DNA from: an uncultured Thermoleophilia bacterium
GTDB lineage: Bacteria; Actinomycetota; Thermoleophilia; UBA2241
NCBI GenBank assembly: GCA_963702475.1
Contig: CAVPCT010000002.1
Location: 32,001-96,000, forward strand
DNA length: 64,000 bases
Reading direction: 5' to 3'
Shown: piece by piece, positions 1 through 64,000 of the stretch
How the letters are laid out: each line of letters begins with the position of its first letter
How positions within the stretch are numbered: the stretch's first letter is position 1
Notes under the pieces: generated by a model
What the model was told of the DNA's origin: nothing
The model's input: the letters and a program-made list of their open reading frames with translations, nothing else
Database searches by the model: none
Position numbers and translations under genes: made by a program

Positions 1-1107
1 CATGGCGCCGTCGCGCGAGAACGCGTAGACCATGCGCGAGTTGGCGGTGATCGACGACATGCCGCAGAAGAACTGCGCCACGATGACGACCAGGATCAGC
101 ATCAGCCCGATGGTGCGTCCGGTGGCGTACTCGAAGATCGTCGCCCATGGCACACCCACGGCGATGTCGGCGTAGCTGGCGTATTCGACGCCGCCGATGG
201 TGACGGGGTAGGTGTGCGGGATGGCGTAGCTGACGGCAATCAGAAGGATGAAGCCTGCGACCATGGAGATCCAGATGGAGTTGACGATGCCCTTCGGCGC
301 GGAGATGCGTGCCTGGATCGTCTCCTCGGAGACGTGGGCAGACGCGTCATACCCGGTGAACGTGTACTGCGCGTTGAGGAGCCCGATCAGGAAGACATAG
401 AAGGGGATCGCGAATCCTGAGAGGCCCTCGAAGGCCTGCCAACCCTCACTTCCGAAGAGGAAGCTCACCGTCTGGTGGCTGCCAGACTCCGGCGCCCAGA
501 AGAGCAGGATGAAGATGAGAGCGACGCCGACCAGGTGCCAGTACACGGATACGTCGTTGAGCAGGGCCACGAGGCGCACGCTGAATGTGTTCAGCAGGCC
601 TTGGATGAACAGGACGACGGCGAGGATGATGATCGCGTAGACCCTCTCGTCCAGCCAGTAGGAATCGCCGGTCAGGATGGCGAGGAAGGCCGCGATCGAG
701 AAGGCGCAGCCGAAGCTGATGCCGGCGGTGACGGCGACCTGGCCCAGGAGGTTGAACCAGCCGGTGAACCAGGACCAGATCGGTCCGCTCTTGCCGGGGG
801 CCAGCTTGGCCGACCAGTAGTACAGGCCGCCGGCAGTCGGGAAGGCGGAGCAGATCTCACCGAGGGACATGCCGGCGAAGATCACCAGAGTGCCCACAAG
901 CAGCCAGCCCCAGAGCATGACGGGCGGGCCGCCGTGGGTGAGGCCGTACCCGTAGAGCGTGAGGCAGCCCGACAGGATGGAGATGATTGTGAAGGACACG
1001 GCGAAGTTCGAGAACTTGCTCATGCTTCGGTTGAGCTCCTGCGCGTACCCCATCGCGTGCAGGTCGGCCACGTCCTGATCGTGCTGCTGGGTTTGTTGTT
1101 CTGCCAT
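1..1107 (-). CDS. APC-superfamily amino acid/amine permease (ACT/GABA-choline permease-like); runs off the window edge
   Basis: Not in the ORF track. Read manually from the ATG at 1107: MAEQQTQQHDQDVADLHAMGYAQELNRSMSKFSNFAVSFTIISILSG...EICSAFPTAGGLYYW...FTGYDASAHVSEET, which are ACT-family motifs. Confidence 0.9.
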   Translation of the reverse strand, partial: MAEQQTQQHDQDVADLHAMGYAQELNRSMSKFSNFAVSFTIISILSGCLTLYGYGLTHGGPPVMLWGWLLVGTLVIFAGMSLGEICSAFPTAGGLYYWSAKLAPGKSGPIWSWFTGWFNLLGQVAVTAGISFGCAFSIAAFLAILTGDSYWLDERVYAIIILAVVLFIQGLLNTFSVRLVALLNDVSVYWHLVGVALIFILLFWAPESGSHQTVSFLFGSEGWQAFEGLSGFAIPFYVFLIGLLNAQYTFTGYDASAHVSEETIQARISAPKGIVNSIWISMVAGFILLIAVSYAIPHTYPVTIGGVEYASYADIAVGVPWATIFEYATGRTIGLMLILVVIVAQFFCGMSSITANSRMVYAFSRDGAM

Positions 1108-1211
1108 AGGACCCCCCTGTTCGAACCTCGTCTTGCCACGACTACGTTTCGTGCATATAGCCTGCTCGTACCGTCCGCTGTCAATGGGTCGTGCGCGCGT
1201 GCTGATCCATG

Positions 1212-1221
1212 GTGTGCGAGT
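1212..1221. promoter_or_regulatory. GTGTGCGAGT box upstream of the permease; minus-strand TTGACA at 1179-1184
   Basis: The same 10-mer recurs at 4691-4700 and 15033-15042. Confidence 0.45.
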
Positions 1222-1255
1222 CTGAGAGAAAAGGGCTGGTTGTGGGACAAGCGCA

Positions 1256-1298
1256 GGCGCGGACCGGGGGCCGGCAGAGCCGGCCCCCGGTCCGCGCC
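1256..1298 (-). terminator. GC-rich hairpin (20-bp stem) downstream of the transketolase
   Basis: GGCGCGGACCGGGGGCCGGC-AGA-GCCGGCCCCCGGTCCGCGCC; no clear U-tract. Confidence 0.55.
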
Positions 1299-1320
1299 GC
1301 CGTGCTTCGTCAGGCGTGAC

Positions 1321-3687
1321 TCAGGAGCGTGGCCGCGAGGCGGCGTACCGCACGATGGCCTCAGCCTGCGACGCGCCGTCGAGGCCGGCCTCGGCGAGCA
1401 CCGCCTCGCCCTGGCCGCTGCCCAGGTAGTGGCCGTGTGCGTACGGGTGCAGCGTCGCGCTGCGCCCTTCCGGAGATGTGATCCAGCGCATCATGGTCGG
1501 CAGGGTGAAGCCGGTGATGCCCATGGCCTCGCGCGCGTGTGCGTCGGGGAACAGGGCCGCCTGCTCCGCGGGGCTCAGGGAGTCGAAGAGCTCGGCGCTC
1601 GCGACGTAGTAGACACGAGCGTCGACGCCGTGCGCGGCGAGCAGCGGCAGACCCTCCTCCACGAGAGCGTAGGCGACGGCGCTCTCCTGCACCACGACGG
1701 TGACATCCGCCTCACCCTCGGGTGCGCGCAGCAGGTAGACGCCGGTCACCGCCGCCTCCGCAGGAGCCAGGCCCAGTCCCGGCCTGTCGAGGACGGTCTC
1801 GCTGGGGCGGGTCACGAACGGCGCGATCACCGCGGGGCGCCGCGCCAGCGCCGTCGCGAGCAGCGGCCACACTTCCTGAGGTTCCCAGGGTGTGAGGGTG
1901 ACGGACGTGCCCTTCGGGAAGTCCTCCTGCAGCAGCTGCAGCGCCTGCGGGTCGGCGTGGGTGGGGCCGTCCTCGCCGGTCTTGAGGCCGGCGTGGGCGC
2001 ACACCAGGACCATCGGCTTGTACGGCTCGCCGCTCACGCTGCGGCGCGCCTGAGCGCCGATGCAGTGCAGGCGCGCGGCGATGTGACCGAGCGGCGCCAT
2101 GAAAGCGCCGTAGGAGCTGCCTACGCCGATGGCATGCCCGAAGGTCGAGATGCCGGAGAGTGTGCCGGCGATGGCGTCCTCGCAGATGCCGCCGACGGAG
2201 AGCAGGCGAGCGTCCGGGTTCGTGACGGCGTTGAAGAAGCCGGGCGCGAAATCGGCGGCGACGTTGCTGACGCTCGTGGAACCGTACAGGTCGGCCGAGG
2301 CTGTGAGCACGGCGCCCCCGGACGCCGTGTTCAGGTAGCGCAGGGCCTCGCCCAAGGCGCCGCGGATGGTGGTGGATGAGCCCGGCACGAGGCGAAGCTG
2401 GTCCGGGACGCGCGCCTGCTCTTGCGCGGCGACCTCGCAGACAGCCTCGACGCGCGGCGCGCCGGCACGGGGAGCGCGAGCGCGACGCTCCAGGCGCTCG
2501 CCGGCGGCGCGCAGGCGTTCGGCCAAGGCCGCCGCCACGTCGTGCTCCTGCTCCAGCCGCGCCCTGACGGCCTCGAGCGCGGCCCAGAAGCACTTCTCGC
2601 GCTCCGCCGGGCCGTCCGGACCCGTGCAGCGCGGGTCGGCCGGGTCGCACGTGGGCAGCACGTCCTGTGCGCCTCCGGTGAGCTCGGCCAGGGCCTCGTA
2701 GTAGCCGGGCGCGCAGAGCTTGTGCCCGGCGCCGTGCGAGGCCTTGCCCTCCACGCCGTACTTCCAGCCCTTCAGCGTGCGGTAGACGATGGCCGTGGGC
2801 TGGCCGTTGTCCAGCTCCGCCGCGCGGCGCTGGGCCGCGACGACCTGGCGGTGGTCGCGGCCGTCGGCCACCTCGATCACGTTCCAGTCGTGCAGGTAGA
2901 ACAGCTCGGCCGGCGTCCACTGCACGTACTCTCCGGGCTGATCGCCCTCGCGGCAGACCCGGTTGCTGTCGATGGAAGCCTGGTTGAAGTCCACGTGCAT
3001 GACGACGTTGCCGAGGGATGCGGTGCCGGCCGCGGCCAGCGCCTCTGCCACGCGGCCGGGGGTGAGCCCGCCTTCGCCCTCGACGATGTGCACGCGGGGC
3101 GCGTTCGCGCCGTAGCGGTCGCGCGCCCCGATGGCGAGGCCGATGGAGCTGGCCACGCCCACGCCGGAGGCGCCGGTGGACAGCTTGACGAACGGCGTCG
3201 CCGGCGTCGGGTGCCCGTCGAGCGCCTTGGCGTCGAACAGCCGGAAGAGCGGCGTCGACGTGACCGGGTTGCGGCGGAATCCGAGCAGGTCCTCCAGGCG
3301 CAGCCTGCGGGCGTCGTCCGCCGGCAGCAGGTCCGGCGCGCCCACACGGGCCACCTCGTCCCGCAGAGCCCAGAGCGCGTAGAGGCCCATGGCCTTGTGG
3401 CCGGCCGCGTAGCTGACGATGTCGGCGTCCTGCCTGTCCGGGTCGTCGAGTCTGTAGTCTGCGGCGTCGAAGAGGACGGCCTCCACGAAACGGCCAGACG
3501 AGATGGAGCCGCCCGGGTGACCGGACGTGGGCACGTAGTTGAAGAGGATGCCGCAGAGGGAGCGGTACAGCAGGTCGAAGGTCTCGAACTGGGCGACCTC
3601 CGTTTCGTCCAGCGGCGCCTGCGCCGTTGCCAGTGCGGCGTCGACGGAGAGGTGGACGGCGCGCCTGGGGCCGAAAGACATCGTCAC
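1321..3687 (-). CDS. tkt: Transketolase-family TPP enzyme (long, single-chain form)
   Basis: SGHPGG, AGHK, LDGHPT, EGEGG TPP-binding region, GEDGPTH motif; GTG start with AGGAG RBS. Confidence 0.8.
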   Translation of the reverse strand: MTMSFGPRRAVHLSVDAALATAQAPLDETEVAQFETFDLLYRSLCGILFNYVPTSGHPGGSISSGRFVEAVLFDAADYRLDDPDRQDADIVSYAAGHKAMGLYALWALRDEVARVGAPDLLPADDARRLRLEDLLGFRRNPVTSTPLFRLFDAKALDGHPTPATPFVKLSTGASGVGVASSIGLAIGARDRYGANAPRVHIVEGEGGLTPGRVAEALAAAGTASLGNVVMHVDFNQASIDSNRVCREGDQPGEYVQWTPAELFYLHDWNVIEVADGRDHRQVVAAQRRAAELDNGQPTAIVYRTLKGWKYGVEGKASHGAGHKLCAPGYYEALAELTGGAQDVLPTCDPADPRCTGPDGPAEREKCFWAALEAVRARLEQEHDVAAALAERLRAAGERLERRARAPRAGAPRVEAVCEVAAQEQARVPDQLRLVPGSSTTIRGALGEALRYLNTASGGAVLTASADLYGSTSVSNVAADFAPGFFNAVTNPDARLLSVGGICEDAIAGTLSGISTFGHAIGVGSSYGAFMAPLGHIAARLHCIGAQARRSVSGEPYKPMVLVCAHAGLKTGEDGPTHADPQALQLLQEDFPKGTSVTLTPWEPQEVWPLLATALARRPAVIAPFVTRPSETVLDRPGLGLAPAEAAVTGVYLLRAPEGEADVTVVVQESAVAYALVEEGLPLLAAHGVDARVYYVASAELFDSLSPAEQAALFPDAHAREAMGITGFTLPTMMRWITSPEGRSATLHPYAHGHYLGSGQGEAVLAEAGLDGASQAEAIVRYAASRPRS

Positions 3688-3997
3688 GGGACCCACTCCT
3701 TCCATGCGGTTCGCGGGGCGGCGGTCGAGGGCGAGCACCCCCCTCGACGGTGCCCGTCACCGGCATTGTATCGACACGCGCTCGCGCGTTTCCCTCGCAG
3801 CGTGTGGCGAAACGTACCGGCCGCAGGTCCCCGCTGCGCCAGAATGAAGCGGCGGCCGAGGCTGCGAGCGGGCAGGTGGAGCCGGATCACGGAGCGAAGT
3901 CGGGGCGGGGGCGCTCTGCGGGCGCGCCCCGCCCCTGGGCGGAACGCTTCTCCGGCCGGCCCCTCGCGGCCGGCCCCTCAGGGGCTTCCCGGGACGC

Positions 3998-4630
3998 TCA
4001 GACGCCGAGCAGCTCGTCGATCTTCTTGACGCCGTCGGAGGCGTCCTCGGCGTAGGCGTCGGCGCCGATCTGGTCGGCCCAGCGCTGCGTCGCGGGGGCG
4101 CCGCCGACGACGCACTTGTAGGCGAGGCCCTCCTCGCGCACGCGCTTGATGACCTTCTTCTGCTCCTCCATCGTGGTGGTGAGCAGGGCGCTCATGCCGA
4201 TCACGTTCGCGCCGACCTCGGCGGCCTTGGTGAGGAAGGCGTCGGCGGGCACGTCGCGGCCGAGGTCGTGGACCTCGTAGCCGTTGGCCTTCAGGTAGGC
4301 GATGACGATGGCCTTGCCGATGTCGTGCACGTCGCCCTGCACGGTGCCGATCACGATCACGCCCTTGGCCGCGGCGGCCTCGCCCTCGAGGGCGGCGTTG
4401 GTGACCTCGGTGGCCCCGGCCATGGCGTCGGCGCTCATCATCAGCTCGGGGAGGAAGACCTCGCCGCTCTCGAAGAGCTCGCCGACCTCCTGGATACCCT
4501 TGACGAAGCCGTTCTGCATGATGTCGGCGGGCGCGAGGCCCTGCCCGAGGGCGCGCTTCGCGACCTCCTCGGCGGCGGCGCGGTCGGCGTCGACGATGGT
4601 CTGGGCTGCTTCTTCGTAGATGGTGGCCAT
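3998..4630 (-). CDS. Methyltransferase cognate corrinoid protein (MtbC/MtmC-like)
   Basis: B12 cap domain (FLPELMMSA), GTVQGDVHDIGK (DxHxxG), SALLTTT, VGGA; ATG at 4630 with GGAG RBS. Confidence 0.92.
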   Translation of the reverse strand: MATIYEEAAQTIVDADRAAAEEVAKRALGQGLAPADIMQNGFVKGIQEVGELFESGEVFLPELMMSADAMAGATEVTNAALEGEAAAAKGVIVIGTVQGDVHDIGKAIVIAYLKANGYEVHDLGRDVPADAFLTKAAEVGANVIGMSALLTTTMEEQKKVIKRVREEGLAYKCVVGGAPATQRWADQIGADAYAEDASDGVKKIDELLGV

Positions 4631-4690
4631 GCGTGGGGCTCCTTCCTCTCTACCCGCCGGTGTCGGTTTGGCGTAGAGTCGGGTCGACGT

Positions 4691-4771
4691 GTGTGCGAGT
4701 GCAAAAGTAGCACGTTCGCGAACGTTATCAAACACACTCGCACTTGACGTCACGCGTGTCGTGCCTATGAT
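4691..4771. promoter_or_regulatory. Divergent promoter with inverted GTGCGAGT boxes around a 14-bp palindrome; TTGACG-N16-TATGAT on the + strand
   Basis: GTGTGCGAGT 4691-4700, ACGTTCGCGAACGT 4712-4725, ACTCGCAC 4736-4743, TTGACG 4744-4749, TATGAT 4766-4771. Confidence 0.55.
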
Positions 4772-4997
4772 GGGCTTTGTTTCTGTTCGATTCTGCCAAT
4801 CTGGGGAGAAGCGTAGGGGCAGTGTCCGGACCAGTCTCATCGTGTGGGCCACGTCCATCCGCCTCGGCGTCCCCCGCTCGCGCCCTCTTCTTCGGCGACA
4901 CCCGCCGCCGGCTGCTCAGCCGTGTGCCGGCGGCGGTCCTGAACCGGTCCAGACGACCGATGCCCGTTCACTGCGACTCTTCGAAAGGAGGCTTGGT

Positions 4998-5945
4998 GTG
5001 AGCACACGCTTGTTCTTCGCCACGGACGTGCACGGGTCTGAGGTCTGCTGGCGCAAGTTCATCAATTCCGGCCCGCACTATGGCGCCAACATCCTGATCC
5101 TCGGTGGCGACATGACCGGCAAGGCGGTGGTGCCGATCATCGACCAGGGGTCGGGCCGCTACTACTACCACATGCAGGACGTGCGTCACGAGTTCGAAGG
5201 GCAGGAGGCCCTGGCCAAGGAGACCCGCGCCATCCGCGACCACGGCTACTACGCGGTGACGATGACCGCCGATGAGCGCGACGAGTACACGCGCGACCAG
5301 GACAAGTTCGACGAACTGTTCCATGCGCAGATGCGCAGCACCGTGGCCGACTGGGTCGAGTGGGCCGACGCCAAGCTCGCCGGCTCGGGCCTGCAGTGCA
5401 TCGTCTGCCCCGGCAACGACGACCGCCACGACATCGACGGCATCCTCGCGCAGTCGCAGCTCATCCAGGTCGGGGAGGGCAACGTCCTCGACCTGCCCGA
5501 CGGCTATCAGCTGGCCTCGAGCGGCTGGACGAACCTCACGCCATGGGACACGCCGCGCGAGGAGGACGAGCCCGAGCTCAAGAAGCGCATCGACGCCATC
5601 GTCGCGCAGGCGACCGTGTCGCCGGACCGACTTGTCCTTGGGCTGCACTGCCCGCCCTACGACACCAACCTCGACGTCGCGCCCAAGATCGACTGGGACA
5701 CCCTGACGGTCAAGGGGCAGGACACGGCGCACGTCGGATCGAGCGCGGTCAAGGAGGTCATCAAGGAGGTCCAGCCGGTCCTGTCGCTGCATGGGCACAT
5801 CCACGAGAGCCGCGCCGCGGAGCGCATCGGCCGCACGCTGGCCATCAATCCGGGCAGCTCCTACGTTGAGGGGACGCTCTCGGGCGTCGTCGTCGAGCTC
5901 GACGGCAAGAGCAAGGTCAAGAACTACCGGCTGACCATGGGGTGA
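4998..5945 (+). CDS. Calcineurin-like metallophosphoesterase (Icc-related)
   Basis: TDVHG, GGDMTG, PGNDD, HCPP and HGHIHE motifs; GTG start after AAGGAGG. Confidence 0.88.
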   Translation: MSTRLFFATDVHGSEVCWRKFINSGPHYGANILILGGDMTGKAVVPIIDQGSGRYYYHMQDVRHEFEGQEALAKETRAIRDHGYYAVTMTADERDEYTRDQDKFDELFHAQMRSTVADWVEWADAKLAGSGLQCIVCPGNDDRHDIDGILAQSQLIQVGEGNVLDLPDGYQLASSGWTNLTPWDTPREEDEPELKKRIDAIVAQATVSPDRLVLGLHCPPYDTNLDVAPKIDWDTLTVKGQDTAHVGSSAVKEVIKEVQPVLSLHGHIHESRAAERIGRTLAINPGSSYVEGTLSGVVVELDGKSKVKNYRLTMG

Positions 5946-6019
5946 ACACGCGCAGGCGTGATACTGGGGGTGCCGGCGGCGCGCCGTCGGCCGCTTAAGA
6001 GACTCAGGAGGCGTAGTCT

Positions 6020-7771
6020 ATGGCAAGTTCATCAACTCCCGCGCCGGAGCAGACGCTCTTCGTACGCAAGGCGAGCGGCCTCGTCAAGGGGTGGTCTGGC
6101 GGGGACGGGTTCCGCTACTCGTTCATGTCCGTCAACCTCTTCCTGGCGATCTGGTCGTTCTCCTATGCGACGTTCATCCCGGGCGGCAGCATGTTCTGGG
6201 CGATCGTCATCGCGGCGATCTTCATCGCCCTCGAGATCCTCGTGTACGCCGGCCTGATCTCGGCCATGCCGCGCGCCGGTGGCGACTACGTGTGGCAGAC
6301 ACGTATCTTCCACAGCGCCGTCGGCTTCGTGGTCGCGGCGGTGGGCTGGTGGTTCATCCTCTGGCTCTGGACCCCCATCTACGCCGACATGGGCGTCCAG
6401 ACCACGGTGAAGCCCATCTTCCGCATCCTCGGCCTCAACGGCGCGGCGGACTGGATGACCAGCCGTACCGGCATCTTCATCAGCGCCCTGGTGGTCATCG
6501 CGATCGCCTCGACGCTCGTGGCCATCGGCATGAAGAGCTACGCCGTCTTCCAGAAGTGGGCGCTCTGGATCGGCATCGCCGGCGTCATCGTGTGCGGGAT
6601 CCTGCTGCTCGTGACCTCGGGCGACTCCTTCAAGGAGAAGTTCAACGAGGCCGCCAACAAGTACTACGGCGACGCCGGCACGCTCAATCTCCAGGCGTAC
6701 AAGACGGACGAGGCCGGCTACTTCGTCTACGAGGACATCTACGTCGTGCCCGAGGAGGGTGCGACCTATCCCGACGCGTTCACGGCGGTCGAGGAAGTCG
6801 GCAAGGGTACCGGCATGCCCACCTCGACGTTCGCCGGTGGTTTCAGCTGGGCCACCTGGACACTCATCCCGTTCATGCTGTTCTGGATCGCCTGGCCGAA
6901 CTGGGGGGCGACGCTCTACGGTGAGGTCCGAGGGGCCAAGGACTACCGCAAGAACATCTACCAGATGCTCGGCGGGCTCTTCGTGCCCACGGCCATCGTC
7001 CTCAGCTTCCTCGGGCTGATGACGTGGAAGGTAGGCTACCAGGCGTTCATGGGGATGATGGCCTCGTTCTGGTACTACGCGACGACGGGCTCGAACCTCT
7101 CGCCGCTCGGTGGCGACTACGTCTCGCCGACGGCGATGATCTCGTGGATCGTGCCCAACGCGGCCTTCCAGGTCATCCTCATCGCGGCCGTCTCGCTGCT
7201 GCTCTTCGGCTGGTTCGGCACCCTGTTCCTCTCGTCGACGCGCATGATCTTCGCCGCGGCCTTCGACCGCATCCTGCCTGAGGGGGCCGCACGGGTGACG
7301 TCGGGCGGCGTGCCGGTCGTCGCGCTGCTCCTCATGACGATCCCGTCCATCATCGTGGCAGCGCTCTATGCGTACACGCCGACCGATGCGACCACGGGCT
7401 ACACGATCGTCAAAGTGTTCACGCTGGATGCCACGTTCGGCATCATCATCATGTTCATGTTCTCGGGGCTCGCCTTCATGGTCATGAAGTGGCGAGCCAG
7501 GAGCATCTGGGACAGCTCGTCGCTGCCAAAGAGTGGTCTCGCCGGCATACCTTGGATGTCGGTGATAGCCGCCATCTACAGCGCGTTCCTGGTGTTCAAC
7601 ATCTACCTGTACGCCACAGACGCCATCTACGGAGTGAACAACCGGCAGTCCTTCATCTTCATGGGCGTCCTCTACGCGTCGGCCATCGTCATCTGGGTCG
7701 TCATGTACTTCGTCCGCAAGGGCCAGGGCATGGCGCTCGAGGCGGTCGCCAAGGAGATCCCGGTCGAGTAA
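6020..7771 (+). CDS. APC-family permease (amine/amino acid transporter)
   Basis: FVRKASGLVK N-terminus, AMPRAGGDYVW, about 12 hydrophobic segments, EIPVE C-terminus. Confidence 0.85.
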   Translation: MASSSTPAPEQTLFVRKASGLVKGWSGGDGFRYSFMSVNLFLAIWSFSYATFIPGGSMFWAIVIAAIFIALEILVYAGLISAMPRAGGDYVWQTRIFHSAVGFVVAAVGWWFILWLWTPIYADMGVQTTVKPIFRILGLNGAADWMTSRTGIFISALVVIAIASTLVAIGMKSYAVFQKWALWIGIAGVIVCGILLLVTSGDSFKEKFNEAANKYYGDAGTLNLQAYKTDEAGYFVYEDIYVVPEEGATYPDAFTAVEEVGKGTGMPTSTFAGGFSWATWTLIPFMLFWIAWPNWGATLYGEVRGAKDYRKNIYQMLGGLFVPTAIVLSFLGLMTWKVGYQAFMGMMASFWYYATTGSNLSPLGGDYVSPTAMISWIVPNAAFQVILIAAVSLLLFGWFGTLFLSSTRMIFAAAFDRILPEGAARVTSGGVPVVALLLMTIPSIIVAALYAYTPTDATTGYTIVKVFTLDATFGIIIMFMFSGLAFMVMKWRARSIWDSSSLPKSGLAGIPWMSVIAAIYSAFLVFNIYLYATDAIYGVNNRQSFIFMGVLYASAIVIWVVMYFVRKGQGMALEAVAKEIPVE

Positions 7772-7976
7772 GCCGCGAAGCGGCGAAGCCACTGAGCGAC
7801 TGTGGGCTGAAACTCGAACGACGCAGACGAAGACGCAGGCGCGGGCGGCGGCCCGGTGATCCTTCCGGGCCGCCGCCGTCCCTGACGGGGAGGCGCCCAC
7901 AAGCGGGCGTTCCCCGGAGGGTCCCCACGCCGGGGGCGCCGGGCGTGAAACGACGGCAGAGGGAGGCCGTACCTTA

Positions 7977-9377
7977 ATGAAGGTCCTCACCAGAATGGGC
8001 GACAGCTCCAACGTCGAGCTGACGATGGACGAGCTTCGCCAGGAGTTCATCGCCGGCTCCGAGCTCGCCGCCACGAAGGCCAAGATCCCGGCGCTCACCG
8101 AGAACGAGATCGACTTCCTGGTCGACATGTTCGCGGCGCCGACGCGTATCTGGGGCGTGCAGCGCGGCCACGAGGTCGTCATGACCAAGGATGGCTGCGT
8201 CAACGCCCTCAACTCCTCGCGCATGTCGAGCGGCGTCACCGCGCCGGTCAACCGCGAGGTGGGCGTGCGCCTCTTCGAGTCGATGCTCGGCTTCGACTCC
8301 ATGGAGGTGGCGCACAACGACTACTCCGTGAAGCCGCAGCGCTTCCTCAAGGCGCTGGAGCAGCTCCACATGGAGATCCTCCAGGAAGTCACCATCTTCC
8401 CGCTGTTCTACGGCTTCATGCCCAACCTGGGCCTGTACTACCGGCCCGACGGCTCGTTCGAGAACCCGTCGGACCTCATGCCGATCGGCAAGATCCCGGA
8501 GGCGCGCCGCACGCAGGAAGAAGCGCTCGAGAAGTGCATGGAAGACTGCATCGAGATGAGCGACTGCATGCTCGAGATGGGCGCCGACGGCATCGACTAC
8601 GACACCACCGCGTCCACCGGTGACGCCGAGTTCCTGGCCGTGCTCAAGACCACCGAGCACGTGGCCGGCGAGACGGGCCTCCCCGTCGAGGTCGGCATGT
8701 CGGCCGAGATGGTGCTGGGCTTCCACGGCCAGCTCGAGTACAACGGCAAGCGCCTCGCCGGCATGTGGCCGCACCAGCAGCTGCAGGTGTGCGAAGAGGC
8801 CGGCGTGGCGATCTTCGGCCCGGTCTGCAACACCAACACCAAGAAGACCGTGCCGTGGAACCTGGGTCGCGCCCTCACCTTCGTCAAGGCGTGCACCGAC
8901 ATCGCCAAGATCCCGGTGCACCCCAACGTGGGCATGGGCGTGGGCGGCGTGCCGATGTTCGAGACCCCGGCCGTGGACGTCGTGACGCGCTGCAGCGCGG
9001 CCATGATCGAGATCGGGCACGCCGACGGGTTGTAGGTCGGTACGGGTGACCCGGCCGGCATGCACATGGCGCATCTGCTGGCCTCGTCGATGGGCGGTAT
9101 CCGCGCAGCCGGAGATCTGGTTGCCCGCATGCAGCTCCAGAAGATGAGGATCGACGACGCCAAGAAGTACGTGGCCGACAAGCTCCACGTGACGCCGCTC
9201 GACCTGTCCGATCCCACCGTCATGCGAGCTCTCAGGGAAGAGCTCGACATCGGTGTGGTCACGGGCGTCCCCGGCATCGCCAAGGGCATGGCCGCCAAGT
9301 GCCGTATCGCCGAGTTGCTCGACATCAAGATCAACTCGGTGGAGCAGTTCAAGAAGAAGACCGGTCTGCACCTCTGA
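7977..9377 (+). CDS. mtbB: Dimethylamine:corrinoid methyltransferase, 466 aa, with in-frame amber codon 353 (TAG at 9033-9035) predicted as pyrrolysine
   Basis: Track ORFs 7977-9035 and 9060-9377 are in the same frame. Read-through gives ...[40 protein letters not shown]...LREELDIG...AKGMAAK...LLDIKINS, matching remembered Methanosarcina MtbB (GVDGI-O-IGVGDP...AAGDLVARM). Confidence 0.92.
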
Positions 9378-9437
9378 GCCGGCGGCTGACGGCCGCGGCG
9401 CCTGGCGCCGCGGCCGCCCGGCTCCTGCGGACCGCAC

Positions 9438-9474
9438 AACGGGCCCCGGTCGCCTACGGCGACCGGGGCCCGTT
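9438..9474. terminator. Hairpin (17-bp stem) between convergent mtbB and kinase genes
   Basis: AACGGGCCCCGGTCGCC-TAC-GGCGACCGGGGCCCGTT. Confidence 0.65.
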
Positions 9475-9513
9475 CACGTGCCACGCGTGGCGCTCAGTCG
9501 CGCACGGCGAGGC

Positions 9514-10452
9514 TCAGACGGCCCTGAGCCACTCCTCGTAGTCCGGATGGGCGGCGTTGCGCTCCATGCGGTGGATGCGGTCCATGCCGTACTGGAAGAA
9601 GTCGAAGTCGAGCTTGCTGAGCGTGGCCTGGATCATCGCCCAGATGCTCCACCACAGGTCGGCGACCAGCTTGTGCAGCATCATGCGCGCGTAACGGTGC
9701 TCGTCCCAGCCGCCGCAGTACTGCTCGAGGACGGCCTTCTCTTCGGCCTCGGTGAGCGGCGTCTCCACGCAGAAGTCACCGAGGTCGAAGTACGGGTCGG
9801 TCATGCCGCCGTACTCCCAGTCGATGACCCACATCTTGCCATCGAGGGCGAGGATGAAGTTCTCGCTGAGCAGGTCGTTGTGGCAGGCGGTGAAGGCCGG
9901 CGCGTCACGCTTCATGGCCTCCTCGATGCGCGCGCCCTGTTCCAGCATCCAGTCGGTCTCCGCAGGGCGCGGCGCGCTCACGTCCTCGGCCATGCGCAGG
10001 TACTCGCGGATCATGTCGAACACGCGGATCTCGTTGGTGAAGACGGCCCTGTCGTGGTAGGTGCGCATGGCCGCGACGATCTTCTGGAGACGGTCGGCGT
10101 GTCCGGCGATGGATTCCGGGTGCATGGTCTCGCCCTCGATGAAGGGCACCACGGTGCAGTCGCCGGGCTGGAGGACGTGCAGGAGCGGCGGCGTGACGCC
10201 GGCCGCCGCCGCGGCGCGGTGGTTGCTGAGCTCGCGCGCGCGGTCGATGAACGTGTCGGTGCCCTCGCCGGGGATGCGCACGACGTACTTGCCGGCGCCG
10301 GGCGTTCCCGGCTCGCCGAGTACCGTGACCACGTAGTTGCGGTTGGTGATGCCGCCGCCGAGCTCCTGGCAGAGGACGTCCTTGTCCTGCCACTCCTCGA
10401 TGCGGGCGATGACCTCCTCGACGCTGATGGGCGCGCTGGCGGAGTCTGTCAT
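9514..10452 (-). CDS. Choline/ethanolamine kinase-like phosphotransferase (APH family)
   Basis: LGGGITNRNY, VVRIPGEGT..IDR, CHNDLLSENF, IDWEYGGM.DPYFDLG motifs. Confidence 0.88.
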   Translation of the reverse strand: MTDSASAPISVEEVIARIEEWQDKDVLCQELGGGITNRNYVVTVLGEPGTPGAGKYVVRIPGEGTDTFIDRARELSNHRAAAAAGVTPPLLHVLQPGDCTVVPFIEGETMHPESIAGHADRLQKIVAAMRTYHDRAVFTNEIRVFDMIREYLRMAEDVSAPRPAETDWMLEQGARIEEAMKRDAPAFTACHNDLLSENFILALDGKMWVIDWEYGGMTDPYFDLGDFCVETPLTEAEEKAVLEQYCGGWDEHRYARMMLHKLVADLWWSIWAMIQATLSKLDFDFFQYGMDRIHRMERNAAHPDYEEWLRAV

Positions 10453-10558
10453 GGTGGTGCCTCGCTGCAGGTAGGGGTCTGGAACGGCGAACGGCCGGGG
10501 CCCTCGCGCTCTGGGGAGCATACCTGCGAGGGCCCCGGCCGTTTCAGGGGGGCTCGGA

Positions 10559-11941
10559 TCAGAGGGCCGGGACCTCGAGGCCCATCTTGGCGAGGTCGGC
10601 GCGCACGTCCTCCATCGCCTTCTGGTACTCGCTGTTCACGATCGCTTTGGTCTTCGCGTCGTAGACCTCCTGGAAGGTCATGCCCTTGTCCGGGTCCTTC
10701 AGCTTGTCCCCGAACAGCGGGAAGAGCTTCTGGGCGATGGGCTCGGCCTCGGCGCGCGTGAGCTTGGCGGCCGCGAGGCCCATCTCGGCGTGGAACTTGT
10801 GGTCGTCCGGCACCAGGGAGTCGGTCTGGACGGCCATGGCCGGGTGGCCGGAGAACACGTTGCCGCCTGAGGTGACGATGGCGAGCAGGTAACAGGCCAT
10901 CTCGTAGTGGTACTGCTTGGTGCCCGAGCCGCCGCCCAGGTACGGCAGGTTGACCATGGGGTAGCCCATGTTGCGGCCGATTGCGGCGTTGCTCATGGCG
11001 ATGGCCCAGATGAGCGGCTTGGTGGACGAGAGGTGCAGCTTGCTGTGCAGCGGCGCGTTGTAGTGGTAGGTGCCGCGGAAGACCAGGTTGCCCATGATCA
11101 TGTAGGCGGTGGCGGTGACGGCCACGCCCTCCGCGCCGCCGGCGTAGCCGCCGAAGAGCGGGGTGGAGGTGGAGCCGATATTGGCGCTGATGCTGTTGTA
11201 GAAGGCGACCTTCTGCAGAGCCTCGTAGCCCACCACCATCTCGCTGAGGAAGTCGATGAGGAAGCCGTCGCTCGGCCGCAGGCCGAACTCAGGGTAGGTG
11301 GCGGCGAACATGCTGGCCGGCTGGGAGGCCGCGGAGATGCCGTTGATGATCGGCAGGCCGGCGCGACCGGAGCGACGGATGCCCTCACGCGCGAGGCGCA
11401 CGGTCTTGCAGGCCGCGAGGATCTCCTGCGGCGAGCGCACGCGCGCGTCCTTGCCGCGCAGGTGCAGGATCGACGGCACGGACACCGAGTCGACGATGGA
11501 GAAGGACGCCATCTTCTCGACGGTGTCCATGTACACCTGCTCGTCGCTGGTGTAGATGCCGCCGCCCACGTGCACCCACGGGCGGTCGTCGGTCGTGTCG
11601 GGCCTGCGCCCGTACATGGTCTTGCGCTCGCGCCCCTCGCCGAAGGTCGCGCCCCTGGGGGCCTGCGAGCAGGCCAGCAGGATCTCTTCCGTGGTGAACT
11701 GCATCACGCGGTTGGTCTCAGGGCAGTAGGCGCCGGCCTCTGCGATGAGGTCCACGGCGGCCTCGAACACGTGGTCGGTGAGGGCGTCGTCGGTGTTGAT
11801 GATGGTCTGTTTGTCCCATTTCACGCCGTGCCGCGCGATGACCTCGCTCAGCTTGGGCACGTAGCGCTTCATGTAGTAGTCCATCTCGGACGTGAGCGGA
11901 CCGGTCTCCGCGCGGTCGAACACCTCGATAAGGTCGATCAT
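10559..11941 (-). CDS. Monomethylamine methyltransferase (MtmB)-family protein lacking pyrrolysine
   Basis: DRAETGP, YCPETNRV.QFTTEEI, SPQEILA, PLFGGYAGG.EG and G.TFQEVYD match MtmB. The Pyl site region (GRPGMGV-O-GP) reads GRAGLPIING and the ORF is uninterrupted (460 aa). Confidence 0.85.
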   Translation of the reverse strand: MIDLIEVFDRAETGPLTSEMDYYMKRYVPKLSEVIARHGVKWDKQTIINTDDALTDHVFEAAVDLIAEAGAYCPETNRVMQFTTEEILLACSQAPRGATFGEGRERKTMYGRRPDTTDDRPWVHVGGGIYTSDEQVYMDTVEKMASFSIVDSVSVPSILHLRGKDARVRSPQEILAACKTVRLAREGIRRSGRAGLPIINGISAASQPASMFAATYPEFGLRPSDGFLIDFLSEMVVGYEALQKVAFYNSISANIGSTSTPLFGGYAGGAEGVAVTATAYMIMGNLVFRGTYHYNAPLHSKLHLSSTKPLIWAIAMSNAAIGRNMGYPMVNLPYLGGGSGTKQYHYEMACYLLAIVTSGGNVFSGHPAMAVQTDSLVPDDHKFHAEMGLAAAKLTRAEAEPIAQKLFPLFGDKLKDPDKGMTFQEVYDAKTKAIVNSEYQKAMEDVRADLAKMGLEVPAL

Positions 11942-11990
11942 GGCTGGCTCCTGTGGTGAGGTTCGCTGGTCAGAAGGCGGGCGTCCGGTG

Positions 11991-12638
11991 TCACACGAGC
12001 TCGCCGGCGATGCGCACGGCGTCGTAGGCGTTGGCCGCCCAGCCGTCGGCGCCGATGCTGTCGGCCCACTCCTGGGTGGTGGCGCCGCCACCGACCATGA
12101 CCTTGAACTTGTCGCGCGTACCCTGGTCCTTGAGGGCGTCGATCACGTCGCGCTGGCCGATGAGTGTGGTGGTGAGGAGCGCCGACATGGCGATGACGTC
12201 CGCGTGCACCTCGTTGGCCTTGTCGACGAACTTGAACAGGTCGACGTCGATGCCCAGGTCGTGCACCTCGTACCCCGAGGTCTCGAAGAGCAGCTTGAGG
12301 ATGTTCTTGCCGATGGAGTGCAGGTCGCCCTTGACGGTGCCCATCACGACGGTGCCCTTCTTGGGGCCCGCGCCGCCGGCCTCCTTGATGAGCGGCTCGA
12401 GCACGCCCATGGCCGCCTGGAAGGCGAGGGCCGCCTGCATGAGCTCGGGCAGGAAGATGTCCTCACACTCGAACTGCTCGCCGATGACGTTGAGGCCCGG
12501 CAGCAGGCCCTTGTCGATGACTTCCTGGGCGCTCATGCCATCGGCGAGGGCCTTGTCCACGGCGGCCAGGACGGCTTCTTCGTCCTGGTCGATGATCGCC
12601 TGCTTGAGCTGGTCGTACATGGCCTCGTTTCCCATCAC
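11991..12638 (-). CDS. Methyltransferase cognate corrinoid protein (second copy)
   Basis: IFLPELM, GTVKGDLHSIGK, SALLTTT, VMVGG; the start may be the ATG at 12635 or 12620. Confidence 0.92.
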   Translation of the reverse strand: MMGNEAMYDQLKQAIIDQDEEAVLAAVDKALADGMSAQEVIDKGLLPGLNVIGEQFECEDIFLPELMQAALAFQAAMGVLEPLIKEAGGAGPKKGTVVMGTVKGDLHSIGKNILKLLFETSGYEVHDLGIDVDLFKFVDKANEVHADVIAMSALLTTTLIGQRDVIDALKDQGTRDKFKVMVGGGATTQEWADSIGADGWAANAYDAVRIAGELV

Positions 12639-12666
12639 TGACTCCTCGTCTCCTTGGGTGGTGTTC

Positions 12667-14109
12667 TCAGTCTTCGTTCCAGACGGCGTCGCCGGCCACG
12701 ATGCCGGGGAACTCCGCGCGGATGCGGGCGTCCAGGTCCTCGTCCCACGCGGACTGGTTGGGCTGCGTGAGGATGCCTCGGGCCACTGCGCGCGCCTTGC
12801 TCTGGGCGTCCGGCCTGCCGGCCCCCTCCCACTGGGCGCGCATGTCGCGGTTCGCCACCTTGGGGAAGAGGGCCGTCGTCTTCATGAGCGACTTCGTGTG
12901 GCGGCTCTTCATGTAGTCGCCACCGGGGCCGACGTCGGCGATGACGTCGAGCGCCAGGTTCTCCTCGCTGTACTCCAGCCCGCGCACGACGCGTTTGTTC
13001 ATCTGCGCGATCTCGTCGTCCACCACGGCCTTGCCGAAGTCGAACGCCATGAGCGAGCTGAACAGGCCGCCCATGTTGAGCAGGGTCGCGCCGGCGAGCA
13101 CCGAGGCAAGGGTGTTCATGCCGGTCTCGTAGCCCGACTGCGCGTCGTTGCTGTGGGCGTTGGTCAGGCCGATATAGCCGCCGGTGGGGACGTTGTAGAA
13201 GCGCCCGAGCTGGGCCTGGGCCATGAAGAGCATGCCGGTCTCGATGGCGCCGGGCGCGTAGGCGCCGGTGCGCATGTCGGCCACTGTGGGCAGGCTCGCG
13301 TAGATGAGCGGCGTGCCCTCCCTGACCATCTGCTGGAACACTGAGATCGCGAGGAACTCCGCGTTGCCGACGACCAGTGTGCCCATGAGCGTCATGGGTG
13401 AGGTGAGGCCGGCGTTGGGGACCACCGTGGTGTACACGGGCAGGCCCTCGCCGGTGAGGTACATCACCGCTTCGGTCGAGTCGACGTCCATGGTGAGCGG
13501 GCTGACCATGGGGCAGTAGTGGTGGTTGATGATCGGCCGCTCGTAGTAGGCCTCCTTGCCGCCGGCGATGAGCTCGCCCAGCGTGAGCACCATGTGGAGG
13601 TCGTCCATGTTGGGCGTGTTGCTGCGCACGGGCTTGAGGCAGTTCTTCAGCGCCGGGTAGAAGCGGCTGAGGCTGAACTGGCCGGGAGGCGCGTCGTCGG
13701 CGAGCGTGGAGATGGAGAAGATGTCGAAGCCCTTGAGCTCGTTGATGAGGTGGGCGATGTTGGCGATGTCGGTGGAGGTGGCGCGGCGCTCGACGCCGGT
13801 GACCGGGTCGACGACGTTGGGCGCCGAGCTGCCGGTGACGACCACGGGGCCACCGTCCGGGATGGTGCGGTCGAACTGTGGGTCGCGCCCGCGGAACGTG
13901 AAGCGCGGCGGGCACAGGCGCATGTAGCGGTCGACCACCTCGGGCGGGAAGGTGACGATGCCCTCGTCCGAGACGGCGCAGCCGTGCGTCTTGAAGACCT
14001 CGCGGGCCTTGGGGTGATGCGCGAGGATACCCACGTTCTCGAGCACCCAGAGGGACGCCTCGTGGACGCGCGCCACCTGCTCTGCGCTGAGCAACTCTGC
14101 GTACTTCAT
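12667..14109 (-). CDS. Trimethylamine methyltransferase (MttB) superfamily protein, non-pyrrolysine (MtgB-like)
   Basis: SPLT, SPMTLMGTLV..NAEFLA, DMRTGA..PGAIE, DAQSGYE, LALDVI..VGPGG. Leu occupies the Pyl-equivalent position (GYIG-L-TNA). Confidence 0.9.
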   Translation of the reverse strand: MKYAELLSAEQVARVHEASLWVLENVGILAHHPKAREVFKTHGCAVSDEGIVTFPPEVVDRYMRLCPPRFTFRGRDPQFDRTIPDGGPVVVTGSSAPNVVDPVTGVERRATSTDIANIAHLINELKGFDIFSISTLADDAPPGQFSLSRFYPALKNCLKPVRSNTPNMDDLHMVLTLGELIAGGKEAYYERPIINHHYCPMVSPLTMDVDSTEAVMYLTGEGLPVYTTVVPNAGLTSPMTLMGTLVVGNAEFLAISVFQQMVREGTPLIYASLPTVADMRTGAYAPGAIETGMLFMAQAQLGRFYNVPTGGYIGLTNAHSNDAQSGYETGMNTLASVLAGATLLNMGGLFSSLMAFDFGKAVVDDEIAQMNKRVVRGLEYSEENLALDVIADVGPGGDYMKSRHTKSLMKTTALFPKVANRDMRAQWEGAGRPDAQSKARAVARGILTQPNQSAWDEDLDARIRAEFPGIVAGDAVWNED

Positions 14110-14151
14110 GTGGACCAGACCCTCCCCTTGCGAGTGATCAGATAGAGACGC

Positions 14152-14934
14152 TCACGCGGACACCACGCGGAGCCCGCGGCGGAGCATCTCGTCGCGCACG
14201 TCGTCGTCGACGTCGTCGACGACGACGGTCTGGACGTCGCTGAGGCCGCAGATGACGAAGTCGCCGACTGCTCCCAGCTTGCTGCGGTCGGCGAGGACGA
14301 CGACCTCACCGCGCGTCTGGCGGATCATGGCGCGCTCCACGCCGGCGATGCCGATGCTGGCGGTGGTGACGCCCTCCTCGAGGCTGAGGCCGTCGGCGCC
14401 CAGGATGAAGCGGGACGCGTGCAGGGTGGAGACGGCCTCGATGGCCATGGGGCCCTCGAGGGTATTGCTGCGCGGCCTGAAGATGCCGCCCAGCATGATG
14501 ACGTCCAGGGACGAGTCCTGGGCGGTGGTGAGGGCGCCCACGTTGCCGGTCACGATGCGCGCGCTGGTCTGCGGGTCGACATGCGCGAGCACCTGCGCGG
14601 CCGTCGTGCCGGAGCCCAGAAAGACGGTCTCACCCGGGGCGATCATGGTGGCGGCGGCACGCGCGATGCGGTCCTTCTCGAGCGTGTGCGTGCGCACGTT
14701 GGTCACGTAGCGCGGCTCCTCCACGATGTGCTGGCGCAGGATAGCGCCGCCGTGGGTGCGCGAGAGCTGGCCGTCGTTCTCCAGCCTCTCGAGGTCGCGG
14801 CGGATGGTCATCTCCGAGACGCCGAGCAGCTCGCTCAGGGCAGAGACACGTACGCCGCGCTGCTCGGCGAGTATCTCCAGGATCCGGCCCTGTCGCTCGG
14901 CCGGGAACATCTCTCGCATGTCGGGCGCCGACAC
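14152..14934 (-). CDS. DeoR/GlpR-family transcriptional regulator
   Basis: VSEMTIRRDL HTH, RTHGGA, FLGSGTT, LADRSKLG. Confidence 0.92.
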   Translation of the reverse strand: MSAPDMREMFPAERQGRILEILAEQRGVRVSALSELLGVSEMTIRRDLERLENDGQLSRTHGGAILRQHIVEEPRYVTNVRTHTLEKDRIARAAATMIAPGETVFLGSGTTAAQVLAHVDPQTSARIVTGNVGALTTAQDSSLDVIMLGGIFRPRSNTLEGPMAIEAVSTLHASRFILGADGLSLEEGVTTASIGIAGVERAMIRQTRGEVVVLADRSKLGAVGDFVICGLSDVQTVVVDDVDDDVRDEMLRRGLRVVSA

Positions 14935-14994
14935 CGTCCCCCCAGGGCTGTTCAATCTTGGTGGAATCGCTCAGATTCGAACGCTTCTGACCGA

Positions 14995-15042
14995 ATCCTA
15001 GACGTGCGAGCGTGAATGTCAAGCGTTCTGACGTGTGCGAGT
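14995..15042 (-). promoter_or_regulatory. Sigma70-type promoter TTGACA-N16-TAGGAT of the deoR-mttB-corrinoid-mtmB-kinase operon, with GTG(T)GCGAG boxes
   Basis: -35 at 15022-15017 and -10 at 15000-14995; boxes at 15004-15010 and 15033-15042. Confidence 0.55.
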
Positions 15043-15187
15043 TTGTGTTCGCCTGAAAGAACCGGCGGGGTGCCGCCGGGCGCGAGTCCGCCGTGCCGTG
15101 AACGAGGACGGGCGGCGGGCCTTGCGGTCCGCCGCCCGTCTCGGGAGGTCCGTGCGGTGCGCGGCGAGGGCCGCGCCCAGGCCGTTC

Positions 15188-16207
15188 TCAGTACTCGGCG
15201 TCCGCCGCCTTCGTCTTGCCCCAGAACGTCTTGTAGATGTACGCGGTGTACACCAGCACGATGGGGCAGAAGATGACCGTCACGATCAGCATCACGGCGA
15301 GCGTCAGCGAGCCGGAGGATGCGTTGGTCACCGTGAGGCTCGTGTCCGGCGGGGTGCCGCGCGCGGGCACCATCGCCGGAAAGTTGCCGACGGCGGCGAT
15401 GCCGGCCAGCCCGATGATGATGACGGCCGACCCGAGGAACGACTTGAGCTCGCCGCCCGGCTTGTACATCTGCCGGATGGTGTAGAGCACGCCGAGCAGG
15501 AAGACGACGAGGAACAGCCACCCGGCCGCGCGACCGAACACGAGGTCGGACGCGCGCGGCACCCAGACGATAGTGGCCACCGACGTGGCGACGGCCAGCA
15601 CCGCGCACGCCCAGAACGACGTACGGCGGTACTTGAGCGCCCGCTCGTGCAGCTCGCCCTCGGACTTGACTGCCAGCCAGGCGGCGCCGTGCTGCGCGAT
15701 GAGGCACAGGCCGGTGACTCCCACCAGCAGGGCGTACGGGTTGAGCAGCTCCCAGAACGTCCCGACGTAGTTGCCCTGCGCGTCCATCGGCACGCCGCGG
15801 ATGACGTTGCCGAGAGCTACGCCCACGAGGAGCGACGGCACGAGGCTGCCGAGGAAGAAGGCGCCGTCCCACACCTTCGCCCAGCTCGTGTCACGGTGGC
15901 GGAACTCGAGCGAGACCGCCCGCAGGATCAGCCCGAAGAGCACGAGCATGATGGCGAGGTAGAAGCCGCTGAACGTCATCGCGTACACCATCGGGAAGGC
16001 GGCGAAGATGGCGCCGGCGCCCGTGATGAGCCACACCTCGTTGCCGTCCCACACGGGGCCGATAGAGGCGCGCACGACGGACCTCTCGGCTTCGCTTCGG
16101 GCGAGGAACGGATAGAGCACACCGGCGCCGAGGTCGAAGCCGTCGAGGATCACGTAGCCGGTGAGCAGGAACGCAACGAGGAAGAACCAGATATTGGGCA
16201 GGGTCAT
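15188..16207 (-). CDS. cydB: Cytochrome bd ubiquinol oxidase subunit II
   Basis: LDGFDLGAG, IGPVWDGNEVWLI, RAVSLEFR. Confidence 0.95.
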   Translation of the reverse strand: MTLPNIWFFLVAFLLTGYVILDGFDLGAGVLYPFLARSEAERSVVRASIGPVWDGNEVWLITGAGAIFAAFPMVYAMTFSGFYLAIMLVLFGLILRAVSLEFRHRDTSWAKVWDGAFFLGSLVPSLLVGVALGNVIRGVPMDAQGNYVGTFWELLNPYALLVGVTGLCLIAQHGAAWLAVKSEGELHERALKYRRTSFWACAVLAVATSVATIVWVPRASDLVFGRAAGWLFLVVFLLGVLYTIRQMYKPGGELKSFLGSAVIIIGLAGIAAVGNFPAMVPARGTPPDTSLTVTNASSGSLTLAVMLIVTVIFCPIVLVYTAYIYKTFWGKTKAADAEY

Positions 16208-16211
16208 CTCG

Positions 16212-17606
16212 TCACCTCCCCGCGCCGGCGGGAGCTGCGGCGGGGCCGCTGCCGGTCTCCGCCGGGGTCTCGAGAGCGGCCTTGTCCGCCTTCAGCATGT
16301 CGGCCACGCCTTCCGGCCCCTTCTTTATGATGCCGACGAAGATGCGTAGCCAGGCGATGAAGAGCACCAGGTAGATGAGGGCGAACAGGCCCAGCGTCGT
16401 CCAGATCTCGCCTGCGGAGACCAGCGGGGAGACGCCGTCGCTCGTGCGCATCAGGTCCTGGACGACCCACGGCTGGCGACCCACCTCGGCCGCCATCCAG
16501 CCCATGTTGATGGCGAGCTCGGCGAGCGGGATACAGATGAGCAGCGCCAGGAGCATCCAGCGCGACGTCTCCAGGCGCTTGAAGATGTGCATCGCGAGGG
16601 CCACGAAGAACACGAGGATGAACAGCCCGCCCAGAGCGATCATGAGGTGGTAGCTCTGGAACGTGAGCTGCGCCGGCGGCCGGTCCGCAGCCGCGACCCG
16701 GTCGAGGCCCGGCACTTCGCGGTTCGGGTCGAGGCCGAGCATCAGGCTCAGGCCGCTCGGGATAGCCAGGCCGGTGGTACTCCCGTCGCTGTTGACCCAG
16801 CCGATGAGGGTGAGCGGCGCGTTGGTCTGCGTCGTCTGGATGTTCTCGAACGCGGCCATTTTCACGGGCTGGTGCTCGGCGACCACCAGGGCGCCCCAGT
16901 GGCCGATGAACGGCATGGCCAGCGAGACCGCCAGGCCCACGCCGAGCGCGATGAACATGAAGTGGCGCGCGAAGACCAGGTGCCGCTTTCTGAGCATGTA
17001 GTAGGCGCACACGCCGGCGGCCACGAAGCAGCCACAGACGATGGCCGCGGCGATCGTGTGGAAGTAGCGTGGTCCCGTGGACGGGTTCAAGGCCGCCGCC
17101 CAGAAGCTCGTGAGGACGGCCTTCCCGTCGACGACCTTGTAGCCTGCCGGCGTCTGCATCCACGAGTTGGCGATGAGGATCCACAGCGCCGAGAGCAGCG
17201 CTCCGATCCACACCAGCCAGGCGGAGATGTAGTAGACGCGCTTGGACACCTTCTTGCGGCCGAACAGCAGGATGCCGAGGAAGGTGGACTCGAGGAAGAA
17301 GGCGATGAGGCCTTCGGCCGCGAGGGGCGCTCCGAAGATATTGCCGACGAAGCGCGAGTAGTTGGACCAGTTCGTGCCGAAGGCGAACTCCATCGTGAGT
17401 CCCGTGGCGACGCCGATGGCAAACGTCGCCGTGAACAGCTTGATCCAGAAGGTGGAGGCTGCCCGATCGGCGGGAATCCCGCTCTTGTAGTAGCGGCGCT
17501 CTGCGAGCACCACCATCAACCCTACGCCGATGCTGATGGGGACGAAGAGAAAGTGATAGCCGACGGTGAACGCGAACTGGATGCGGGCGAGCGTTTCTGC
17601 ATCCAT
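16212..17606 (-). CDS. cydA: Cytochrome bd ubiquinol oxidase subunit I
   Basis: ARIQFAFT..YHFLF, EFAFGTNW, FFLESTF, QPVKMAAFE, EVGRQPW. Confidence 0.95.
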   Translation of the reverse strand: MDAETLARIQFAFTVGYHFLFVPISIGVGLMVVLAERRYYKSGIPADRAASTFWIKLFTATFAIGVATGLTMEFAFGTNWSNYSRFVGNIFGAPLAAEGLIAFFLESTFLGILLFGRKKVSKRVYYISAWLVWIGALLSALWILIANSWMQTPAGYKVVDGKAVLTSFWAAALNPSTGPRYFHTIAAAIVCGCFVAAGVCAYYMLRKRHLVFARHFMFIALGVGLAVSLAMPFIGHWGALVVAEHQPVKMAAFENIQTTQTNAPLTLIGWVNSDGSTTGLAIPSGLSLMLGLDPNREVPGLDRVAAADRPPAQLTFQSYHLMIALGGLFILVFFVALAMHIFKRLETSRWMLLALLICIPLAELAINMGWMAAEVGRQPWVVQDLMRTSDGVSPLVSAGEIWTTLGLFALIYLVLFIAWLRIFVGIIKKGPEGVADMLKADKAALETPAETGSGPAAAPAGAGR

Positions 17607-17885
17607 CCCTGTCCTGCACCTCCTTGGGGCGACTGGCCCGCGCGGCTACCCCTCTGCGTCCGCCAGAACGCGCCCGCGCGGCTGAGCGGCACCATTTTCA
17701 CTGTGCTTATAGTGGTATGTCAATGGCCTGCGGGTTTGGGAATCGGCGGGAGGGTCCACAAGCCGATGAGTAGAAAGTATTAAGCGCAGGTTAAGGGGTC
17801 TGTTCAGTCCTGTATGACTCGTGCTACCATGCCCACGGGCCGGCACCGAACGCCGGCCGTTGTGCTGTCAGGGAGGCTGATTCGT

Positions 17886-18236
17886 TTGTCTGAAGAGTTG
17901 CTCGAATGTACTGAATGCTCGGCCCAGTGCGAGAAGGTCGTGTACCCGGCGTCGTGCCTCAGCATGAACTGCCGGTTCCTCTACGCGTTCAAAGAAGACG
18001 GGCACACGTTCTTCGGCTGTATCGAGAAGGTGTTCCCCCACGAGATCGACCTCAAGATGTTCGAGGACATCGAGCGCGGCAAGGGTGGCTTCGGGGTGGT
18101 CAAGGTCGCACGCACGCCGCTGCCGCAGTGCAACGTCGCGGTGCAGAGCTGCTACGCCTCCGGCGAGGGCCCGCTCTGCCGCAACCTGTACTTCCGCCGT
18201 CGCGACCGTCGCGAGGTGCAGACGGTAGAAGACTGA
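17886..18236 (+). CDS. Small cysteine-rich hypothetical protein (possible metal/Fe-S binding)
   Basis: TTG start after GGAGG; CTECSAQC...C....C...GC...C...C...C; codon usage matches host genes. Confidence 0.7.
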   Translation: MSEELLECTECSAQCEKVVYPASCLSMNCRFLYAFKEDGHTFFGCIEKVFPHEIDLKMFEDIERGKGGFGVVKVARTPLPQCNVAVQSCYASGEGPLCRNLYFRRRDRREVQTVED

Positions 18237-18361
18237 CCGGCGAAGCGGCCCGGTGAAACGCGGCCGCGAGCAGGGATTCTCTGGCGAAACCGCGCTCCGG
18301 CGCGGTTTCGCCGTCTCCGGGGGCTGGTATACTCATGGTTGCGGCCTCCCCGGCCGCCCAT

Positions 18362-18721
18362 GGGGGCGAACAGGTCTCGACATGGGCTGTACCGCGGTGG
18401 GAGCAGCAGGCCGAGGTCCGGTGGCCTCGTTAAACTGCCGGAACAACACACTTGCCGAGGATAACTCCTTCGCACTCGCTGCCTAATTAATTAGGCAGCG
18501 CATCGCACCCGGCTCGCCCGTGGCCGGGACTCGCGGTGTCATCTAACGGGCTGGGGTGCGGTCGCTCTGCTCCGTGCGAGCGCATCCGAGACTGATCGGG
18601 GCTGGCGAGCGGAACCTGTGCCGCTGCGGGGTCCGTAAGCGAGACAAATGCGACGGCTAAGCCTGTAGAGACTCCGCCGAGGCGTCCGTGGACGCGGGTT
18701 CGATTCCCGCCGCCTCCACCA
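18362..18721 (+). ncRNA. ssrA: tmRNA; tag peptide (A)AEDNSFALAA* at 18454-18486
   Basis: 5' GGGGGCG pairs with 3' CGCCTCC-A-CCA (G3:U), T-arm GGGTTCGATTCCC, tag ORF ending in ALAA-TAA. Confidence 0.97.
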
Positions 18722-18730
18722 ACTCTGTCG

Positions 18731-18781
18731 TCCTGCGTCCTGCGGCATCGTCCTGCGGCTCCTGCGGCTCGTCCTGCGGCT
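18731..18781. repeat. Short tandem TCCTGCG(GC) repeat, 5 copies, immediately after ssrA
   Basis: TCCTGCG starts at 18731, 18738, 18751, 18760 and 18772. Confidence 0.6.
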
Positions 18782-18798
18782 CTCGCGCCGTGGGCGCG

Positions 18799-19374
18799 TC
18801 AGCGCTTGCGTCCGCCGCGGCGCTGCCTGCTCTTCGCGGCGGGCTGGGCGGGCTGCGGCGCAGCGGGCGCTCGCCCGGGCGCAGCAGGGGCCCCTCCCGA
18901 GGCCTGGGCCGCGCGTGCCTTCGCGAGCCGCGCGCTCTGCATCCAGATGAACGCGTAGGCCGTGGTACCCACGAGCAGTCGCATCACCAGGGAGTTCACG
19001 GCGCCGCCGAGCGTCAGGATGCCGGTGATGGTCCCCGTGACCGCGGTGGTCCACATCACGAGGTTGACGTCGGCCACCTGCCTGCGCGTCAGGATTCTGA
19101 AGAACGTCGTGTTGACGGCGAGGAGCGCCATGAGCAGGGACGCGACCGCCATCAGGGCGAGCACGATGTACATGGGCCCCGCCTTGACCGCCGGGTCGGG
19201 CGCCAGGACGAAGCGGACCGCCGAGCCGACCATCGTGACGGCGATCACGACGACCACGACGACGAGCAGGGTCAGCGTCGTCGTGCGCATCGACTGCGCG
19301 CTCTTCGTCGGTCTCGTCGTCAGAAGGCTTCCGCCGTTGGCGGGCTTCGGGTCTTTGGGCGTGAGCGGGCTCAT
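18799..19374 (-). CDS. Hypothetical membrane protein (about 4 TM segments, basic tail)
   Basis: Hydrophobic segments in the C-terminal part of track ORF 18799-21075; ATG at 19374 with GGAG. Confidence 0.65.
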   Translation of the reverse strand: MSPLTPKDPKPANGGSLLTTRPTKSAQSMRTTTLTLLVVVVVVIAVTMVGSAVRFVLAPDPAVKAGPMYIVLALMAVASLLMALLAVNTTFFRILTRRQVADVNLVMWTTAVTGTITGILTLGGAVNSLVMRLLVGTTAYAFIWMQSARLAKARAAQASGGAPAAPGRAPAAPQPAQPAAKSRQRRGGRKR

Positions 19375-19515
19375 GCGGACTCCGTTTCGGCGGCCGGACG
19401 GGCCGTGAGGCTGTGCCCGGTACTGTACATGAACCCGCCGGCGCCGGCCGCGTGTGCGGTCGCCGGCGCCGGGTACCACTCCCGCTGCCGGGGCAACCTT
19501 CCCTATACTGACCCC

Positions 19516-20736
19516 GTGAGCGCGCCCGCCGACATCCTCGTATCCGCCCAGGGCGCCGCGCCGACCCCCCGTCACTCGCGCCTGCTCGACCCGCTCGCCG
19601 TCAGCATCTTTCTGGCGCTGGTGTTCACCGCGGCGGGCCTCGTGGAGTTGCTGCTGCGCGGCCCCGTGCCCGCGGGCTACCGCGACGACGGGGCCGCGCT
19701 CATCGTGCTCACCATCGCCGGCGGCCTCTCTCTCGGCATCATCTGGTGGTCGCCGCTGGCGAGTCTCCTGGCCAGCACCGTGCTCCTCGTCTGGCAGGCG
19801 ATGGCCCAGTACGAGTACACGCAGGCGGCCGTGATGGCCGTGGTGGTGGCGTCGTTCGCCACCGTGGCGTTCGACACGTGGAAGCGTGCCGTCGCGGCCG
19901 GGTTCGTGGTCACGGCGGGCATCGTGGTCGTCTTCGTGGTCCTGCCCGACCTCACCTGGGAGCGCGCCGTCAGCACCTGGGCCTCGCTCTCCGTGGTCTG
20001 GGTGGTCGCTGTGGTGATCCGCGTCTACCGCGGCAGCATCGAGCGCGCCGAGCGCAGGGCGGCGCTCTTTGCCGCCGACCGCGAGGCGCGCGCCCGCGAG
20101 GCCGTCACCGAGGAGCGCGCCCGTCTCGCCCGCGAGTTGCACGACAGCGTGGGGCATGCCCTCAACGTCGTCGTGCTGCACGCGGGCGCGGCCCGGCGGC
20201 TGGTGGAGACGAAGCCCCAGGTAGCGCGCGACGCGCTGGAGTCGATCGAGACCGCGGGCCGCCAGGCGCTCGGCGACATCGAGCGCATGCTCGGTATCCT
20301 GCGCGCGCCCGAGGAAGAGGTCAGCCGCGACGCTGCCCCAGGGATGGGTCAGCTGGATATGCTCTGCACTCAGGTGCGGGAGGCCGGGCTTCCGGTGGCG
20401 CTCCAGGTGGAGGGCGAGCGCGTCACCCTGCCCGCGAGCCTCGACCTCACGGCGTACCGCATCGTGCAGGAGGCTCTCACGAACACGCTGAAGCACGCCG
20501 GCACCAAGGCTCATGCCTGGGTGTCGGTCAGGTACGAGCCGGAGGCCGTCACGATCGACGTGCTCGACGACGGCCGCGGTGTGGTGGCCGCCACCACCGG
20601 CGGCGGCCGGGGTCTGCTCGGCATGCGCGAGCGCGTGGCGACGTTCAGAGGCGACCTCGTCGCGGGTGCGCGTGCGGAGGGCGGGTTCGCGGTGCACGCG
20701 CGCCTGCCCCTGGCGGGCGACGGCGTGCCGCGGTGA
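19516..20736 (+). CDS. Sensor histidine kinase (HisKA_3, LiaS/DesK-like)
   Basis: N-terminal TM segments, ERARLARELHDSVGH, YRIVQEALTN.LKHA, DDGRG, GLLGMRER. Confidence 0.92.
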   Translation: MSAPADILVSAQGAAPTPRHSRLLDPLAVSIFLALVFTAAGLVELLLRGPVPAGYRDDGAALIVLTIAGGLSLGIIWWSPLASLLASTVLLVWQAMAQYEYTQAAVMAVVVASFATVAFDTWKRAVAAGFVVTAGIVVVFVVLPDLTWERAVSTWASLSVVWVVAVVIRVYRGSIERAERRAALFAADREARAREAVTEERARLARELHDSVGHALNVVVLHAGAARRLVETKPQVARDALESIETAGRQALGDIERMLGILRAPEEEVSRDAAPGMGQLDMLCTQVREAGLPVALQVEGERVTLPASLDLTAYRIVQEALTNTLKHAGTKAHAWVSVRYEPEAVTIDVLDDGRGVVAATTGGGRGLLGMRERVATFRGDLVAGARAEGGFAVHARLPLAGDGVPR

Positions 20737-20818
20737 CGGCAGGCGCAGGGGACTGCAGGGGCGGGCGGCCGCCGGCGACCGACGACGGGCCGGCGGCGGC
20801 CCGGGAGACGGAGGGGAC

Positions 20819-21502
20819 ATGGGCGTGAAGGTGGTGCTGGCCGACGACGAGCAGCTCGTACGGGCCGGACTCAAGCTGATCCTCGAGGCAGAGGACGATA
20901 TCGAGGTGGTGGGCGAGGCCGGAGACGGGGCCGAGGCCGTCACGCTCACGCGCAGACTCGATCCCGACGTCGTGCTCATGGACGTGCAGATGCCGGTGAT
21001 GAACGGCATCGAGGCCACGCGGGCCATCGCGGCGCTGGGCCGGGAGGACAGCTCGCGCGTGCTCATCCTGACCACGTTCGACCTCGACGAGTACGTCTAC
21101 GAGGGTTTCAAGGCCGGGGCCAGCGGCTTTCTGCTCAAGCGGACGCCCGCACCCGACCTCGTCGCCGGCATCCACATCGTGGCCGCCGGCGAGGGCATGA
21201 TCGCTCCGTCGGTGACCACCCGGCTCATCGCCAAGTTCCGCGCGGCCGACGGGCAGACCGGAGTGCTGCGCGATCCGGCGGCGCTCGACGACCTCACGGA
21301 ACGCGAACGGGAGGTACTCATCCTCGTCGCCAAAGGCATGACCAACGGCGACATCGCCGCCCACCTGTTCCTCAGCGAGGGCACGGTCAAGACGCACGTG
21401 AAGCGCATCTTCTCCAAACTTGGGCTGCACGACCGCACGCAGGCCGTGATCATCGCCTACGAGGTCGGTCTGGTGAAGCCGGGCGAAGGCCCGGCGGAGT
21501 AG
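20819..21502 (+). CDS. NarL/LuxR-family response regulator
   Basis: LADDEQLVRAG, DVVLMDVQMP, LTERE, TVKTHV. Confidence 0.93.
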   Translation: MGVKVVLADDEQLVRAGLKLILEAEDDIEVVGEAGDGAEAVTLTRRLDPDVVLMDVQMPVMNGIEATRAIAALGREDSSRVLILTTFDLDEYVYEGFKAGASGFLLKRTPAPDLVAGIHIVAAGEGMIAPSVTTRLIAKFRAADGQTGVLRDPAALDDLTEREREVLILVAKGMTNGDIAAHLFLSEGTVKTHVKRIFSKLGLHDRTQAVIIAYEVGLVKPGEGPAE

Positions 21503-21519
21503 AGCCCGGCGCGGCGGGC

Positions 21520-21539
21520 CGTACCCCTGTGGGGGTACG
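21520..21539. promoter_or_regulatory. Inverted repeat, likely binding site of the adjacent response regulator
   Basis: CGTACCCC-TGTG-GGGGTACG upstream of the next operon; TACGCT -10-like element near 21619. Confidence 0.55.
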
Positions 21540-21661
21540 CGGGCCGCGCCGAGAATCCCTCCCCCAGCCGACGGCACGTTCCCGCCTCGGGGTGACGACC
21601 CGCGTGCCTCTTCTCGCTACGCTTGTCCCGCAAGGTGCGAGAGAAACGTGGAGGTGCGCTC

Positions 21662-22615
21662 ATGAACGACACGCCGCTCGGCAGGTTCTTCGGCGTGGTG
21701 ACCAGGCCGCGCACCTGGCTCAACCTGCTGTTCCAGATCGTCGCCTTCCCGCTGGGTCTCTTCTACTTCGTGTTCCTCGTGGTGGGGCTCTCCGTCGGCC
21801 TCGGGCTCGTGATCATCTGGGTCGGCATCCCGATCCTGCTCGTCGTGGCGGGCGCCTGGTGGCTCTTCGGCGCCCTCGAACGCTTCCAGGCGCGCGTGCT
21901 GCTCGGCGCCGCGGTCCCCGATGCGCCCCGGTCCTGGGAGACTGTCGACGGCATCTGGGGCAAGGTCAAGGCGCACTTCGGCAACGGCGCGACGTGGAAG
22001 GACCTCCTGTACCTGCTCGCCAAGCTCGCCTTCGGCGTGGTCTCGTTCACCCTCGTGGTGAGCCTGGCGTCGATCATCGCCTGGTTCTTCGCCCTGCCGT
22101 TCTCCTCGGCCTGGAACCTGGGGACCATCGACTTCGGCTCCGGACCCTGGGTCCCGCCCATGTGGCTCGGCGTGCTCGGCATCCCGGCCGGCGTGCTCAT
22201 GATCTTCGCGTCGCTGCATGTGCTCAACGCCTGGGGCTGGGTCTGCAAGCGGTGGGCGGAGGTCATGTTCAGCCTGGCTCCGCAGTCTCCGCTCGCAACG
22301 GCTCCGCCGGCGCCGCTGGTGTCGACGTCGCCGCAGACGTTCGGCGACGCGGGCACGGTCGCGACCTGGCAGGCGCCGGCCGGCGTGCCGGCCCCTCCCG
22401 ACCCGGCGACCGCCGTGATGCCGCCGCCGCCTCCCGCTGCGCTTGCCGCGCCGGTCCCGGCGTCTGCGCCCTCGCCTGAGCCGCAGCCGGCCGCGCCGGC
22501 GCCCCAGCCCGGTCCGCAGCCGCCTGCGCCGACCTCCGGGTCCGCTCCTCGAGCGACGGAGCCCGGACCGCAGCCCCCCGCGAACGACGTTGACCGACCC
22601 TCGGCGGGTCGGTGA
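21662..22615 (+). CDS. Membrane protein with putative sensor domain (PF13796-like) and Pro-rich tail
   Basis: TWLNLLF..FPLG..., WVGIP, ERFQAR, TWKDLLYLL.K. Confidence 0.7.
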   Translation: MNDTPLGRFFGVVTRPRTWLNLLFQIVAFPLGLFYFVFLVVGLSVGLGLVIIWVGIPILLVVAGAWWLFGALERFQARVLLGAAVPDAPRSWETVDGIWGKVKAHFGNGATWKDLLYLLAKLAFGVVSFTLVVSLASIIAWFFALPFSSAWNLGTIDFGSGPWVPPMWLGVLGIPAGVLMIFASLHVLNAWGWVCKRWAEVMFSLAPQSPLATAPPAPLVSTSPQTFGDAGTVATWQAPAGVPAPPDPATAVMPPPPPAALAAPVPASAPSPEPQPAAPAPQPGPQPPAPTSGSAPRATEPGPQPPANDVDRPSAGR

Positions 22616-22624
22616 GGAGGAGAG

Positions 22625-24193
22625 ATGGACGGTGTGCGTGCGCTGAGGATCCTCAGACCCTCGCTGGCGCTGATTGGGCTGGCCCTGGCTCTCGTGCTGC
22701 TGGGCGGTGCCCTGGCGGCTCCTGCAGGTGCGGCGAGCGGCCTGTCTGTGCCGTCCGGGTCGCTGGCCCCCGTGGGCGCCGCCGACCCCACGCAGCCGCT
22801 CGTGAAGGCCGGGGAAGACGTGGTCGTGCCGGCCGGTACGACCGTCGAGGCGGCCGTCGCCTTCGGCGGTGACGTGGCGGTGGATGGGACGGTCACGGAG
22901 GTCGCCATGGCCTTCGGCGGTGACATCGTCGTCGAGGGGAGCGTGGGGAGCAGCGTCGTGGCCTTCGGCGGCGACGTCACGGTGAGTGGGTCCGTCGGCG
23001 CCAGCGTGATCGCGTTCGGCGGCGACGTGCGGCTGCTGCCGGGCGCGGCGGTCGGGACGTCGATGAAGCCGTCTGACGACACGGTGGTGCTGTTCGGCGG
23101 CAAGCTGACGCGCGATCCCGCGGCCCAGGTGACGGGCAAGACGGCAGAGTACGACAACGCGAACTGGGCCAAGGCGGCGAGCTGGTTCGGCGGCGGCGTG
23201 GGACGCGGCATCGTGCGGCCCTGGGGCGGCTTCACCGTGCTGGGCTGGGTGATCCAGGCGGCGATCTTCCTGGTGCTGGGCCTCGTGGCGGCGGCGCTCA
23301 TGCCGAAGCAGATGCGCGCCGTGCAGCGCAAGCTCGCGGAGAAGACCGCGGCGTCGCTGGGCTGGGGTGCCCTCGCGTTCTTCGTGATCGTCCCGGCGGT
23401 GCTGGTCGTCCTCGTGATCAGCGTGGTCGGACTGCTGCTGGTGCTGCCCTACGCCGTCTTCCTGGCGTTGTTCTACTTCTTCGTGATCACCTCGGTCGGT
23501 GCGCTCGTGGCGGGGCTGCTGCTGAAGGGCACCCGGCACGCCGACAACCTGGTACTGGCGGTGGTGATCGGCGTGCTCGCCACCACGGTGGTCTCCAAGA
23601 TACCCGTGGCCGGCTTCCTCGTACTGGTCGTGATGGCCGTGTTCGGCGCCGGCGCGGCCGTGCTGGCCTACGGCGAGTACCGGCGGGCGCGCCGCGCGGC
23701 CATGACACCGGCCCCCGCCGGCGGGCCGGCGGGGGCCGTGTCGACGCCCGGCGCGGCGATGACGGCCGCCACCGCGGCGGTGCCGCCGCAGCCGCCCGTG
23801 TACGCGCCGGTCCCAGCGGACACGACCGGCGCGCAGACCGCCGCGGCGACGGCCCTGCCCGCTGGCGTGGAGTACTGGCCGGCGGTGCCGCCGCTGCCGC
23901 CGCTGCCGCCTGAGGCGCCGGCCGGGCCGGACCAGACTGCGGAGACTACGGTCGCCCAGGCCGAGCCTGTCGCCGGCCAGGAGCCCGCGGTCGCCGAGGC
24001 GCCTGCAGTGGCGCCTGCGGACGAGGCCGTTGTCGAGGGTGGCGTGGCGGAACCGACGGCGGAGACGGTCGCCGCCACGGGCAGCGAGGCGCCGGCTCTG
24101 GACGATGGATCGGCTTCGGCCGTCGGCGATCAACCGCGGCCGCCGGCCGGCAAGCCGCCGGGCGGTGACCCCGCCTCCCCGGAGGGCGTCTGA
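22625..24193 (+). CDS. Membrane protein with bactofilin-like AFGGD repeats, TM bundle and Pro/Ala-rich tail
   Basis: Signal-like N-terminus, repeated VAFGGDV.V.G, C-terminal TM segments. Confidence 0.7.
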   Translation: MDGVRALRILRPSLALIGLALALVLLGGALAAPAGAASGLSVPSGSLAPVGAADPTQPLVKAGEDVVVPAGTTVEAAVAFGGDVAVDGTVTEVAMAFGGDIVVEGSVGSSVVAFGGDVTVSGSVGASVIAFGGDVRLLPGAAVGTSMKPSDDTVVLFGGKLTRDPAAQVTGKTAEYDNANWAKAASWFGGGVGRGIVRPWGGFTVLGWVIQAAIFLVLGLVAAALMPKQMRAVQRKLAEKTAASLGWGALAFFVIVPAVLVVLVISVVGLLLVLPYAVFLALFYFFVITSVGALVAGLLLKGTRHADNLVLAVVIGVLATTVVSKIPVAGFLVLVVMAVFGAGAAVLAYGEYRRARRAAMTPAPAGGPAGAVSTPGAAMTAATAAVPPQPPVYAPVPADTTGAQTAAATALPAGVEYWPAVPPLPPLPPEAPAGPDQTAETTVAQAEPVAGQEPAVAEAPAVAPADEAVVEGGVAEPTAETVAATGSEAPALDDGSASAVGDQPRPPAGKPPGGDPASPEGV

Positions 24194-24350
24194 CGGGCGG
24201 GGCGCCGGCAGACCCCCGCGGCCGGGACGATGCGTGTTGTCTTACCCCGTTCCGCGTGGCATACAGTGAGCAAGTCCGTGTGGCGGGCCGGGCCCTCGAG
24301 GCCCGGCCCGCCACAGGCCGCGGTGTGCGGCCGCTGACGAGGAGGACGAC

Positions 24351-25157
24351 GTGACCGAGGACATCGTGAACGCGGGCGCGGCCATCGCTCTGGAGACCTG
24401 CGTGGCCGGCACCGAGACCGGCCTGGTCGACGCCGTGGTCCAGGCGCGCGGGATCACCAAGCTGTACGGCCAGGGCGACGCCTGCGTGCACGCCCTGGCG
24501 GGCATCGACCTGGACCTTGTTCGCGGCGCCTACACGGCGATCATGGGCCCGTCGGGCTCCGGCAAGTCGACGCTCATGCACGTGCTGGCCGGTCTCGACC
24601 GGCCGTCGGCAGGCAATGTGTGGATCGACGGCCAGGAGATCACCACGCTCAGGGAGCGCGCCCTCACGCAGCTGCGGCGCGACAAGATCGGCTTCATCTT
24701 CCAGACGTTCAACCTCCTGCCCACGCTGAAGGCGCAGGAGAACATCGTGCTGCCGCTGACGATCGCCGGGCGCAAGGGTGACGAGGCGTACATCGAGCAG
24801 CTCATCGACACCGTGGGTCTGCGCGACCGCCTGGACCACAAGCCCTCGGAGCTCAGCGGTGGCCAGCAGCAGCGCGTGGCCGTGGCCCGTGCGCTCGCCT
24901 CGCGGCCCGCCGTGCTCTTCGCCGACGAACCCACGGGCAACCTCGACTCCCGCACGGGCGAGGAGGTCCTCCAGCTCCTGCGGACGTCCTGCGACGGATT
25001 GGGCCAGACCATCGTGATGGTCACGCACGACGCCCACGCCGCCACCTACGCCGACCGCATCGTGTTCCTCAAGGACGGGCGCATCGCCCACGACTGCGGG
25101 CGCCTTGGGCGCGACGACATCTACGAGGTCATCAAGTCTCTGGAGGGGGCGGGTTGA
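24351..25157 (+). CDS. ABC transporter ATP-binding protein (LolD/MacB-like)
   Basis: GPSGSGKS, LSGGQQQR, DEPTGNLD, VTHD. Confidence 0.93.
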   Translation: MTEDIVNAGAAIALETCVAGTETGLVDAVVQARGITKLYGQGDACVHALAGIDLDLVRGAYTAIMGPSGSGKSTLMHVLAGLDRPSAGNVWIDGQEITTLRERALTQLRRDKIGFIFQTFNLLPTLKAQENIVLPLTIAGRKGDEAYIEQLIDTVGLRDRLDHKPSELSGGQQQRVAVARALASRPAVLFADEPTGNLDSRTGEEVLQLLRTSCDGLGQTIVMVTHDAHAATYADRIVFLKDGRIAHDCGRLGRDDIYEVIKSLEGAG

Positions 25158-27700
25158 TCCGTATCGCCTGGCGCAGCCTCACCGCGCACAAGCTGAGGAC
25201 GTTGCTCACCACGCTCGCCATCCTCCTCGGCGTGGCGATGATCTGCGGCACGTACGTGCTCAGCGACCAGATCGACCGCGGCTTCAAGAACATCTTCACC
25301 GACGCGTACGAGGGCATCGACGTCACCATCACCCGCAAGGCCAAGTTCAGCAGCCAGCTGTCCAGCGCCACCGAGGGGCTGCCGCAGTCGCTGGAGCAGA
25401 CGGTGCGCGACGTGGACGGGGTCGCGAAAGCCTACGGTTACGTGACGGGGATGGGGGCCATCGCCGTCGACGGCAAGGTGGTGTCCACCGGCGGCGCGCC
25501 CACGTTGTTCTTCTCGGCCGTGCCCACGGACATCAGCAACACCAGCTACGTGAGCGGCGGCCTGCCCGAGGGGTCGGGGGAGGTGTCCGTCATCCAGAAG
25601 CTCGCTCAGGACGAGAAGCTGGACATCGGATCCACTCTGACGGTGGTCACGCCCGGCGGTAGCGAGGAGGTCCGCGTCACGGGCATCTTCACGTTCGCCT
25701 CGCAGTCGTCCCTCGGCGGGTCGACGCTGATCGACGCGACCCTCTCGGACATGCAGCGCTGGTTCAGCATGCAGGGCAGGTTCTCGGAGATCGACGCCAA
25801 GGCGGAGGCGGGCGTGTCGTCCGAAGAGCTGGCGCGACGGATCAAGAAGGTCGTGCCGCCCTTCGCCGAGGTCAAGACGGGCACGCAGGCGGCCGCCGAC
25901 CAGAGCAGGCAGCTCAGCGACGCCATCGGTATGTTCCTCAAGCCCATGCTGCTCTCGTTCGGCGGCATCGCCGTGTTCGTCGGCGCGTTCATCATCTTCA
26001 ACGCCTTCTCCATGACGGTCGCGCAGCGCCGGCGCGAGTTCGCCATGCTGCGGGCGCTCGGGGCGAGCCGGCGGCAGGTCCTCGTCACACTGGCCGTCGA
26101 GGCGCTCGCCATGGGCGTCCTTGCCTCCGTGCTCGGCATCCTCGCCGGCCTCGGCATCTCGGCCGGCGTGCTCCAGCTGCTGCAGGCCGTCAACGTCGAC
26201 ATCCCGCACAGCGGGCTGGTGCTCGCGCCACGCACCGTCGCCATCTCGCTGGCCGTCGGCATCCTCGTCACCCTGCTGTCGGCCATCGTGCCGGCGTGGC
26301 GGGCGACGCGCGTGCCGCCGGTGGCAGCTCTGCAGGAGGGAGCTTCGCTGCCTCCCACCAGGCTCGCGCGCTTCATGCCGGTCGTGGCCGTCGTGGTCGC
26401 CGCGCTGGGCGTGGCCGGCATCGTGGCCGGCATGTACGCGCCGGGCACCACCACGACGCGCCTTGGCGCGATCGCCTTCGGTGCCGTACTGGTGTTCCTG
26501 GCCGTGGCCATCGCCAGCAAGTACCTGATCCGGCCGCTGGCCGGTGTGCTCGGCTGGCCGCTGCAGAAGGTGGCGCCGGTCAGCGGCCGGCTGGCGCGCG
26601 ACAACACCGTGCGCAACCCGGCGCGCACCGCCGCCACTGCCTCCGCTCTCATGATCGGTCTCGGCGTCGTGGTGTTCGTGGCCGTCTTCGCCCAAGGGCT
26701 GAAGAGCTCGTTCGTCGACGCCTTCGACAAGGTGTCGCGCGCCGACTTCGTCATCCAGAGCGAGGGCTTCGTCCCCCTGCCCTCGGGCACCGCGACCAAC
26801 CTGCAGTCCCTCCCCGGTGTGCAGACCGCGACGGGCCTGGACATGCAGCAGGTCCGTGCCGACGGCCAGACGGCCGTGGTCATGGGCATCGACCCCGGTC
26901 TGTTCAAGCAGCTGTGGCGCTTCGACTGGCTGAACGGAGGCACCGACGCCCTTCTCGGCCAGCTGGGGCGCGGCAACGCGGTCGTCGAGGAGCAGACGGC
27001 GTCGTCGCTCGGCGCCGCGGTGGGCGACACCATCACAGTCGAGACGCAGGACGGCAAGAAGGCGAAGCTCAAGATGACCGGCCTGTACCGCGACCCGATG
27101 ATGCTCAACGGCATCATCGTGGGCACCAGCGGCTACCAGGCGCTCTTCCCTTCGAGCCAGCAGTACATGGTGTTCGTCAAGGCGGCGCCCGGCAGCGACC
27201 TGGAGCAGGAGCAGCAGCGGCTCCAGGAGGCGCTGGCGTCGGTCCCCACCGCCAAGGTGCAGACCGCACAGGAGTACAAGGACAGCCTGGTCGGGCAGGT
27301 GAACCAGCTGCTCAACCTGGTGTACGGCCTGCTGGCGATGAGCGTGATCATCTCGCTGTTCGGCATCGTCAACACGCTGGTGCTGGCGGTGTACGAGCGC
27401 ACGCGCGAGATCGGCCTGCTGCGCGCCATCGGCTCGTCGCGGCGGCAAGTGCGGGCGACCGTGCGGTACGAGAGCGTGATCACGTCGGTGATCGGCGCCA
27501 TCATGGGGATCATCGTCGGGGTGCTGTTCGCCTGGGTGATCACGACCAGGTTCGCCGGGCAGGGCATCACGTTCTCATTGCCCGGCGGGCAGCTCGTCGT
27601 CTTTCTCATCGTGGGCGTGATCGTGGGCGTGATCGCCGCCATCCTGCCGGCGCGGCGGGCGGCGCGCATCGACATCCTGCAGGCGATCCACTACGAGTGA
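25154..27700 (+). CDS. ABC transporter permease with two FtsX-like domains
   Basis: QRRREFAMLRALGA and ERTREIGLLRAIG; overlaps the ATPase stop codon. Confidence 0.92.
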   Translation: MIRIAWRSLTAHKLRTLLTTLAILLGVAMICGTYVLSDQIDRGFKNIFTDAYEGIDVTITRKAKFSSQLSSATEGLPQSLEQTVRDVDGVAKAYGYVTGMGAIAVDGKVVSTGGAPTLFFSAVPTDISNTSYVSGGLPEGSGEVSVIQKLAQDEKLDIGSTLTVVTPGGSEEVRVTGIFTFASQSSLGGSTLIDATLSDMQRWFSMQGRFSEIDAKAEAGVSSEELARRIKKVVPPFAEVKTGTQAAADQSRQLSDAIGMFLKPMLLSFGGIAVFVGAFIIFNAFSMTVAQRRREFAMLRALGASRRQVLVTLAVEALAMGVLASVLGILAGLGISAGVLQLLQAVNVDIPHSGLVLAPRTVAISLAVGILVTLLSAIVPAWRATRVPPVAALQEGASLPPTRLARFMPVVAVVVAALGVAGIVAGMYAPGTTTTRLGAIAFGAVLVFLAVAIASKYLIRPLAGVLGWPLQKVAPVSGRLARDNTVRNPARTAATASALMIGLGVVVFVAVFAQGLKSSFVDAFDKVSRADFVIQSEGFVPLPSGTATNLQSLPGVQTATGLDMQQVRADGQTAVVMGIDPGLFKQLWRFDWLNGGTDALLGQLGRGNAVVEEQTASSLGAAVGDTITVETQDGKKAKLKMTGLYRDPMMLNGIIVGTSGYQALFPSSQQYMVFVKAAPGSDLEQEQQRLQEALASVPTAKVQTAQEYKDSLVGQVNQLLNLVYGLLAMSVIISLFGIVNTLVLAVYERTREIGLLRAIGSSRRQVRATVRYESVITSVIGAIMGIIVGVLFAWVITTRFAGQGITFSLPGGQLVVFLIVGVIVGVIAAILPARRAARIDILQAIHYE

Positions 27701-27784
27701 CGCCGTGCGGGTCGCCTGCGCGAGGCTTGTTCTTTATCATGAGCGGGCTCGCCATGGGCCGCGGACCCGCCGCTTGGCGCGCGG

Positions 27785-30508
<2,724 letters not shown>

Positions 30509-30515
30509 CCGGCGT

Positions 30516-31664
30516 GTGACGCCGCCCGGGCCCGTGCTTCTCACGCCGCCTTTCGAGCAGGGGCCGATACGCCCGCCGAGCGAGGCGCAGAGCCTGCTCG
30601 TGCGGGTCATCCGCAGTTGCACCTGGAACCGCTGCACCTTCTGCCCGGTGTACAAGGGGACCAAGTCGTCGTTGCGGCCGGTGGAGGATGTGCTCGCCGA
30701 CGTGGAAGCGATGGCGGCGGCCGCGGACGTGCTGCGGCGCGAGGGCCTCGCGCCACTGCGCGACGAGCGACTGCCCCGCGAGGCGTACCAGGTGGCGCTG
30801 TTCGTGCGCGCGGGGGAGAGGACCGTCTTTCTGCAGGATGCCGACCCGTGCGCGGTGAAGCCGGACAAGCTCGCCGCCGTCATCCGCCGGGTGAAGCAGC
30901 GCTTCCCGGCGGTCGAGCGGGTGACCACGTACGGGCGTGCGGCGACGCTGGCGCGGCGCACGCCCGAACAGCTGGCCTTGCTCGTGGAGGCCGGCCTCAC
31001 GCGCGTGCACCTCGGCCTCGAGTCCGGCGCCGACGAGGTGCTCATGGCGGTCGACAAGGGCTGCACCAGTGGGGACCTGGTCGCGGCCGGCGAGAATGTC
31101 GTGCGCGCCGGCCTCGAGCTGTGCTTCTACCTGATGCCCGGCCTGGGCGGGCGCGCGGCGGCTGCCGCGCACGTCGCCGGCTCCGCCGGCGTGATCAGCG
31201 CGGTGGCCGCAGCCGCGCCCGCGGAGCGCCCGCTCGTGGTGCGTCTGCGCACGGCAGCCGTGGCACCGGGCACCCCGCTCGCCGACCGCGAGGCGGCCGG
31301 CGAGTTCGTGCTGCCCGACGACGTGGAGGTGGCGCAGGAGCTCCACGATCTCCTGGAGCAGCTCGGCGAGGTGCGCGTGGAGCTGCGCTCCGACCACGTC
31401 CTCAACCTGATGCAGGGCCTGGAGGGCTCGCTGCCACGCGACCGGGAGCGGCTGCTGGCCATGCTCGACGAGTACCTGTCGCTGCCGCGTGACGAGCAGG
31501 CCCGGTTCGCCATCGGCGTGCGCCTGGGCCTGTTCCGCACGCTCGCCGACCTGCGCGACCCCGGCCGGTCCGCCGCGCTCGAGCGGCAGTTCGACGGCTA
31601 CGAGCAGCCGTCCGCCGACGAACTGCTCGAGGTGGCCGCCTCGCTGCGTTCGCGGCATATCTGA
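30516..31664 (+). CDS. Radical SAM protein
   Basis: GPIRPPSEA, CTWNRCTFC (CX4CX2C variant), GLESG, SDH. Confidence 0.88.
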   Translation: MTPPGPVLLTPPFEQGPIRPPSEAQSLLVRVIRSCTWNRCTFCPVYKGTKSSLRPVEDVLADVEAMAAAADVLRREGLAPLRDERLPREAYQVALFVRAGERTVFLQDADPCAVKPDKLAAVIRRVKQRFPAVERVTTYGRAATLARRTPEQLALLVEAGLTRVHLGLESGADEVLMAVDKGCTSGDLVAAGENVVRAGLELCFYLMPGLGGRAAAAAHVAGSAGVISAVAAAAPAERPLVVRLRTAAVAPGTPLADREAAGEFVLPDDVEVAQELHDLLEQLGEVRVELRSDHVLNLMQGLEGSLPRDRERLLAMLDEYLSLPRDEQARFAIGVRLGLFRTLADLRDPGRSAALERQFDGYEQPSADELLEVAASLRSRHI

Positions 31665-31702
31665 GCACCGCCGGCGCCTTCCAAGGAGGAGCGGCGGGGT
31701 CC

Positions 31703-32383
31703 TCAGCCGCCCTCGCCGCTCAGGTCTCCCGTGAGGTACCGCTGGATGGTCGGCCCCAGCGCCGCCACCAGCTGCTCGCGCGGGGCTGAGGCCAGCGGCT
31801 CGATGCGGGTGATGTAGCGGGCCATCGCGAGGCCGATGAGCTGCGTGCCGACGAGGGTGGCGCGCAGCCGCGCGTCGGGCACGCCGAGCGCTTCGGTGAT
31901 GGGCCCGAAGATGCGCTGGCCGAGGTGCTCCCGCACCAGGTCCGAGGCGACCTCGTTGGTCATCGCCGAGCGCACCATGGCGACGAGCGGCGCGCGCGTC
32001 TCCTGCGGCTCCCAGGTGTCGAGGAAGGTCCGCACGACCGTCGCGCCCATGCTGCCGGCGTCCTCGCGCATCACGCGGCGCACGACCTCGCCGGGTTCGG
32101 CGTGGAAGGTGAGTGCGGCCGAGAACAGCTTCTTCTTGGCGTCGAAGTAGTGGAGCACGAGGGCGGGATCGACCGCGGCGCGGGCGGCGATGCCGCGGAT
32201 CGTGGCGCGGTCGTAGCCGAGCGCGGCGAACTCGAGGCGCGCGGCCTCGAGAATGGCCTCGCGCGTCTGGCCTTCGCCCGGGCGGCGCCCGCTGCGCCCG
32301 CCGCCCGCAGCGGCCTTGGGCTGCTCCTGCCCTGCCGCGTGCGCCTCAGGGCGGGCGGACCGTCTGGGTGCGGAGGCGCTCAT
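31703..32383 (-). CDS. TetR-family regulator
   Basis: GRRPG..TREAIL.AA..FA..GYDRATIRGIA..A.VDPALV.HYF. Confidence 0.92.
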   Translation of the reverse strand: MSASAPRRSARPEAHAAGQEQPKAAAGGGRSGRRPGEGQTREAILEAARLEFAALGYDRATIRGIAARAAVDPALVLHYFDAKKKLFSAALTFHAEPGEVVRRVMREDAGSMGATVVRTFLDTWEPQETRAPLVAMVRSAMTNEVASDLVREHLGQRIFGPITEALGVPDARLRATLVGTQLIGLAMARYITRIEPLASAPREQLVAALGPTIQRYLTGDLSGEGG

Positions 32384-34140
32384 TCCGCCTGGGCCGCCTC
32401 CGCCACGGCTGCCTCGGCCTCGGCAGCGCTGTTCGCGCCCGGGCCGGGCTCTCGCCGCTCCCCGGGCGAGAGGTGGTCGCCCTGGTGCTCGCCGAGCCGG
32501 CGACCGGTGAGGGCCGCGGGCACGACGGCCAGCAGGGCCGCGACCGCCGCGGCGTAGAAGGGCCAGGTGAATGCGCCGGCGACGTTGTCACGGTAGATCG
32601 TGCCGATCGCCTCCGTGAGCTGCGCCTGCGTCTCGGCCATGGCGCTGCCGGCCGGCGCCTGCGGCGCGTCCTGCAGTGCCGCGTCCATGCCGGACAGGCC
32701 GCTACCGCTCGACTGCGCCTGCTCCGCGGCCTTCACGATACCGGCGGCGATCGCGTCGCGGGCCACCGCCGGCAGCTCCGTCTGCTGCTGCACGTACTTG
32801 ACGGCCTGCTTCGTCGCCGCCCGCCCCGCGTCCACCACGGTGTGCGAGAAGATGGCGACCACGATCGCCAGACCGAGCGAGAACCCCACCTGGCGTAGCG
32901 TGTTGAGCGAGCCCGACCCGACCCCGGCCACCTCGGGCGGCAGCGACGCCATCGCCGCCGCCGACAGCGTCGGCATGGTGAATCCCATGCCGGCGCCGAT
33001 GAAGACGGCCCGCCAGGTGGCGTCCCATACCGTCGACTCGCCATCCAGCTGCGCGAGCAGCGCGAGACCGACGAAGAAGAACAGCGCTCCGATGACGGCC
33101 GGCGCCCGCGGCCCGATGCGGTCCACCAGGCGTCCGACGATGGGGGCGACGATCAGGGCAGTGAGGGGCATGGGCGTCACGGCCACCGCCGCCTCCAGCT
33201 CCGTGTACCCGAGCACGTTCACGAGAAAGAGCACCAGCAGGAACATGGACGCTCCGATGGCGGCGCCGATGAAGAACATGGCCGTGTTGGCGGCGGTGAA
33301 CGAGCGGATGCGCAGCAGGCGGAAGTCGAACATGGGCGACCGCGTGCGTCGCTCCCACCACACGAACAGCGGGTAGCTGACCGCGGCCGCGGCGAAGAGG
33401 CCGAGGACGGCCGGGGAGGTCCAGCCCCACCCGTTGCCCTGGATCAGCGCGAGCACCAGGCAGAAGAGGCCGACGGCCGAGACGAGGATGCCCGGCAGGT
33501 CGATGCCCTCCGCGCCGCGGTTGGGGCGGCGCTCGGGGATGATCCACAGCGCCATCACGATGGCGAGGATGCCCACGGGGATGTTGACGAAGAAGATCCA
33601 GTGCCACGACAGGTACTGGACGAGGAGGCCGCCGAGGGTGGGGCCGACCGCGGCGGCCACGGTGCCGAGCGCGCCCCAGAGGCCGACGGCAGCGCCGCGC
33701 TGCCGGGGCGGGAAGGCGGCGATGAGGATGGCCAGCGAGATGGGCGCCAGGGCGGCGCCGCCGATGCCCTGGCCGATGCGAAAGACGACGAGCCACTCGA
33801 TGGTGGGGGCCAGACCGCACAGCAGCGAGAACAGCGTGAACAGCACGAGGCCGGCGTAGACGAACACACGCTTCTGGCCGTACTTGTCGGAGACGCGGCC
33901 CATGGAGAGGAAGAGGACGGCCAGCGCCAGGCTGTAGGCGTTGATGACCCAGGAGACCTCGGTGACGCTCGCGTCGAGGTCCTCGATGATCGCCGGGATG
34001 GCGATGTTGACGATGGTCACGTCGAGCAGGGCCATGAACATGCCGAAGCTGACGGCCACGAGGATCCACCACTTGCGGGGGTGGCCCTGAGGGAGGCCGG
34101 CCGGCCCGGCGCCGAACGGGGCGGGGGTCGGGTCGTTCAC
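32380..34140 (-). CDS. MFS efflux transporter (DHA2/EmrB-QacA family)
   Basis: FMALLDVTIVNIAIP, GRVSDKYG, WHWIFFVNIPVG. Confidence 0.93.
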   Translation of the reverse strand: MNDPTPAPFGAGPAGLPQGHPRKWWILVAVSFGMFMALLDVTIVNIAIPAIIEDLDASVTEVSWVINAYSLALAVLFLSMGRVSDKYGQKRVFVYAGLVLFTLFSLLCGLAPTIEWLVVFRIGQGIGGAALAPISLAILIAAFPPRQRGAAVGLWGALGTVAAAVGPTLGGLLVQYLSWHWIFFVNIPVGILAIVMALWIIPERRPNRGAEGIDLPGILVSAVGLFCLVLALIQGNGWGWTSPAVLGLFAAAAVSYPLFVWWERRTRSPMFDFRLLRIRSFTAANTAMFFIGAAIGASMFLLVLFLVNVLGYTELEAAVAVTPMPLTALIVAPIVGRLVDRIGPRAPAVIGALFFFVGLALLAQLDGESTVWDATWRAVFIGAGMGFTMPTLSAAAMASLPPEVAGVGSGSLNTLRQVGFSLGLAIVVAIFSHTVVDAGRAATKQAVKYVQQQTELPAVARDAIAAGIVKAAEQAQSSGSGLSGMDAALQDAPQAPAGSAMAETQAQLTEAIGTIYRDNVAGAFTWPFYAAAVAALLAVVPAALTGRRLGEHQGDHLSPGERREPGPGANSAAEAEAAVAEAAQAE

Positions 34141-35750
34141 GCGGGCGTCCTTTCGGGTGGATGGAGGTACGTGCCGCTTCCGGCGCGCACCATGCCGACG
34201 AAGGTCTCCTCGAGGGTCGCCGGGACGACGCGCAGGTTGGCCGTGAGGCCGGCGGCGTCGAGCGCCACACGCACGGCGTCGGGTCCGGCCTCGGGCACAC
34301 GCAGCGTCTCACCGACGAGGGCGGCATCCAGGCCGGCGCGCTGCAGGGCCGCGAACGCGGCCTCCCAGCGCGCGCAGCGCACCTCGACCGCCTGGCGGGC
34401 GCCGACGATGCGCTCCTGGGTGCCGTCGGCCACGACGCGTCCGGCGTCCATGATGACGAGCCGGTCGCAGTAGACGGCCTCGTCGAGGTGGTGGGTCGTG
34501 ACGAGGACGCCGGCACCGCCGGCCGCGGCCTGCGCGACGGATTCCCAGAGCCGCCCCCGCGCGCGCGGGTCCACGCCTGAGGTGGGCTCGTCCAGGACGA
34601 GCAGCTCAGGCCGGTGGGCGAGCGCCGCCGCGAAGGCGAGACGGCGGCGCAGTCCGAGCGGGACGCTTCGGACCAGGTCGTCCCGGTGCGTTTCGAGGTC
34701 GGGTTCGAGGCGCGGCGCGGCGTCCCCGAAGGCCCGTGCCGCGAAGCCGAGGTTCTCGGCCACGGTGAGATCCTCCCACAGGCCGAGGCCCTGGGGCACG
34801 TAGCCGAGGCGCAGGCGCGTCCGCCGCGACGGGCGCAGCCCGAACAGGCGGACGGCGCCCGCTGTGGGTCGCAGGAGCCCCAGCAGCAGGCGGATCAGCG
34901 TGGTCTTGCCGGCGCCGTTGGCGCCGAGCAGCCCGACGACCTCGCCCGCTCGGACCGTGAGGTCCACGCGGTCGACGGCCGTGGCGGCGCCGAAGCGGCG
35001 GACCACGGCCTCCGCTTCGGCCTGCGGCCGCCCGGACGCGGGGCACGGCCCGGATTCGCGAGTCGCGTCGGTCCGCCCCGGCGCCGCGGCGGCTCCTCCG
35101 CCTCCCTCCGGGCCCGCTGCCACCTCGTCCGGCGGGCCGGCGGCGACGGCGCGTCCGTCGTCGAGGAGGAGCACGTACGCGGCGCGCCGCGCCTCGTCCG
35201 GATAGGTGGTGGAGACGAGCACCCCGGCGCCGCCCGCGGCGGCGCCGGCGATCAGCCGCCACAGCTCGGCCCGGCTCACTGGGTCCACGCCCGTGGTCGG
35301 CTCGTCGAGCACGAGCAGGTCCGGGCGGTGCAGCATGGCGAGCGCGAAGGCGAGCTTCTGCTGCATACCGCCAGAGAGCTTGCCGGCGAGGCGGCCGTCG
35401 ACTCCGGTGAGTCCCGCGCCGGCCAGCAGGAGCTCGCGGCGCGTGGCCAGCTCGCCGGGCGGCACGCCGTAGGCGCCGGCCACGAAGTCCACGTTCTCCT
35501 TCACCGTCAGGTCGGTGTACAGGCCGGATGCGCCCGACACGTAGCCGAGGCGCTCGCGTCGCGGACTCCGCACCGCGCCGCTCGCCGGCCGGGTCACGCC
35601 GGCCAAGGCGCGCAGCAGCGTCGACTTGCCGGCGCCGTCGCCGCCGATGACGGCCGTCACGGCGCCGGCCGGCACCTCCAGCGACACATCGTCGAGCGCG
35701 AGCCGACGACCGTATCGCACACTGACGTGGTCCAGGCCCCACGCGCTCAC
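34137..35750 (-). CDS. ABC-2 type transporter ATP-binding protein with two ATPase domains
   Basis: GGDGAGKS and GANGAGKT, DEPTTGVDP and DEPTSGVDP; GTG start overlaps the permease stop. Confidence 0.9.
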   Translation of the reverse strand: MSAWGLDHVSVRYGRRLALDDVSLEVPAGAVTAVIGGDGAGKSTLLRALAGVTRPASGAVRSPRRERLGYVSGASGLYTDLTVKENVDFVAGAYGVPPGELATRRELLLAGAGLTGVDGRLAGKLSGGMQQKLAFALAMLHRPDLLVLDEPTTGVDPVSRAELWRLIAGAAAGGAGVLVSTTYPDEARRAAYVLLLDDGRAVAAGPPDEVAAGPEGGGGAAAAPGRTDATRESGPCPASGRPQAEAEAVVRRFGAATAVDRVDLTVRAGEVVGLLGANGAGKTTLIRLLLGLLRPTAGAVRLFGLRPSRRTRLRLGYVPQGLGLWEDLTVAENLGFAARAFGDAAPRLEPDLETHRDDLVRSVPLGLRRRLAFAAALAHRPELLVLDEPTSGVDPRARGRLWESVAQAAAGGAGVLVTTHHLDEAVYCDRLVIMDAGRVVADGTQERIVGARQAVEVRCARWEAAFAALQRAGLDAALVGETLRVPEAGPDAVRVALDAAGLTANLRVVPATLEETFVGMVRAGSGTYLHPPERTPA

Positions 35751-36862
35751 GCCGGTGTCTCCGTCTGCGCGCGGCCGGCCGGGCCCTCTTCCGGGCCCCG
35801 GCCGGCCGCCGGCGCCAGCTCGCGGCGGAACCGCAGGGTCGACGCCGTGAACACCACGGCCGCCATCACCGCCAGGACCACCAGCGGGACCCAGAGGGCG
35901 TCCAGCGGCGCGCCGCGGACCATCACGCCGCGCGCCACTTTGATGAAGTACGTCAAGGGGAGGATGTAGCCGATCCAGCGCACCGCCCACGGCATCGAGT
36001 ACAGAGGGAAGAACAGGCCGCTCAGCAGGAACTGCGGCAGCAGCGTCATCATGGCGAGCTGGATGGCCTGGCCCTGCGTCTGCGACACCGTGGAGATCAG
36101 CACGCCGATGCCGAGCGTCGTGAAGAGGAAGAGGGCCGCGCCGAGCGCGAACACCGCCACGGAGCCGCGGAACGGTACGTCGAACAACAGCATGCCGGCC
36201 GCCACGACGATGAGCATGTCGATCGCGGCGATGACGAGGTACGGGGCGATCTTGCCTACGAACACGTCACGCGGACGGAACGGCATGACGGCGAGCTGCT
36301 CCATGGTGCCGGCCTGTCGCTCACGGACCACCCCGAGCGCCGTGGCCACGGTCCCGACGAACACCAGGATGATGCCGCACAGGCCCGGGATCATGATCAC
36401 CGCCGTGCGCAGCTCCGGGTTGAAGAGGATCCTGGGCCGGACGGCGCCGGCCGCCCCGAGGGACCCGGCACCTCCGGACCCGCTCGCCTGCGCCGTGGTC
36501 TCCGCCAGGGCGCGGAGCGCGGCCTGGGCGGCGAACAGCTCCGTACCGTCCACGAGGAGGAGCGGTGCGCCCCCTTCGGAGGAGGTCACCACCGCGGCCA
36601 CGGCCCCGCCGCGCCGCAGGGAGTCCTCAGCCTCCTTCTCGCCGGCGTCAGGCCGGACGTCCACCACGCTGAATTGCTCCGGCAGCAGTGCGGCGGCGAT
36701 GCGCGCTCCCGGCCCGGCGACCAGCGTCGGCACTTCTTTGATGTCGAAGCTGGCCGCGTACCCGAACACGACGAGGAACACGAACGGCAGGAGGAACAAC
36801 ATGGCTACGGTGCGGCGGTCCCGTCGCAGCTGGCGGAACTCCTTGAGCGCGATGGCCCACAT
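35747..36862 (-). CDS. ABC-2 type transporter permease
   Basis: KEFRQLRRDRR, RERQAGTMEQL, LPLTYFI. Confidence 0.92.
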   Translation of the reverse strand: MWAIALKEFRQLRRDRRTVAMLFLLPFVFLVVFGYAASFDIKEVPTLVAGPGARIAAALLPEQFSVVDVRPDAGEKEAEDSLRRGGAVAAVVTSSEGGAPLLLVDGTELFAAQAALRALAETTAQASGSGGAGSLGAAGAVRPRILFNPELRTAVIMIPGLCGIILVFVGTVATALGVVRERQAGTMEQLAVMPFRPRDVFVGKIAPYLVIAAIDMLIVVAAGMLLFDVPFRGSVAVFALGAALFLFTTLGIGVLISTVSQTQGQAIQLAMMTLLPQFLLSGLFFPLYSMPWAVRWIGYILPLTYFIKVARGVMVRGAPLDALWVPLVVLAVMAAVVFTASTLRFRRELAPAAGRGPEEGPAGRAQTETPA

Positions 36863-36896
36863 CGGCGCGGCTCCCTTCGGCCATGGACTCAGAGAT

Positions 36897-36943
36897 AATT
36901 CAACGCCCGTAGAATTCTACATGCGTTGAATTGTGAGTGTCAA
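36897..36943 (-). promoter_or_regulatory. Tandem TetR-type operator overlapping promoter TTGACA-N18-TAGAAT of the efflux operon
   Basis: AATTCAACGCCCGTAGAATTCTACATGCGTTGAATT (36897-36932) is two overlapping AATTCWAC-N4-GTWGAATT palindromes; -35 at 36943-36938 and -10 at 36919-36914. Confidence 0.7.
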
Positions 36944-37166
36944 TTGCCGAATCCGACAAGATTCGGCACCCCTGCGCACGTGTGGGCGGACCTGTGCGAG
37001 GCCGTGCGCATTGCCGAATCAGAAACGTCGACGTGCGTCCGTCTTCTCCTGCCCTTGCTGGCAAGTTCGCCGGTCTGGTAGGTTTCACTCCCCCGACGGC
37101 TCCGCCGGCCGCCGCGGGCAGCCGCGGCACCCGTGCTTCGCCCCGCGGCCCCGGAGGGAGGCGCAG

Positions 37167-38201
37167 GTGTCCCGCAGTCACTCGTATCGTGTGCTCGCCG
37201 CCGCCGCGCTGGCCGGCCTCGTGCTGCTCGCCGCCGTGGCCGTGGCCTCGTCCCTGCCGGAGACCCTGCGCGCCGCGGAGGCCCAGCTTCTCTCGGCGCG
37301 CGCGCAGGCTGAGCGGCTCGCGGCGCAGATCGCCGACCTCGACGCCGGTATCGCCGCGGCCGCCGACAGGTGCGGCCGGGCAGGCGACCGGCTCCGCGAG
37401 TCCCGCGAGGACATCCGTGTGAACCGGCGGCTGCAGGACACGGGGCGCAAGGACCTGGCCGAGGCCCGGGCGACGCTGGCGCAGCGCGCCGTGGCTCTCT
37501 ACAAGCAGGACGACATCTCCACGCTCGCCGCCATCCTGAGCGCCGACGACTTCGCCGCGATGGTCGGCCACCTCTCCCTGGTGCACGAGGTCGTCAGCGC
37601 CGACAAGGACATCCTGCGCAGGGTCGAACAGGCTCAGCGCCGCCTGCAGCGACGGGCGGCGGCGCTGGCCGCGGACGAACGCGCCGCCGCGCGCCTCGTG
37701 CGGCGGCGCGACCGCGAGCTCGCCGCCATCAGGGCGCAGCTCGACGAGCGGCAGGCGCTCCTCGACAGCACTCGCGCCGACATCCGGCGGTTCGTGGCGG
37801 CGCAGACCGCGCCGGCGCCGGTCGCGTCCCGCGCCACGTCGAGCGGTGACGCCTCCGGCGGCAGCACCGGCGAAGGCGCCGGCGGCGACTCGGCCGGGGG
37901 CAGCGGACCGTGGTGGCCGCTCATCGAACAGGCCGCCGGGGTGAACGGCGTGAGCGCCCGCGGCATGTACCGCCTCATGATGATCGAGTCGGGCGGCGAC
38001 GCCTCGGTAGTCGGCCCCGGCGGCTTCTTCGGTCTGTTCCAGTACGCGCCGACCACCTGGAAGGGCTCGTGGAACCCGTACCGCGGCCACAGCATCACCG
38101 ACGGTGCGGCGCAGATCAAAGCCACGGCGCTGGCCATCAAGCTCGGCTACGGCCACGCGTGGTGGGACCCGTCGTACACCTACGCGTTCGGCGGAGGGTG
38201 A
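37167..38201 (+). CDS. Secreted coiled-coil (PcsB/CwlO-like) protein with C-terminal lytic transglycosylase/Rpf-like domain
   Basis: Signal peptide, long coiled coil, IESGG...GLFQY..TTW; GTG start after GGAGG. Confidence 0.8.
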   Translation: MSRSHSYRVLAAAALAGLVLLAAVAVASSLPETLRAAEAQLLSARAQAERLAAQIADLDAGIAAAADRCGRAGDRLRESREDIRVNRRLQDTGRKDLAEARATLAQRAVALYKQDDISTLAAILSADDFAAMVGHLSLVHEVVSADKDILRRVEQAQRRLQRRAAALAADERAAARLVRRRDRELAAIRAQLDERQALLDSTRADIRRFVAAQTAPAPVASRATSSGDASGGSTGEGAGGDSAGGSGPWWPLIEQAAGVNGVSARGMYRLMMIESGGDASVVGPGGFFGLFQYAPTTWKGSWNPYRGHSITDGAAQIKATALAIKLGYGHAWWDPSYTYAFGGG

Positions 38202-38854
38202 ACACGCCACTGCTGATGCTCGACTACGACGGTGTCGTGGTCGACTCGTTCGAGATCTTCTCCGCGGCGTTCCTGCTCGGTTGCCGGCGCGAAGGCCTCG
38301 AACGCGTCGCGACGCAGGACGACGTGCTCAACCTGTTCGCCGGCAACGTGTACGACAGCATGCGTGCCGCCGGCGCCGACGACGCGCAGGTCGTCCGCGT
38401 GGTCCGTGCCTCGGCGGACGCCATGCGGGTGGCCATGCCGGCTCTGCACCCGTTCCCTCTCATGCCCGCGGTGCTGGGCGAGCTGGGCGAGGCCAGGCAC
38501 CTCGCCGTGGTGACCTCCAACACGGCGGACGTGGTGGCGGCGTTCCTGCGGCGCCACGATATCGCCGGCGTCGCCGAGGTCGCCGGGGCGGAGGCCGGGC
38601 ACAGCAAGGTCCGCAAGATCGAGGAGCTCATCGGGCGCTTCCCGGGGCAGGACGTCTACTGGTTCGTGGGCGATACGGCGGGGGACATGCGCGAGGCCCG
38701 GCTCGCCGGCGCAACGCCGGTGGGCGTCGCCTGGGGCTGGCACGGGACGGACCAGCTGGAGGAGGCCGGTGCGGAGCGCATCGCGCAGACGCCGGCCGAC
38801 CTGCTGGCCATCGTGGCGCCCGAGCTGACCGCCGACTTTCTGGGCTCGGGCTGA
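38198..38854 (+). CDS. HAD-family hydrolase (phosphoglycolate phosphatase-like)
   Basis: DYDGVVVDS, VTSN, VGDTAGD, VAWGW. Confidence 0.88.
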   Translation: MNTPLLMLDYDGVVVDSFEIFSAAFLLGCRREGLERVATQDDVLNLFAGNVYDSMRAAGADDAQVVRVVRASADAMRVAMPALHPFPLMPAVLGELGEARHLAVVTSNTADVVAAFLRRHDIAGVAEVAGAEAGHSKVRKIEELIGRFPGQDVYWFVGDTAGDMREARLAGATPVGVAWGWHGTDQLEEAGAERIAQTPADLLAIVAPELTADFLGSG

Positions 38855-38918
38855 CGGCGGCACCCGGCTGCCGCGGCCCCTCCCGGCATGTCGCCACCGC
38901 TTCGGGCGGCTCGGTGCG

Positions 38919-40067
38919 TCAGCGTCCGCGAGCGCGCGCGCCGGTCTCGCGGTGTGCGCCGGCGGCGCGGCCGTTGCCGCCTGCCACCGGGGCCGACTCT
39001 CCGCGCAGCCCGTACATGCCGGGCCCCCGGTCCTCGAGGACCGGGGAGTAGGCGACCCGGTTGTTGAAGCTCGAGCGCTTCATGCCTGCGGCCAGGCACA
39101 GCTGCTCGAGCTCGTGCCGTTCCATCACGCCTCCGTGGGCCTGGAGCAGGCGCACCAGTGTGAGCTCGGTGGTCTCGAGCACGTCCGCAAGCGGCACCGG
39201 AAGGACGAGGCGCACGCGGTCGTCCTTCACGACGAACCCGGGGACGCGCTCGCAGAGCTCCCCGAGGATGTACTCGGGCATGACGAACTCCTTCATGCGC
39301 TCGTCGCGTCGCACGCCCGCGTGCAGGTCGGCGAGCGTGGCGTCTCCGGCGATGCTGAGGATCTTGACGACTCGTGTGACCACGGCGTTCCTTGCCACCG
39401 ACGGCAGGCAGAACCAGCCGGTCCGCCGTTCGAGCCAGACGAAGTCGGACGGCTCTGATACGACGGCGAGCACCAGCTCGTCGTCCACCCACACGCCGAG
39501 GTTCGCCGCGACGCGCCCCGTGACGTCGCTCACGCGGGCGGCGCCGGCCCGCCGCACGATGGCGCGCGCGGTATCGACGATCGCCGCGATCACCTCGGAG
39601 GTGTCGGCCGTGGGGTCGGGAGGATTGGGGAGGACGACGCGCACGTCCTTGACAACGGCGAGTGTGAAGGGGGCCTCGTGTCCGAGGATCTCGGCGGCGC
39701 GCAGCAGGCCGGCGGGATCGAACGGGTGCGCGGCGATGTGCTCGTCGGCGAGACGCCGCGCGAGGTGCTTGGCCGTCGTGGGCGCGGCGTCTGCGGCGGC
39801 CAGCAGCGCGCGACGGAGCACCGGCGCCGGCACCCCGCCGCGATCGAGGTCGGCACCGGCGCGGATGCGCGTCGCCAGCCGTTCGCAGAGCTGCCGCACG
39901 CGTTCGCGTGTGATGCCACCGAACTCGCGGCCGGCAGCCTCGAGCGTGATGCCGCCGTGTCCGTCCCAGCCCCACTGGCGCACGCCCACGCGGGCCGTGC
40001 GACCGGGTTCGGCGCGCTCGGCGACGGCGGCGAGCTCGGCCTCGAGCGAAGGGGAGGAGGGTTCCAC
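38919..40067 (-). CDS. Hypothetical DNA-binding protein with N-terminal sigma-70 region-4-like HTH
   Basis: TLEAAGREFGGITRERVRQL; C-terminal G.YGLRG motif. Confidence 0.7.
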   Translation of the reverse strand: MEPSSPSLEAELAAVAERAEPGRTARVGVRQWGWDGHGGITLEAAGREFGGITRERVRQLCERLATRIRAGADLDRGGVPAPVLRRALLAAADAAPTTAKHLARRLADEHIAAHPFDPAGLLRAAEILGHEAPFTLAVVKDVRVVLPNPPDPTADTSEVIAAIVDTARAIVRRAGAARVSDVTGRVAANLGVWVDDELVLAVVSEPSDFVWLERRTGWFCLPSVARNAVVTRVVKILSIAGDATLADLHAGVRRDERMKEFVMPEYILGELCERVPGFVVKDDRVRLVLPVPLADVLETTELTLVRLLQAHGGVMERHELEQLCLAAGMKRSSFNNRVAYSPVLEDRGPGMYGLRGESAPVAGGNGRAAGAHRETGARARGR

Positions 40068-40246
40068 GCGCTCAGGATACACCAGGCGTCTCGCCGTCCC
40101 ACACCCGAGCGGCGCCTTGTCAAGGCGCGGCCGGGTGCACGGCGGCCCTCGCCCCGGGGCGTGGGCAGAACGGCGCTCTCCCACCCCCGCGGGCGGTGCA
40201 CTATGATGGGCGTCGGATACTGACGGCCGCACCCCAGGGGGAGCCG

Positions 40247-41086
40247 ATGGCCACCGAGAAAGCCAAGAAGAGGCACGACGAGAGCACCTCCGGCCACGGC
40301 GGCCACAGGGAGAAGCTCGACCTCAAGACGTACGAGGCGGAGCTGGTCAAGCTCCAGATCGAGCTGGTCAAGCTGCAGGAGTGGATCAAGCACGCCGGCT
40401 TGCGCGTCGCCGTGATCTTCGAGGGCCGCGACGCGGCCGGCAAGGGCGGCACCATCAAGCGCGTCACCGAGCACCTCAACCCCCGCGTGGTGAGCATCGC
40501 CGCGCTCGGCACGCCCAACGATCGCGAGCGCACCGAGTGGTACTTCCAGCGGTACGTGGAGCAGCTGCCCGCGGCCGGCGAGATGGTCCTGTTCGACCGC
40601 TCCTGGTACAACCGCGCCGGTGTTGAGCGCGTCATGGGGTTCTGCACCGAGGACGAGGTGTGGGAGTTCTTCCGCACCTGCCCGGAGTTCGAGCGCATGC
40701 TCATCCGCAGCGGCATCATCCTGCTCAAGTACTGGTTCAGCGTGAGCGACGAGGAGCAGGAACGGCGCTTCCAGAGCCGCCTCAAGGATCCTCTCAAGCT
40801 GTGGAAGCTCAGCCCGATGGACCTGGAGAGCCGCCTGCGTTGGGTGGAGTACTCCAAGGCCAAGGACGAGATGTTCTCGTACACCGACACCAAGGACTCG
40901 CCCTGGTGGGTGGTGGACGCGGAGGACAAGCGCCGAGCGCGTCTCAATATGATCCACCACCTGCTGTCCGTGATCCCGTACGAGGACGTCCTGCCCAAGG
41001 ACCTCAAGCTGGCGGACAGGCCGCCGGAGAAGGGCTACGTGCGGTCGCCCATGGACTCCCAGACGTTCGTGCCCGAGGCCTTCTGA
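40247..41086 (+). CDS. ppk2: Polyphosphate kinase 2
   Basis: FEGRDAAGKGGTIKR, FDRSWYNR, WKLSPMD, DKRRAR. Confidence 0.96.
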   Translation: MATEKAKKRHDESTSGHGGHREKLDLKTYEAELVKLQIELVKLQEWIKHAGLRVAVIFEGRDAAGKGGTIKRVTEHLNPRVVSIAALGTPNDRERTEWYFQRYVEQLPAAGEMVLFDRSWYNRAGVERVMGFCTEDEVWEFFRTCPEFERMLIRSGIILLKYWFSVSDEEQERRFQSRLKDPLKLWKLSPMDLESRLRWVEYSKAKDEMFSYTDTKDSPWWVVDAEDKRRARLNMIHHLLSVIPYEDVLPKDLKLADRPPEKGYVRSPMDSQTFVPEAF

Positions 41087-41193
41087 CCGCGGCAGGTTCC
41101 CCGCGACGGGGCCGGTTCACGCGAGACGACGCCGGCGCACGTGTGAGCGCAGAGGCCGGAACGGGTATGCAGGGATCACCGAAGGAGAGTGCC

Positions 41194-41343
41194 ATGGACG
41201 ATCAGCTGCAACGCCCCCGCGAGAAGGTAGCCGCCGCCGAGCGCGACGAGAAGCGTACCCTGATGGCTGTCGGTGTCGCCGTGCTCTGGCTGGCGATTTT
41301 TCTGCTGGTAGCAGGAACGCTGGCCGCGCGCGGGCTCTTCTAG
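41194..41343 (+). CDS. Small single-TM protein (49 aa)
   Basis: AAGGAG RBS, MDDQLQRP... followed by a hydrophobic C-terminus; ends in TAG. Confidence 0.5.
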   Translation: MDDQLQRPREKVAAAERDEKRTLMAVGVAVLWLAIFLLVAGTLAARGLF

Positions 41344-41475
41344 ACCCGGCGCATCGGCGTGACCGGCCGGCCCCCGCGAGCGCAGCTCGCGGGGGCCGGC
41401 CGCGTCTCGGGGGCACGCGGCCGCTTCCCCGGCCGGGCCGCCGGCCCAGGCGCGGTGGCGGGCCGAGTGGGGCGG

Positions 41476-41757
41476 TCAGTCGGTGGCGTCCTCGCCCCCG
41501 AACGGTTCGCCGATGAACGGCAGGTCGGGAAGGTCGGCCAGGGCACGGAGCGCGAGGCTGGCGGCAAGCGCGGCCAGATCGGTGAGGCCGGGATGCGGGT
41601 CGTCGCTGAGACGCGCGGCGAGCGCGTCGAAGCCGGCGCTGGCCTCTGCGATGTGATCGGACGTCGCCGCTCGAGAGGAGCCTGCCGCGCTCTCGGGCAC
41701 GCACACCACCCACGCGAGGTGCTCGTCGACGCCGATGAGGGTGGTGGGGAGAGACAT
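41476..41757 (-). CDS. Hypothetical protein (93 aa)
   Basis: AAGGAG RBS before ATG; plausible composition. Confidence 0.55.
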   Translation of the reverse strand: MSLPTTLIGVDEHLAWVVCVPESAAGSSRAATSDHIAEASAGFDALAARLSDDPHPGLTDLAALAASLALRALADLPDLPFIGEPFGGEDATD

Positions 41758-42042
41758 CCGGCTCCTTTCGCGAGATGTTGCGGCGCGGTCGCCCTCGGCG
41801 GACCCCGCCTCGAGGTGGCGAACGCCGCCGCCGGTCGGGCAGCGACACGCGGTCTGCAGCGACCGGTCGCGGGCACGGCGCGCGGCGCCCTTGTGGGGCC
41901 GGCAGGTCGGCGGCGGCGTTCGCTGATGAGGGTAGCAGGCGCGGCGGACGGAACTCCGCGCGCGTCCGCCGGGTGTTCCCCAACACTCCGGATGCGGGTA
42001 CTATGCTCCGCACACTCACGGCTTTCCAGCGAAGGAGACGGC

Positions 42043-42258
42043 ATGTCCGACAGCGTCTACAAGGTCATGGAAGTGATCGGCTCGAGCCCCACGTCGTGGG
42101 AAGAGGCGGCACGCAACGCCGTCGAGAAGGCCGGTATCCATCGCGAGGACCTGCGCGTGGCCGAGGCAGTCGAGTTCGATATGAAGATCGACAACAAGCA
42201 GATCGTGGCCTACCGCACCAAGGTGAAGATCTCCTACAAGTACCACGAGATGGTCTGA
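42043..42258 (+). CDS. Dodecin (flavin-binding)
   Basis: SVYKVMEVIGSS.TSWEEAARNAV..A...LR....V.....YR.KVKISYK. Confidence 0.9.
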   Translation: MSDSVYKVMEVIGSSPTSWEEAARNAVEKAGIHREDLRVAEAVEFDMKIDNKQIVAYRTKVKISYKYHEMV

Positions 42259-42272
42259 CAGATCTCGCACGA

Positions 42273-42312
42273 GCGGTGCGGGGCGGTGGCCGTGGCCACC
42301 GCCCCGCACCGC
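42273..42312 (+). terminator. Hairpin after dodecin
   Basis: GCGGTGCGGGGCGGTGGC-CGTG-GCCACCGCCCCGCACCGC. Confidence 0.55.
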
Positions 42313-42530
42313 CGTTCACGTACGGGGGGCGACCGGGGGGTCTATCGGTCGAGGTGCGACGCGAGTGCGTCGTCCGTGTGCCTCAGAGTCGGCCGCCGCG
42401 GGTACACAACAGGTCGGCGGCGGTCATCGGGACGATGCCGGCCTGCGCCTGCGGCCCCCGCCACGCGCCGGCCGGCGCCAGACCGGCGGCGCGCCCTCAT
42501 CGCGGAACCCCGCCGCGCCCGAGTGGGAGG

Positions 42531-43779
42531 ATGACAGTGGCACGTCTGCAGCTGAGCGATTTCGGTTCGATCTGGAAGACCGTCCGCGAGGTGGACATCA
42601 ACGCCGTCCGCAGGGAGGCGGAGCAGCAGGCGACAATCGCGATCATCGGGCAACAGACGGCGCTGTGGCACGTCGACCGCCTGCTGCGCGAGGGGCCCAA
42701 CCGCTACCCCCTCGTGCCGGAACAGCCGTACTTCCTGCCGCTCGCGGAGGCCGCCAAGTACCTGGACTACGTGAAGTCGGCCGACTTGCTGCTTCTGGCG
42801 CTCGACGCCCAAGGCTCCCTGAGCGAGGCTGAGGTCGCCGGCCTGCGCACGCTCGCCGCGGCGCCGCGCCCGCGCCAGGTCGTCTTCCTGATCGGCGCGG
42901 GTGCCGCCGCCCTCGACGCCGGCTCGTGGCCGGGCGCCGGCGTGGGCGGCGGGGCAGAGGGGGCCGCCGAGAACCTGGCCGCCTGGGGCCCGTATCTGGA
43001 TCAGCGTATGGCGCAGGCCGTCGACCCGGAGGCTTACGGTGCCGGCATGAAGCTGTGCGGCGCCGTGCTCGACGCCCTGCCGCACGACCTGCGCCTGGCG
43101 GCTGCGCGGCGGCTGCCCGGCCTGCGGCCGCTCTTCGCCGCGCGGCTCACCACGGAGGTGTCCGTATCGAACGCCGCCGTCGCGCTGGCGTCTGGTGTGC
43201 CCAGCATCGTGCCGATCCTGGGCATCCCGCTGGCGGCCGCCGACACGCTCATCCTCACGAAGAACCAGGTGATGATGGTCTACCGGCTCGCCCTCGCCTG
43301 CGGCGCCGAGCCGGACTTCCAGAAGCGCATGATCGAGATCACCCCGGTCATCGGCGGCGCCGTGGTGTGGCGCCAGATCGCCGGGGCGCTCGTCGGGCTC
43401 GTGCCGGGGTACGGCATCGTCCCGAAGACGGCAGTGGCGTTCGGCGGCACGTACATCGTCGGTGCTGGCGGCGACGCGCTGGTACGAGACGGGCCTGCTC
43501 ACCGACGAGGAACGCAGGCGCATCACCGCCGAGGCCGCGACCAGGGCGAAGGAGGCGGCCACGGCGATGGCTGTCCAGGCGAAGAGCGCCGGCGAGAAGG
43601 CCCGCTCAGCGGGCGACAAGGCCGGCGCACAGGCCAGGAGCGCCGCGCACGGCGTGGCCGAGCGGGCGCGCACCACGCGCGACACGGTGCTCGCGCAGGC
43701 GCGGGACGCCGGCGAGCGCGTGCGCACGGCCGGCCGCAAGGTCACGCGCCGCCAGAAGGACGACGCGCCGGGCGGGTGA
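42531..43779 (+). pseudogene. DUF697/YcjF-like protein with a one-base insertion near 43464 (pseudogene or sequencing error)
   Basis: VPILGIP..AD..LTKNQ.MMVYRLA, WRQIA..LVGLVP. The frame continues as LAATRWYE if one G at about 43464 is removed. Confidence 0.65.
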
Positions 43780-43797
43780 GCGGGCGCGGCCGCTTCG

Positions 43798-44379
43798 TCA
43801 CGGCCCGAGCGTGGCGTACAGCTCGTCGGCGAAGGGCAGCAGAAGCTCGGTCTCGGGGTGCCTGAGCTGCCGGGGGTCGGCAGCCTCCCAGCGGCCGAGC
43901 CGCACGCGGTCCAGCGCGTCCGCGTCCTTGAGGAGCCACAGGATGCGCAGGGCCCGGCAGGGATCCTGGGGGACGCCGGCATCCCGACCGTCCGACCGCC
44001 GCGCGGACCACTCGTCGAGCTCGCTCACCGCCGTCCGGTCCGGTCGCGAGTGGTACGTCACGGCGAACAGCACGAGGCAGGACTCGCTCCGCGTGAGGCC
44101 GGCGACGAGGCCCAGCCGTCGCGCCCGGGACGCGCTCGCGGCCCCGTGCCGCGGATCCTCGCCGTCGTGCCGCCGGCCGATATCGTGCAGCAGGGCGGCG
44201 CGCAGCACGAGGCGCGTGTCGTCCTCACCCCACCCAAGGAGCGCCGTGAGGCGCTGGGCGTAGATGTGCACACGCTGCGCGTGGCGCACGCCGTGCAGGC
44301 GCGAGTCGTGCCGGAACCACTGGGACGGCACCTGCGGGGCGCGGGCGAGCCAGGCGGCGACCTCGCCGGCCTCGGTCAC
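43798..44379 (-). CDS. HD-domain phosphohydrolase
   Basis: HGVRHAQRV, ALLHDIGR, HG, KDADALDRVR; translationally coupled to the upstream XRE gene. Confidence 0.85.
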   Translation of the reverse strand: MTEAGEVAAWLARAPQVPSQWFRHDSRLHGVRHAQRVHIYAQRLTALLGWGEDDTRLVLRAALLHDIGRRHDGEDPRHGAASASRARRLGLVAGLTRSESCLVLFAVTYHSRPDRTAVSELDEWSARRSDGRDAGVPQDPCRALRILWLLKDADALDRVRLGRWEAADPRQLRHPETELLLPFADELYATLGP

Positions 44380-46100
44380 GCGAGTCCCAGGGCGTCGAGC
44401 TGCTCCGCCAGCGCGCCGGGTCGCAGGTGGAGCATGGCGGCAGCGTCCTCGAGGCTGAGCCGGCCGTCGCGGAGCGCGGCGAGCGCCCGGGCGCGCATGC
44501 ACGCCGGCACGCGCAGCACCGCCGGCGGGCCGAACTCGCCCACGGGCAGGACCTCGGCCGGCGTGAGGTGCGCCAGCGTGTCCTTGGGCCCGCCCAGGAA
44601 CGCCTGCCGCGGGAGGAGCTCCCACTCCTGGTGCTTCATCTGCGAGCGCAGCGCGGTGAACTGCTTGACGTGGAGGCGGCCCGCCGCGCGGGAGCGGAAG
44701 AGGGCTGCCCAAGCGCTGATGCCGAACGCATTGGCGAGCTCGAGGAGCGTGTCGAGGCCCGGGTTGCGGGGCAGGTCCTGGCGGCGGCCGTACCAGCGGT
44801 CGACGGCGCGCACCGGGGCGAGGAACTCCTCGGCGAAGTCGTTGGCGGCGGCCTCACGAGGATTGGCGCGGCTCCAGCCGATGCTCTCGTCAACCACGTC
44901 GCCGTGACCCAGCACGAGGTGGGCGAACGCGTGCACCAGGGCGAAGCGCTGCAAGACCACGGGGCGCCCGGCGTTGACGAACACGAAGGGCACCCCGTCC
45001 TCCACCACGGTGGCGGCGACGGGGTGCGGGTCGCTCTCGATGCCGATGCGTGCGGCGAGCTCCGGCTCGGGACCGCTCACGCGGGCGACGACCACCTGGA
45101 CGCCGAGGCCGTCCTCGACGAGCGGGACGAGGTCCGGCACCGGGCCGTCGTCAGGCTCCACGTGGAGCTCGCCGCGCCAGAACCGGGCGACGCGGTCGTA
45201 GAGCACGTCGCCCGCCCCCGGCGGCGGGATCACCGGCTGCCATGGCCGCGCCGCGAACGCCGGCTTGCCCTCGGCGGTCTGCCCCGTGCTCCACGGGAGG
45301 TCCGGCCCGGTCTGCTCCGTCAGCTCCCGCAGGACGAACCAGTCGCGCACGACGCCGGCGACGGCCGCCGCCCAGTCCTCGCCGGCGGTGCGCGCGGAGG
45401 CGCCGGCGGGGAGCGCGGCCTGCGCGGCCTGGAGGGCCTCGGCGCGAAGGGCTTCGGCGGGGAGGGCGCCGGCGAGTACGTCGGGCCCGGGGGGCTCGGG
45501 TCCGGGCGAGGCGGCCGGCGGCAGGGGCGCAGACGTGCGTGACATCGGCAGCACGCCCGGCGCCGCCGCGGCGGCGACCGGCGCCTCGCCGGCCGCCAGA
45601 GGTGGTGCGCCGCCGACGCTCCCGGCCCCGACGAAGCCGTCCACGTCCGGGTGTTCGAAGGCGCGGTCCGGGTGCAGCGCCCGGAACGCGAGAGGGCGCT
45701 CCCCGGGCGCGCGCCGCGCGCCGCCGGACTCCCCGCGAGGGGCCGCCCGGTGTCTCGCCCGTTCGATGGCGGTGAGCAGCTCGTGCTCGCCCGAGGCCGG
45801 CCTCGTCGCCCGGGCGGCGCTCGATCGCCGCACCTCGGCGTAGTCCGGCCGGCCCCACGCCCGTCCGGTGCCGGTCGCCTGTCCGCTGCCGCTCCCGAGC
45901 AGTGCGTCGGCGCTCACGTGGAACAGGTCGGCGAAGCGCTGCAGCTCGGCGGCCGAGACGCGCCGCCGTCCGGCCTCGACGCGGCTGACGGCGGATTGAT
46001 CCAGACCCACCGCTCCGGCGAGCTCGCGCTGGCTCCAGCCGCGCTGCGCGCGCAGGCGCGCTATCCGCGTCCCGACGTCTTCTTGATGCTCTGCGCGCAT
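44376..46100 (-). CDS. XRE-HTH regulator fused to an ImmA/IrrE-like domain with degenerate HExxH (HAFAH)
   Basis: N-terminal SQRELA..VGLDQSAVSRVEAG; C-terminal RFALVHAFAH...EAAANDFAEEFLAP. Confidence 0.8.
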   Translation of the reverse strand: MRAEHQEDVGTRIARLRAQRGWSQRELAGAVGLDQSAVSRVEAGRRRVSAAELQRFADLFHVSADALLGSGSGQATGTGRAWGRPDYAEVRRSSAARATRPASGEHELLTAIERARHRAAPRGESGGARRAPGERPLAFRALHPDRAFEHPDVDGFVGAGSVGGAPPLAAGEAPVAAAAAPGVLPMSRTSAPLPPAASPGPEPPGPDVLAGALPAEALRAEALQAAQAALPAGASARTAGEDWAAAVAGVVRDWFVLRELTEQTGPDLPWSTGQTAEGKPAFAARPWQPVIPPPGAGDVLYDRVARFWRGELHVEPDDGPVPDLVPLVEDGLGVQVVVARVSGPEPELAARIGIESDPHPVAATVVEDGVPFVFVNAGRPVVLQRFALVHAFAHLVLGHGDVVDESIGWSRANPREAAANDFAEEFLAPVRAVDRWYGRRQDLPRNPGLDTLLELANAFGISAWAALFRSRAAGRLHVKQFTALRSQMKHQEWELLPRQAFLGGPKDTLAHLTPAEVLPVGEFGPPAVLRVPACMRARALAALRDGRLSLEDAAAMLHLRPGALAEQLDALGLA

Positions 46101-46187
46101 CGTTTCCGTCCCCTTGTGTCGCTACATTGAGTCTAGCAGGTCGTTCTCCGCACCGATCAGGTTCCCTCCCGACTGGGAGGACCGCTC

Positions 46188-46254
46188 TTGCAATAGATGT
46201 TAGTATCACATATACTCCGGGAATAGTGAAGACGTATCGATGCTCAATAGTCAT
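46188..46254 (+). promoter_or_regulatory. Near-consensus sigma70 promoter TTGCAA-N17-TATACT with two ATG-N9-CAT boxes (candidate XRE operators)
   Basis: -35 at 46188-46193 and -10 at 46211-46216; boxes at 46197-46211 and 46240-46254; AT-rich patch. Confidence 0.6.
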
Positions 46255-46339
46255 GAACTGCTGGCCCCAGCCTCGGATGGGAGGAGCCGCTCGCCGGCCG
46301 GACCGGGCCGACGAGCGGCGTTATGGAGAGGAGACACCC

Positions 46340-47380
46340 ATGGCCGATACGCACGACGCCTTCGCGGCCGACACTCTGACGCGCACGCTGTGTCTGGGCG
46401 AGCGCCTGACGCACGGGCCGCTGGCCGTGTTCCCGTTGTTCACCGACCGGGACGCGCCCCAGGCCCCGCGCCCGCACTTCGTCACACTCCGGCAGGCGCT
46501 GAACGAGGGTCTGGTCACCGTGACCGAAGTGAGCGAGAGCGGGTCGGTCCCCGACTTGCGTCTCGTCAACAACGGCGACCGTCGCGTGCTCGTGCTCGAC
46601 GGCGAGGAGCTGCGCGGCGCGAAGCAGAACCGCGTGCTCAACACCAGCATCCTGGTGTGCGGGCACAGCACCCTGGTGGTGCCGGTCAGCTGCACCGAGG
46701 CCGGCCGCTGGTCCTACGCTTCGCGCGAGTTCGCCGAAAGTGAGATCGTCGCCGAGCGGCAGGTCAGGCGAGCCATGCGCGAGACCACGCACGCCGCGCT
46801 GGCCGCCGGCGCAGGCCACCGCACCGACCAGGGGCGCGTGTGGCGCGAGGTCGACGCCGTGCACGCCAGGCAGCAGACGCGCTCGGCCACGCACGCGATG
46901 CGCGACTCGTACGAGCTCAAGAAGCGTGACCTCGACGAGGTCGTCGCCGCGTTCCCTCTGAGCGACCACCAGAAGGGCGTGCTCGTCCTGCACGGCGGGC
47001 GCGTCGTCGGCCTGGACTACGTGTCGCGCTCGCGGCAGTACGCGGACCTGCACGACAAGCTGCTGCGCAGCTACGCCTTCGAGGCGCTCGTGCGAAACGG
47101 GGAGCCGGGCGATCGCGTTGTCGCCGAGGCGTTCCTCGGTCGCATCGCCGGGCTCGGCGGCCGGCGCTTCAAGAGCCCGGGGCTCGGCTGGGACGTGCGC
47201 TTCCAGGGCGCCGGCGTGCTGGGCTCGGCCCTCGTGTACCGCGGCAGTGCCGTGCACGCCGCCTTCTTCGACGTGGGCGACGTCGACGGCGCCGGCGAGC
47301 CCGGCGCCGAGCGGCCGCGGCAGCCCGAGTGGCGCATCGCCGACGCCCGCGAGCGCGCCCGGCGGCGGACGGCCGGGTGA
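46340..47380 (+). CDS. ARPP-1 / DUF6569 family protein
   Basis: VTEVSESGSVP.L..N...VL.LDGEEL.GAKQNR.LN....VPVSC.EAGRW...DQG.VW pattern, recognised from memory. Confidence 0.75.
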   Translation: MADTHDAFAADTLTRTLCLGERLTHGPLAVFPLFTDRDAPQAPRPHFVTLRQALNEGLVTVTEVSESGSVPDLRLVNNGDRRVLVLDGEELRGAKQNRVLNTSILVCGHSTLVVPVSCTEAGRWSYASREFAESEIVAERQVRRAMRETTHAALAAGAGHRTDQGRVWREVDAVHARQQTRSATHAMRDSYELKKRDLDEVVAAFPLSDHQKGVLVLHGGRVVGLDYVSRSRQYADLHDKLLRSYAFEALVRNGEPGDRVVAEAFLGRIAGLGGRRFKSPGLGWDVRFQGAGVLGSALVYRGSAVHAAFFDVGDVDGAGEPGAERPRQPEWRIADARERARRRTAG

Positions 47381-47413
47381 GAGCCGCCGCCGGCACCACC
47401 GAAAGGAGTCACC

Positions 47414-48359
47414 ATGCAAGATGAGACGCGCCAAAGGTCGTACCGGGCCGCGGCCGCCATCACGCGGGAGAAGCTCCGGCGCGACGCGCCGGAGAGGGCC
47501 CGCGCCCTCGACCAGGTCGAGGACAGCGACATCGTGGTGGTGGGCGGCATCTACGATCACGTCGAGTCCGTGCTCCAGGCGCTCGACGTGCCCCACTCGC
47601 TGGTCGCGCCGGAGCAGGTCGACCATCTCACGCTGCGCCCCGAGCAGCTGCTCATCGTCAACTGCCCGGGCAACGTCTCGCCGGCCGCGCTGCGCAGGAT
47701 CCGTGCGTTCGTCGAGGCCGGTGGCAGCCTGTTCACCACCGACTGGGCGCTCAAGCACGTCATCGAGCCGGCCTTCCCTGGTGTGCTGGCATTCGAGAAG
47801 GCGCCCACGCGCGACGACGTGGTGCGCATCGAGGTCCGCGACCCGGACAGCATCTACCTGCAGGGCGTGCTGGACGGCCAGGACGACCCGCAGTGGTGGC
47901 TGGAGGGGTCCTCGTACCCCATCACCGATCCTGGACGAGGAGCGCGTGCGAGTGCTCATCACGAGCCGCGAGCTGGGGGAGAAGTACGGTGAGACGCCGG
48001 TGGCGGTGTGGTTCCGCTGGGGCGAGGGCGACGTGTTCCACATGATCAGCCACTACTACCTGCAACGCACCGAGCTGCGCACTGCGCGGCACCGAGGCGC
48101 CGCCGCCGGCTACTTCGCCGAGCAGGCGGTGACCATGTCGCCGGCCATGGTGCGTGAGTTCGGCGACCTCAGTCTCGCCGACGTGGAATCGGCCAAGCCC
48201 TCGGCGGCGTTCATGGCGAACGTCATCATCGAGAAGAAGCGGGCCGCCGAGCGGCGCGAGGAGGCCGCGCCAGGCAGCGGCGCCGCTCGCGACGCTTCCG
48301 CGTCGGACGGCGGGCCGCCGGTCGCCCCTCCGCCTGACGCTCCGAAGGATCCGGAGTGA
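47414..48359 (+). pseudogene. Hypothetical protein (class I glutamine-amidotransferase-like fold suspected) with a one-base insertion near 47926
   Basis: G.YDHVE.VL, VNCPG, FV..GG.LFTTDWAL, WWLEGSSYPI; continues as ILDEERVRVLI...HMISHYYLQ in the shifted frame. Confidence 0.6.
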
Positions 48360-48454
48360 CCCGATGCCTCTGGACTGCGAGGAGCGGGTGCCGGCCGCGC
48401 GGTGGGAGGTGCGAGGCCCCGCGCCTCCCGCCGCGCCCGCCGTCAGGGCGCCTC

Positions 48455-48664
48455 TCAGCAGCTCACCGTCGCCTCTCTGTGGTCGTCGTCGTCGACGTGC
48501 CGCAGCCACTCGGCGCAGGCGAGGAATTCCTCGTCGCAGGTCACGCAACGGTACTTGTCGACTTTCGCCGTGTCACCGTGCATGGTGTTCATGTGGTACT
48601 CCAGGCTGCGGTGCGAGTCGAACTCCGCTCTGCAGTGTGGGCACGGGAACATCTGGAAGCTCAT
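48455..48664 (-). CDS. 69-aa protein with two tandem C2H2 zinc fingers
   Basis: F.CPHC...F.....L..HMNTMH and Y.CVTC...F.....W..HVDDDDH; GAGGGG RBS. Confidence 0.7.
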   Translation of the reverse strand: MSFQMFPCPHCRAEFDSHRSLEYHMNTMHGDTAKVDKYRCVTCDEEFLACAEWLRHVDDDDHREATVSC

Positions 48665-48746
48665 GGTGGACCCCCTCGCGGCAGTTTCGAGCGTAGTACT
48701 AGTCAATACCCGCAGAAGCGAGGGGCCACACACAAGGAGGACTGCG

Positions 48747-49292
48747 ATGAACGGTGATGCGGGCGTGCGCGACGATGTCGGGAGCCGCATGGAGGTGGTG
48801 GAGGGCGACATCACCGGACTCGACGTCGACGCGATCGTGAACGCGGCGAACTCCTCGCTGCGCGGCGGCGGCGGGGTGGACGGCGCCATACACCGGGCGG
48901 CGGGGCCGCTGCTGGTGCGGGAGTCGGCGTCCCTGGCGCCCTGCCCGGCCGGCGAGGCGCGGATCACGAAGGGATACGACCTGCCGGCGCGGCACGTGAT
49001 CCACACGGTGGGACCCGTGTGGCACGGCGGCGAAAGTGGCGAGGCCGGGCTGTTGCGGTCGTGCTACACGGGATCTCTCCGACTGGCGGAGGAGACCGGA
49101 CTGCAGAGCATCGCCTTTCCCGGTATCTCCACCGGCGTCTACGGCTACCCGGCCGACCAGGCGTGCGAGGTGGCCGTGAGCGCCGTCACCGACTGGCTCA
49201 CGGCTCACGACCTGCCGCAGCGGGTCGTGTTCTGCTGCTTCGGGGCAAGCGCCGCGGCGTTGTACCGGCGGCGCCTCGGCAGCGAGGCCTGA
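48747..49292 (+). CDS. ymdB: Macrodomain protein, O-acetyl-ADP-ribose deacetylase (YmdB-like)
   Basis: GDIT, AIVNAAN..L.GGGGVDGAIH.AAG, VIHTVGP, AFPGISTGVYGYP. Confidence 0.92.
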   Translation: MNGDAGVRDDVGSRMEVVEGDITGLDVDAIVNAANSSLRGGGGVDGAIHRAAGPLLVRESASLAPCPAGEARITKGYDLPARHVIHTVGPVWHGGESGEAGLLRSCYTGSLRLAEETGLQSIAFPGISTGVYGYPADQACEVAVSAVTDWLTAHDLPQRVVFCCFGASAAALYRRRLGSEA

Positions 49293-49319
49293 GGGGGCGT
49301 AGGGGCTCCACGGCCGAGG

Positions 49320-50119
49320 CGCTGGTCTGGGTAACGGGGGCCGGGCCCGACGTCGGGCGGCCCGGCCGCAGGGTGGCCCTCGGGAGCCTCGAGGCCTCGG
49401 GCCCGCCGTCCTCGTCGCCTTCGCCGACCTCGTCTCGTACCGCTTCGTGACCGGCGCCTTCGGCGAAGGTACGCTGACGCTGCGCGCGCGGTACCATGGC
49501 CTTCGTCGAGGTGGCGGGCCAGGATCCGACCGGGTTCTCGGTGGACCTGGCCGCGGAGATCGCCGAGCGCCTGGGCCGCACGCTCCAGGTGACGTTCGAG
49601 CAGTTCTCCGACCTCTTCCCGATGGTGGACGCCGGGGCGGCGGACATCGCGATGTCCGCCATCAGCATCACTCCCCAGCGCCGGAAGCAGGTCGACTTCT
49701 CGGCGCCGTACTTCGACTCGGGCCAGGCGCTGCTGGTGCGCACCGGTTCCGGGATCACCGGGACGCAGGACCTGGAGGGCAGGGCCGTGGGCGCGCTGGA
49801 GGGCTCGACGAACGAGCAGGAGGCCGAGCGCATCGCCGGCGTCGGCCGCATCGTGACCTTTGCCGACAAGGAGCCGATGTTCGACGCGCTCCTGGAGGGC
49901 ACGCTCGACGCGGTCGTTTGCGACACACCGTTCGCGCTGTACAACGCCAGGCTGACCGGGCAGACACAGGTCGCCGAGACCCTCACGACCGGAGACCGGT
50001 ACGGCATCGCCTTGAAGAAGGGGAACACCGAGCTGCGGGGCGCCGTCGACGACGCCCTGGCGGAAATCAAGGCAGACGGCACCTACGACCGGCTGTACGT
50101 GGAGTACTTCGGGGAGTGA
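49320..50119 (+). pseudogene. Polar amino-acid ABC substrate-binding protein; intact from 49496, 5' end apparently degraded
   Basis: GFSVDLA, SITPQR..VDFS.PY, YGIA..KGN, DGTY. No signal peptide; linker-like SPSPTS and GEGTLT pieces lie upstream in other frames. Confidence 0.6.
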
Positions 50120-50190
50120 GGCAGGCGGCGGGCGCGCGCGGCCAATGCGGGAGCGCCCGTGGAGCCCCACGGCCGCCTGCGCTGCGGCCG

Positions 50191-50457
50191 TCAGTTCGGG
50201 TGGTACCCGTGCGGCCAGGCGGCGCCCGGCGTCGGTCCGTCCGGCGCCGGCGCGCCGCCTCCGCCGAGGACGTTCTCGAGCGTGGCGTCGGCGAGGGCGA
50301 CGAGGACGCCGGCGATCTCCTCGGCGGTGCAGTCGAAGCCCTCGCTGCGGATGAGTTGCATCCGCGCGTCCACGTCCTGCTCGGCCAGCACCCTGGCGCG
50401 GAACTCGTCGTCCGCGTGCACCCGCTCGATGAACCGTCTGGCCTGCTCGATGGACAC
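50191..50457 (-). CDS. Nif11-like leader peptide RiPP precursor
   Basis: MSIEQARRFIERV..D.EFR..V......GFDCTAEEI.....LADATLENVLGG, followed by a short core. Confidence 0.82.
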   Translation of the reverse strand: MSIEQARRFIERVHADDEFRARVLAEQDVDARMQLIRSEGFDCTAEEIAGVLVALADATLENVLGGGGAPAPDGPTPGAAWPHGYHPN

Positions 50458-50795
50458 CTGACTCCCTCGCTCCGAGCCGCGGGCCGTGCGCCTCGACAGG
50501 CGCGCCGGCTCGTTCTGCCTTCGTTATCGGCAGGGGGCCGCCGCCGGTGCAGTCCCGAGTCGCTGCCGGAGTGACAGGCGCGCGCTCGTCCCGGCGCCGT
50601 CCCGGCCTGCCTGCCCGGCGCCGTCCTGGCCGTCGGAGCAATCCGTCGATCCAGCGCCGCCAGCGCGTGCGGAAGAGCTGCAGCTGGCGGCGCTCCCGGT
50701 CCGGCGGCAGGTCGGCGGCCGTGATGGACCGGAGCGCCAGTCTCTCGAGTGTCTCGAGCCGGCCGGGCCAAGAAGTCGGCCGGGCCGCGGCGCGG

Positions 50796-51179
50796 TCAGC
50801 CGGGCCGGACGATGCCGCGGCGCTCGTAGGCCGCCGCGGCCTCGCGGACGAGCACTGCGCACAGGGGCGCGGCCGCGGCGTCCAGACGGGTGGCGAGCGC
50901 CTCCAGCTCTGGCCCAGTCGAGCGGCCGGGCCGGAGCGTCTCGTAGATGGCGAGCACGTCGTCGTCCGGAAGAGCGGTGAGTTCGGCGGCGCGCCGCAGG
51001 TTCTCGCCGAGCTGCGGGTTGCCGTGCTCCTCGGCGACGGCGGCCTGGCGGCGCAGCGTGTCGGGGTGGACGCGCAGGTCAGCTGGGGAGAGGTCGCCGC
51101 GAACGGCGGCCTCCAGCGTGAGCTCCTCGAGCGGCCGGCCGCTCAGGGCGCGGCAGACGAAGCCGTCCGCGCCGGTCAT
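50796..51179 (-). CDS. pduE: B12-dependent diol/glycerol dehydratase small subunit
   Basis: ELTLEA...G.LS..DLR.HP.TL..QA.VA, NL.RAAELT.LPD..VL.IYE.LRP.RST. Confidence 0.88.
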   Translation of the reverse strand: MTGADGFVCRALSGRPLEELTLEAAVRGDLSPADLRVHPDTLRRQAAVAEEHGNPQLGENLRRAAELTALPDDDVLAIYETLRPGRSTGPELEALATRLDAAAAPLCAVLVREAAAAYERRGIVRPG

Positions 51180-53461
51180 CGCCGGACCTCCAGGTCGACG
51201 GGCGGCGCGCCCGGCACTGCCTCGCCGCGCTCGATGGCCACGAGCGCGACGACCTCGGCGTGGAAGCGCGCCTCGATGGCCCAGTCGGTGTACGGGTTGC
51301 GCACCGGCGCCGGCCGCTCGCCTTTGGCGTAGCCCGCCGCGTTCGCGCCGAGCTCCCGGTACATCTCGAGCGTCAGGAGCGGCGCGATGGAGAGCAGCTC
51401 GAGGCAGGCGAGCGGTGCCAGCCCGCGCTGGTGGATGAGCGCCGTGCCCTTGGCCTGCAGTCCGACGGCGACGCCGGAGCCGGCCAGCTCAGCCGCGGTG
51501 AGGCCGATCACCCCGAGGTCAACTGTTGACTGCACGCGCACGATGCGCGCGCGGCAGCCCTCGGCCTCGATGCCGGCGACGACCGCGTCGAGCGCGTCGC
51601 CGGCCGGCAGGCCGGCCATCGTGAACCAGAGCTTGGTCGCGAAAGCCGGCGAGACCCCGACGCAGACCTCGAGCGCGTCGGCGCCGGCCTCGGCCGGGCC
51701 GCGCTCGACGAGGCGAAAGGACGCGGCCTCCGGCGTCGCACGGCCGGCCGCGTGCCGCGCCAGCAGGTCGTCCCGCGAGCGCTCCTGGCGGATCGCGGCG
51801 ATCTCGCGGCGCCTCGCGGCCGAGACTTCGTAGCCGGTTCCCGGCCCCTGGTAGTCGTTCGGATCGGTCACCTTCGACAGCACGTTCAGGTGCTCGTCGA
51901 AGATCGCCGCCGTCTGCAGATAGTCGCCCGCGACCCGGGCGCGTCCCAGGGCGAACACGCGCCCGGCCTCCTCTTCGAAGCCCGTCGCCCACAGCGCGCG
52001 CACCACGTCCAGGACGCCGGTCTGCTTCGCAAGGATCGCGTCCGCGGCGTGCAACACCGCCTGCGGGTCCGGAGGCGTGACGTCTTTGGAGCCCTCGGCG
52101 TTGACGACCTCTACGACGTGCTCCTCGGTGAAGCCGGGGGCCGGGCCGTCGTCCACCAGCCCCAACTCGCGGTACACGGCGAGGCACGCCCGCGCCGCGC
52201 GCTCGCGCACCTCCCGCACGCGCACCTCCGTGACCGGGCGCAGGGCGCCGTCCGTGTCCCAGTCGCGCTGCAGCACGAGATAGTCGTCCAGGTCCTCCGC
52301 GTTGAAGTTACTGGGCCCGAACATGTTGTCGTAGCGCGGTATCGAGCCGAAGCCGCTGAACAGGAAGTCCGAGCCGGCCAGGAACAGGGGGACGGTATGC
52401 GCGGTACGGCGCATGTCCGACTCGCTCACGAGGGCGTCGTTGCCCGAGCACGACTCGAGGTCGCGGAGCATGACGAGGAGGTTCTCGGCGAGCAGTTCGC
52501 GCATGCCGCCGGGGACGGCGCCGACGACGCTGGCGGCGTCGATGCCGCCGTTCTGCACGCCCTGGGCGCCCATGGCGCGGGCCAGGGCGACGCAGCGGGA
52601 TTCGAGCGAGAACATGGAGCGGCCCTCGGCGGCGCCCATGAGCGCCTCCGCGCCGCCGCCGCTGGTGACTCGCATCTTGAGGCCGCGCGAGGCGTAGGCG
52701 GAGCAGAGGAAGGCCTTGGACCAGGGCGTGTCGTCGCCGTCGAGGAAGACCTTTTCCGTGCCGTAGAGGCTGACCGTCTCGGCGTAGGTGGTGAGGCCAC
52801 GGAGGCCGAGGTCGAGTTCGAGGGCCTCCTCGACCGAGCACTGCGTGATGGCGCCGGCGGAGCCGACCTGCGAGCCGATGAGCACGGCGAGCGCGTTGGA
52901 CGGGGCGTCGGCGTTGACCGGCACCGTGGTCTCGACCTCGCGGAAGCCGTAGGCGACCGCGGTGGCCGCGTCGGCGGCGAGCAGCAGCGGGTCGTCGAGC
53001 CGGTTGGTGACGTGCGCCTGGTTGCTGGGCGTGCGGCGTACGCGCATCTTCGCGACGGCGATCTGGAGTTCGACCGGGCGCAGCAGGGCGACGACGCGGG
53101 CGAGCTTCTCCGGCGTCGCCCCGGCGGCGAGGCGCACGACCTCCGTGCGCGGCACGTTGGGGTCGACGATGAGGCGGGCGAACGCGACGTCGTCGAGGGC
53201 GTTCGCCTCGGCGGCGACGGCGACGTCGATGCCGCGCGCGGCGATGAAGGCGTCGATGAGGTCGAAGTCCGGGGCCGGCGTGCCGTCGAGTTCGAGGACA
53301 GCTCCGCACTCGTCGTCAACCAGGATGCCGGGCTCGGGATCGTTCGCGGAGGCGAACGCGACGAGCCCGGCCTCGTGGTCCTCCGCCGCGAAGCCGTCCA
53401 GATTGACCGGCCGACCGTCGAGTGCCGCGAAGCGGCCGAGGCGCTGTCTCTGCTCGTGCAC
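51176..53461 (-). CDS. pduC: B12-dependent diol dehydratase homolog, large and medium subunits fused (761 aa)
   Basis: RPVN.DGF, RRTPSNQAHVTN, YAETVS.YGTE, DGDDTPWSK, YDNMF. The C-terminal ~190 aa match the medium subunit (GIEAEG, SGVAVGLQAKGT.LIH, LEL...PL). Confidence 0.88.
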   Translation of the reverse strand: MHEQRQRLGRFAALDGRPVNLDGFAAEDHEAGLVAFASANDPEPGILVDDECGAVLELDGTPAPDFDLIDAFIAARGIDVAVAAEANALDDVAFARLIVDPNVPRTEVVRLAAGATPEKLARVVALLRPVELQIAVAKMRVRRTPSNQAHVTNRLDDPLLLAADAATAVAYGFREVETTVPVNADAPSNALAVLIGSQVGSAGAITQCSVEEALELDLGLRGLTTYAETVSLYGTEKVFLDGDDTPWSKAFLCSAYASRGLKMRVTSGGGAEALMGAAEGRSMFSLESRCVALARAMGAQGVQNGGIDAASVVGAVPGGMRELLAENLLVMLRDLESCSGNDALVSESDMRRTAHTVPLFLAGSDFLFSGFGSIPRYDNMFGPSNFNAEDLDDYLVLQRDWDTDGALRPVTEVRVREVRERAARACLAVYRELGLVDDGPAPGFTEEHVVEVVNAEGSKDVTPPDPQAVLHAADAILAKQTGVLDVVRALWATGFEEEAGRVFALGRARVAGDYLQTAAIFDEHLNVLSKVTDPNDYQGPGTGYEVSAARRREIAAIRQERSRDDLLARHAAGRATPEAASFRLVERGPAEAGADALEVCVGVSPAFATKLWFTMAGLPAGDALDAVVAGIEAEGCRARIVRVQSTVDLGVIGLTAAELAGSGVAVGLQAKGTALIHQRGLAPLACLELLSIAPLLTLEMYRELGANAAGYAKGERPAPVRNPYTDWAIEARFHAEVVALVAIERGEAVPGAPPVDLEVRR

Positions 53462-53565
53462 GCATCCCGTCCCGGTCAGGTGCCCTCGTGCTCCCCGGAC
53501 GAATCTACCACGCCGGCGTGCCGGCCGCCCTACGCTCGAGGGATCGTCCCCTTGGTCCGGGCATC

Positions 53566-53663
53566 GTCACAAGGCGCTGCCGCCCGGCGGAAACCCTGAG
53601 TTCGGCACGGCGCTCAGGGTGCTGCAGGCGCTGGGCCTGAGGCTGCACGCCGGGCTGCGTTGA
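53566..53663 (+). pseudogene. C-terminal remnant of a putative addiction-module antidote (HI1420-like HTH)
   Basis: HKALPPGGNPEFGTALRVLQALGLRLHA; no intact N-terminus. Confidence 0.55.
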
Positions 53664-54051
53664 TCGCGCGCGTCGCCGCGGTGAGCGCCCGAAGCGCCAA
53701 GCGCTGCGGCTGGCCGGGCGCTTGCCCTCCGTCGAGCCGGATGTCCCGGGGTCTTCGCAGTCCTACGCTGTACGTGAACTGCTGACCACTGCCCAACTGC
53801 TTCGCGGGGTTGTCGGACGACTGAGCGCTTTGGCGCCGGGTGATCTGCGGGCGCATTCGGGCCGCCGGTCGAATCATGTCGATTGTCTCCCGTCGACGGC
53901 GGTGACGCCGTTGCCGGCGCTCAGGGAGCTCCCTATCATCGGGTCATGAGCACACCGGCCATCGACATCGGGACATCGAGCCTGGGCGTGAGGACGAGGT
54001 CGAGTGACCAGCAAGGCCAGTCGCTATACTGGTTCTCTGCAAGGAGGCCCA

Positions 54052-54249
54052 ATGCGCTATCGCATCGCCATTCACCAGTCTGAGGAAGGCTACTCTGTCT
54101 CGGTCCCCGGCCTGCCGGGGTGTTGGTCTCAGGGCGCCACCGACGCCGAGGCGGTCGAGAACATCAAGGATGCGATCCGTGAGTACCTCGCCGTCGTCGA
54201 GGACCAGCTTCGCGGCGAGGAGATCCGCGAGATCGACGTGGCAGTCTGA
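54052..54249 (+). CDS. hicB: HicB-family antitoxin (short form)
   Basis: GYSVSVPGLPGCWSQGAT..EA.ENIKDAI; AAGGAGG RBS. Confidence 0.9.
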   Translation: MRYRIAIHQSEEGYSVSVPGLPGCWSQGATDAEAVENIKDAIREYLAVVEDQLRGEEIREIDVAV

Positions 54250-54251
54250 CC

Positions 54252-54462
54252 TTGCCGCGGATCCCCGGCATCAACCACCTTGATGCCGTGCGCGCTGCAG
54301 AAGGCCGGCTTTGAGATCGTCCGTCAAGGCAAGCACATCGTCATGTCGAACGGCACGCGCATCCTGACCATCCCGAGGCACGACCCGGTCAACGCCTTCA
54401 CGCTCGGGGGGATCGTGCGCGACGCCGGACTCACCGTCGAGCAGTTCCGTGAGCTGCTGTGA
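54252..54462 (+). pseudogene. hicA: HicA-family toxin, frameshifted at a GC dinucleotide run (~54291-54296)
   Basis: TTG start gives MPRIPGINHLDAVRA, then LQKAGFEIVRQGKHIVM...IPRH...TL.GI..DAGLT.EQF in another frame. Confidence 0.75.
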
Positions 54463-54721
54463 CCTTGACCTCGCCGGCTGCCTCGAGGAACTGTGCGCGG
54501 CGTCGGCTCCTTCACCCCCATGGCCTCGGCAGACGTCGCGCGCCGTCCGCGCGTGGTGTACGACTTCGTTGCGGCGTGGCGGCCGACTGGCGGCGCGGAT
54601 GAGACCATTGTTCTCGACCGCGCAAGTCACAGATTGACAAGTCGTGACTGCACAAGTCGTGGCTTTGCTGGTCGCCTGCAGGGATAGCCGGTGGCGGCAG
54701 CGGCACGCGAGCAGGGACTGC

Positions 54722-57170
54722 TCAGCTCATTGGGCTGGCCCCCACCGCGTAGCCCATAGCCCGGTACCCCGCCAGCCGCTTCTGGTGCATGCGGACCAAC
54801 ACCGGGACGCCGGCGTCCACGTAGTCGTAGATGAGCGCCTCCGCCTTGCCGGCGTGCTCGCGGTGCAGGCGGCCGGCGTACTGCTGCAGTGTCCCTCGCC
54901 AGGCGACGGGCATGGCGAGGAACAGCGTGTCCAGGCGGGCGTCGTCGAACCCCTCGCCGACGCAGCGGCCGGTGGCGACGATGACGCGTGGCTCGTCGGC
55001 TGCCGTCGTCGCCATCGCTTCGGCGATGGCGCGTCGCCGCTTCGCTCCCATGCCTCCGGACATGACGAACACGGCACCCACCGACTCCCTCAACGCGGCG
55101 GCGAGGAAGTCCCGATGCTCCGTGCGCTCCGTGAGGACGAGCGGGGAGCGTCCGTCGGCGACGGCCGCGAGCACATCGGCGACGATGAGGTCATTGCGAG
55201 CCGAGTCCGCGGCCAGCGCCGAGTAGACGGTCTGGATGCCCGGCTCGAGGTCGGTCGCAGGCATCAGGAACACGGTCTCCCTCACGACCACCCGATGGTC
55301 GAACGAGCGTGCGGTCGCCTGGAGCCTTCGCGTCGGTGCGGTATCTGATGGGGCCGCACTGCATCGTGATGATGGGGTGGTGCCCGTCCCGGCGCACCGG
55401 CGTCGCGGTGAGCCCGACGACGTAGCGCGCCCGCACCTGCCTCATCACGCGCTCGAAGCTGAACGCCGAGACGTGGTGGCACTCGTCGACGATCACCTGT
55501 CCGTAGTCGGCCACCAGATCGGCCACTACTCCCTTGCTGTTCAGCGACTGGATCACGGCGACGTCGATGGTCCCCTTGGGCCTCATGCGACCGCCCCCGA
55601 TCGCGCCGATGTCGCTGACGGACAGGTCGAGGAACGCCGCGAGCCGCTCGCGCCACTGGTCCATGAGTTGCCGGCGGTGGACGAGCACGAGGGTGTTGAC
55701 CTCGCGGGCGGCGATGAGCCAGGCACCGACCACGGTCTTGCCGAACGCCGTGGCGGCGCAGAGCACGCCGTCCTCGTGCGCCAGGATCGCCTGGGCGGCG
55801 TCGCGTTGCTGCGCCGTGAGCTCACCGTGGAACGTCGTCTCGAGGGGCTGACCGTCGGTGCGCTCGTCCCGGAGCCGCGGTTCGATGCCGTGCGACTCGA
55901 GCAGATCGACGACGGCGCCGAGGCAGCCACGCGGCAGCGCGATGTGGCCGGGGAGCTCCTCCGCGCAGCAGATCAGCCGCGGCTTCGCGAAGGTCGGCAG
56001 GCGCATGGCCTGCGCCCGGTAGAACTCCGGGTTCTCGAACGCGGCGAGCCGGACGAGCCTGTCCTGCAGGCCCTGAGGCAGACTCTTGCTGGTCACGAAG
56101 ATGAGGCTGCCCCGAACGACGTCGACGGTCTCGGGAAACGGTCCCTCGATGCGGGGCAGCGGCCGCCGACCGGAAGGTGGAAGTGTCCACGGCTCGTCGG
56201 CGCCATCCACGACCGCCATCCGCTCACCGAGAGCATCCGTCCCGTCCAGCGCGGCTGTCAGCACGCGGGCGACGTCCTTCGCACTCAGCCGCATCACGCT
56301 CGAGAGGAAGCCCCACTGGTCCGGCGCCGCGTGGAGCTCGCGGTCCACGAACACGCTCCTGCCGTCGTCACGCGGCTGTCGCTGCAGGGGGAGTGCGATG
56401 AGGTTGCCGAATCCGCCCTTGGGCAGTGTGTCCTGGCCGGGGAAGAGACGGTCGTAGGAGTCGAGGCCGACCTCGTGGCGGCGCGCGGTCGTCCGCGTCA
56501 GCAGGGCGGAGCCGAGGCGTCGCGCCTGAGCTGCGGGGACGGCTATCGTGAAGAACAGCCACACATGGGCGCCGGTGCCTGATCGGGAGATCTCGACGCT
56601 GACGGGCACGCCGAGCTCGTCGCAGACCTCCGTGAATGCCGAGACATCCCGTTGCCAGTCGGCCTTGTCGAAGTCGAGCGCGAGGAGGCGGCAGGTGTCG
56701 TCAGGCAGCAGCGGGTAGATGCCGATCGTGTGCCGTCCCGCGAGATGGTCGCGGACCACTGCATCTGTGACGGGGAGCAGGTCGCGGTTGGCGCAATCGG
56801 CGCACTTGACCTGGGGCTTGCTGCAGAGCGAGCGGTCCCACTCATGGGCGCAGGCGGGTGCGTAGCCGGCTCGGCCGGTCTTGCTCTGCCAGCGCACGGC
56901 GAACACGTCCTCGCGACCAGCGAAGAGGGAGCGGAAGAGGGCGATCTTGGCCGGGACCGGGGAATCGGAGGTCACCGGGGCACCGGCTTTCTGGCCGCCG
57001 CGTGCAGCCTGGCTGGGGCTCTGTGCGCACGGAGACGACGGCCACGGTCCCGGCTGAGCCGCCTCCGGTGCCAGTCCGAGTCGTGCCCGCAGCCGGGCGT
57101 TCTCCGCGAGCAGTCTGTCGCATTCGGCGCGGAGAGCGGACGGGTCATCTCGTTCGCCGTTGCCGGGCAT
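54722..57170 (-). CDS. Archaeo-eukaryotic primase-like (TOTE-type) domain fused to an SF2 DEAD/DEAH helicase; one-base insertion near 55322
   Basis: LFAGREDVFA.RW, HL.G..TIGIYPL..D..C....DFD, E.SRSG.GAH.W.FF, GNLIALPLQ; ATAFGKT, DECHH, GLTATP.R.DG; GEGFD..RLDTL, QYAGRLHR after the shift. Confidence 0.8.
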
Positions 57171-57335
57171 GAGTTCATTGTCGCAGCGAGGTGGACGAAT
57201 CGGAACCGGCGGTGGTGGTAAGCGCGGCTCTTCCGTCCGACCCAAAACGTATGCTGCTCAGTCCTGGGAGGCGTGCCAGCGCCGGCCCGGAACGAGCGGG
57301 TGCGGGCGTGGAGGTGCGCGACGGAGGGGGTCGCC

Positions 57336-57986
57336 ATGACGACGCGCAGAGACAGCTCCTACATCTGGGTCACCTGGATCACCGGAATCCTCTCGGCCGA
57401 CAAGCACTGCGAGTGGGGGGCCTGGTTCCGCGCCCACTACCAGGGCTACGACAAGGTGCCCAGCGACTTCGATCTGGCCGCCTACAAGGCCGCGCACGGC
57501 GAGATGGTCCGCACGCGGGCCGACGCGCTCAGGGCTGGCGGCTGGACGGTGCATGTCGAGGGCCAGAACAAGTTCTCGCTGAAGGGCAAGGCGGCCACGC
57601 TCGGCGGCGTCGCCGACATCGTGGCTATCCGTGGCGGCGAGGGCCTGGTGGTCGACTGCAAGTCGGGCAAGCAGCGCGACTCGGACGCGTTGCAGGTGCT
57701 CACGTACATGCTGGTGCTGCCGTACACGCACGCGGCGTGCAAGGACGTCGCGCTCGCCGGCGAGGTCCAGTACCGCGAGGCGAGCGTCTGTATCGCGCCC
57801 GAGCAGCTCACCGATGAGATGCGCTGGCTCATCCGCAGCGTCATCGAGCGCGTCGGTGGTCCGGAGGAGCCAGCCAAGGTGCCGAGCCTCTCGGAGTGCC
57901 GCTTCTGCGACCTCACCTCGGTCGACTGCCCGGAGCGCGTGGAGCCGGAGCCGGCGGCGGACTCGGTAGACCACGATTTGTTCTGA
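57336..57986 (+). CDS. PD-(D/E)XK nuclease, Cas4/AddB-like with a Cys staple
   Basis: GVADIV...VVDCKSG, Q...YM; N-terminal Cys plus CRFC......C at the C-terminus. Confidence 0.78.
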   Translation: MTTRRDSSYIWVTWITGILSADKHCEWGAWFRAHYQGYDKVPSDFDLAAYKAAHGEMVRTRADALRAGGWTVHVEGQNKFSLKGKAATLGGVADIVAIRGGEGLVVDCKSGKQRDSDALQVLTYMLVLPYTHAACKDVALAGEVQYREASVCIAPEQLTDEMRWLIRSVIERVGGPEEPAKVPSLSECRFCDLTSVDCPERVEPEPAADSVDHDLF

Positions 57987-58191
57987 GCGCGACGCCTGCC
58001 GCTTGAGCTTGGACGCTCTGCTCGGCGCAGTTGTCTGCGTCAAGTCGTGCCGGCCTTCAACGTCACCCCTCCTGCCCTTTCGTCATCCTCCCGCGTCTCG
58101 GCTGCTCCGTCTACGCTATGGGTGGCATGGAGCGGACGACCGGGCACGATGACGCAGCCACCACACTCACTATCTCTTGAGGGCGCCTCGG

Positions 58192-58210
58192 GTATGACGT
58201 ATCATCATAC
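58192..58210. promoter_or_regulatory. Inverted repeat, likely antitoxin autoregulatory operator
   Basis: GTATGA-CGTATCA-TCATAC immediately upstream of the RBS. Confidence 0.55.
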
Positions 58211-58223
58211 TGGGAGGTGCGAC

Positions 58224-58466
58224 ATGGGACGCGCGAAGATCGCCATCACTATCGACCAGGCGACACTCGGCTCGATTGACCGGCTGGTGTCCGAGCATCG
58301 TTTTCCCAGCCGCAGTCAGGCCATCCAGGAAGCCCTGGACGAGAAGCTCGCGAGGCTGGCGCACACCCGTCTGGCGGAGGAGTGCGCCAAGCTCGACCCG
58401 GGTACCGAGCAGGCGCTCGCCGACGAAGGCATGGGCGCCGAGCTGGCTGAGTGGCCGGACTACTGA
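58224..58466 (+). CDS. mazE: Ribbon-helix-helix antitoxin
   Basis: KIAITID...L..ID.LV....FPSRSQAIQEA; coupled to the downstream toxin. Confidence 0.8.
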   Translation: MGRAKIAITIDQATLGSIDRLVSEHRFPSRSQAIQEALDEKLARLAHTRLAEECAKLDPGTEQALADEGMGAELAEWPDY

Positions 58467-58789
58467 GAGGAGAGATCCGCTGGGCCGACCTCGACCCGAC
58501 TCGCGGGCACGAGCAGTCGGGTCAGAGGCCCGTCCTCATCCTGAGCGCCGACGTCTTCAATGAGCGCTCGGGCACAGTGATCGCTGTAGCGATCACGTCT
58601 CAGCCCCCGCGGGCGGGCTTTCCCCTGACGTTGGAGATCGCGTCCGCGCAACTCCCGAAGCCGTCATGGGTCAAGATCAGCCAGATCCGCACGCTGTCGG
58701 TCCGGCGTTTCGGTCATCGACTCGGGACCGTCTCTCATGAGGAAGTCGCGCGGGTGATCGAGGGCCTGACCGAGATCCTGGGAGCCTGA
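58451..58789 (+). CDS. mazF: PemK/MazF-family endoribonuclease toxin
   Basis: RGEI.WADLDP..GHEQ.G.RPVLILS, AITS, QIRTLS. Confidence 0.92.
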   Translation: MAGLLRGEIRWADLDPTRGHEQSGQRPVLILSADVFNERSGTVIAVAITSQPPRAGFPLTLEIASAQLPKPSWVKISQIRTLSVRRFGHRLGTVSHEEVARVIEGLTEILGA

Positions 58790-58986
58790 CGCCGGGGGCG
58801 CCGGCCGCTGCCTGCGCAGGACTCGCCTGCCCGCGCCTCCTTCACGCTCGAGGCAGCGCAACGCAAAGGACTGACTCTTGACGCCCGTGACGGCTCCCAT
58901 AGGCTTGCAGGGAAGAGAGCATGGGGCCTTGCCCCGTGCGGGAGGCCGGCCGGGGGGCCGGTCACCTCGGGCCAGGGGGTAACGAC

Positions 58987-61251
58987 ATGTCTGAGAACGG
59001 TTCGAAGCAGGGCGACACGCGTGCGTCGCGAGGACGGCGCGCAACGCGGACGTCGAGAGGCCGGCGCGCGATTGGCGTAGCCCGCGCGGCGTGGCTCGTG
59101 GTGCTGGTCGCGCTGCTGCTGACGGCGGCGGGGGCCTACGGCGCCGCCGCCGCACACGCCGCCAAGCCCCATCTGACGGCCGCCGAGAAGCAGTTCCTCG
59201 CGCAGCTCGACGGCGACTACGCCTGGGAGGTCATGTTCAAGCAGGTGTACGGCTGGGGGGTGCCCAACTTCGACCCCTGGTTCAACCAGACGGTCGGCGG
59301 CACGGCGGCCTCGCAGGCCACCATCGCTGCCCTGGTCGCCGAGATGAAGGCCATCGGCCTGGAACCGGGTTGCGCGGGCGGGCTGTACACGGAGGCGTTC
59401 CCCATCGACGGCTGGGAGGACCTGGGTTCGTCGGCCAAGGTCGTCAGCCCCTATCACTGGACGATCTCGCCGAGTCATCAGGTGTACAAGGGCGTCGGCA
59501 CGGGGCCCGGCGGCGTGACCGCCGAGCTCGTCGACGTGGGCAACGGCCGCTGGGCCGACTTCGAGAAGGCCGGCGACATCAGCGGCAAGATCGTGTTGCT
59601 GCACCGCGCCGACCCGATGTTCTACGGCGGCCCGAGCCTGGCCGAGGCCGAGGCGCGCGGCGCCGTGGGCGCCCTCATGGACTACCCCGTCACCGGCAAG
59701 ACCATCCTCAAGACCGACGAGATCGCCGAGTTCATCCCTACCCTCTACATCCGCCAGATCGAGTGGAACAGGCTGGCCGCCGACCTGCGCGCCCGCAAAA
59801 AGCTCACCGTGAAGCTCGTCGTGGACAACGAGGTGGGCGACTACCCGATGGCGCAGAACGTGGTCGGCATGATCCCCGGAAGCGTGCACCCGGAGGAGTT
59901 CATCTACCTGGGCTGCCACTTCGACCACTGGATCACCTCGGCGGCCGACGACGGCGCCGGCGTGGGCTCGCTGTTCGCCATCGCCAAGGCCTGCAAGGCG
60001 ATGATGGCCAAGGGCTGGCAGCCGCAACGGACGCTCGTGTTCGCGGCCTTCGACTCGGAAGAGCTCGGCGGACCTCCCGACACCTGGTACGACTGGTGCC
60101 TGGGCTCGTTCTCGCACATCGTCGGACGGCTCCCCGGCAGCTCGAACCCGGCGTCGCCGCACTACCTCGAGTGGGACGACGGCGACCTGCTGCCGGCGCT
60201 CCGCGGCGAGCGCGCCGGCAAGATCGTGGCCATGCTCAACATGGACGTCATCGGGGTGCGCGACGCCACCGTGTTCGTCGAGAGCACGCCCGACACCACG
60301 GCCTTCTTCCAGAGGTGCGCCGACGACTCCGGCCTGAGCGCCGTCGCCGAGACCTACGTGTACTGGCCGCCGTCGAGCTACGACGACTGGCAGTTCTACA
60401 TGGCCGGCGTGCCCTGCATGGAGATCGCCTTCTGGGGGCCGGTCTACGACAAGCTCTACCACACCACCGGCGACGTGCCGTCGGTGCTGAGCCGTACGTC
60501 GATCCAGGCCAACATGCGCTTCAACGCGCTCGGGCTGCTCCGCTTCGACAGCTCGGGCATCGTGGGCTACGACCTGCGCGAGAACCTGAACGTGGCGCGC
60601 ACCGGCATCGCGAACCTCCTCAAGAAGGACCCGGAGGTACTCGCCGCCGGGAACGCCGACATCAAGGTCCTCCGGCAGGGCATGGAGGAGTACGTCGCCG
60701 TGCTCGAGGCCAAGGCTGCGGTGCTGAACGCCGAGAAGGTCAGCGCGGCCGAGGCGGCCCGGGTGAACGGCATCCAGATGGCCGCCGCCAAGGCGCTGCT
60801 GCCCAGCCTCTTCGACTGGGACTCCAGCGGCATCCCGGGCTGGACGGGGGCCTTCTCGTTCGACACCTACGCCAACGACCTCGCCAAGCTCGACAAGGCG
60901 ATCACCGCCCTCAAGGCGGGCAAGCGACAGGTCTGCGCCGGCCACCTCGGCGGCGTGACCACGATGGCCTGGGGCCAGTACGTGGGCGCCGAGGCCTACG
61001 GCACGGTGCTCGACCACATCGCCTACAACCCCCACCTGCTGTGGGGCTACGGCTTCATCCCCAAGCTCACCGACGTGCACGCGGAGTACATGAGCCTGAA
61101 GGGACGCGTCGGCGTCGGGACGATGACCGACGCCGAGATCCTCGCCAGTCTGCGGACGAAGCACGACGCGATCTACGGCTCGGTGACGGCCGCCGCGGTC
61201 AAGGCCGGGACGGCCTTCAGTACGGCGGCCGAGGTGCTGCAGGATCTGTGA
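58987..61251 (+). CDS. Secreted M28-family metallopeptidase with PA domain
   Basis: Signal/TM segment, ELVDVG.G, NVVG.IPG, GCHFDH, DDGAG, DSEELG, NMD, YHT..D. Confidence 0.88.
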   Translation: MSENGSKQGDTRASRGRRATRTSRGRRAIGVARAAWLVVLVALLLTAAGAYGAAAAHAAKPHLTAAEKQFLAQLDGDYAWEVMFKQVYGWGVPNFDPWFNQTVGGTAASQATIAALVAEMKAIGLEPGCAGGLYTEAFPIDGWEDLGSSAKVVSPYHWTISPSHQVYKGVGTGPGGVTAELVDVGNGRWADFEKAGDISGKIVLLHRADPMFYGGPSLAEAEARGAVGALMDYPVTGKTILKTDEIAEFIPTLYIRQIEWNRLAADLRARKKLTVKLVVDNEVGDYPMAQNVVGMIPGSVHPEEFIYLGCHFDHWITSAADDGAGVGSLFAIAKACKAMMAKGWQPQRTLVFAAFDSEELGGPPDTWYDWCLGSFSHIVGRLPGSSNPASPHYLEWDDGDLLPALRGERAGKIVAMLNMDVIGVRDATVFVESTPDTTAFFQRCADDSGLSAVAETYVYWPPSSYDDWQFYMAGVPCMEIAFWGPVYDKLYHTTGDVPSVLSRTSIQANMRFNALGLLRFDSSGIVGYDLRENLNVARTGIANLLKKDPEVLAAGNADIKVLRQGMEEYVAVLEAKAAVLNAEKVSAAEAARVNGIQMAAAKALLPSLFDWDSSGIPGWTGAFSFDTYANDLAKLDKAITALKAGKRQVCAGHLGGVTTMAWGQYVGAEAYGTVLDHIAYNPHLLWGYGFIPKLTDVHAEYMSLKGRVGVGTMTDAEILASLRTKHDAIYGSVTAAAVKAGTAFSTAAEVLQDL

Positions 61252-61260
61252 GCGGGGGCG

Positions 61261-61296
61261 GTGAGGGTCGGGGAGCGTAGCCTCCCCGGCCCTCAC
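61261..61296 (+). terminator. Hairpin after the M28 peptidase
   Basis: GTGAGGGTCGGGGAG-CGTAGC-CTCCCCGGCCCTCAC. Confidence 0.5.
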
Positions 61297-61592
61297 GTTC
61301 GCGCGGAGCCGACGGACTGTCAGGCCGAGGCCCCGGCGTCATGCGCCCACCGCGGACGACCCGCATCCTGCGCGTGCGGGTCGCGCTTCACGTTCGAGGC
61401 GACGGAGACTCTGTGAACCCGCCCGCTGATATCTGCGAAGCTCGCGGCGTGCTGCGAGTGCATGACGTGGAGAGGGCCCGCGCTCGGCGCCGGGTCGCCT
61501 CCGGCCGCCCCGCCCGGATACTCTGACGCCGACAGACCGCATCCTCCGACGCGCCGCGCCCCCGCGTGGCCCGTCCGCACGAACGGGGCTCC

Positions 61593-62639
61593 ATGAGCGC
61601 ACGAGAGTCAGACGAGGCAGCCAGGTCGGGCACCGCCGGCACTCCCGGCACTCCCGGCAGCGCCGGCGAGCGGACCGTCGCCTGGCTCCACGATGAGCAT
61701 CTCCATGTCGACGACGAGTGGGCGGTCGAGACGCCGCACGGCTTCACCTGGTGGCCCGACATGCAGGCGCAGACCATCGAGGTCATCGGCCGCGAGCAGG
61801 CCGGGCCCGACGGGCCGGTCGGCCATTTCGTCTCGGTCAAGACCGAGCTGCTGCGCTCGGTCGAACTGGACACGGCCGCAGGGTCGGTGCTGAGCGACGC
61901 GCTCATGCTGTCGTCGGCCATGACCGGCGTCGTGTACGACGAGGCGCGACAGGCGCTCGACCTGCACTCGCTGGTCACGGTGACCGACGAGAACATGTCG
62001 TGGATGCGCAGCCTCCTCGGCGCGGCGGCCATGATGCAGATCGCCGAGGCGCGGGCCATCGCGCCGCAGCTCGCCGGGGCGCTCAACGCAGCGGTCTCGG
62101 GCGGCGGCCACCCGGACAAGGGCCCGCGCCCCGAGCCGGATCCCATCGTCGGCGCGATCTTCGACCTCCTCGTCTCTCCCGGCCAGGAGCCGTGCCGCTG
62201 GACCAAAGAGGAGTTCAAGGAGGCGTTCGAGCAGGGAGTGGACCAGGCCCCCGCGTCCTCGGCGCGCCTCGAGGACAAGGGTGGCTTCGTCGTGCAGGTG
62301 CCGGTGGGCGATGAGTTCACGGTGATCTGCCGCGTGCTCTCCTCGGAGCCGCACCCGCGCTACGGCAACGGGCTGTTCGTGCTGCAGCAGTTCCCGCTGA
62401 CCCCACCGACGGAAGAGGACGGGATCGGGCTCGCGCTCGCGCTCAACGGCCTCGAGCTCGCGCAGCGGCCCTTCGGCTACGGGTTCGGCAGCTACGCCGC
62501 GCGCAAGAAGGACTTCTACTTCCTGTCGTTCCTGCCCAACGCGGTGTACGTCCCCGGCCTGCTGCTCAACATCTACTGGTCATGCGTGCAGCGAGTGCAG
62601 GCGGTGCACGCCGTGCTCACGTCGCAGGGTGAGGAATAG
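61593..62639 (+). CDS. Hypothetical protein
   Basis: 348-aa ORF with host-like codon usage; ends in TAG. Confidence 0.7.
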   Translation: MSARESDEAARSGTAGTPGTPGSAGERTVAWLHDEHLHVDDEWAVETPHGFTWWPDMQAQTIEVIGREQAGPDGPVGHFVSVKTELLRSVELDTAAGSVLSDALMLSSAMTGVVYDEARQALDLHSLVTVTDENMSWMRSLLGAAAMMQIAEARAIAPQLAGALNAAVSGGGHPDKGPRPEPDPIVGAIFDLLVSPGQEPCRWTKEEFKEAFEQGVDQAPASSARLEDKGGFVVQVPVGDEFTVICRVLSSEPHPRYGNGLFVLQQFPLTPPTEEDGIGLALALNGLELAQRPFGYGFGSYAARKKDFYFLSFLPNAVYVPGLLLNIYWSCVQRVQAVHAVLTSQGEE

Positions 62640-62777
62640 CAGGCCAGGTCCATGCAAGCCCCCGAGGTCCTGGCGGACTGTCCGCTCTTCCGTCCCCTGT
62701 GGCCTCTACAGTGGGTGTACGCGGGACTCCGCGGAGCATCGGGCTCCGCGGTAGGGCCGCGCCGGCGAAAGGGGGCT

Positions 62778-62984
62778 GTGGTGGGTGATGTCAACTTCGT
62801 GGCGTTCGACTCCGAGACCGGCAGGCCGACGGCGTCCATCTCAGGATCGCCGGTGGACGTGGCCGACTTCCTCGCCATCTGGATGAAGAACAACGAGGAG
62901 GGTGTGTCGCTCGCACGGCAGTTGGGGGTCGACTTCGGGCGCTCGTTCCCCGGGGCGGGTCCCGACGACGAGGCCGAGGAGTGA
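62778..62984 (+). CDS. Small acidic hypothetical protein
   Basis: AGGGGG RBS before GTG; sits directly upstream of rmuC. Confidence 0.45.
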   Translation: MVGDVNFVAFDSETGRPTASISGSPVDVADFLAIWMKNNEEGVSLARQLGVDFGRSFPGAGPDDEAEE

Positions 62985-62991
62985 AGGCCTG

Positions 62992-64000
62992 GTGAACGCT
63001 GCCGCCCTCTGGCTGCTCGTCGTTCTCGTCCTCGCCGAGGGCGTGCTGCTGGTCGCCCTGTTCGTGCGTTCAGGGCAGGGCGGACGCGGGGCCACGGCCG
63101 ACCTGCGCGCCGAGCTGCGCTCGGCGCGCGAGGAGTCGGCCGCAGCCGCGGCCGCCCAGCGTAGCGAGCTGTCGCGCGGCATCGCCGCGTCCAACGAGAC
63201 CGTGCGGCTCACGCTGACCGGCATGGCCGAGGTGCAGCGCACCCAACTCGACGGGCTCGACAAGCGTCTGCGCGAGCTCAGCGAGTCCAATCAGGCGTCG
63301 CTGAACGTCATCCGTCAGACTGTCGACGTCCGCGTACGGGAGCTCCAGGAGGGCAACGAGAAGAAGCTCGACGAGATGCGCCGCACGGTGGACGAGAGGT
63401 TGCAGTCCACCCTCGAGAGGCGCCTGGGCGAGTCGTTCCAGCTGGTCAGCAGGCAGCTCGAGTCGGTGCAGCAGGGGCTGGGGGAGATGCAGAGCCTCGC
63501 GAGCGGCGTGGGCGACCTCAAGCGAGTGCTCACCAACGTCAAGGCGCGCGGCACGTGGGCAGAGGTCCAACTGGGCGCACTGCTCGACGAGATCCTGGCG
63601 CCGGGCCAGTTCGAGCGCAACGTGCACGTCGAACCCGGCTCCCGCGAGGTCGTCGAGTACGCGGTCAAGCTGCCGGGCCCGAAGGATGAACCCGGCGTCT
63701 GCGTGTGGCTGCCCATCGACTCCAAGCTCCCTCAGGAGGACTACGTGCGCATCCAGGATGCCGCCGACGCCGGCGACGCCGTCGCCACGGAGGCGGCCGC
63801 GGCGGGGCTGGCGCGGGCCGTCCGTCTGGCGGCGCAGGACATCCACACCAAGTACGTCAAGCCGCCGCACACCACCGACTTCGCCATCATGTTCCTGGGC
63901 ACGGAGGGGTTGTACGCCGAGGTGGTGCGCCGGCCGGCGCTGTGCGACGAGCTACAGCACCGGTACCGCATCGTCGTCGCCGGTCCAACGACGCTCGCGG
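62992..64000 (+). CDS. rmuC: DNA recombination protein RmuC (truncated by the window end)
   Basis: Not in the ORF track. Read manually: N-terminal TM, NEKKLDEMRRTVDERLQSTLE.RLGESF, GLGEMQ.LA.GVGDLKRVLTNVK.RGTW.E, LPIDSK.P.EDY, TTDFAIMF. Confidence 0.93.
   Translation, partial: MNAAALWLLVVLVLAEGVLLVALFVRSGQGGRGATADLRAELRSAREESAAAAAAQRSELSRGIAASNETVRLTLTGMAEVQRTQLDGLDKRLRELSESNQASLNVIRQTVDVRVRELQEGNEKKLDEMRRTVDERLQSTLERRLGESFQLVSRQLESVQQGLGEMQSLASGVGDLKRVLTNVKARGTWAEVQLGALLDEILAPGQFERNVHVEPGSREVVEYAVKLPGPKDEPGVCVWLPIDSKLPQEDYVRIQDAADAGDAVATEAAAAGLARAVRLAAQDIHTKYVKPPHTTDFAIMFLGTEGLYAEVVRRPALCDELQHRYRIVVAGPTTLA

Follow-up and report, generated by a model that had tools for sequence, protein, structure and literature searches.

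The window analysed here, 64,000 nt of DNA from an uncultured Thermoleophilia bacterium, contains a gene for dimethylamine:corrinoid methyltransferase (mtbB) with a single in-frame TAG, and it raises the question of how this TAG would be read as pyrrolysine (Pyl) in a cell that also uses UAG as a stop. According to PMC12626013 (2025), no targeted mechanism by which Pyl UAGs are distinguished from terminating ones is known in any Pyl organism. Rare synonymous choices are conspicuous in this lineage, which has 70% GC and dozens of Pyl genes. We describe the gene, the decoding machinery of its genome and the mRNA context of the TAG in turn. Coordinates are collected in Table 1.

Table 1. Features of the mtbB locus and of the pyl genes; positions are those of the window unless contig C3 is named, and fractions give presence among full-flank orthologous loci
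Feature	Position	Strand	Basis or remark
Second corrinoid protein	3998..4630	-	over TIGR02370 cut-off
Metallophosphoesterase-like gene	5010..5945 (start approximate)	+	32/37 loci
Amino-acid/amine permease	6020..7771	+	32/37 loci
mtbB, dimethylamine:corrinoid methyltransferase	7977..9377	+	466 aa via read-through
GGG TTG, rare Leu codon (UUR)	9027..9032	+	P site when UAG decoded
In-frame TAG, codon 353, Pyl position	9033..9035	+	translation, orthologue alignment
Lowered third-position GC, ~40 codons after TAG	9036..9155	+	overlaps PYLIS_2 match
8-bp hairpin, AGAU tetraloop (loop 9113-9116)	9105..9124	+	synonymous covarying pairs
Choline/ethanolamine kinase-like gene, convergent with mtbB	9514..10452	-	29/37 loci
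MtmB-family protein without TAG, Ile at Pyl column	10559..11941	-	21/37 loci
Corrinoid protein, candidate MtbC partner	11991..12638	-	20/37 loci
Non-Pyl MttB-family methyltransferase, Leu at Pyl column	12667..14109	-	
tRNA-Pyl(CUA), pylT	C3:641046-641118		cloverleaf with 5-nt D loop
PylB, PylC, PylD, PylSn	beside pylT on C3		over curated cut-offs
PylSc	C3:657647-658372		over curated cut-off

The mtbB frame continues through the TAG

Translation of mtbB gives 352 aa, the TAG (ADGL*VGTGDP, the asterisk marking the TAG), 113 aa and a terminal TGA, and a GGAGG lies upstream of the ATG, at 7962-7966. The sequence-only reading had joined the two open reading frames across this TAG into one 466-aa MtbB, and profile searches bore this out: the read-through product spanned positions 5-463 of PF09505 (612.8 bits), so that the similarity does extend past the TAG, and it scored 503.8 under TIGR02368, against a cut-off of 369.1 that the 352-aa truncation, at 343.6, fell short of. 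A scan of species genomes with mtbB returned 62 related loci, of which 58 showed 82-92% identity and were titled Thermoleophilia, Actinomycetes or Actinomycetota, in agreement with the actinobacterial lineage that had been proposed, while the remaining four were from Bacillota (46-48% identity). After seven partial or frameshifted loci were left out, the window and the other 55 loci formed a set of 56 full-length genes; TAG occupied the Pyl column in 56/56 and occurred nowhere else in any of them. Median pairwise dN/dS against 51 close orthologues, obtained by simple pairwise counting, was 0.17 downstream of the TAG and 0.25 upstream, so the suggested comparison of the downstream segment revealed purifying selection. 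Since the TAG is present in all 56 orthologues and the frame beyond it is constrained, the TAG is neither chance nor error. Three RNA-library contigs of relatives, which are contigs and not reads of the source, span the TAG, and none of the 40 differences listed, with 167 more beyond that listing, lies at 9033-9035. A sequence search of the PDB found no solved structure for MtbB, and a search of a viral collection gave no match.

Pyl machinery and its distribution

The source genome (4.3 Mb in 9 contigs, 70% GC, 93.8% complete, 6.5% contamination) was searched for pyl genes, as had been advised, and pylT, pylSn, pylSc and pylBCD were all found, on a contig other than that of the window. They are arranged as pylBCD-pylT, with pylSn ~1 kb on and pylSc ~15 kb away on the opposite strand; the tRNA-Pyl was not called by Rfam at the gathering score. 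This complement supports the predicted decoding of UAG as Pyl in the source organism. The accompanying surprise at the lineage, in which a Pyl-MtbB was held to be unusual, was overstated: Pyl mtbB and mttB in Actinobacteriota are already known in print, since Actinobacteriota MAGs are reported to express both (PMC10805028) and PylRS is listed for two Actinobacteria (PMC11764691), and Pyl-MtbB occurred in 21/401 genomes of a Bacillota draw.

Amber methyltransferase sites in the source genome numbered 26 (10 mtbB, 15 mttB and 1 mtmB), of which five lie in gene pieces that are incomplete or carry frameshifts, and four MtmB and many MttB matches were TAG-free. The ten mtbB are divergent from one another and may not all act on the same substrate. 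Acetyl-CoA synthase and corrinoid activators (RACo matches) are encoded as well, which would fit methylotrophic acetogenesis. The MttB-family matches, 75 in all, lie mostly on contig C4 and are mostly TAG-free, an extreme methyltransferase expansion. The TAG-free MtmB-family genes are at C5:571067, C4:65316 and C9:248475, the window copy being the fourth; this is the common form in the order, where TAG was present in 12 of the 113 MtmB matches listed.

Among genomes of the order, pylSc was present in 82/89 and in 11/11 genera; in the phylum it was rare (2/401 genomes). MtbB was found in 35/36 same-genus relatives vs 1/24 from other families, and two small relatives, each 98% complete, had neither pylSc nor mtbB. 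The order-wide extent of the trait was not found in our literature search, and the supplements of the papers may hold it. The sole other pylSc match among the 401 phylum genomes belongs to a host of a different family of the class, with 63% GC, in which a compact pylSc-pylBCD cluster lies with two mtbB, mttB and mtmB (locus L064, G044:C12:36000-56000). Methylamine use is predicted for this entire order of actinobacteria from sediments and wetlands, with genes that standard callers split.

Other genes of the window

Two corrinoid-protein genes, at 3998-4630 and 11991-12638, are candidate partners for MtbB. The first is duplicated: window positions 3970-4644 match C3:643637-644311 with 99.85% identity over 675 nt, and the C3 copy stands beside pylSn. 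At 10559-11941, the TAG-free mtmB is ~90% conserved next to mtbB. In many orthologous loci (L014, L016, L022, L024 and others), the stop of the upstream permease is a TAG that immediately precedes the mtbB start codon in the same frame, so that read-through would fuse permease and MtbB. Between the convergent mtbB and kinase genes, a perfect 15-bp inverted repeat (9440-9472) is probably a terminator.

Farther along the window, a single 761-aa frame encodes both the large and the medium subunit of a B12-dependent dehydratase (51176-53461, minus strand), and an AEP-TOTE primase fused to a helicase domain (55191-57245, minus strand) adjoins a PD-(D/E)XK nuclease gene (57336-57986, plus strand), a pair that is a possible conflict system. 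The stretch 44376-48359 holds an HTH plus IrrE-like peptidase gene, an HD-domain gene, an ARPP-1 gene and two unannotated ORFs, and a tmRNA with the tag AEDNSFALAA lies at 18362-18721 (plus strand).

UAG remains a stop codon

In the source genome, TAG terminated 510 of 3704 genes called (13.8%), as counted with a crude gene caller of our own. UAG is thus ambiguous in this organism, being both a Pyl codon and an ordinary stop, and full reassignment, as in the archaeal all-Pyl code, does not describe a genome in which TAG is not rare as a stop. Both EF-Tu (C5:758912-760120) and pylD (L001:9191-9997, directly before pylT) end in TAG, where read-through could be regulatory or costly.

Further recoding was sought with a self-homology screen, in which peptides across 781 TAG, 3519 TGA and 187 TAA junctions were compared with the genome's own proteins. 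Apart from mttB sites and pairs of in-frame neighbours, it returned just three isolated cases, with no conserved Pyl case outside the methyltransferases; the screen is insensitive, having missed mtbB because mtbB has no TAG-free paralogues. The isolated in-frame TAGs (C5:891682, C3:326262 and C9:221698) face a sense codon in their paralogues, the one at C5:891682 belonging to a 99% repeat with a sense codon, and are probably nonsense changes or errors. Selenocysteine in place of Pyl was considered and rejected, as the TGAs in two MttB matches and one MtbB match are at match ends or frame-shifted. A TAG in pylSc of genome G472 proved to be the terminal stop of that gene rather than a Pyl codon, and no enrichment of tandem stops after TAG was found.

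A rare leucine codon precedes the TAG

Leu precedes TAG at 17 of the 26 Pyl sites of the source genome and is encoded by TTG in 16 of these 17, although TTG makes up 2.7% of Leu codons genome-wide and 3.0% of those after Gly; before other, non-Pyl TAG ends, 0/30 Leu codons were TTG. Across all loci, the Leu before a Pyl TAG in high-GC genes (GC3 >0.85) was TTG or TTA in 161/163, against a gene-body share of 2.3% in the same genes, and TAG-free paralogues had TTG or TTA at the equivalent Leu in 1/21. The held-out Bacillota behaved alike, with TTG/TTA in 29/29 mtbB, where 10.3 would be expected from each gene's usage, and in 12/12 distinct mtmB. The rule is specific to Leu: other residues stood at 29/50 mttB sites, and many mttB have Ala, Thr or Gly before TAG and so no UNN codon. 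In a literature search made mostly without subscription papers, we found neither a paper on such a preceding-codon rule nor support for the idea that the P-site tRNA underlies it.

A hairpin common to three families

MtmB, MtbB and MttB are not known to share sequence homology. Consensus folds of the paralogue groups contained one recurring hairpin, whose AG(A/G)N loop begins 78 nt after the TAG in mtbB, 72 nt in mttB and 114 nt in mtmB, and the first A of the loop fell on a third codon position in all three. The window's own hairpin, with its loop 78 nt from the TAG, had a stability z of -2.2 vs shuffles. With family-specific loop anchors that were picked after the data had been seen, the loop A was supplied by GGA in 198/198 anchored mtbB sites (of 199), by GCA in 48/50 mttB (one of the two misses being mis-anchored by a codon) and by CTA, ATA, GTA or GCA in 13/14 mtmB; GGA before Asp elsewhere in those mtbB genes was used in 13/336. 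TAG-free paralogues had the A in 2/72 anchored mttB (of 90) and 0/32 anchored mtmB (of 55). In the Bacillota sets, which alone were held out, the loop was present in 27/30 mtbB and, as AGGU, in 8/12 mtmB. Among 38 distinct mttB, seven were without the loop A, five of them from one Bacillota group. All such counts overstate independence because the sequences are related.

Within the source genome, a stable AGRN hairpin lay 60-125 nt downstream of 20/25 Pyl sites vs 15/423 other TAG ends, one of the 15 being itself a Pyl mttB copy; control values were 17 of the first 600 TGA ends, 5/100 TAA ends and 21/600 random coding windows. The other five Pyl sites fold weakly in the 28-nt window, where mtmB scores 0.02. 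Orthologues of the neighbouring permease, kinase, metallophosphoesterase and corrinoid genes had no conserved AGRN hairpin (best 6/29), and the pyl genes had two, at the background rate. Averaged over Pyl genes, third-position GC in the ~40 codons after the TAG was 0.79-0.87 vs ~0.95 upstream. One consensus fold placed the UAG inside a hairpin; that hairpin was rejected, since it showed no covariation and the window sequence folds otherwise.

In a FastTree tree of 125 rows, two TAG-free groups, one of them on a long branch, sat within the Pyl-MttB clade, and both were without the loop. These MttBs (C4:42524-43951, C4:59946-61394 and L184-L186), with Leu or Pro at the Pyl column, are recent Pyl losses and should be useful for asking what Pyl does.

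Covariation supports the mtbB hairpin

Two pairs of the mtbB stem join synonymous positions, and by corrected mutual information they took the top two ranks both among 4,656 and among 13,041 column pairs. They were paired in 99% and 91% of sequences and switched among all four Watson-Crick types, with at least 16 and at least 25 switches, respectively, on a tree of the upstream protein; comparisons of independent pairs went in the predicted direction in 6/6 and about 7/10, none going the opposite way. In 141 mtbB (the window and 140 drawn from 174 distinct), 95.6% of pairs were kept vs 87.4% after shuffling, with 79 double-sided changes vs 17. The held-out Bacillota mtbB retained the two pairs in 30/30 and 28/30, and Bacillota mtmB had one synonymous pair that was C-G in five and U-A in three. 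An invariant G-U pair points to a hairpin that would act as sense-strand RNA.

Covariation was weak in mttB (90.8% paired and four double changes, slid controls being alike), and 13 mtmB shared a long stem with no double change. A conserved coding-sequence hairpin downstream of the recoded codon is thus backed by covariation strongly in mtbB and weakly in mttB. AGR-loop hairpins can also be kept by protein conservation alone when the AG lies inside a GAG codon; such hairpins were conserved without Pyl in 16/21 non-Pyl mtmB and in 39/54 at mtbB codon 345.

Interpretation

We lean towards the view that mtbB is a working Pyl-dependent dimethylamine methyltransferase of an anaerobic Thermoleophilia bacterium, with a two-part mRNA context that biases decoding of its UAG. 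A working enzyme is supported by the purifying selection on the frame, the full Pyl machinery, the corrinoid partners, the activators and acetyl-CoA synthase; by established MtbB chemistry, its Pyl would bind dimethylamine, and the methyl group would pass to the corrinoid protein and on to the Wood-Ljungdahl pathway. Since ordinary genes here still terminate at UAG, Pyl-tRNA would have to compete with RF1. P-site tRNAs affect RF1, and as the first part of the context, the tRNA of the UUR Leu codon before the UAG would most likely disfavour termination. As the second part, the AG(A/G)N hairpin, 72-114 nt off and outside the ribosome, would most likely bind a protein and so increase the amount of full-length product; candidate binders are SelB and PylSn, the latter a free tRNA-binding subunit. 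The context would act as an enhancer and not as a requirement. The mtbB hairpin and the UUR codon are almost certainly under selection, and their link to UAG decoding or its consequences is quite probable; that they enhance read-through directly is modestly favoured. That bacteria with an ambiguous UAG use a real two-part Pyl insertion signal, in which each of mtmB, mtbB and mttB acquired its hairpin independently and a protein (PylSn, SelB or another) recognises it and directs Pyl-tRNA to these codons, is a serious possibility that we hold only tentatively. Bacteria may, then, mark which UAG stops are to be read through.

Other explanations account for part of these observations. The hairpin could conceivably protect or pace the transcript while the ribosome waits at the UAG, as an RNA-polymerase pause or against Rho or nucleases; its position beyond the ribosome footprint at varying distances, the fall in third-position GC after the TAG, the pausing of ribosomes at Methanosarcina Pyl UAGs reported in PMC13663744 and a probable Rho (motif match only) are all compatible with such a role. 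For protection, however, a stem would suffice, yet the AG(R)N loop is kept via rare codons in three families, and the UUR codon is left unexplained, so that we consider this unlikely. It is decidedly unlikely that the hairpin is the site of an RNA-binding regulator of a methylamine regulon, unrelated to the UAG, and was lost from non-Pyl paralogues on a change of substrate. That loss fits either reading, and the same loop on different stems is what a protein site might look like, but the hairpin lies just downstream of the UAG in all three families and is not conserved in orthologues of the neighbouring genes.

The literature, as represented by the passages drawn on from PMC12626013, PMC13663744 and PMC8211752, would favour plain amber suppression, in which case the codon patterns would merely follow from conservation of the protein, from common descent or from gene conversion. 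Hairpins driven by the protein sequence do exist, and the paralogues are related. The signals are nevertheless at synonymous positions and hold from GC3 0.19 to 0.97, and the pairs, which switch among all four Watson-Crick types, recur on independent branches; judged by this covariation, plain suppression appears largely refuted for mtbB and is improbable overall. Least probable by far is that the gene is a pseudogene, that the TAG is a sequencing error or that TAG has been wholly reassigned to Pyl. The assembly, with its frameshifted paralogues and its contamination of 6.5%, might suggest an artefact, but the 56/56 conservation of the TAG and the downstream dN/dS of 0.17 argue against one, as do the 13.8% share of TAG among stops and the absence, by self-homology, of conserved read-through outside the methyltransferases against reassignment.

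If the mRNA context outlined above does raise read-through, no Pyl signal in bacteria would have been supported before it; Pyl genes could then be recognised from sequence, and amber suppression would gain a design rule. The open question of UAG choice becomes testable with a few small synonymous mutations.

Comparison with known systems

The gene resembles Methanosarcina MtbB1-3 (PF09505, TIGR02368) in its full-length match, its single TAG at the conserved site and its nearby corrinoid genes; it differs in its actinobacterial host with 26 amber sites, in pyl genes that lie on another contig and in window neighbours that are non-Pyl MtmB and MttB paralogues. With the bacterial split PylSn+PylSc system of the Desulfitobacterium type it shares pylB, pylC, pylD, pylT, pylSn and pylSc, whereas the order pylBCD-pylT, pylSn and then, ~15 kb off on the other strand, pylSc sets it apart, as does its being an order-wide trait.

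Like the SECIS element read by SelB in bacteria, the Pyl hairpin is an in-frame hairpin downstream of a recoded stop. A candidate SECIS in the source genome has an AGUU loop that starts 17 nt after its UGA; the Pyl loops start 72-114 nt away, at 72, 78 or 114 nt rather than at a fixed short distance, and their third base is a purine. SECIS is essential, whereas the Pyl hairpin has exceptions. A search of the source genome for a dedicated elongation factor or for a further protein with a SelB wing found neither beyond its one EF-Tu and one SelB, and SelB was present in 44/50 and 5/5 genomes. Apparent Pyl-positive genomes without SelB were set aside, G462 having selA and a SelB wing, and three others without selA being 86-93% complete.

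The closest relatives of the context are the PYLIS models. In the passages drawn on, PMC2933860 describes the archaeal mtmB PYLIS as not essential, possibly enhancing and of limited covariance, with nothing similar in mtbB; PMC3639795 found a common structure neither among mttB nor across the families; PMC8211752 and PMC13663744 describe no element as required for Pyl insertion; and PMC8318568 leaves PYLIS unmentioned. A loop common to Pyl families was likewise described in no paper that our search, mostly without subscription papers, returned. Rfam PYLIS_2 (RF02509, mtbB) matches 9033-9132 with 63.7 bits, and its second hairpin, with the same aGAc loop, already draws the mtbB hairpin while leaving unpaired a position that covaries in the present mtbB set. 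PYLIS_3 (RF02510, mttB) draws no hairpin at the AGGN site, and PYLIS_1 (RF01982, mtmB), a 100-nt model, ends before the mtmB hairpin. All of these 100-nt models start at the UAG and so omit the preceding codon. This comparison suggests that the mRNA context is a new turn on the long-doubted PYLIS idea, in which the loop common to the families and the UUR rule would be new.
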